This document shows positions 1 to 64,000 of a stretch of 64,000 nucleotides of DNA, piece by piece. Below the pieces are notes generated by a model. That model saw only the letters and a program-made list of their open reading frames with translations, was not told the origin of the DNA and did no database searches. Where the stretch lies: the NCBI GenBank assembly GCA_951406725.2, contig OX597836.1:42222001-42286000 (forward strand), written 5' to 3'. Each line of letters starts with the position of its first letter. The stretch's first letter is position 1. A program made the position numbers and the translations under genes. The DNA comes from Octopus vulgaris. Its lineage: Eukaryota.

Positions 1-159
1 AATTTTAGGAGGACATTCGTCATGGTCCTAGCTGTATTTTCGTCAACTTATTTTTCCCAGAGGCACCAGCGAATAGCGATAAAAATTAATTTTCAATCAA
101 AACTTTTAGTCGGAGAAATCCACCATTGTTTGCCTTCTAACGACGATTAAGTTTTGCCG

Positions 160-243
160 AGGATCTTTGCGTTTTGACCGGCAGATTTCGAAAATAATTT
201 TTTGTAAGTAAACACTTTCAAACTTCGTATACTGGTAGAATGT
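160..243 (+). mobile_element. Fragment of the GGATCTTT-TIR MITE family
   Basis: ggatctttgcgttttgaccggcag...aaacttcgtatactggtagaatgt matches 59040-59140, 62102-62529 and 62758-63195. Confidence 0.6.
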
Positions 244-312
244 AATTGGTAGGGAGGCACTTCACGAAACTGAGGAATTACCAAAACTAATGGAGGACCG
301 AGATACCTGACA

Positions 313-985
313 TAATTTTTTTCCTACTATAGGCACAAAGCCTGAAAACTTGGACGAATGGTTTAGTTAATTATATTGACCCCAGTACTCAACTGGTATT
401 CTATTGACCTTGAAAGGATGAAAGGCCAAGTCAACCTTGGTAGTATCTGAACTGAGAACATAAAAGAGCCAGGAGCAAAACTGGTATTTTGTCTAGCAAG
501 GTAACGATTCTGTCAGCTTGAGGCCCTAACCTGACATATCACTAGGGTTTCAAATTTTGGCACAAGGCCAGCAATTTCAGGGGTGAGCGTAAATTACATC
601 AACCCCAGTGCTCAACTGGTACTTATTTTCTTGACCCCCAAAAGAACAAAAGGCAAAACTGACTCCAGCAGAATTTGAACTCAGAACGGGAAGGCGGACG
701 AAATGCCAATAACCATTTTGCCCAGCATGCTAATGATTCTACCTGTTTGACACCTTAATACAGAGAATAATATTGATTTCGCATTTTGGCACAAGGCCAG
801 CAAATTCAACGAATCGGGTAGAAAGCTGATTACATCGACCCCAGTGCTCAATTAGTACTTATTTTATTGACCCCGAAAGGATTAAAGGTAAAACTGACAT
901 CAGCAGAATTTGAACTCAGAATGTAAAGACGGACGAAAATCTGTTAAGTATTTTGCCTGGTACAGTAACGACTCTGCCAGCTTGC
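313..985 (-). mobile_element. Cluster of three degenerate tRNA-related SINE copies (also present at 35160-35830)
   Basis: Repeated gaccccagt...ggtacttatttt...gaccccgaaaggatgaaaggc...gaatttgaactcagaa core. Confidence 0.8.
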
Positions 986-1077
986 TCTTCTTTAGCAGAC
1001 ATATCATAATAAAATTCTTCACGGTAGCAGCTACTTGAAGAATGAATAACAGATACCAACCCATCCTTCCATTAATC

Positions 1078-1368
1078 CTGTGCTTCTCAACAATTTTCTG
1101 CCCTCTGGACCACTTTGGTTCCTATTTTACTCAAAGAGATCTTCTTAACCATTCAATGTTTAAAAAATCCCATTCTTTTATTTTTTTATTCTTTTATGCA
1201 TTTCAACCCTAAGGCTGTGGCCATGCTGGGGCACCTTGTTATTGTATTAAAAAAGTTGTTAAAATATTTTTTTGTATTTTAGAATATAACCAATTTATTG
1301 CACATAAATTGTAACAGAACCTTATTTGAGCCCCTAAGGGTCATGTAGACCCAGGCTGAAAACCACTG
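1078..1368. mobile_element. hAT (Charlie-like) MITE with 8-bp TSD cattaatc; paralogue at 35917-36207
   Basis: Degenerate CAGTGGTTCTCAAC-type termini; cattaatc at 1070-1077 and 1369-1376. Confidence 0.75.
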
Positions 1369-1492
1369 CATTAATCCATCCCTCCATTTTTCACTCAACC
1401 CATATATCCATCAATCAAGCCATCAATCTGTCAATCATCAATGAATCCCGCAATCAATCAGCAATTACAATACATGCTATAATTAACCATAC

Positions 1493-26665
<25,173 letters not shown>

Positions 26666-26745
26666 ACTGATAATTTAGAAATTTCTTTCGTCTTTCTGAA
26701 TTTTCAAAAGCTGGAATTCTGGTGAAGATAAACAGAAGAGATAAT
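26666..26745 (-). promoter_or_regulatory. Probable splice acceptor (exon starts at 26718) plus 53-nt 5' UTR upstream of the copy A ATG
   Basis: Minus strand reads ttatctcttctgtttatcttcaccag|AATTCC...TAA ATT ATC AGT ATG G; this implies an upstream non-coding exon that I did not locate. Confidence 0.5.
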
Positions 26746-27627
26746 TGTTGTGTCATGGGATAAAGTGGAACCCTCAACTATGTATGATGCTTAGAAAAAT
26801 AAAATTTTATAAATTTTCCACAAGAACAAAGTCTACATCAAACTTAGGTGATGGGACACTTGCAAATGATGGAGGGTTCGAAGAAGTCGTAGAGGATTCT
26901 GTTGTTGAATTGCTCGTGTCCCAGATAGATTGTTAATTAATCAAGGAACTGATTTTGTTAGATCAAGAGTAAAATGAGTAATGGTCGTGCCGGATATCTT
27001 GGAAGTTTCAGATTAGTATGAATGGAAATAAAAATAAGAGCTTTTTACGGTTATCTCTTTAGATTTTCAGGAGAAAATTGTAACCAGCAGTGGTTTGTTA
27101 TGGTGTTTTGTATCCGAAGCAAATGAGTGCTGGCTATAATTTCTTTAGGAAATCTTTAGAGATGACTTTAACATGTGATTTAATAGCACTGCTAACACAG
27201 GAGAAAACAGTATTGACTTATAAAAGTATTTAATATATTTTGCTGTATATTCATCATCATCATCATCATCGTTTAACATCTGCTTTCCATGCTAAACAGA
27301 TGGCTGCACCAGGCTCCAATCTGATCTGGCAGAGTTTCTACAACTTGATGCCCTTCAGCTGGATGTCATCGGCACGAGGGCCAGTCAGGCGGTACTGGCA
27401 ACGGCCACGCTCAAATGGTACTTTTTATGTGCCAGCTGCACAGGAGCCAGTCCAGCGGCACTGGCAACGACCTCGCTTGAATGGTACTTTTTATGTGCCA
27501 CCAGCAAAAGTTCCAGTAAGTTGCTGACATAATTGTTTCTCGTACGTATGTATGTATGTGTGTGTGTGTATGTATGTGTGAACGTATGAACATATGTATG
27601 TGTACGTGTGCTTGTGTGAGCAAATGC

Positions 27628-27685
<58 letters not shown>

Positions 27686-27850
27686 ATGCATGTGTGTATT
27701 ATGATTGAAAGCGGAGACAGATGCACACGTAACTGGAATTCCACACAGGCTTTTAAAAAATGAGCTGTGAGTCATCAGTATACATGCACAATTGTACAAA
27801 CGGGGAGAGAGAGAGTGAAGGAGAAAGAGAGAGAAGGAGAGAGAGAGAAG

Positions 27851-27887
<37 letters not shown>

Positions 27888-28041
27888 TAAGAGAGACTGA
27901 CTGACAGTCAGAGACAGACAGAGGCAGAGACAGAGGGAAACAGTGATATTAATCACATCCTTATTCGAGTGTAAAGTATTATTACCCAAAAATGAATTCT
28001 AAATAATGTTTCATTCTGAGGGTTAGGACATTATCACGGCC

Positions 28042-28531
28042 AGATTATATCATAACACTGAGATTATATCATAACGATGAGATTATATCATAACACTGAG
28101 ATTATATCATAATACTGAGATTATATCATAACACTGAGATTATATCATAACACTGAGATTATATCATAACACTGAGATTATATCATAACACTGAGATTAT
28201 ATCATAATACTGAGATTATATCATAACACTGAGATTATATCATAACGCTGAGATTATATCATAACACTGAGATTATATCATAACGCTGAGATTATATCAT
28301 AACGCTGAGATTATATCATAACGCTGAGATTATATCATAACACTGAGATTATATCATAACACTGAGATTATATCATAACACTGAGATTATATCATAACAC
28401 TGAGATTATATCATAACACTGAGATTATATCATAACACTGAGATTATATCATAACACTGAGATTATATCATAACGCTGACATTATATCATAACGCTGAGA
28501 TTATATCATAATATTGAGATTATATCATAAC
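28042..28531. repeat. 19-bp minisatellite GAGATTATATCATAACACT, about 26 copies
   Basis: Directly visible; variants aacgct/aatact. Confidence 0.95.
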
Positions 28532-28579
28532 AATGCAAGAACAGAACTATTATGAAGAAAACTAGTTTCAGTTTTACAA

Positions 28580-28925
28580 TTTTCAGTTAGGGGCCCAGTC
28601 CCTCCGAACGTCTTAAATGCCACAAGTTGGAAGAGAATGTTCACTGTTAGGTCCCAATACTTCAGGGTTTTCTTCTATTCGGCTACGGAAGCAGTAACCC
28701 TCCCATTAATTGCAGCATCCAGGATGTGGTGGGGGAAAAATGAGTTTCAGACTGTGGGTTCCCAAATGAGGCGCTTACCTCTGACCTAGGGACAGAGGGT
28801 AAGACCATCTGGTCTCTTTCCACCACTTCGGGATAACCCCAACGGCTCCTGGACTGAGAAGATATTAATCTGAGCCAGGGTTTGCTTAATAATTAGGTTT
28901 AGCTCGGTGTGATGAGCAAAACAAA
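28580..28925 (-). mobile_element. CRE/NeSL-like non-LTR retrotransposon RLE endonuclease remnant
   Basis: HHTELNLIIKQTL...EPLGLSRSGGKRPDGLTLCP*..GKRLIW...AE*KKTLKY...FKTFGG, with stops. Confidence 0.7.
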
Positions 28926-29999
28926 CCAGCATTTGGGTGGTAAGGCAGACTGTGAAGACCTGTGGGGTTGAAGGGGCTACTAAATTTCTCTCACTCTCTC
29001 CTCCTGTACCTAGCAGCTCACCCGCGACAGACCAAGGTCCCATCCAGGAGGAGAATCTATACGTCCTTGAAACCGGGAAACTGGTCCTTAGGAGCCAGGA
29101 ATGGCTCGAGAAGGAACAAACAACATCTTACAACTAAAGCAAAATTTTTTCAAGTCCCCTTGAAATACTATTGTGGGTCCCCAATTCACTATTTTGTTGT
29201 GTAGACCCTAAAAGAACTTTTATGGACCCTGGTTGAGAACCACCGATCTAGACTGAGTAGACCCCCAATGTGGCCACAGGCATCAATCCAGTTCCCCGAG
29301 AATTTTGCATGAGCTGAAATTAGGTGACACCTTGAAAATTAATCAGATTGATCAAGGAGAGAGTTGAGAGTGGCACCTGAATGCAGATTGTCCGATACTC
29401 TCTATTTCCATCAATCCTCCACTATAACCGGAACTGACAAACCCAGCTCTCTCCCCACTGTAATAGAGCTTCATCCATCTCCCTTTTGGAGTTAGTCCAT
29501 GTTGGAGGAGAGAAGATGCTGCCTGCCAGAGGGGAACAGGCGTGGTTGGAATATGGTGTTTTGTGTGTGTGTGTGTACAACATGGTCACGGTCCAATGAC
29601 TGAAACAAATAAAAGGTATTTAAAATAATAATCACCTGCTCCTGACGTTGATGTCCTTTAAACTCCCTTCAATACTGAACAAGCAGACCTATAGGTTCAA
29701 AAAGACGTCTTAGCTGTGACCATCACCTCTTATTTTAAAACACTGTGTATCTAGGGCTATAGAATCCAATGTGCCTAGATCTTCTTCATTCTTTAACGAC
29801 GACAGCGGTTGATATAAATGTGGAAAAACTGAATTTTTCTCCTTCATTACCTCACGAAAACTACACACTGAATGAATATCCGGGTGGGTTATTCCCCACT
29901 CCCTGTCACAGTCTAATTACTCTATCGGCTCAAGTGTTCTATATAATTTGATAGACACCAGATTTTGATTCGTTGTCCTTTCTTCTCTATATCTTTCTC

Positions 30000-30128
30000 C
30001 AGTCTCTCTCTTTCTTTCTTTCTTCCTTTCTTCCATTCTTTCTTTCTTTCTTTCTTTCTTTCTTTCACTCTCTCTCCCATCTCATATTTCTCCAATCTCT
30101 GTCAAGAGCACTCTCTCTATCTCTCTAT

Positions 30129-30188
<60 letters not shown>

Positions 30189-30193
30189 GCCTA

Positions 30194-30232
<39 letters not shown>

Positions 30233-30273
30233 CTCTTTCTCTCTCTCTCTCTCACACACATACTCTCTATCTA

Positions 30274-30310
<37 letters not shown>

Positions 30311-30316
30311 ACCTAC

Positions 30317-30377
<61 letters not shown>

Positions 30378-30384
30378 CACCTAC

Positions 30385-30427
<43 letters not shown>

Positions 30428-30432
30428 CCTAC

Positions 30433-30505
<73 letters not shown>

Positions 30506-30510
30506 CATCC

Positions 30511-30568
<58 letters not shown>

Positions 30569-30570
30569 AT
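30000..30570. repeat. Compound (CTTT)/(CT)/(CTAT)n microsatellite
   Basis: Directly visible. Confidence 0.95.
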
Positions 30571-30644
30571 AACTATCACTTTTCTTCGTATATCTTTCCT
30601 GTATCTGTCTAGTATTTAGTGCTATCGGAGAGTCTATGTGACAT

Positions 30645-30825
30645 TTCAAATGCTGTATGCACGGATCTCAAACGCCTACCTCCTTTATCTCTTCCCAGGT
30701 AGAGAAACCTGTCGATATCACAATTTCTGTGGAGATTTCTGGTTGACATCAGAACCTAGCGGGTGTTAATGTCTATGCAGTGGATTTCTTCTACAGACCA
30801 GTCAAGCGTCCCAAATGTCGGAATT
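30645..30825 (-). mobile_element. R4/Dong-like non-LTR retrotransposon remnant (post-RT region)
   Basis: IPTFGTLDWSVEEIHCIDINTR*VLMSTRNLHRNCDIDRFLYLGRDKGGRRLRSV resembles FG...W...E...D..TRK...H...D.DRLY..R..GGRGL. Confidence 0.7.
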
Positions 30826-31140
30826 GTTCCAGGAATTTATGTATTCGTTGGAGGTACTCGAAGTTTTTCATGAGAACATACAGAACACTTTTGGCGCCCA
30901 TTATTTTGTGTGCTAAACCCAAAACATCTACTGATGTGTGTGTTTGTGTGTGTGTGTAGAAATTGAATTTCTCTTCCTGGCTGTGATTCGAATTTCCAAT
31001 CTAAAACTTCTCTCTTGCCATTCGACCTATGGTTCTGTCAATAAGGGAACCATGATTAAGGTATTTCCCTCTTGTAACGGTTAGTACTTCGTTGCAGTTG
31101 AGGGTCACCAATTGCAACGGTTTTTGTTAAGGTGTTAAAT

Positions 31141-31410
31141 AAGTACCAGATACGCACTGGGGTCGATATAATCCACTTAATCCGTTTGTCTGTCCTTGTT
31201 TGTCCTCTCTGTGTTTAGCCCCTTGTGGGTAGTAAAGAAATAGGTATTTCGTCTGTCGCTACGTTCTGAGTTCAAATTCCGCCGCGGTCGACTTTGCCTT
31301 TCATCCTTTCGGTGTCGATTAAATAAGTACCAGTTACGTACTGGGGTCGATGTAATCGACTTAATCTGTTTGTCTGTCCTTGTTTGTCCTCTATGTGTTT
31401 AGCCCCTTTA
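31141..31410 (+). mobile_element. SINE dimer
   Basis: Same SINE family in forward orientation. Confidence 0.8.
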
Positions 31411-31867
31411 GATCTAATCGACTGGCCCCCTTCCCCAAAATTTCGAGTAGAAAAGTATATTACTATAAATACAAACATTTGGAGAGACAACAGAGAGAGA
31501 GCAGGCCGACCGGTTCCAAATACCATCTCGACAGAACGTCATAGAGGGACAGCTATGGAATTCCCCAACGATACAGTTGTCCAGTCAACCCCTCTCTTAC
31601 TTTCTTACCCACTCACTTTCATTTCGACAACATCACTTGATTTATTTATGTACGGCTGCTAGAACGCTATCCACCCTTTCACTAGAAAATATATCTCTCG
31701 TTACCTCGTATGCTATCCAACTGTTTTCATACACGTCTACCCGTCGTGGTTTGGCTGTAATTATATGTAGTGGAGAAATAAATACGTTATTCACCACTTC
31801 GGCCACTGTCTTTCTTTCGTGAAATCAACATCATCTTCGCATTCCAGCATATTGCATTATCCGCTAC

Positions 31868-31957
<90 letters not shown>

Positions 31958-31980
31958 GTGTATACGTTTATATATATATA

Positions 31981-32043
<63 letters not shown>

Positions 32044-32257
32044 CTAACCTCCATGATTGACTGCTAACTCCAAAAGTTTCTTTTCATGCTCTCTCTCTCC
32101 CTCCCCCCCTCTCTCTCTGTTTATTTCACCGTGTTCCTTTCTGTAGACTTTCTCACCTTCCCGGGCGTCAGACTAATACACCTGTTTGTTGTTTATACAC
32201 CTGTCTTTGTCATTTGTTTTTCTGTAAATTTCAACTATACATACATATGTACATACA

Positions 32258-32305
<48 letters not shown>

Positions 32306-32310
32306 CATAC

Positions 32311-32348
<38 letters not shown>

Positions 32349-33736
32349 TGATAGAAATGGTAAGACAGCAAAAGAATGAAAGAAAACTCGATATTATGTA
32401 AATAGAGGAATTTATCTGTAAATATATTAGGTGACAATTATTCGGTAATTTGCTGATTGGTTGGTATTAGGAAAGGCATCCAGCTGAAAAATTCCCGCCA
32501 AAACTGTCACAGAAGTCTGGTGCACGGAAGTTAAATGAGGATGATGAAGATGATGACAGACTTCACCAGGACTATAATCACTAAACTGTCCCCTATCAGC
32601 CTTCCCCTTATTACATCCTGGGAACACAACCAAGTCTTTAGCTAAACCATATATATATATGAGTGACACTATGTCGGTTACAATGACGAGGGTCCCAGTT
32701 GATCTGATCAACGGAACGTCCTGCCGTGGAATTAACGTGAAAGTGGCTGAGTACTCCACAGACACATATACACTTAACGTAGTTCTCGGGGAGATTTCAG
32801 CATGATGCAGGGTGTAATTGGGCTGGCCCTTTGAACCATAGGTATTTCTCATGTTCGCCAGGTGAGTGGACTGGAGCAACGTGAAATAAAGTATCTTGCT
32901 CAAGGATACAACGCGCCAACGGGAATCGAACTAAGGGCCTTACGACCGCGAGACGAATGGCCCCTTGCCACTAAGTCACGTGTCTTCAAAAATACTATAT
33001 ACATATAAATGCACATATGAATACGTGCCCAAACAGGGTGTTAAAGGTTCAGGCATCTGCACCCCTATTCAAACCCCACCAAAGAACTCCGAAAACATTT
33101 ATCAACCCTACACGCCTACCAACCCCTACACGCCTACCAACCCCTTAACACCCTACACGCCTACCAACCCCTTAACACCCTACACATATTTCTACCCAAC
33201 AGATTCGCATTCTTATAGCCAAACATAAGAATTTAGAGACCAGGGGACGTAACTCTGAGTAAATTCCACACAATTATTTTCCGTGACTTCATTTCGTTCC
33301 CGCTCTCTCCTTTTTACAACAACCACAAACGAAATGTGGCATTTTGTCACCTTCTGCCGCAAGGAACAGTCGAATATTTATTCTATGCCTTCCGTCTCTG
33401 ACTCGGAAACACATGTGTTTTAGATAACCATCCAGCTATCCAATATCTGGTTATCTGACAATAATTTTTACTTTAAACAGAATACTTTTTCTCGAGTATT
33501 TATTTACTATTTTTCGTTTTGGGATTTGGTTTGCAGGAGTCTTTATATGAGTTCGTGTGTTGAAGCATATTCTATTGTGTCTGAGGAGAGTCGTTTTCTT
33601 TTTCTGCCTTATTATGTAACACACTCACCGGTAAAATTTCCACGTTTTTCTTATTTTTATTATCCTAAAATTTTCGTTGCGTCTTGCAACCTTTTCAATC
33701 GTTTTATTTATTATTCTTTAACAAGAACAGCTTTGA

Positions 33737-33780
33737 CACGGCTTCGAAGTTTCGGCTTGCTTATCCTTCATCAGACTGTG
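33737..33780 (-). ncRNA. Broken hammerhead-like motif in the putative 3' UTR of copy B
   Basis: cacagt-CTGATGA-agg...cc-GAAA-cttcgaag-C-cgtg; core present, cleavage-site U and part of stem I missing. Confidence 0.4.
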
Positions 33781-33862
33781 ATATGTTTGAGTTCATCTAT
33801 TAAACTGCCCACAGCTATAATGTAGTCAATCATACCAAAAATGTTAAATCATAAACCATTCT

Positions 33863-34183
33863 TTATTCTACAATCTTTAATCGTTGTTGAATGTCGATTT
33901 CATATAAATTAGATCGCCGTCCGCAAAGTTTATGAATATAATTCTCTCGAGAACAATTAAAATAAAGCATGAAACTTTTGCAATGATGACAAAGAACAGG
34001 GATTGAGTCCATGAGGAGTCCAGCCCGTTCTTCATTTTGGGTGAGTTTATCTACCAGCAGTATTTTCAAGGACTGGTACTTGGCAATAGCATCGGAATAT
34101 CGTAGCTTTTGTTTCTCATTTACACTTCGTTTCAATAGTTGTCTTATTTCGTTCAAAAGATTCACCAAATGAATCAGCTGGTT
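33863..34183 (-). CDS. Copy B terminal coding exon 10 ([15 protein letters not shown]...[11 protein letters not shown])
   Basis: acceptor tttctttttatttctag|AAC, phase 0 after LENPQ; contains ORF 33863-34168; AATAAA on the minus strand at 33703-33708. Confidence 0.75.
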   Translation of the reverse strand, partial: NQLIHLVNLLNEIRQLLKRSVNEKQKLRYSDAIAKYQSLKILLVDKLTQNEERAGLLMDSIPVLCHHCKSFMLYFNCSRENYIHKLCGRRSNLYEIDIQQRLKIVE

Positions 34184-34215
34184 CTAGAAATAAAAAGAAA
34201 GTGAAATTAATATAG

Positions 34216-34310
<95 letters not shown>

Positions 34311-37300
34311 CTTCATCATCATCATTTAACGTCCGTTTCCTATGCTGGCATGGGTTGGACAGTTTGACTGAGGACTGGCAATCCTGTACGATGCACCAGG
34401 CTCCAATCTGATCTGGTAAGGTTTCTACAGCTGGATGCCTTTTCTAATGCTAACCACTCTGAGAGTGTAATTCATGCTTTTTACGTGCCACCAACACGGG
34501 AGCCAGTCAGGTGGCGCTGGCACTGACCACGTTTGGATGGGGCTTTTTATGTGCCACCAGCACGGGGAGCCAATCAAGAAGCACTAGCATCGTCCTGATG
34601 CTGGAGTTGACTTTGCTCAAATCATAGAACTGAGAAGCAGGACTGGCACCAGGTCCTATGTTCTGATGCTTTTTTTTTCCCAGGAAGAAAAATGGAATGT
34701 TGCATCGCTTCATATTTTCTTTTAGTTTGTCTTCGAACAACAAGAGTGGCCTTCCAACAGACATTCCTGTTGGAAAATGGCCAAAGAGAAGTTGCTTTAG
34801 AATTCTAATATCACTCATACATGAGAGATGATCTCATACATTCTGGAAACTACCATACCTATTTATTTACTGCCCACAAGGGGCTAAACATAGAGGGGAT
34901 AAACAAGGACAGACAAACGGATTAAGTCGAATACATCGACCCCAGTGCGTAACTGGTACTTATTTAATCGACCCCGAAAGGATGAAAGACAAAGTCGACC
35001 TCGGCGGAATTTGAACTCAGAATGTAGCGGCAGACGAAATACTGCTAAGCATTTTGCCCGGCGTGCTAACGTTTCTGCCATTGAAGTAATTGGTAGGGAG
35101 GCACTTCACGAAACTGAGGAATTACCAAAACAAATGGAGGACCGAGATACCTGACATAATTTCTTTCGTAGTATAGGCACAAAGCCTGAAAACTTGGACG
35201 AATGGTCTAGTTAATTATATTGACCCCAGTACTCAACTGGTATTCTATTGACCTTGAAAGGATGAAAGGCCAAGTCAACCTTGGTAGTATCTGAACTGAG
35301 AACATAAAAGAGCCAGGAGCAAAACTGGTAAGTATTTTGTCTAGCAAGGTAACGATTCTGTCAGCTTGAGGCCCTAACCTGACATATCACTAGGGTTTCA
35401 AATTTTGGCACAAGGCCAGCAATTTCAGGGGTGAGTGTAAATTACATCAACCCCAGTGCTCAACTGGTACTTATTTTCTTGATCCCCAAAAGAACAAAAG
35501 GCAAAACTAACTCCAGCAGAATTTGAACTCAGAACGTGAAGGCGGACGAAATGCCAATAACCATTTTGCCCAGCATGCTAATGATTCTACCTGTTTGACA
35601 CCTTAATACAGAGAATAATATTGATTTCGCATTTTGGCACAAGGCCAGCAATTTCAACGAATCGGGTGGAAAGCTGATTACATCGACCCCACTGCTCAAT
35701 TGGTTCTTATTTTATTGACCCCGAAAGGATGAAAGGTAAAACTGACATCAGCAGAATTTGAACTCAGAATGTAAAGACGGACGAAAAGTATTTTGCCTGG
35801 TACAGTAACGATTCTGCCAGCTTGCTCTTCTTTAGCTGACATATCATAATAAAATTCTCACGGAAGCAGCTACTTGAAGAATGAAGAACAGATACCAACT
35901 CATCCTTCCATTAATCCTATGCCTCTCAACCATTTTCTGCCCTCTGGACCACTTTGGTTCCTATTTTACTCAAAGAGATCTTCTTAACCATTCAATGTTT
36001 AAAAAATCCCATTCTTTTATTTTTTTATTCTTTTATACATTTCAACCCTAAGGCTGTGGCCATGCTGGGGCACCTTGTTATTGTATTAAAAAAGTTGTTA
36101 AAATATTTTTTGTATTTTAGAAGTATAACCAATTTATTGCACGTAAATTGTAACAGAACCTTATTTGAGCCCCTAAGGGTCATGTAGACCCAGGTTGAAA
36201 ACCACTGCATTAATCCATCCTTCCATCTTTCACTCAACCTATATATCCATCAATCAAGCCATCAATCTGTCAATCATCAATGAATCCCGCAATCAATCAA
36301 CAATTACAATACATGCTATAATTAACCATACCTGAGGGTTTTCCAAATTGAGATAAACCAGGTGTTCGAAGGCCATTGAGAAAACTTCAACCTCTGATAC
36401 GCTGCTCAACAAATGGTCGGTGTTACCTTTCAATATGTCCTGAAAAATAATCTTGGCTTTATCGAATTCCTCTTTCAGCAGGTAGTAGTGAGCAATTGCG
36501 TGAATGACCTTTATCTTTCCAATGAAGTTTGGGTTTATCTGGTTGTAGATATCCAAAGCCTCATGAAAATATTTCAGGCTGTTGGAGATTTCACTCCTGG
36601 AATATGATGGCCATAGTGGTTCAATGGTAAGATCGAGTTCAAAGTAGTAGTGGTGGTGGTGTTGGTGGTGGTGGTGTTGGTGGTGGTGGTGGTGGTGATA
36701 GTGGCAATGATGGTGGTGACAGTGATGTTGATTGTAGTGGTGGTGGTGGCAGTCGTGGTGATAATGATAATGATGGTAGTAGTGTTGATGATGGTGGTGG
36801 TCTGAGGATGATGGTGGTGGTAGTAGTAATAGTACAGGTGGCAGTGATAGTGGTGAGTGGCGGTGATGGTGATGATGGCGGCAGTGGTGATGATGGTGGG
36901 GATTATAGTGGTGGTGGTGGTGATTGTAGTGATGGTGGTAGTGGTGACAGCAGTGATGGTAATCATGGTGGTAGTGGTGGCGATGGTGGTGGTGGTTTTG
37001 GTAATAGTAATGGTAGCAATGGTAGCAATGTTACTGGTAGAGCTGGTGGTGGTGGTGGTAGTGATTGGTCGATACAAACAAAATCAGAGGGAAAATTAAA
37101 TATCAGTAAAAAAAAAAGATACTTATTTTGATACATACCTGTTATCTTTTATTTGTTTCAGCCATTAGACTGAGGTCATGCTGGGGCATTGTCAGGAAGA
37201 AATTTTTAGTCAAATGAATCGACTCCCCACTACTTATTCTATCAGTCTCTTTTGCTGAACAGCTAAGTTACTCCATTTTCCTCTATTATTTTTGTACGTA

Positions 37301-37312
37301 TATATGTATGTG

Positions 37313-37369
<57 letters not shown>

Positions 37370-37972
37370 GTTGCTTCTTTTCTCGTATATGTATATATAT
37401 ATATATACACGATGGGTTTCTTTCAGCTTCTGTCTTCTAAATCCACTCACAAGGCTTTCGTTTGTCCAAGGCTATAGAATAAGACACTTGCTCAAGGTGC
37501 TAAGCAGTGGGACTGAACCTAGAACCATGTGATAGAGAAATAAGTTTCCTACCACGCGACCATGCCTGTGCCCTGTAAGAAGACCTTCACCACCACACGT
37601 ATAAGAGGCACAAGTGACAAATTCTGAGAGCCAAGATCAAGGAGAGTAAAACGGTTGAAGCATCCTGTTGAGCCAAGGATGATCTGGTTCTCCTCAGAAC
37701 TTCTGCTAGCACCAGTTGCATAACACCCAGAACAACAAGTTGCTTACATTCCATGCGATGACCCAAACATCATGAAAACCAATTTACCACCAACTCTGAT
37801 GGTCTTAGAGTGTGTCTTGAACGACGGTGACATCATGCCACCCTACATCTTTGAACAGTGCCTTCGGCTCAATTGAGACAGTTGTGTGAAACCGCATGAG
37901 ACTGTGGCCAAGCCATGTCTGGAGAGGATTGCTGCTGGAAGGCAGTCTCATGACTAAAACAAGTAACAGATG

Positions 37973-38004
<32 letters not shown>

Positions 38005-38840
38005 TATATAAATATATATGCTCACGCATATATACACACATATATATACACAGGTATACATATATATTCTTTCTATCACTCTGTCATTTCTCTCTCTACC
38101 TTTCTTTAATTCTTTTTATCTCCTCTTCTCCCCCTTTCGTTTTTTTCTCTAACATCCTTTCTCTAATTTTTTTCCTTTCCCCTTTGCCGTTCTCTCTCTG
38201 TCCCTCCCTCTCCCTCACTCTTCGTCCTATGCTCTTTTGTGGCTTCCATGTGACCATCGACCATCTTTCTTTCCTTTCCTAACTCGAGTTTATTTCTTTC
38301 CATCTGATTCAGCTGTAGGGATGAGATGCATTCTTGTCTGTCCCTTGTCCAAGCTTGTTCCTCCGCGTTTGCCACCTCACCTCATTTAGGGCAAGCAGCT
38401 GTTTCTCTTCCTTTTCAATGTCCTGTATTTGTTACAAATTTTGACCCTCCACAAAATCCCAAATCTTATTTAATTTGCTTTGTGGGAGCAACTGTTTTGT
38501 GAAAGGCGTATCTTGTCGTGAATTACTAAAAATACAGATTAGAAAAACTGCCGACAACAGATTAAGGATCGTTTTTATATTGTTTGTCTTGATTCCCCTT
38601 TGTATCTTTCATTGTTCAAACAAATGTTTATCTTCCATGTATTCATATTCGTATTTCATGTTGTTTATGTTCTGTGACACCCTGTGCCCACATGTGCATA
38701 TGTATATGCATATATATGTATGGACATATATGTATGTATACATATATATATATCATTTATATTATATATATATATTTAAACACACACACACATATATATG
38801 TACACACACATGTATATATATATATATATATTATATATGT

Positions 38841-38924
<84 letters not shown>

Positions 38925-38926
38925 GT

Positions 38927-39022
<96 letters not shown>

Positions 39023-40338
39023 TACATTATATAAAAGGGCTTAGTAAAATAAATTACTTTGCCGCATACTGAACTCATTAGAAATAGCAGCTAAAAAACT
39101 TTTTTAAAGCTATTTCTAATACTTAAAGAAAATCTCTCTCATATAGTGTTTTATATAATGTAATAATTTGAATTCGCCTTGAATGGTCCCTTTGCATATT
39201 GAACACTTGGTGAAATTGATTAATAATTAATTAATTTTACCCTCAATTGTTGAAATTATAATTAATCTCCCTCTAATTAATGCTTCGGATTTTACCGAAA
39301 TAAGCATAGTGTTTGATGATTTTAACCCACGCTGGTGGAAAGGGGAGAACAGAAATTCTTCGCTTGCTTATTTGAGTTTGTTGGCACTGTTAGTTACGAG
39401 CAGATCTTCGAAAGAGTATGTTCTTACTTTCAGTGTTTTCAAATCCATACTAAGGAGTTTCTGAGCTGATGATAGAAGTGTCGTTTTGACTAATCTTGAA
39501 ACGTACGTTCTCAAATAACCATTGCATTTGATTTTTTGATGTCCTTACCCCCAAACTTTTGTGAGTTGAGTCATTCAAACACTATATGAGAGAGATTTTC
39601 TTTAAGTATTAGAAATAGCTTTAAAAAAGTTTTTTAGCTGCTATTTCTAATGAGTTCAGTATGCGGCAAAGTAATTTATTTTACTAAGCCCTTTTATATA
39701 ATGTAATAATTTGAATTCGCCTTGAATGGTCCCTTTGCATACTGAACACTTGGTGAAATTGATTAATAATTAATTAATTTTACCCTCAATTGTTGAAATT
39801 ATAATTAATCTCCCTCTAATTAATGCTTCGGATTTTACCGAAATAAGCATAGTGTTTGATGATTTTAACCCACGCTGGTGGAAAGGGGAGAACAGAAATT
39901 CTTCGCTTGCTTATTTGAGTTTGTTGGCACTGTTAGTTACGAGCAGATCTTCGAAAGGGTATGTTCTTACTTTCAGTGTTTTCAAATCCAAACTAAGGAG
40001 TTTCTGAGCTGATGATAGAAGTGTCGTTTTGACTAATCTTGAAACGTACGTTCTCAAATAACCTTTGCATTTGATTTTTTGATGTCCTTACCCCCAAACT
40101 TTTGTGAGTTGAGTCATTCAAACACTATATGAGAGAGATTTTCTTTAAGTATTAGAAATAGCTTTAAAAAAGTTTTTTAGCTGCTATTTCTAATGAGTTC
40201 AGTATGCGGCAAAGTAATTTATTTTACTAAGCCCTTTTATATAATGTAATAATTTGAATTCGCCTTGAATGGTCCCTTTGCATACTGAACACTTGGTGAA
40301 ATTGATTAATAATTAATTAATTTTACCCTCAATTGTTG

Positions 40339-40424
<86 letters not shown>

Positions 40425-40461
40425 GTATGTATACATACCTATATATATATATAAATATATA

Positions 40462-40500
<39 letters not shown>

Positions 40501-43500
40501 TTACACACACACAAACACACACACACACAGATATGTTTTTTGCGCATGTGTTAATAGTAAGAAACTCTCTCTACAGTGTGTGCAAATATGTGGTCCAATA
40601 CGCCCAATCCTTATATGGTCATACTAATGGCTGCATGCTCCAGACATGTGTTATACGACAGCAAACATGGAGCAATGTGTATATATATGTTCATCAAAAT
40701 CATCATCATCATCAACGTCATGTAATGTCTGTTGTCCACGCTGGCATAGATTGGATGGTTTGACCAGAACTGGCAAGGTGGGGAGCCTGTTCAGACCCCA
40801 GTCTGATTTGGCAAGGTTTCTATAGCTGGATGCCCTTCCTAACACCAGCCCCTTCACAGATGTGCTGGTTGCTTTTACATTGCACCACATGGGCGCCTTT
40901 ACACTGAACCTTGTGGGTGTTATTACATGACACTACACAGGCGAATTCATTTGGTACCACCAAAAGAGCTTTGCACCACGAGAAGGATCAATCTTAACAC
41001 TTCTGCAGCGGAGTACGGGTATTCTTGAGTACGGCATGGTAACGGGTATCACCATGTTTAATCCAGGAAGATCTTTTACGGGTCTACCAGGGGTATATGC
41101 TGCACATTGTACCGACCAACTATGCGCTCCTCTCTTTTAGGCCAGTCTTTTACAGTGGAATGATTCCTGTCATTGCAGCTGTTCCAAACACACTACAAGC
41201 ACATATTTTTTGTATATCCCAGCTGCAGTCCTAGGAGGAGGGAAATCACCTTTAAATCAAATATTCATGTTTAAGCGTTTGTATGTAGCTACCACACATG
41301 TGGCATTAAGTTTCTTATATCTTCTTGACTCAATGTGGAGAATTTTGTGATTCAGGACCAACTTGAGCAGTATAAATAAAATCATGTTTAACTCTTGGAA
41401 TAATGTTTGTCTAAATTACACACAGCCTCACATTCACAATCAACCAATTACTTACATTCGCAAATACATTCAGTTAATCTGGTTGGTCAAACGAAACTAC
41501 TTCCAATCTCAAATGCACTTGACCAATGAGGCTGATCAAACCAAAGTACTTACATTCTCAGATACACATAACCAGTGTAATGCAATACCAAGGAGGTGTC
41601 CATGTGTAGCCATCTATGCTTCTTTTGGATATCCTTGGCACTGAACAGGAGTTGAAGTGCTTTACCTGGAGGAAGAAGGAGAAATATTAGTTTCAAATTT
41701 TGGCACAAAGCCAGCAATTTTGGGGAGGGGGTAAGTTGATTACATCAACCCCAGTGTTTGACTGGTACCTGCTTTATTGACCCCGAAAGGATGAAAGGTA
41801 AAGTCATGTTGATTGTATGAAATATGGGTTTCATATTAAGGTTAGCAAGTTCAGGGGAGGTGAGTAAATCAATTACATTGACCCCAGTATACTACTGGTA
41901 CTTTTTTTATTGACCTCAAAATGATGAAAGGTAAAATTCAACCTTGACAGAATTTGAATTCAGAATATAAAATCGGACAAAATACTGCTAAAGATTTTGC
42001 TTAGTATGCTAGCGATTCTACCAGCTTGCCGCTATAAAAAGGAGAAACACTGGTTTTAAATTTTGGCACAAGGTCAGCAATTTATGGGACGGGGTAAGTC
42101 AATTACAATGATGCTAGTGCTAAGTTGGTACTTATTTTATCAACCCCGAAAGGATGAAAAGCAAAGTTGACCATGACAGAATTTGAACTCACAATATATA
42201 AATGGACAAAATACCCAAACAACTTTGCCCAACTTGTTGGTAATTCTGACAGTTCACCATCTTAAGAAGGAGAAATATTCTTCTCTACTCTAGGGACAAG
42301 GCCCGAAACTTTTGGTGTTGGTGGTTGTAGTGGGGGGCAGTCGATTAGAATGAAATGCAAAGTTGACCTCGGTGGAATTTGAACTCAGAACGTTAAGACA
42401 GAAGAAATGCCGCTAAGCGTTTCGCCTGGCACGCTAATGTTTCTGCCAGCTTGTCACCTTAAGAAATATTAATAAAGAAAACGACCAAATATTTATATTT
42501 GTAGTTTTAGATTTTACTTAAAACTTAAAACTCTGTACTTACTGTGTTTGCCAAAGTTTCGGGATAATAAATTTGCTACATTAGAGTACAATATCACAGA
42601 TATCTTTGGATTTACAGTAACAATTTTCAATGCTTCACTAAGTGCAGCATTATAAAATTCAAATGCTTTATTATATTGTGAACCATCTGTTGAAAGAGAA
42701 AATGAAATAATATAAACGTAATATTTCCCTATGGCCAGAGATGCTTTCACAGAATACTGTAAATGAACAACACTGCATGGATGACAGTGACATTCGTTTA
42801 CAACTATCATGCAAAGTCAAGGTAGGGAGATAGCAACACACTCATAAACACAAACGCACACACACAAGCACACACACACAAATATATGGCTTTTATCAGT
42901 TTCTGTCAACCACATCCACTCACACAAATTGATTTGGTTGTCTCAGGGCCATAGTGGAAACCATCTACCCAAGGTGCCATGCAGTGGGACTGAACTCAAA
43001 ACCACGTTTTTGGGAAACAAAATTCTTCACCATACAGCCACACCTGTGCTTAAATAGAAAGTAACAAAATATTTAGGGGAAAAAAGGTGGCTGGTGGTAC
43101 CATACTTACTCCTTTCGTAATTAACACCCATTGTATTCAGCATTTTAGATAAAAGAGGAATAGTCAAGCCTGACGTTTTCTCTAAGTTTTCAGTCAATAT
43201 TTTCTCACATTTATCATAATAACCTGCAAAGAAGAAGAAGAAGAAGAAGAAGAAGAAGAAGAAGAAGAAGAAGAAGAAGAAGAAGAAGAAGAAGAAGAAG
43301 AAGAAGAAGAAGAAGAAGAAGAACAAGAAGAAGAAGTAGAAGAAGAACAAGAAGAACGAGAAGAAGAAGAAGAACAAGAACAAGAAGAACAAGAAGAACA
43401 AGAAGAACAAGAAGAAGAAGAAGAAGAAGAAGAAGAACAAGAAGAAGAAGAAGAAGAAGAAGAAGAAGAAGAAGAAGAAGAAGAAGAAGAAGAAGAATCA

Positions 43501-45048
43501 TTGTATGAATATATAAACACACTTACCTTTGGTACACCTGGACAGGTGAAAGATAAACATGTTCATCTAAGTGGGGTGATGAAAAGTTACTGGTTTTAAG
43601 GCTATCGAGAAAGATCTGGCTGGGGGTAAAACAGTTCTTTTACAGGGCTTAGAAAAACTGAAGGACTGCTGCAGGAGATGTGTGAATCTGAGAGGGGAAT
43701 ATCATCGTCATCATCATTTAAAGTCCACCTTCCATGCTGGCATGGGTTGGACAGTTTGATAGGAGCTGACCAGGCATGAGCCTGTGCTAGACTTCTGTGT
43801 CTGTTTTGGCACAGTTTTTACACCTGGATTCCTGTCCTAACACCAACCACCTGGCAATAAAATCATAATTAATTGATCCTCCTCTATTTTCTTTTATCAA
43901 AACTTGGAACTTTTCAGCGTCCTCTTGTGTGTACATAATCACATGTTTTATGAGGGGGTGCTGGAAAGTGCCTGGCTTTAAGGATATCGTGAAAGACCTA
44001 GTTGGGAGCCCAACTTTCTAAATTCTTTTACAGGACTTAGAAAAACTGAAGGACCTCTGCAGCAAATGTGAGAATCTGCGAGGGGAATATGTTGAGTAAA
44101 ATCATAATTAACTGATCCTCCTGCACTTTCCTTAACTCAAAGCCAGGAACTTTCTCAGCATCCCCTCATGTCCACATACACTTAACAACCACATGACAGA
44201 ATCTATAATGTAGTCTTCAGCTTTGCATACATGGTACATGTTGGGCTATGGGTCTGTGGATTGTAACTAGTCTTGCAGTCGGTTTACCTACATGTCAGAC
44301 ATGCGCATAGTCAGGAGAAAGGCCCCTGACTAAACAACAACAACAACAACAACAACACCATCACACCGACTCATAAAGGCCAGTTTCCCAGTTTCCATGG
44401 TGTAAATATTTCCCACCTGGATAGGACACCAGTACCTTGCAGGATTACTCAGTTTTTGCCAGCTGACTGGACTGGAGCAATGAGAAAATGAAGTATTTTA
44501 TTCAAGAACACAACACATCGCCCACTCCAGGAATTGAAACCGCAATCTTATGATCATGAGTCTAACACTAAGACCTGCGCCTCCACTCATGGCAACTATT
44601 ACCAGACACAAACCACATTCTGTCACATATTACACATGACCACAACTGCAAATCAACAAAGAAGCTTCTATGTGGATACTCAACTTGCTAGAAATAGATA
44701 CCAATCAAAATTTCCCCTGCAAATCACTGCCTTATTAATAAAAGGGCACATTAGACAATGTACCCCCTGTTTCACTACACATAAGAAAAAGGTTAGACTT
44801 TTTACAGCTGGTAGACGTTTGATCATAGATCTGCTCAACAAGTACTGACCTGGGGCCAAATAAAACCACCACCACCACCACCATCACCACCATGAGAGAC
44901 ATAATACAGTTATTACCAACAAATGAGAGGCTGTAGGCCAGGGTAGAGGCACATTTGATCTTCGCATCCTGCACCATCTGTGGGCTCGCATCATTAACGG
45001 TCATGTTGTAACCCATTTCTGCAAAACTGAGAAACAAATCAAGCAGTT

Positions 45049-45080
<32 letters not shown>

Positions 45081-45226
45081 TATCATCATCATCATCATCA
45101 TTATCATTATCATCATTGATACCACCACCACCACCACCAGTGAGGAAAAATTAGAAATGAATGAGGAAGGAAGGAAAATAGGGAAGAAGAGAAAAGAAGG
45201 TTCGGAGATAGTATAATAGATATAAG

Positions 45227-45318
<92 letters not shown>

Positions 45319-48300
45319 AGAGAGAGAGAGAGTGGGAGGGAGAGAGATTCTCATCTGACTTGTACGACATACTTCAAGGCTTCCACATGATTTCCCCGCA
45401 TATGGGCATTGTCTGCCATGCTATTGTACAGCAGCACCTGTCGGTACTGGATGTTTCTCAATTTAAATACATCCAAAGCCTTCTTGTAGTGCTCCATGGC
45501 TTCTTCGTATTCTCCATAACCTGTGGAAAACCCAAGGAAATATTCTGTGTTACAATGATGCCCAAAGTAATAGCTACACAAACAACAACAGCAACAGCAA
45601 CATCTACAAATAATAAAAAAGCAGCAGACAACATCACTGGCAATGGTAGCCTCAAACAGTAACTCAACATTGTCAGAAATAACAGCTAAATTTCACTCAA
45701 ATCACACTGAGTCATCTTACAAAAAGGAAGAGCACACTAGATGATGTAGTCCTAGATATACATAGCAAATGATATGATCAGATAGAACACCTTCGATCAG
45801 AGGTCATTCTATCAAAACTGACCTGGAGGTCAGCAACAATAACAGCAGCAGCAACAACAACAACAGACCAATAAGTATTAAAAATAAGTAATGGGTGTAT
45901 ATGCATTGTACAACAGCACAGTATCAACTGATAAGCCTTTCATATACCCAGTAGCGTATTATGATTTCATAACGAGATATGGCGTCTCAACCAGTAATTA
46001 ATAAACTTAATGACTCACATGTATTACATAGTGGTAATGTGATTCAAGTGTTAATTTGTATTCCATTGCCTTTTCAATATAGCATGGTGTGTTCAATTCA
46101 CACAGCAGACAAATGATGTTTATCATCAATTATTCATTAAAAGGCTCCGACATGGTTGTGTGGTAAGAACATTCCTGCTCAACCAAAGGGTTCTGAGTTC
46201 TCCCCCACTGCATTACACTTTGGACAGGTGTCTTTTGCTATAACCTTAGGCTGGCCAAAGCCTTATGAGTGGATCTGGTGGAAAGAAACTGAAAAAAGCC
46301 CATCGTATATGTATACATATATACAAATACAAGTAAATAAATGAAGTTGAATGCAGATGCTATTCAAATTCTTTTACTATCGACATATGTTTCGAAGACA
46401 ACATTGGTTTTATTCCAAAGGAATAAACGGTGTCAATTACAATCTTCTCATCAGGAAAGAAAGAGAACCTATCTCAACATTTTCCATGTTAACAGTAAAC
46501 AAAGGATAATTCATTCATCCATTTATATATACAAATATATATGTATATTTTTTCGTTTTTTAAAGCATTCACTCATTACAAGATCCTTAGAGCACTGAAA
46601 ACCTAAGAGTTACTAGAATAAAATGGACACCAGACAGAAGTCAATAGTTGAAGATGTACATTAGACTTAAAAGACTGAAGGACATATTAAAGCGGAAAAA
46701 AAGACTGTGGAAGGGAATTCCAAAGTTCAGAGGTGTGAGGGAAGAAACTGGTTCTGTAAAGGGCTTTACGGCGCGTAGGAGGTTGCACGGGATACTGATG
46801 GATGCAAGTCTGGTTGATCGGTGATAAGTTCTTGGAGGAGGAACTAGAGAAAAGAGCTCAGCTGAACAATGTCTATGGAAATACTTATAGAAAAGGGACA
46901 AGGAAGACCCACATGATGACGATGAGAGAGTGAATCCAATTTAGAAGATAGATCAGGACCAATAGAATATGAATACAGCATCGAATGCAGCCCAACAGAG
47001 TGAAACAATCTGCAGGAGTACCTGCCCATAAGTGAGAACAGTACTCAATGCATCTCTTATGATAAAAGGCAGATTTTCTCTGCCTCTGAAACCGTTCGTT
47101 TTTTATACAATTCTACAATATAGAATTTCTTCAATTGGAATTTACCTATCATTTTTCCAAGTAGAATCCATTGGGTCATGGCATGTAATGTTTTTTCAAT
47201 TTCACCCCCAATTAAGCAAAAATTCGAGAAAACTCAATATTTTATGATTTCCCTCTTTCATTTCAAGTGCTTCACTCCTACCATTACCACTACACTTTCT
47301 CCTCCTTTCTCTTTGCAAGTGTGCAACAATTAAAGTAAAAGTATTTATATAAAAGGGATGAGCAATTAATACTGGTCATCCTTTTTGCTACAAGAAGATC
47401 CACTATGGTCTTATATGCTACACCACTGGTTTTGAATTCATATTAATCAAATTAATATTCAATTTTTCACCCTTATTATGTGTGTGTGTATTAGCAATTC
47501 GTATAAAATTGCATCAATGACTTGAACTTGAATAAGTGGTTTGTTGTTATTATTATTACTGTTTGACTATTGTAATCACGTTTGTTGATTCCTCGTTAGG
47601 GAAACGTTGTTGTGTTGCATTTGTTAAATAATTGTAAACCGTAACCCTCCCCCTTTCGGAGAAGGGGCTTTGGTTATTGTTTTAAAATTGGACGATGCAA
47701 GCTTATCATTTCGGATGAATGCACGATGGCCCACAGAGGTGCTCTTGAGGCACTAGATAGATCTCTCAGAGACATCAAACACTCTTCAGCTCCCATGGGA
47801 GGCATAACAATTCTTCTTTCAGGGAACTTCCGACAAACACTTCCCGTTATTCCCAAAGGGACTAGAACTGATGCAGTAAGTGCGTGTCTTAAGTCATCCA
47901 CATTGTGGCCACTGGTGAAGACTCTCAAACTTCACACCAATATGCGTGCTCATATGCAACGTAATATCACATCAGCAGCATTTTCTCACACCCTCCTTGC
48001 ACTTGGCGAAGGCAAAATACCAGGGGATGAAAATGGTAATATTGCCATCGATTCCATTTGTACCATTGTAAAAACACCTTCTGATCTCAGAGATGCAGTG
48101 TTCCCAGATCTACAAGCTAATTATCAGAATATGGATTGGATTGGCCAAAGGGCTATTCTGGCCCCGAGGAATAAAACTGTTCACCATATTAATGATGAAA
48201 TGCTAAAACTCATTCCTGGAGATGTCTATGTATAAGTCTATTGATACAACTCCTGACCCAGAGGACGTCATCAACTATCCAATAGAGGTACTCAATTCCT

Positions 48301-48517
48301 TTGAGCCCACTGAACTACCACCACGCATTCTCAAACTTAAAGTTGGTGCCCTATAGAAATTTGGTTCCCCAAAAACAATGCAATGGCACATGTCTGATCG
48401 TTAAGTCCTTATCTCCCACCGTAAACTTATATCGATATTTGCCTGAATAATCATCATAATTCAGTGCAATCATTAACAGTACTTTCAGCCCCGAGCATCG
48501 CCGGGCAATTCTGCTAG

Positions 48518-48568
<51 letters not shown>

Positions 48569-48569
48569 G

Positions 48570-48638
<69 letters not shown>

Positions 48639-49606
48639 GTATGGATGGATGCATGCATGCATGCATGCATGCATATGTATATATATATATGCATATATAT
48701 GTATATGGGTTATTCCATATCAAATCATCCAGTTTCAGAAAAATTTCCCTGGTCACCCCCTCAGATCCCTCTGAAAAAATTCATACCAGCTCCTGCAGAA
48801 TTAATATGATTCACATTTGTGTCTGACCTAAGTATGTTTTAAAATTATGACTTCTTTGGGCATGTGTTCAAGGTTATCAGACAAAGAAGGTTGCTCAAGG
48901 AGCTGCCTTCCAAATGTTTATGTACATACATATATAGGGATGGGAGCATGCATATATGGATATATGTATAGAATGTTAATAAAGTATAGAAAACATGCTT
49001 TATAAAACATACACGTATTTTGGTAAATTACTGCTAGTATTACGTAATTGCTTTTAGAAACATTATATAATCTCGTAAACACCTCTTCAGTATTTAGCAA
49101 AATATACAAAGAATGGTGCTAAATGCTCAACATTCCTGTTAAGCATATTATCTACATCAGTGGAATGACAAAATCTACACACCATCGTCATATCATACCT
49201 GGTAAATCTGTCAATGATACACCATATGCTATATTCATAAAAGCTTGTTCTTCTTCATTACCAAATAACAGGGAGTTTTGTAGACATGCTTGGAAAAACT
49301 GTCTTGAATCTCTAGGGTGACATAGCATCAGTATATCTGAGGCTTTTAATGTCATCTAAAAGACAAAGACAGTAACATGTGTTAATATTTTGTCTGTAGG
49401 GATAATGTGGTGAGCTGGCAGAACCATTAGCGCACTAAACAGAATGCTTGGTGGCATTTTGTCTGTCTTCGTGTTCTGAGTTCAAATCAATTTTCCTCTT
49501 CCCAGAAATTACTGGCCTTGTAGCAAAATTTGAAATCAACGTTATTATGAAAAATATTAATGATTTCAAATCTTTACTGCTGCAGGGAAATAATAATAAT
49601 AATAAT

Positions 49607-49649
<43 letters not shown>

Positions 49650-51570
49650 TTAATAATCATAATAAAAAAAAAAATAATAATGATAATAATAATAATTCTT
49701 TCTACTACTTTTCCCTTTTTTGTCAGTGTTGATAACTTTAAGTTTCACATCAGATCGTTTGCAAGTCCTTGAGAATGCAGCATATACCTGACCTATTTCT
49801 TTTACTACCCACAAGGGGCTAAACACAGAGGGGAGAAACAAGGACACACAAACGGATTAAGTCAATTACATTGACTCCAGTGCGTAACTGGTACTTGATT
49901 TATCGACCCCGAAAGAATGAAAAGCAAAGTCGACCTCGGCGGAATTTGAACTCACAACGTAGCGGCAGAAGAAATACGTATTTCCTTACTACCCACAAGG
50001 GGCTAAATACAGAGAGGACAAACAAGCTCAGACAAACGAATTAAGTCGATTACATCGACCTCAGTGCATAACTGGTACTTAACTTATCGACCCTGAAAGG
50101 ACGAAAGGCAAAGTCGACCTCAGCGGAATTTGAACTCAGAACGTAACGGCAGACGAAATATGGCTAAGCATTTCGTCCGGCGTGCTGACGTTTCTGCCAG
50201 CTCGCCACCTCATACCTGACAGCATATACCTGGCCATGGCTGAATACAGGTTCAGGTAAGAATAGCCCCATTTTATTAAAAGTCTTCAGTTGTGATTTAC
50301 TGATAGCCACTCCATATGACAGGCGAAAGGGGAACTGGTGAATGGCAAGTTTTGGATGTGCATGCAAACTCTTATATGGACCTCCATGGGCCATATGGAC
50401 CCCCATGGGCCATATGGCCCTCAATTGAGAACCAATGGTAAAGATGTGGGAAGATGTAACTCAGGTTAAACGAAAATGCGACATATGAAAGACTGACTTA
50501 CAACACAAGATAGAAGACACGTTGTTAAGGACAAAATATCTTACCTCATAATAAACTCCATATGTCCTACCATCTGAGGGTGCTTCAATCCCTTTCTTCA
50601 AGATAAATGAAATATTTTCCCAGTTATTCTTCATTATTCCAAGTGCTTCATATATGAGGCCTTTATCATAAATATCTTGAGCCTTCATCAAACTTTTCCC
50701 GATAATGTTTGTATATTTGAGCTTTACCAAATCATTGCTGTGTACATTGTCAATCTGTTGCATAGAAAGTACACGTACTAATTCTTGTACTTGGAAATTC
50801 TGTAATTCTAAATCTGAACTGATCAAACCTTGTTCAACAAGCGGCATCAGAACACGTATCATTGAAGCTGGTTGACTAGAAGAACCAGTCATATCAACAG
50901 CTTCCTCAATACCAAATCTTCCAGGAAAATATGAAAGCACTTTGAGAGCTTCTTGCTGTTCGAGAGAGAGTTGAGAAAAGTACTTGTCCATTTCTTGTTT
51001 GATCTTACGTCTGTTAATTGTACATTCGTCCAGCCAGTCATTGAGCTTGGTTTCATCACAAATCATTTTGTAGATATCATTAAAAGAGAAATTATGACGA
51101 AACTGGGAGAATTTTTCTGCAAAGTAAATAAGAAGTCCTGGCAGGCCACAGGCATATCTGATGATGTTGTGTATTTGTTCTTTGTTCTCATCATCCGTCT
51201 CAATGTCTGAACAGCGACCGAAAAGAAGCTGGGCATCTTTAATGGACAATGGACTCACTTTACACTTTCCAAACCTGATTCCATCAAACTGAAATGGTTC
51301 TCCACCACTTAAAATGAGAATGATTTTTAGATTTCTGTGCAGTGGAAAGCCATTGTCACAAAGCTCCTGGAAACCTGGAAGGAAGCTTTCTTGAATGTTC
51401 TGGAAATCATCAAAAATACAAATTTTCCATTTCGTGTTGGTGATAGTGGAACAATTGGTGAATGTATTGTACATGTTGGAAATATCAGACCAACTGCTAT
51501 TATTAGAAATATGGATGTGTTTTATGTGGAGTCTTTCGGGGTTGATTTCATCCTTCAATTCTTGACAGAC
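33863..51570 (-). CDS. Copy B: paralogous NB-ARC-like + TPR gene, exons 2-10 (798 codons + stop); Walker A exon not found in window
   Basis: join(complement 50545-51570, 49199-49355, 45373-45520, 44917-45026, 43110-43223, 42543-42686, 41554-41665, 36332-36596, 33863-34183). All introns are GT-AG and the frame is open to TAA; exon lengths equal copy A. Confidence 0.82.
34590..34855 (-). mobile_element. RTE-clade LINE 3' fragment
   Basis: [41 protein letters not shown] resembles the RTE C-terminal M...R.PK.LL.G.L..G.R..GRP..R.KD motif. Confidence 0.65.
34857..35080 (-). mobile_element. Near-full-length SINE at the left edge of the A/B homology
   Basis: Same SINE family. Confidence 0.85.
36332..36596 (-). 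CDS. Copy B exon 9, TPR
   Basis: 265 bp; [27 protein letters not shown]...LENPQ. Confidence 0.85.
39462..39513 (+). ncRNA. Minimal type-I hammerhead ribozyme, unit 1
   Basis: tgag-CTGATGA-t.aga.agt.gtc.gtttt.gac.taa.tct.t-GAAA-cgtacg-TT-ctca; predicted cleavage after GUU at 39509. Confidence 0.72.
40005..40056 (+). ncRNA. Minimal type-I hammerhead ribozyme, unit 2
   Basis: Identical to unit 1; predicted cleavage after 40052. Confidence 0.72.
41554..41665 (-). CDS. Copy B exon 8, TPR
   Basis: 112 bp; nucleotide-identical to 5431-5542. Confidence 0.83.
42543..42686 (-). CDS. Copy B exon 7, TPR
   Basis: 144 bp; [47 protein letters not shown]. Confidence 0.85.
43110..43223 (-). CDS. Copy B exon 6, TPR
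   Basis: 114 bp; [37 protein letters not shown]. Confidence 0.85.
43229..43497. repeat. (GAA)n/(GAACAA) expansion, about 90 triplets, abutting the exon 6 acceptor of copy B
   Basis: Only about 4 triplets at the paralogous site (9081-9094). Confidence 0.95.
44917..45026 (-). CDS. Copy B exon 5, TPR
   Basis: 110 bp; [36 protein letters not shown]. Confidence 0.8.
45373..45520 (-). CDS. Copy B exon 4, TPR
   Basis: 148 bp; [48 protein letters not shown]. Confidence 0.85.
46625..47050 (-). mobile_element. CR1/L2-like LINE 3' fragment, copy B only
   Basis: [19 protein letters not shown] / [30 protein letters not shown], frameshifted. Confidence 0.65.
47053..48517 (+). mobile_element. Internally deleted Helitron carrying a PIF1-family helicase fragment, copy B only
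   Basis: [25 protein letters not shown]...[21 protein letters not shown]...LHTNMRA...AILAPRN; 3' hairpin cccgagcatcgccggg then CTAG|t at 48514-48517; probable a|TC 5' end. Confidence 0.88.
49199..49355 (-). CDS. Copy B exon 3
   Basis: 157 bp; [16 protein letters not shown]...; same splice sites as copy A. Confidence 0.83.
49710..50370 (-). mobile_element. Helitron helicase C-terminal remnant split by a SINE dimer (about 49791-50219) with 13-bp TSD cagcatatacctg
   Basis: [38 protein letters not shown] continues as [17 protein letters not shown]; TSD at 49778-49790 and 50220-50232. Confidence 0.8.
50545..51570 (-). CDS. Copy B exon 2: NB-ARC core
   Basis: 1026 bp inside ORF 50461-51588; 27 aa differences from copy A in 342 codons (hand count). 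Confidence 0.9.
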
Positions 51571-52121
51571 CTGACATATTAGAAACATAACATTAGAACA
51601 AGTTCAAAGGTTTCCATAGATTCACTTATCAATTTATCGGTCTCTCAGTTTGTCTCTTTCTCTGTCTGACTTTATAATTCTCTCTCAATAACTGTCTCTT
51701 TGTCTATTCTTTTGTCTATGCATTAGTTCAGGGTATCCTTTATATTCCTTTATATTCATCTTACAGTTTGTCTAAGTATATTTCTGGATAACAGTTTGTC
51801 ACTTTGCCATTCAATCTCTTTAATTATCTTTAATTATCCAATGCTTTTTTACATGGCACCTTGCTTTTAAGATATCAATTCTTTGTGGTGGTGGTGGTGG
51901 TGGTGGTGGTGATGGTGTCTTTAGGAGCAGGTGAGGCTGTGTGGTAAGTAGCTTGCTTCCCAGTAACAGTAGATGAAAGCAGGTCAATAAAAAGAGACTA
52001 ATAGAATAAGTTTAAGAAAAAAAAGTACTAAGCCATACTTCCAGAATTTTTAAAGAAATTTGGGGATTTCAGCATGAAGTTCCCATGGGATACCTTCTGT
52101 TTTTTTACCTGAAGTTATTTG

Positions 52122-52183
<62 letters not shown>

Positions 52184-52694
52184 CTTTACTACCCACAAGG
52201 GGCTAAACACAGAGAAGACAAACAAGGACAGAGAAAGGGATCAAGTTGCTTCATCTCTTTTAATATCCATCTCTTATTTCATCTCTCTCTCTCTCATTCT
52301 CTGTCTATCAATTAACTAGTCTCTACATATATTCTTCTACCCATCAATAACTTCATTTATCTCTCTGGCTATTTAACTCATCGTCATCGTCATCATTTAA
52401 CGCCCACTTGTGCCACATTAAAAGCCCCTTCTACATTCTGTGGATATGATAATATATCTATAGGCACAGATAGAATGCCTTTCATTGAGTCTCAATCAGG
52501 GCAAGCCTGCAGCCAAACAAGAACCTGCACTGTCAAGCCAATCTACTAGAAAAAGCAGTCAAATCTCTCTCAAACTGCACCTCTTTTTTATAACATAGAA
52601 CAGGATACATTCAAGAATGTAGTCTTTCACACCTTTAAATAGACAGGATGGTTACAAGAGAAATACCTTTGATCATAGGTCAACCACCAACTCA

Positions 52695-53030
52695 GACAAA
52701 CGAATTAAGTCGATTACATCGACCTCAGTGCGTAACTGGTACTTAATTTATCGACCCTGAAAGGATGAAAGGCAAAGTCGACCTCGACGGAATTTGAACT
52801 CAAACGAAATGCCTATTTCTTTACTACCCACAAGGGGCTAAACACAGAGGGGACAAACAAGGACAGACAACGGATTAAGATGATTACATCGACCCCAGTG
52901 CGTAATTGGTACTTAATTTATCGACCCTGAAAGGATGAAAGGCAAAGTCGACCTTGACGGAATTTGAACTCAGAACGTAACGGCAGACGAAATATGGCTA
53001 CGCATTTCGTCCGACGTGCTAACGTGCTCG
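52695..53030 (-). mobile_element. SINE dimer at the breakpoint of A/B homology
   Basis: Begins immediately after the last homologous base. Confidence 0.85.
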
Positions 53031-53639
53031 CAGCCTTAATAACGCTTATAACATTCAAGCAACACAATCTTTGACCTAGTAACTCGGTTGATACTATGAC
53101 GCTTTCTCATAGCGGATTAATATGTAACAAAGCTCAATTATTAAACAAAACAGTACGAAATCAGGCAATGTCACTTTAATGGATGGAACGAGCTAATGTA
53201 CGACACATATCTCTTTACTCTCTTTTACTAGTTTCAGTCATTTGACTGTGGCCATGCTGGAGCACCACCTTTAGTCGAGCAAATTGACCCCAGGACTTAT
53301 TCTTTGTAAGCCTAGTACTTATTCTATCGGTTCTCTTTTGCCGAGCCACTAAGTTACGGGGACGTAAACACACCAGCATCGGTTGTCAAGCGATGTTAGG
53401 GGGACAGACACAGACACACAAACACATATACACACACATGTCCTTTACCTCCCCCACCTAAATCATAATTAGGCTGTCCGGTGACGGCTTAAAGAATAAT
53501 AAATCTGAACTCTTCAAAAGTATGGGGTAACTATCCAATTTAGTATAAAACTGTTTTAATTTTAACTGAACATAAACACACACACACACATATATATAAA
53601 TATAAATATAAATATAGGCGAAAGTAAAGAATACGTACA

Positions 53640-54250
53640 CCCGGGGTTTAGGGTTATGGTTAGGAGTTAAGGTTTAGGTTTAAGGTTTTGGTTACGCCGA
53701 AAACGGTGTATTTTTTGCATGGAATCAAGTACTCTGACCTCCTAATATGCTGTAGCCCCCTTTTTTTTTGTTCGGATAAAAAGCGGGTGGGAAACCGAAC
53801 CCCTCCAATCCCGAAATCATTGGAATTTTTTTTTTCTTTGAAAGAATTCCAGTGGCCCCCTAATATGCCACAAAACCCAACCAACTGGGGATCCGGAAAA
53901 CGGGGTGGGCTGGAAGCCTCGGAAATTTCACCCTCACCGCCATTGGGAAGTATACCCGCGCGATTTTCAATAATAAAAAAAAAACTAAGGTTTTTTGGGT
54001 GGAATCAAGTACCCTGACTTCTCATATGCTACAAACCCCTTATTTTCGTTTGGGAAAAAAATGGGGTGGGAAACCGGACCCCCTCCCTTATCCCGGAATT
54101 ATTGGAAAATTTTTTTTTTTTTTCATTGAATGAATTCCGGTGACCTCCTAATATGCCATAAAACCCCTTTCTTGGTCCGGAAAAGAGGGTGGGGTTGGGG
54201 TACAACCCTCGGAAATTCACCCCACCCCCATCATTCTCAAATATTTTTTT
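53640..54250. repeat. Degenerate telomere-like (TTAGGG) tract followed by two diverged units of about 280 bp
   Basis: gggtttagggttatggttagg...; ggaatcaagtac at 53721 and 54001. Confidence 0.65.
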
Positions 54251-54896
54251 GCTGTTTCTTTCTTTACTCATATTTTTAGGGCATCCAAAGGAGCATACAA
54301 GCGATCACCATTTTTAGATAAGATTTTGCAGAAATGTGTTTTCGAGAGTGTGCATTACATCAGATTGAAAATTCAAAGAAGGGCGATCTTTCGGTATGAG
54401 AACCGTGTTTATGAACTTCTTAAAACACGTGTATTTGTTTATGTTTCTGATGAACAAAGTATGTTTCAAACGGCGTTCTTTTCTGTATCTGTCTTCCTCA
54501 CTCACTCACGCTATTTCCTCCCTTGCCGTCTAATTTATTTTTTTACATATGTGGTGTGAGGGGAAAGGGGATCTTTTGAAGTAAGCGTGAAAGCGAAAGA
54601 GACTGAGAGAGCACGATTCGATCAGGGAATTTCTTTCGAAGTTGGCGTGCCGTGTGTGTGTATGTGTGTGTGTGTGTGTGTGTGCGTGTTTAATGGGGTG
54701 TGCAAGACAGAAAGTGTGGTGTGTATGTGAAGTTCTTTTGTTAGTGTAGTGCTGGTGTGTGTGTATGTGTGTGTGTGTGTGAGAGAGAGAGAGAAAACTG
54801 AAATTTTTTTAATTCACTTTTTGTAGTGAGTGAATGTGTGAGTGATTGAAAGGGAAGAGAGAGAGAGAGAGAGGTTATGTATGGATGAGTGGCTGC

Positions 54897-54950
<54 letters not shown>

Positions 54951-55111
54951 TTACACAAAACTTACCTACGTACACCTATCGCATGCATGTTTTTTGGACG
55001 CATACTTGTTATATTTACTTTTTTAATGAGTGAACGTGTGAGTGATTGACAGAGTAAAAGAGCAGTTGTTTTGTATGTATGTATGTATGTATGTATGTAT
55101 GCATGTATATA

Positions 55112-55746
55112 TCTTTATATATAAAAGTGAAGTTGTGTGTCTGTCTCCTACGATTTAGATTCCTAACTACTCCCACATTTTGCGGTGCGGTTAACCAAAA
55201 CCGGGTATCTTATAGTCGTGCAGGTTAACCAAAACCGGGTATCTTATAGTCGTGATTCATATCGAGCCCTTCTGGGTATTAGCAGCACGTCTATCTTAAA
55301 AGGTGTCGTTGCTAGGGCCAAAAACCCACTTTCACAAGTCCACTCCCATTCTTTTCTGTATCTGTCTTCCTCACTCACTCACGCTATTTCCTCCCTTCCC
55401 GTCTAACTCCCCTACACATTCTCTTTATAACTTCGTCAAACGGCGTTCTTTTCTGTATCTGTCTTCCTCACTCACGCTATTCCCTGCCTTCCCCTCTAAC
55501 TCCCCTTCACTTTCTCTTTATAACTTCGTCAAACGGCGTTCTTTTATGTATCTGTTTTCCTCACTCACTCACGCTATTTCCTCCCTTCTCGTCTAACTCC
55601 CCTTCACTTTCTCTTTCTAACTTCGTCAAACGGCGTTCTTTTATGTATCTGTCTGCATTCATAGAGACAATTATCATCGCCACCACCACCACCACGACAC
55701 AATCATGAGAACAAATATTATGAATCAGATATTTATTGCGTTCATT

Positions 55747-55781
<35 letters not shown>

Positions 55782-56081
55782 TCTATATATAAATATGTAT
55801 CTATAATGTATATATACAAAGTGTATATATCTGTATTTATGTATATTAAACTTTTTAATACTTTTTAATAGTTATATATATTTTTAAACAAATTATAAAT
55901 ATAATTCAATGATTTTTATTTTAAATTTAAATAATTTAAATTTTAATTTTATATTTTCTATATTATATTTTTATTTTTATGTTTTTGTTTTTGCTGTTCA
56001 TTTGCCTATTAGTGGTTTTAATCTCTAATTTAATTTATACATATATATATATAATTGTATACATTTGTATATATAATGCGT

Positions 56082-56158
<77 letters not shown>

Positions 56159-56989
56159 ATGTGTGCATTATGTGGTCGGTCGGTTGAGCTGAAAATATGC
56201 ACACCTATGTTAAAAGTGCTGGCAAGTTTGCATGACAACTAATTTTTTCCTCAAATGAAAGGCGTGACCTCTAGGACAAAATTCCTCATCTTATAAAATG
56301 TAGCCCCAGTAGACCCGAATGAAATCGGGTTAAATTAACCAAAATGAGAAAAGGGGTCTAAATGGGGCTGGAAGGGGATTAAAATTTAGGGGAGCGGGTG
56401 TTAAAGAATTCTCTGTTACATCAAGCTAAAAAATTTGTGCCAGCCTTTAATCGTCAATGTGTTGCCGTCCATGATAAAGAAGTTTTGAATGCTTGCCATG
56501 GTGAGTCTACTGTCGTGAGAAAGAATCACTTCAAAACTTGGTGTTTACGAATTTTCTTTTACATCAAGTTCAAAATTTTACGCCAGCCGTTAAACTGTCA
56601 ATACGTTGCTGTCCGTCGTTAAGAAATGCCAGCCATGGAGAAAGGAGAGAGAAACAAAGAGGGAGAATCAAATCATCATCATCATCATCGTTTAACGTCC
56701 GTTTTCCGTGCTAGCACGGGTTGGACAGTTTGACCGGGGTCTGGGAAGCCAGGAGGCTGCACCAGGCTCCAGTCTGATCTGGCAGTGTTTCTACAGGTGG
56801 ATGCCCTTCGTAACGCAAACCACTCTGTGGGTGTAGTGGATGCTTTTTACGTGCCACCGGCACAGAAGCCAGTCAAGGCGGCGCTGCAATCGGCCACGTT
56901 CGGATGGTGCATTTTACGTGCTGAAAGGAAGCAACAGAAAGAAACAACCACACTCTTACCCGCGCGTAGAGCGGGTCACCTTCAGCTAG
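55112..56989 (+). mobile_element. Non-autonomous Helitron ends (5' TC at 55112; 3' hairpin + CTAG at 56989), possibly one composite element
   Basis: 5' end matches the reverse complement of 58600-58731; 3' acccgc.gcgtaga.gcgggt...CTAG|t. Confidence 0.55.
55348..55655. repeat. Tandem repeat of about 95 bp, about 3.2 copies (partial copy at 54467-54532)
   Basis: tttt(c/a)tgtatctg at 55352, 55449, 55542 and 55639. Confidence 0.85.
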
Positions 56990-56997
56990 TATATATA

Positions 56998-57052
<55 letters not shown>

Positions 57053-57094
57053 CATAATTAAATCTCAGAATGAGATTGAAACAGTAATCGCTCG

Positions 57095-57266
57095 ATAATG
57101 TAAAGTATAGAAGCCATCTTATCATGGCTAACCACATTGGGAGGGGGTGTTACTGTAGCTTTATAGCCAGCTAGAGACGACGATCTCTTGGGGCTATAAA
57201 GCTACAGTAACACCCCCTCCCCAATGTGGTTAGCCATGATAAGATGGCTTCTATACTTTACATTAT
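57095..57266. repeat. Near-perfect palindrome, arms of about 74 bp
   Basis: 57095-57168 is the reverse complement of 57192-57266. Confidence 0.9.
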
Positions 57267-57275
57267 ATATATATA

Positions 57276-57774
57276 CTAGCAGTATCGCCCGGCGTTGCTC
57301 GGGTTTGTAAGGGAAATAACTATATAAGCATTTTTAGAGAGTTACTTCCCTTATAGATGCCAATTCGGGCTTTCTTAGCCATTTCTGTTTCTTCAAGCCA
57401 TGAAGTCGTTGTTCTAAAAGAACGTTGGTCTCCTTGACAACGCTTTACGACGTTGATTTCCTTACACTCCCTTCCCCACAGCTTCACGAGGGGGGAGAAG
57501 CAAACATAGGTGCAGGTGTTTGAGCGTGGACGCCAACTCCGCCGCCATCGACACACAAAAAATTATGCATTAAAATGGAATAAAAAATGATGTTAAATAA
57601 TTTTTAAAATCGTAGACTCATCGTAGACGTGCGCTAATAGCCAGACGGGCTCGATATTAATCACGACTATAAGATACCCGAATTTGGTTAAACTGCACCG
57701 CAAAATGTGGGAGGAGTTAGGAATCTAAATCGAAGGGGACAGACACTCACACAACTACAGTTTTATATATATAG

Positions 57775-57775
<1 letters not shown>
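57276..57775 (-). mobile_element. Non-autonomous Helitron
   Basis: Minus strand a|TC...acccgagcaacgccggg...CTAG|t. Confidence 0.8.
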
Positions 57776-57808
<33 letters not shown>

Positions 57809-57827
57809 ATACATAGATGTATGTGTT

Positions 57828-57871
<44 letters not shown>

Positions 57872-58337
57872 ATAGATAGATGTATATATATATATATATA
57901 CATCTATGTGTGTTTGTGTGTGTGTGAGTGTTGTGTATAGGTTTTATTTAAAGTGACCTAAAAGTAGGGATTGTATTTGTAAGGTCAAATCGAAAACAGG
58001 AAGAAAGGAATAAAGGAAAGAAAAAAAGAAAGAAAGAAAGAAAGGAGAGAGATAATACAGAGATGAAGACAGGGAAAGTGTACCAGTTAGTGGTCAGTCA
58101 AGATAACTCGACGGTAGGAGTGGGGAAAGATTAGGGTGATATAGAAAGAAAGGTATTAGAGTCTAAAGAGATTAAAGGGTAAAGAGTAAAGGAAGGTCAG
58201 ATAGCCGGAATGGGGGGGGGTAATATAGATATACATCTATCTATGTATATATATATATCATCATTATTGTTTAAAGTCTGCTTTCCATGTCAGCATAGAA
58301 AGCAGCCATTAAACGATGATGATGATGATATATAATA

Positions 58338-58731
58338 CTAGAAGTATCTCCCGGCGTTGCTCGGGTTTGTAAAGGAAATAACTATATAAGCATTTTTAGA
58401 GATGTAAAGTATAATAGCCATCTCAATATGGCTAACCAGAAAGGGGGGTGTTACTGTAGCTTTTTACGTTTTGAGATTTAATAATAGATCTTTAAAGAGT
58501 TACTTCCCTTATATTTGCCAAAAATGCATTAAAAATGGGAAAAATTGATGGTAAATTTTTTTTAAATCGTAGACTCATTGTAGACGCGCGCTAATACCCA
58601 GAAGGGTTCGATATGAATCACGACTATAAGATACCCGGTTTTGGTTAAACTGCACCGCAAAATGTGGGAGTAGTTAGGAATCTAAATCGTAGGAGACAGA
58701 CAGCACACAACCTCACTTTTATATATAAAGA
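58338..58731 (-). mobile_element. Non-autonomous Helitron, same family
   Basis: Same termini and hairpin. Confidence 0.8.
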
Positions 58732-59215
58732 TATTGCTCTACCATTGAAAGTTTAGGTAAACTTTGTCACTCACTCACTCTCATCCCACAACAAAAATAA
58801 AACGCATTAGTTACCCGATTTCGGCGCCAAAAATTGCAAAGGGAAAGTGCTTTAGGTTTTCAAATCTATTCTGTAATCTTGGATTATGATGTATTATATC
58901 CAGTGATTCTAACAGGTATATTTTGTTTTAATATTATACTTTTACTTTTTCACAGACACACACAAACTCTAACGTGATCTTTTTAGATGCATTCTTTACC
59001 ATTTTTTATCTGTCTACTGACTTCGTTACCACTAACTTCAGATCTTTTCGGTTTGACCGGCAGTTTTTTAAAATAATTTCCACGTAACAAAAAATTTTTA
59101 AACTTCGTATACTAGTAGAATGTGTTTATAAAACATCTTGTGTCATCCCTATTTATTTTATGTTCGGCCCTTGTGACCAATAAAAGAAAGTATTATTATT
59201 ATTATTATTATTATT

Positions 59216-59959
59216 TTCTTTTCCTTCTTTCTTCAAATTTTCTTCCGTTTCTCGCCAGGTGTTTTCCGTACACCTAGGGCAGAGAAGCTCATTGTATGCA
59301 TTCCCAGATTACACACGTAATTTCACAGATAAAATATGTAATTTAAAACATTAATAAATAAATAAATTTACGAATGGATGTTGTTTTCACAGCGATAATG
59401 CTCTTCTCAGTACATGAGTCGTTCCAGTTAATATGATTTTTTGCACTCCCTGAGGGATGGTAAGCCTAGTATCATTTTCAAATAGGTTTCAGTACCTTTT
59501 TTTTTAACATTCCTGGAGATCCTACAATCACTGGTACTGTAGTCGCCTTGAGATGCCACATTTTCTCAATTTCTATTAGCAAGTCTTTATATTTACTGAT
59601 CTTGTCAAATTCTTTCGCTGCTATATTGTGATCGCAAGGAATACTCATGTCAATTAATAAACACATCCTTTTTGTTTGATATTTTGTAATAATATCCGGT
59701 TTATTAGCTTTTATAGTTTTGTCGGTATGTACAGGGAAGTCCCTCAGTTACAGCTTCAGGATGGTGTTTATACCATTTGTCAGCGGTTTTGATTTTATAA
59801 TGCTGACATATTGCCTAGTGTAAATACTGGCCGACTCTGTCATGTCTTGCTTTATATTCTGCAGGTGCTAAGATTCTACACCCTGAGATTAGGTGGTCTA
59901 TAATTTCAATCTCATCGTTACAGAATCGGCATTTTGGGTCAGCTCCATTTTTTATCACA

Positions 59960-59962
<3 letters not shown>
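59216..59962 (-). mobile_element. R4/Dong-like retrotransposon 3' part (CCHC + RLE endonuclease) between (TAA)n tracts
   Basis: CRFCNDEIEIIDHLISGCRILAPAEYKARHDRVG...ANKPDII...CLLIDMSIPCDHNIAAKEFDKISKYKDL...VPVIVG. Confidence 0.88.
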
Positions 59963-60026
<64 letters not shown>

Positions 60027-60044
60027 TATTATTTATTATTATTA

Positions 60045-60139
<95 letters not shown>
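59963..60139. repeat. (TTA)n microsatellite
   Basis: Directly visible. Confidence 0.95.
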
Positions 60140-60600
60140 GGTGGCGAGCTGGCAGAACCGTTAGCACGTCTACACCAGGTTAAATGCTTAGTGGTATTTC
60201 GTCTGTTGCTACATTCTGAGTTCAAATTCTGCCGAGGTCGGCTTTGAATTTCATCCTTTCGGGGTCGATAAATTGAGTACCAGTTACGCACTGGGATCAA
60301 TGTAATCGACTTAATGCCTCTGTTTGTCCTTGTTTGTCCCCTCTGTGTTTAGCCCCTTGCGGGTAATAAAGAAATAGGTATTTCGTCTGCCGTTACGTTC
60401 TGAGTTCAAAATCCGCCGAGGTCGATTTTGCCTTTCATCCTTTCGATGTCGATAAATTAAGTACCAGTTTTGCACTGGGGTCGATGTAATCGACATAATC
60501 CCTTTGTCTGTCCTTGTTTGTCCCCTCTGTGTGTAGCCCCTTGCGGGCAGTAAAGAAATAAGAATCGTTAGCACGCCGATCGAAATGCTTAGCGCATATA
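60140..60600 (+). mobile_element. Full-length SINE plus tandem partial copy
   Basis: Starts ggtggcgagctggcagaaccgttagcac; B-box-like gagttcaaatt. Confidence 0.85.
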
Positions 60601-61049
60601 AATGAGAATGGGCGATCATTCGTTTTGAGACGACACAAAAAAACAAAAACAAAAAACAAAAAAAAACTCTGTTAGTTTCCGTAATCACTTGTTGCCTTGA
60701 CAACTGCGTGCTTGTTCTGTTAGACGTGTGGCAGTGGAAATTAATGGGTGTACGTACGTGCTTGTTTTGTATGTGTGAGTGTGTGTGTGTGTGTGTGTGG
60801 GTGTGTGTGTGTGTGTGTGTGTGCTTATGTATTTATGTGTGCGGAATGTAGATATAACAAAAACAATGTCGCATTTTAAAGATGGAGAAAAAAAAGCCTT
60901 GCACATTTGTTCTTACCTGGTTCAGGTGTGTGTGTAAAAATCTGTAAATTTCCTAGAAGAAAACGAGATTTTACATACGCACATGTAGCAGGTAACAACA
61001 AATATACGAGGCTTTTTTTTTCTCCAAGTTTAAAATGCGACCTCCATAC

Positions 61050-61665
61050 GTGGAGGTTCGTGGCTTAGTGGTTAGAGCAGCGGACTGGCGGTCGAGGGAT
61101 CGCGGGTTCGAATCTCAGACCGGGCGATGTGTGTGTTTATGAGCGAAAACATCTAAGCTCCACGCGGCTCCGGCACAAGGTAATGGCGAATCTTCTGCTG
61201 ACTCTTTCGCCACAACTTTCTCTCACTCTTTCCTCTTGCAGCTCACCTGCGACGGACCGGTGTCCCGTCCAGGTGGGGAACCTATACGCCAAGGAGTCCG
61301 GGAAACCGGCCCTTATGAGCCAAGGGTGGCACGAAAAGGAAGAAACAAACTACTATATTAATGTGTGCGTGTGTGTGTGCGTGGAGGCACATGGCCTAGT
61401 GTTTAGAGCAACGGACTCGTGGTCGAGGGATCGCGGGTTCGAATCTCAGACCGGGCGATGTGTGTGTTTATGAGCGAAAACACCTAAGCTCCACGCGGCT
61501 CCGGCAGAAGGTAATGGCGAAACTTCTGCTGATTCTCACTCTTTCCTCCTGCATCTTGCAGCTCACCTGCGACGGACCGGCGTCCCGTCCAGGTGGGGAA
61601 CCTATAGGCCAAGGAAACCGGGAAACCGGTCCTTATGAGCCAGTGGTGGCTTGTGAAGGAACAAA
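61050..61665 (+). mobile_element. Two tandem copies of a second tRNA-derived SINE (about 61050-61350 and 61381-61665)
   Basis: Pol III A box TGGCTTAGTGG and B box GGTTCGAATCT, followed by a shared body; related tail at about 28985-29120. Confidence 0.85.
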
Positions 61666-61842
61666 CATTCCGTACACATAGATAAATAAAAACAGAAAAA
61701 GCATGCTCACACTCACACACACACACACACGTACACTCAATAGCTTCTTCCAAGCGTCCATCGGAAACTAACGGATATTCGTTTTTATTGCGTACTCAAA
61801 ATGAATGATCGCCTGAGAACGTATGAGTGAGAGACGAGTGTG

Positions 61843-61884
<42 letters not shown>

Positions 61885-62101
61885 TGTGTGTGTACGTGTG
61901 TGTGTGTATGCGGCCTGTACGGCAAAATCTGACAAGCTGACTCACGGACATGTTACATCCTGGCTGCGACAAGTCGAATTTAATTTCAGCAAGAATCTCG
62001 TTACTCGGTCGCTCGACCTGCTAGAAATAGCAGCCAAATCTTCCTCGGATCACACCCTCGGGTAAAGAAGGGTGCGTTAAAACGGAATCACTCTAGATAG
62101 C

Positions 62102-62529
62102 GGATCTTTTCGGTTTGAACGGCAGTTTTTTTAAAATAATTTCCACGTAACTAAACACTTTTAAACTTCGTATACTGGTAGAATGTGTTTATAAAACATC
62201 TTTTTCTCTTGGCTTTATTGAGAAAATTCTATAGTTTGTAAGATATTTGTTGTTTTTTTCTTCAATTTCTGCAATTTCAACCAATCAATGACGTCTATTG
62301 AGGTAAAAGAAACATTCTGTGCCGTAAGAATATGTCCCTCGTTTAAGAAACATTGGGTTTATTTACACTTCTGAAGAAAAAAAGATACCCTTCCCCCCAC
62401 CCCTAACCCTAACTAACTCTAATCCTAAAACAGATTGAAATGCAATAGATCGATACTAGGATCATAATTATGGGTGACAATTTCATATGACACCGCTAGA
62501 AAAAACTGCCCTTCAAACCGAAAAGATCC
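62102..62529. mobile_element. MITE with about 29-bp TIR (GGATCTTTTCGGTTTGAACGGCAGTTTTT) and internal telomere-like repeats
   Basis: TIRs visible; ccctaaccctaac at about 62400; flanking direct repeat gaatcactctagat. Confidence 0.8.
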
Positions 62530-62757
62530 CAGAATCACTCTAGATGGCCCTTAACCAAGACACCTCCGTATCCCTGACCCACCTCTACATACTCCTATCA
62601 TAAAACCTAGTCACATACACACGTAGTTTACTATTCCCACTGTGTCAACAAACAATCGCCTACAACAAACATACCAGTCGATCAGAGCCAATTATTCTCT
62701 TTGATATACTCCCCGGTGTATTATTGTCTCAAGAGCATGTTCTGCATAAGTATAATT

Positions 62758-63195
62758 GGGTCTTTTCCTTTTGAACGGCAGTTTTCAACACAATTTCTAG
62801 TTAACTAAACACTTTAAAACTTCGTATACTGGTAGAATGTGTCAAAATAAAACATTTTTTTCTCTTGGCTTTCTTGAGGAAATTGTAATTTGTTTGTTTA
62901 ACGTAGTTTAATTTTACAATTAAGAAAAAAAAATAGGGTTAGGGTTAGTTTGAGGGTTAGTGACAGGATGTTGTCTCAGTTTTAGACGCAGCAAATGATT
63001 TTAGTTCAATCGATTGGTTAAAATTGCCGAAATGCTCGGATTTTCAGACGAAATATCTTACAAACTATAGAATTTTCTCAATAAAGCCAAGAGAAAAAGA
63101 TGTTTTATAAACACATTCTACCAGTATACGAAGTATAAAATTTTTTAGTTACCTAGAAATTATGTTACAAACTGCCGTTCAAAAGGAAAAGATCC
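62758..63195. mobile_element. Related MITE with long imperfect inverted arms
   Basis: ggtcttttccttttgaacggcagttt / aaactgccgttcaaaaggaaaagatcc; tataatt on both flanks; internal tagggttagggttag. Confidence 0.8.
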
Positions 63196-63557
63196 GTATA
63201 ATTTGTTTAGTGAATGTAGACATGTTTGGTTCTTCTGTCGGTCAGAGCGAAACAGAACGGGGTGTTTGTATGGAAGGATGGTCGGGTGATAATTACGTTA
63301 GGTGTGAAACTGACGAAGAAAAACAGCATGAAACTGCCAGTCTCCGAGATTAGTTAAAATTTCTATATCCTGATATAAATATTAATCTTTACACGGGATT
63401 CACATGGTTCCGTGTTCAGTCCCACTGCGTGGCACCTTGGGCAAGTGTCTTCTACTATAGCCCCAGGCTGACCGTGAGACAAATACTCTTTGCCCTTAAG
63501 TCACGTGCCTTCAAAATCTATATATATGTAGCGGGTATGATTCTTGGCCACTACTTC

Positions 63558-63737
63558 TGGTCTGATCTGAGGGTAGCCCTTAAAAGGACGGTTATCGCAA
63601 TTAGATCCGATCCAAGAATAGTCCTAAAAAGCACTGTTATCGTAATTAGATCGGATCTGAGAGTAATCCTAAAAAGGACTGTTATCGCATTCAGATCAGA
63701 CTTGAATTAGCCCTGAGAAGGACTGTGGTCGTAATCA
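63558..63737. repeat. 45-bp tandem repeat, 4 diverged copies
   Basis: Visible as the RSDLRVxLKRTVIxI repeat in ORF 63429-63710. Confidence 0.8.
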
Positions 63738-64000
63738 GCAAAACTGGACAGACGAAAGCAGTAGTTGAAAGGACGAGCAGACAAGAGGTGTAAGTTTATA
63801 CAGCGATTTATTTCAGGCGTGAAATAGCAGTACAAATGTTCGAGGTGGCGTGAGTGGCGTGCGTGGCAGGCGAGAGGGACACAATTTACATCAGTCGAGT
63901 GCCAAAAATCCAACTACCTTTACAGCGATTTATCATGTCTATTTATACCAAAATATCAGCAGTGATGTTTAGCCAGTGTCCAATAGAATGGCAGGTAGGT

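What the first reader, a model, noticed from the sequence alone, without database searches (positions are those of the whole stretch)
51571..64000. Copy B lacks the P-loop exon yet keeps nine intact exons: decoy/partner, displaced exon, or young pseudogene
Seen: intron 1 homology continues to B 52694 / A 26311, only about 175 bp short of the exon 1 donor, then stops at a SINE dimer. I found no FVGR/GKT exon in the remaining 11.3 kb, which is essentially all repeats. Exons 2-10 have no stop or frameshift despite about 68 amino-acid changes in exons 2-9. Known: paired and P-loop-independent NLRs occur in plants. Inference: (i) a P-loop-less partner or decoy using another start, (ii) exon 1 pushed beyond the window by insertions, or (iii) recent decapitation.
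Basis: partly seen in the sequence, partly recalled or inferred. Interest (0 to 1): 0.7.

Follow-up and report, generated by a model that had tools for sequence, protein, structure and literature searches.

The report
Decapitated copy in octopus NLR-like array
One copy in a 16-gene octopus cluster of immune-receptor-like genes has lost its first coding exon through a deletion that a sister copy shares, and it is most likely a young pseudogene rather than a working decoy.

Summary
Copy B is one of 16 tandem STAND-NTPase/TPR genes. Exons 2-10 are intact (798 codons) and the Walker A exon is absent. No exon 1 lies in the 17.8 kb up to the next gene, so the displaced-exon idea is refuted.

Against its closest copy (c09), B has a clean 2.7-2.9 kb deletion at 52694/52695. 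A second copy (c07) has the identical junction. The three copies differ by only 0.5-0.8% in the flanks, so the loss is recent. B, c07 and c09 also lack the one 5'-UTR exon I could map, which is single-copy and spliced in a likely-RNA contig.

Of the 68 amino-acid differences from copy A, 61 are shared with exon-1-bearing copies, and B's exon 2 has no private change. The intact frame therefore says little about selection.

Best reading (0.75): a young decapitated pseudogene in a birth-and-death cluster. A truncated antagonist stays open (about 0.13): B would encode 766 aa from Met33, the same form as an annotated O. sinensis isoform. B's own expression was not resolved.

The parts
50545..51570 (-). 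Copy B exon 2 (342 codons): Walker B (ICIFDD), helical and likely winged-helix part of the NTPase, start of the helical repeats
   Evidence: 7 nt from c09, no B-private substitution
51472..51474 (-). First in-frame ATG of B (Met33 of exon 2); would give 766 aa. An out-of-frame ATG at 51551 opens a 9-codon upstream ORF
   Evidence: same start and length as O. sinensis isoform P0026
51571..52694 (-). Remnant of intron 1 (3' part, acceptor intact, donor lost)
52694..52695 (.). Deletion junction 1: 2,698 bp of c09-type DNA missing (176 bp intron, 180 bp exon 1, 2,342 bp upstream); about 2,860-2,870 bp if one extra SINE unit of c09 is counted. Short imperfect microhomology
   Evidence: junction found only here and in c07; 281 bp across it identical in c07
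52695..53025 (-). SINE-like dimer, the surviving part of the SINE multimer upstream of exon 1 in c09
53708..53709 (.). Deletion junction 2: 2,029 bp of c15-type DNA missing, including the mapped non-coding exon 0 and about 1.1 kb in front of it; shared by c07 and c09
   Evidence: exon 0 mapped
53026..64000 (.). Inherited upstream region, collinear with c09 and c07 (0.5% and 0.7% substitutions); repeat-rich; no exon 1
49199..49355 (-). Copy B exon 3
45373..45520 (-). Copy B exon 4
44917..45026 (-). Copy B exon 5
43110..43223 (-). Copy B exon 6
42543..42686 (-). Copy B exon 7
41554..41665 (-). Copy B exon 8 (identical to A and c07)
36332..36596 (-). Copy B exon 9 (A/c12/c13 type, not c09/c07 type)
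33863..34183 (-). Copy B exon 10 with stop codon
26486..26665 (-). Copy A first coding exon (60 codons; FVGRHDE and Walker A GLPYVGKT): the exon that B lacks

Best explanation
Copy B lost its first coding exon in a 2.7-2.9 kb deletion that copy c07 shares, lacks the one mapped 5'-UTR exon, and is most likely a young non-functional duplicate whose remaining exons have not yet decayed. Shown: the array, both deletions, their sharing, the small flank divergence and the mosaic make-up of B. Inferred order: (1) a c15-like unit duplicated and lost a 2,029-bp segment holding exon 0 and probably its promoter, giving the c09/c07/B lineage; (2) one such unit lost exon 1 in a break between a SINE and intron 1, probably joined at a short microhomology; (3) the decapitated 5' end was copied once more, giving B and c07; (4) unequal crossing-over or gene conversion gave B an A/c12-like 3' half and c07 a c02/c09-like one. 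Any protein from Met33 would lack the predicted first two core strands and the P-loop helix, so it would not be expected to bind nucleotide.
For: Clean deletion against c09 and identical junction in c07. Flank divergence 0.51% (B-c09), 0.66% (B-c07), 0.77% (c07-c09) over about 10 kb. No exon 1 before the next gene or as an orphan elsewhere. Exon 0 is single-copy in the genome and missing from B's upstream. B's upstream shares only a SINE bin with the upstream intervals of the A-type copies. 61 of 68 aa differences from A are shared with exon-1-bearing copies. B-private changes are 8 nonsynonymous to 2 synonymous, as neutrality predicts (0.79), while the 12 other young copies give 106:49, below neutral (p=0.002). 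From substitutions alone the chance of no disabling hit per lineage is 0.6-0.7. 6 of the 12 young exon-1-bearing copies also carry one-base frameshifts in this assembly.
Against: With the flank indel rate included, the chance that one copy stays intact drops to 0.09-0.18, and both B and c07 are intact. That rate is probably too high for exons and recent exchanges reset the clock, but the signal leans against neutrality. B's 8:2 does not differ from 106:49 (Fisher p=0.73), so the selection test has no power. The lesion sits in two copies. An annotated O. sinensis isoform has the same 766-aa form, and the three O. bimaculoides models found also lack exon 1. The upstream exon used by the A-type copies is not mapped, and c09-lineage copies could have another promoter. 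Absence of B transcripts was not shown.
Confidence: 0.75

Rival explanations
1. B and c07 are transcribed from an intron 1 or repeat-borne start and make a 766-aa protein without the P-loop. It keeps the helical and TPR domains and dampens or partners the full-length neighbours, as NRG1C does in Brassicaceae.
For: Both copies keep exons 2-10 and all splice sites. Met33 has A at -3. O. sinensis XP_036354516.1 (isoform X2, P0026) has the same start and length. Likely-RNA contigs of the family run from exon 2 into intron 1 (X12, X13, X17), which could be retention or an intronic start. Intact-frame probability 0.09-0.18 per copy if indels count.
Against: P0026 is an isoform of an intact gene and is a gene-model prediction. 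The intronic contigs may be pre-mRNA or DNA. Exon 0 is deleted upstream of B. An out-of-frame ATG precedes Met33. The lesion is very young, whereas NRG1C is conserved across Brassicaceae. No purifying signal on B.
Confidence: 0.13
2. B's exons are used through read-through from the upstream copy c05. c05 exon 1 or exon 9 (both end in phase 0) splices to B exon 2 (phase 0), giving a full-length hybrid or a tandem fusion.
For: Same strand and compatible phases; B's exon 2 acceptor is intact.
Against: It needs a bypass of c05's last exon 17.8 kb upstream, or a skip of nine exons over 35 kb. No read evidence was obtained.
Confidence: 0.05
3. The loss, or the doubling of the decapitated copy, is an assembly error in a repeat-rich tandem array.
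For: Several one-base frameshifts in other copies sit in homopolymers, and contigs from all 4 runs laid on c01 carry the extra base, so the assembly may have small errors. No independent contig was seen to bridge the junction.
Against: The same junction stands in two places 93 kb apart whose flanks differ by 65 substitutions in 9,853 sites and whose 3' halves are of different types. The 644-kb stretch has no N.
Confidence: 0.05
4. Exon 1 was pushed beyond the window by insertions and still splices to 51570.
For: None found.
Against: No exon 1 in 51571-69411, and the next gene's last exon begins at 69412. The upstream DNA matches what lies upstream of exon 1 in c09. All 14 exon 1 copies belong to other genes.
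Confidence: 0.02

Closest known systems
Duplicated (unprocessed) pseudogenes in birth-and-death immune gene clusters (general knowledge, recalled)
   Same: Tandem array, sequence exchange between copies, introns kept, a lesion that removes the start and an essential motif, broken neighbours.
   Different: The rest of the frame is still intact in both decapitated copies, and silence was not shown.
Arabidopsis NRG1C and N. benthamiana NRG2 (bioRxiv 10.1101/2021.01.27.428547; abstract and 12 passages seen)
   Same: NRG1C is an N-terminally truncated copy lacking part of the NB domain, clustered with full-length paralogues.
   Different: NRG1C is conserved across Brassicaceae, pathogen-induced and shown to antagonise NRG1A/B; it has LRRs. 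B is very young, has TPRs and has no expression evidence. The same paper treats the poorly conserved truncated ADR1-L3 as a likely pseudogene, which fits B better.
Animal NB-ARC-TPR proteins of corals (PMC10236652; 5 passages seen) and the archaeal STAND-TPR structure 6mfv
   Same: NB-ARC-like NTPase followed by TPRs. Foldseek rank 2 is 6mfv (E 1.3e-6, 769 columns, but TM only 0.25). Atlas hits at 0.95-0.98 are mostly NB-ARC/nSTAND clusters.
   Different: The octopod proteins have no N-terminal effector domain, score below Pfam's NB-ARC cut-off (18.2 against 23.5 bits), and had no relatives outside octopods.
P-loop-independent plant NLRs such as RRS1 and ADR1-L2 (recalled; not read here)
   Same: The idea of an NLR-like protein acting without nucleotide binding.
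   Different: As recalled, those keep a whole NB domain whose P-loop is dispensable. B physically lacks residues 1-92, including two core strands.

Membership tests
STAND NTPase (NB-ARC-like) with TPRs: intact copies | Walker A GxxxxGK[T/S] after a core strand, preceded by an hhGRE-type motif (motifs recalled) | tested here: met
   FVGRHDE and GLPYVGKT in exon 1; strand 43-48 then helix 54-68 in the model
STAND NTPase (NB-ARC-like) with TPRs: intact copies | Walker B hhhhD[D/E] and a GxP motif in the helical domain (motifs recalled) | tested here: met
   ICIFDD on strand 108-114 and CGLP in exon 2
STAND NTPase (NB-ARC-like) with TPRs: intact copies | Pfam NB-ARC match above the curated cut-off | tested here: not met
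   PF00931 18.2 bits, cut-off 23.5, E 0.0016; Atlas features point to NB-ARC/nSTAND1 at 0.98
STAND NTPase (NB-ARC-like) with TPRs: intact copies | Winged-helix domain after the NTPase | tested here: inconclusive
   pLDDT mostly below 50 over residues 195-345; whole-chain match to 6mfv is weak
STAND NTPase (NB-ARC-like) with TPRs: intact copies | C-terminal superstructure repeats | tested here: met
   PF13424 TPR_12 54.7 bits, cut-off 30.1; helical repeats at pLDDT mostly 80-90
STAND NTPase (NB-ARC-like) with TPRs: copy B | Walker A present | tested here: not met
   exon deleted
NRG1C-type truncated antagonist | N-terminal truncation into the NB domain, clustered with full-length paralogues | tested here: met
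NRG1C-type truncated antagonist | Conserved as a truncated gene across species | tested here: inconclusive
   lesion younger than about 0.7% flank divergence; no stand-alone truncated O. sinensis gene starting at Met33 among the proteins retrieved; O. bimaculoides models lack exon 1 for unknown reasons
NRG1C-type truncated antagonist | Expressed and inducible | tested here: inconclusive
   only contigs were available; no listed contig could be assigned to B
NRG1C-type truncated antagonist | Antagonises the full-length neighbours | not testable with these tools
   needs cell assays
Duplicated pseudogene | Intron-containing copy with a lesion removing the start codon and an essential motif | tested here: met
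Duplicated pseudogene | Neutral evolution after the lesion | tested here: inconclusive
   8:2 fits neutrality but does not differ from the other copies (p=0.73); intact-frame probability 0.09-0.68 by model
Duplicated pseudogene | No protein product | not testable with these tools
   needs copy-specific RNA, ribosome or peptide data

The most novel reading that the evidence does not exclude
B and c07 fix in DNA a P-loop-less 766-aa form that this octopus STAND-TPR family already makes as an isoform. They would act as newly born dominant-negative or decoy partners of their full-length neighbours: an animal counterpart of NRG1C caught at its origin.
Probability: 0.13. Interest if true: 0.7.

Novelty: new member of a known kind. 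Interest (0 to 1): 0.28.

Why it matters
As a pseudogene, B is ordinary. It does give a dated example of how copies die in a fast-turning cluster: first the 5'-UTR exon, then the P-loop exon, with the 3' halves still being exchanged. The cluster is the more useful lead: 16 NLR-like STAND-TPR genes, two old and 14 young, with pN/pS 0.73 in the TPR exons against 0.43 in exon 2. I found no paper on it (searches; that library lacks most subscription journals, and supplements were not searched). If B were translated, it would be a rare animal case of a truncated NLR-like regulator arising in place.

Tried and rejected
DNA contigs of 4 runs (X1, X3, X5, X2, of 24 listed) laid over the junction: swamped by SINE matches. 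No listed piece bridges 52694/52695; three pieces stop 7-17 bp short on the intron side. No verdict.

No run was on record as RNA in the run search; this is not evidence on expression. Four 'RNA?' runs were laid on c01. Of the two contigs I assigned by their listed alleles, one fits c15 (2 mismatches of 32 sites, B 10) and one fits c16 (2 of 30, B 19). The variant table was cut (40 of 149 rows shown) and contigs show presence only, so nothing follows for B.

A second loose end (X13, place 8925) maps to another contig (C11) and was dropped as a 5' exon candidate. The block shared by A-type upstream regions (window about 30470-30870) contains a dispersed repeat, so it could not be called their exon 0.

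Automatic gene models that start at Met33 (for B, P0033) or fuse a retrotransposon-like frame to exon 1 (P0001, P0022) were not taken as evidence of expression.

The PDB sequence search found only kinesin light chain TPRs. The wide HMMER search stayed in the queue and gave no result, so the family's range beyond octopods rests on word-based searches only. Earlier scan notes: nothing found. Paper searches on the gene identifiers gave 0 hits.
Full report
Setting. The window is G000:C23:42222001-42286000. Proteins matching exon 2 come from Octopus vulgaris, O. sinensis, O. bimaculoides and Argonauta hians (14 hits; 15 hits), so this is an octopus gene. Exon 2 has 16 full copies in G000, all on C23 within about 580 kb. 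I fetched the region and numbered them c01-c16; A is c03 and B is c04. All coordinates below are counted from the window start, also beyond 64000. The gene has ten coding exons and about 858 aa. c01-c10 lie on the minus strand and c11-c16 on the plus strand. c15 and c16 are the divergent copies and match O. sinensis P0004 and P0029 at mostly 90-100% per exon; Argonauta has two genes labelled after the same pair.

What the protein is. Exon 1 encodes FVGRHDE and GLPYVGKT; exon 2 holds ICIFDD and CGLP. These fit the recalled STAND/NB-ARC motifs. Pfam gives TPR_12 above its cut-off, and NB-ARC, AAA_16 and ATPase_2 below theirs. The Atlas puts residues 15-340 next to NB-ARC/nSTAND1 clusters at 0.98. 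The AlphaFold model (12 sequences, mean pLDDT 67) has a five-strand core at 43-48, 74-80, 108-114, 141-146 and 160-165, a poorly predicted middle, and confident helical repeats. Foldseek's second hit is the STAND-TPR structure 6mfv, at a low TM-score of 0.25. An immune role is inferred from architecture and clustering only.

Observation. B's exons 2-10 are intact, with 68 aa differences from A in exons 2-9. Fourteen of 16 copies have exon 1; B and c07 do not. The next gene's last exon is at 69412-69732. In 51571-69411 a profile of exon 1, tblastn and blastn find nothing, while the same searches find exon 1 in A and in the divergent c16. Displacement is refuted.

The lesion. B's closest relative at the 5' end is c09 (7 nt in exon 2, 11 nt in exons 2-6). 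B's intron remnant aligns to c09's intron 1, and B's DNA beyond 52695 aligns to what lies upstream of c09's exon 1, for about 15 kb at 97-99%. The missing piece is c09 208148-210845, 2,698 bp: 176 bp of intron, exon 1 and 2,342 bp upstream. One further 172-bp SINE unit also differs. The two ends share a short imperfect match, which suggests microhomology-mediated joining (inference). c07 has the same junction with 281 identical bases across it, and the junction occurs only in these two places. Flank divergence outside simple repeats is 50 of 9,863 sites for B-c09, 65 of 9,853 for B-c07 and 82 of 10,685 for c07-c09. The loss is therefore recent relative to most duplications (mean pS 0.07 among exon-1-bearing young copies).

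The 5' end of the family. Four likely-RNA runs were laid on c01 ('RNA' is the tool's guess). Three of the four show the exon 1 to exon 2 splice. One 1,970-nt contig (X14) continues 170 nt beyond the AG in front of the ATG. Those letters map to 408583-408612, followed by GTAAGT, 8 kb upstream of c15's exon 1, and the contig's alleles fit c15. The 'exon 1' of the finding is thus the first coding exon, at least in c15, and a non-coding exon 0 precedes it. That exon is single-copy in G000. B, c07 and c09 share c15-type upstream DNA but lack 407354-409382, the 2,029 bp holding exon 0. I read this as a loss, because the segment holds unique, spliced sequence. One X13 contig joins into an acceptor about 53 bp upstream of the ATG of A-type copies, but its upstream letters were not printed, so that exon is unmapped. 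B's upstream shares only a SINE bin with A-type upstream intervals. B lacks the one start region I could map; that it lacks every promoter is inferred.

Is the intact frame meaningful? Mostly not. B is a mosaic: c09-like in exons 2-6 and A/c12/c13-like in exons 8-9, whereas c07's exons 9-10 are identical to c02 and c09. 61 of the 68 differences from A are states found in exon-1-bearing copies. B has 10 private substitutions, none in exon 2, 8 of them nonsynonymous. That fits neutrality but is not distinguishable from the other copies' 106:49 (p=0.73). These counts cover c01-c14; c15 and c16 were left out because exon 8 was not recovered by the nucleotide search. The chance of escaping a disabling change is 0.60-0.68 from substitutions alone and 0.09-0.18 with the flank indel rate. 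The second figure leans against a pseudogene, given two intact copies, but it uses an intergenic indel rate that may include assembly errors and ignores recent exchanges with intact copies. Six other copies carry one-base frameshifts in the assembly (c01, c02, c06, c11 in a C run of exon 1; c09 exon 8; c10 exon 4). Some may be errors, since contigs from all 4 runs laid on c01 have the extra base.

What B could encode. The first in-frame ATG is Met33 of exon 2, behind a 9-codon out-of-frame ORF. The product would be 766 aa, lacking residues 1-92: two of five core strands, the P-loop and its helix. It would keep Walker B, the helical part and all TPRs. Nucleotide binding would not be expected (established knowledge of P-loop folds). 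O. sinensis XP_036354516.1 is a 766-aa isoform with this start from an intact gene. The three O. bimaculoides models retrieved also lack exon 1, and a search with exon 1 found no protein of that species among 7 hits. These may reflect intron retention, gaps or real short forms; I could not tell.

Comparison with known cases. NRG1C shows that a truncated cluster member can antagonise its neighbours. The same preprint calls the poorly conserved ADR1-L3 a likely pseudogene and says function needs testing (abstract and passages). Coral NB-ARC proteins mostly carry TPRs, and many truncated forms there were put down to truncated annotation (passages). I found no paper on this octopus family (search listings only). 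Most subscription papers and all supplements were outside these searches.

Verdict. A real, recent, shared deletion. Young pseudogene 0.75; truncated regulator 0.13; read-through use 0.05; assembly error 0.05; displaced exon 0.02. The junction was not confirmed in independent DNA and B's expression is unresolved. Interest 0.28.

Noticed in passing
G000:C23:42147354-42729321 (window coordinates -74647 to 507321): 16-copy STAND-TPR array with a strand switch between c10 and c11; pN/pS 0.43 in exon 2 and 0.73 in exons 3-10 among 12 young copies; patchwork exchange between copies. No paper on it found.
   Followed up: partly
L065:4443-4612 (G000:C23:42630443-42630612): Single-copy non-coding exon spliced to c15's first coding exon. 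None of the 14 young copies has it, which raises the question of how they are transcribed.
   Followed up: partly
window 26655-26635 and the same place in c01, c02, c06, c11: A run of six C in exon 1 has five or seven C in four copies, shifting the frame right after the start: assembly error or a mutable slippage site.
   Followed up: partly
G000:C23:42326226-42326337 (c06 exon 8): A one-base loss and a one-base gain within the exon restore the frame.
   Followed up: no
G000:C23:42514770-42515645 (c11): Exon 10 is present twice in tandem; c14 likewise repeats the last 261 bp of intron 1 with part of exon 2.
   Followed up: no
L031, window coordinates 66258-66560: A retrotransposon-like frame (label recalled from its sequence) lies upstream of B, c09 and c15; an automatic model fuses it to exon 1 of c09 (P0001).
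   Followed up: no
G000:C24:10771055-10771177: A distant Walker A exon (46% over 41 aa, E 2.5e-5), probably another STAND gene.
   Followed up: no
P0012, P0024, P0034 (O. bimaculoides models): All three lack the Walker A exon; gap, annotation or real loss is unknown.
   Followed up: partly
window 10843-14280: A 3.4-kb AT-rich satellite of about 40-bp period with internal inversions in an intron of copy A, absent from B.
   Followed up: no
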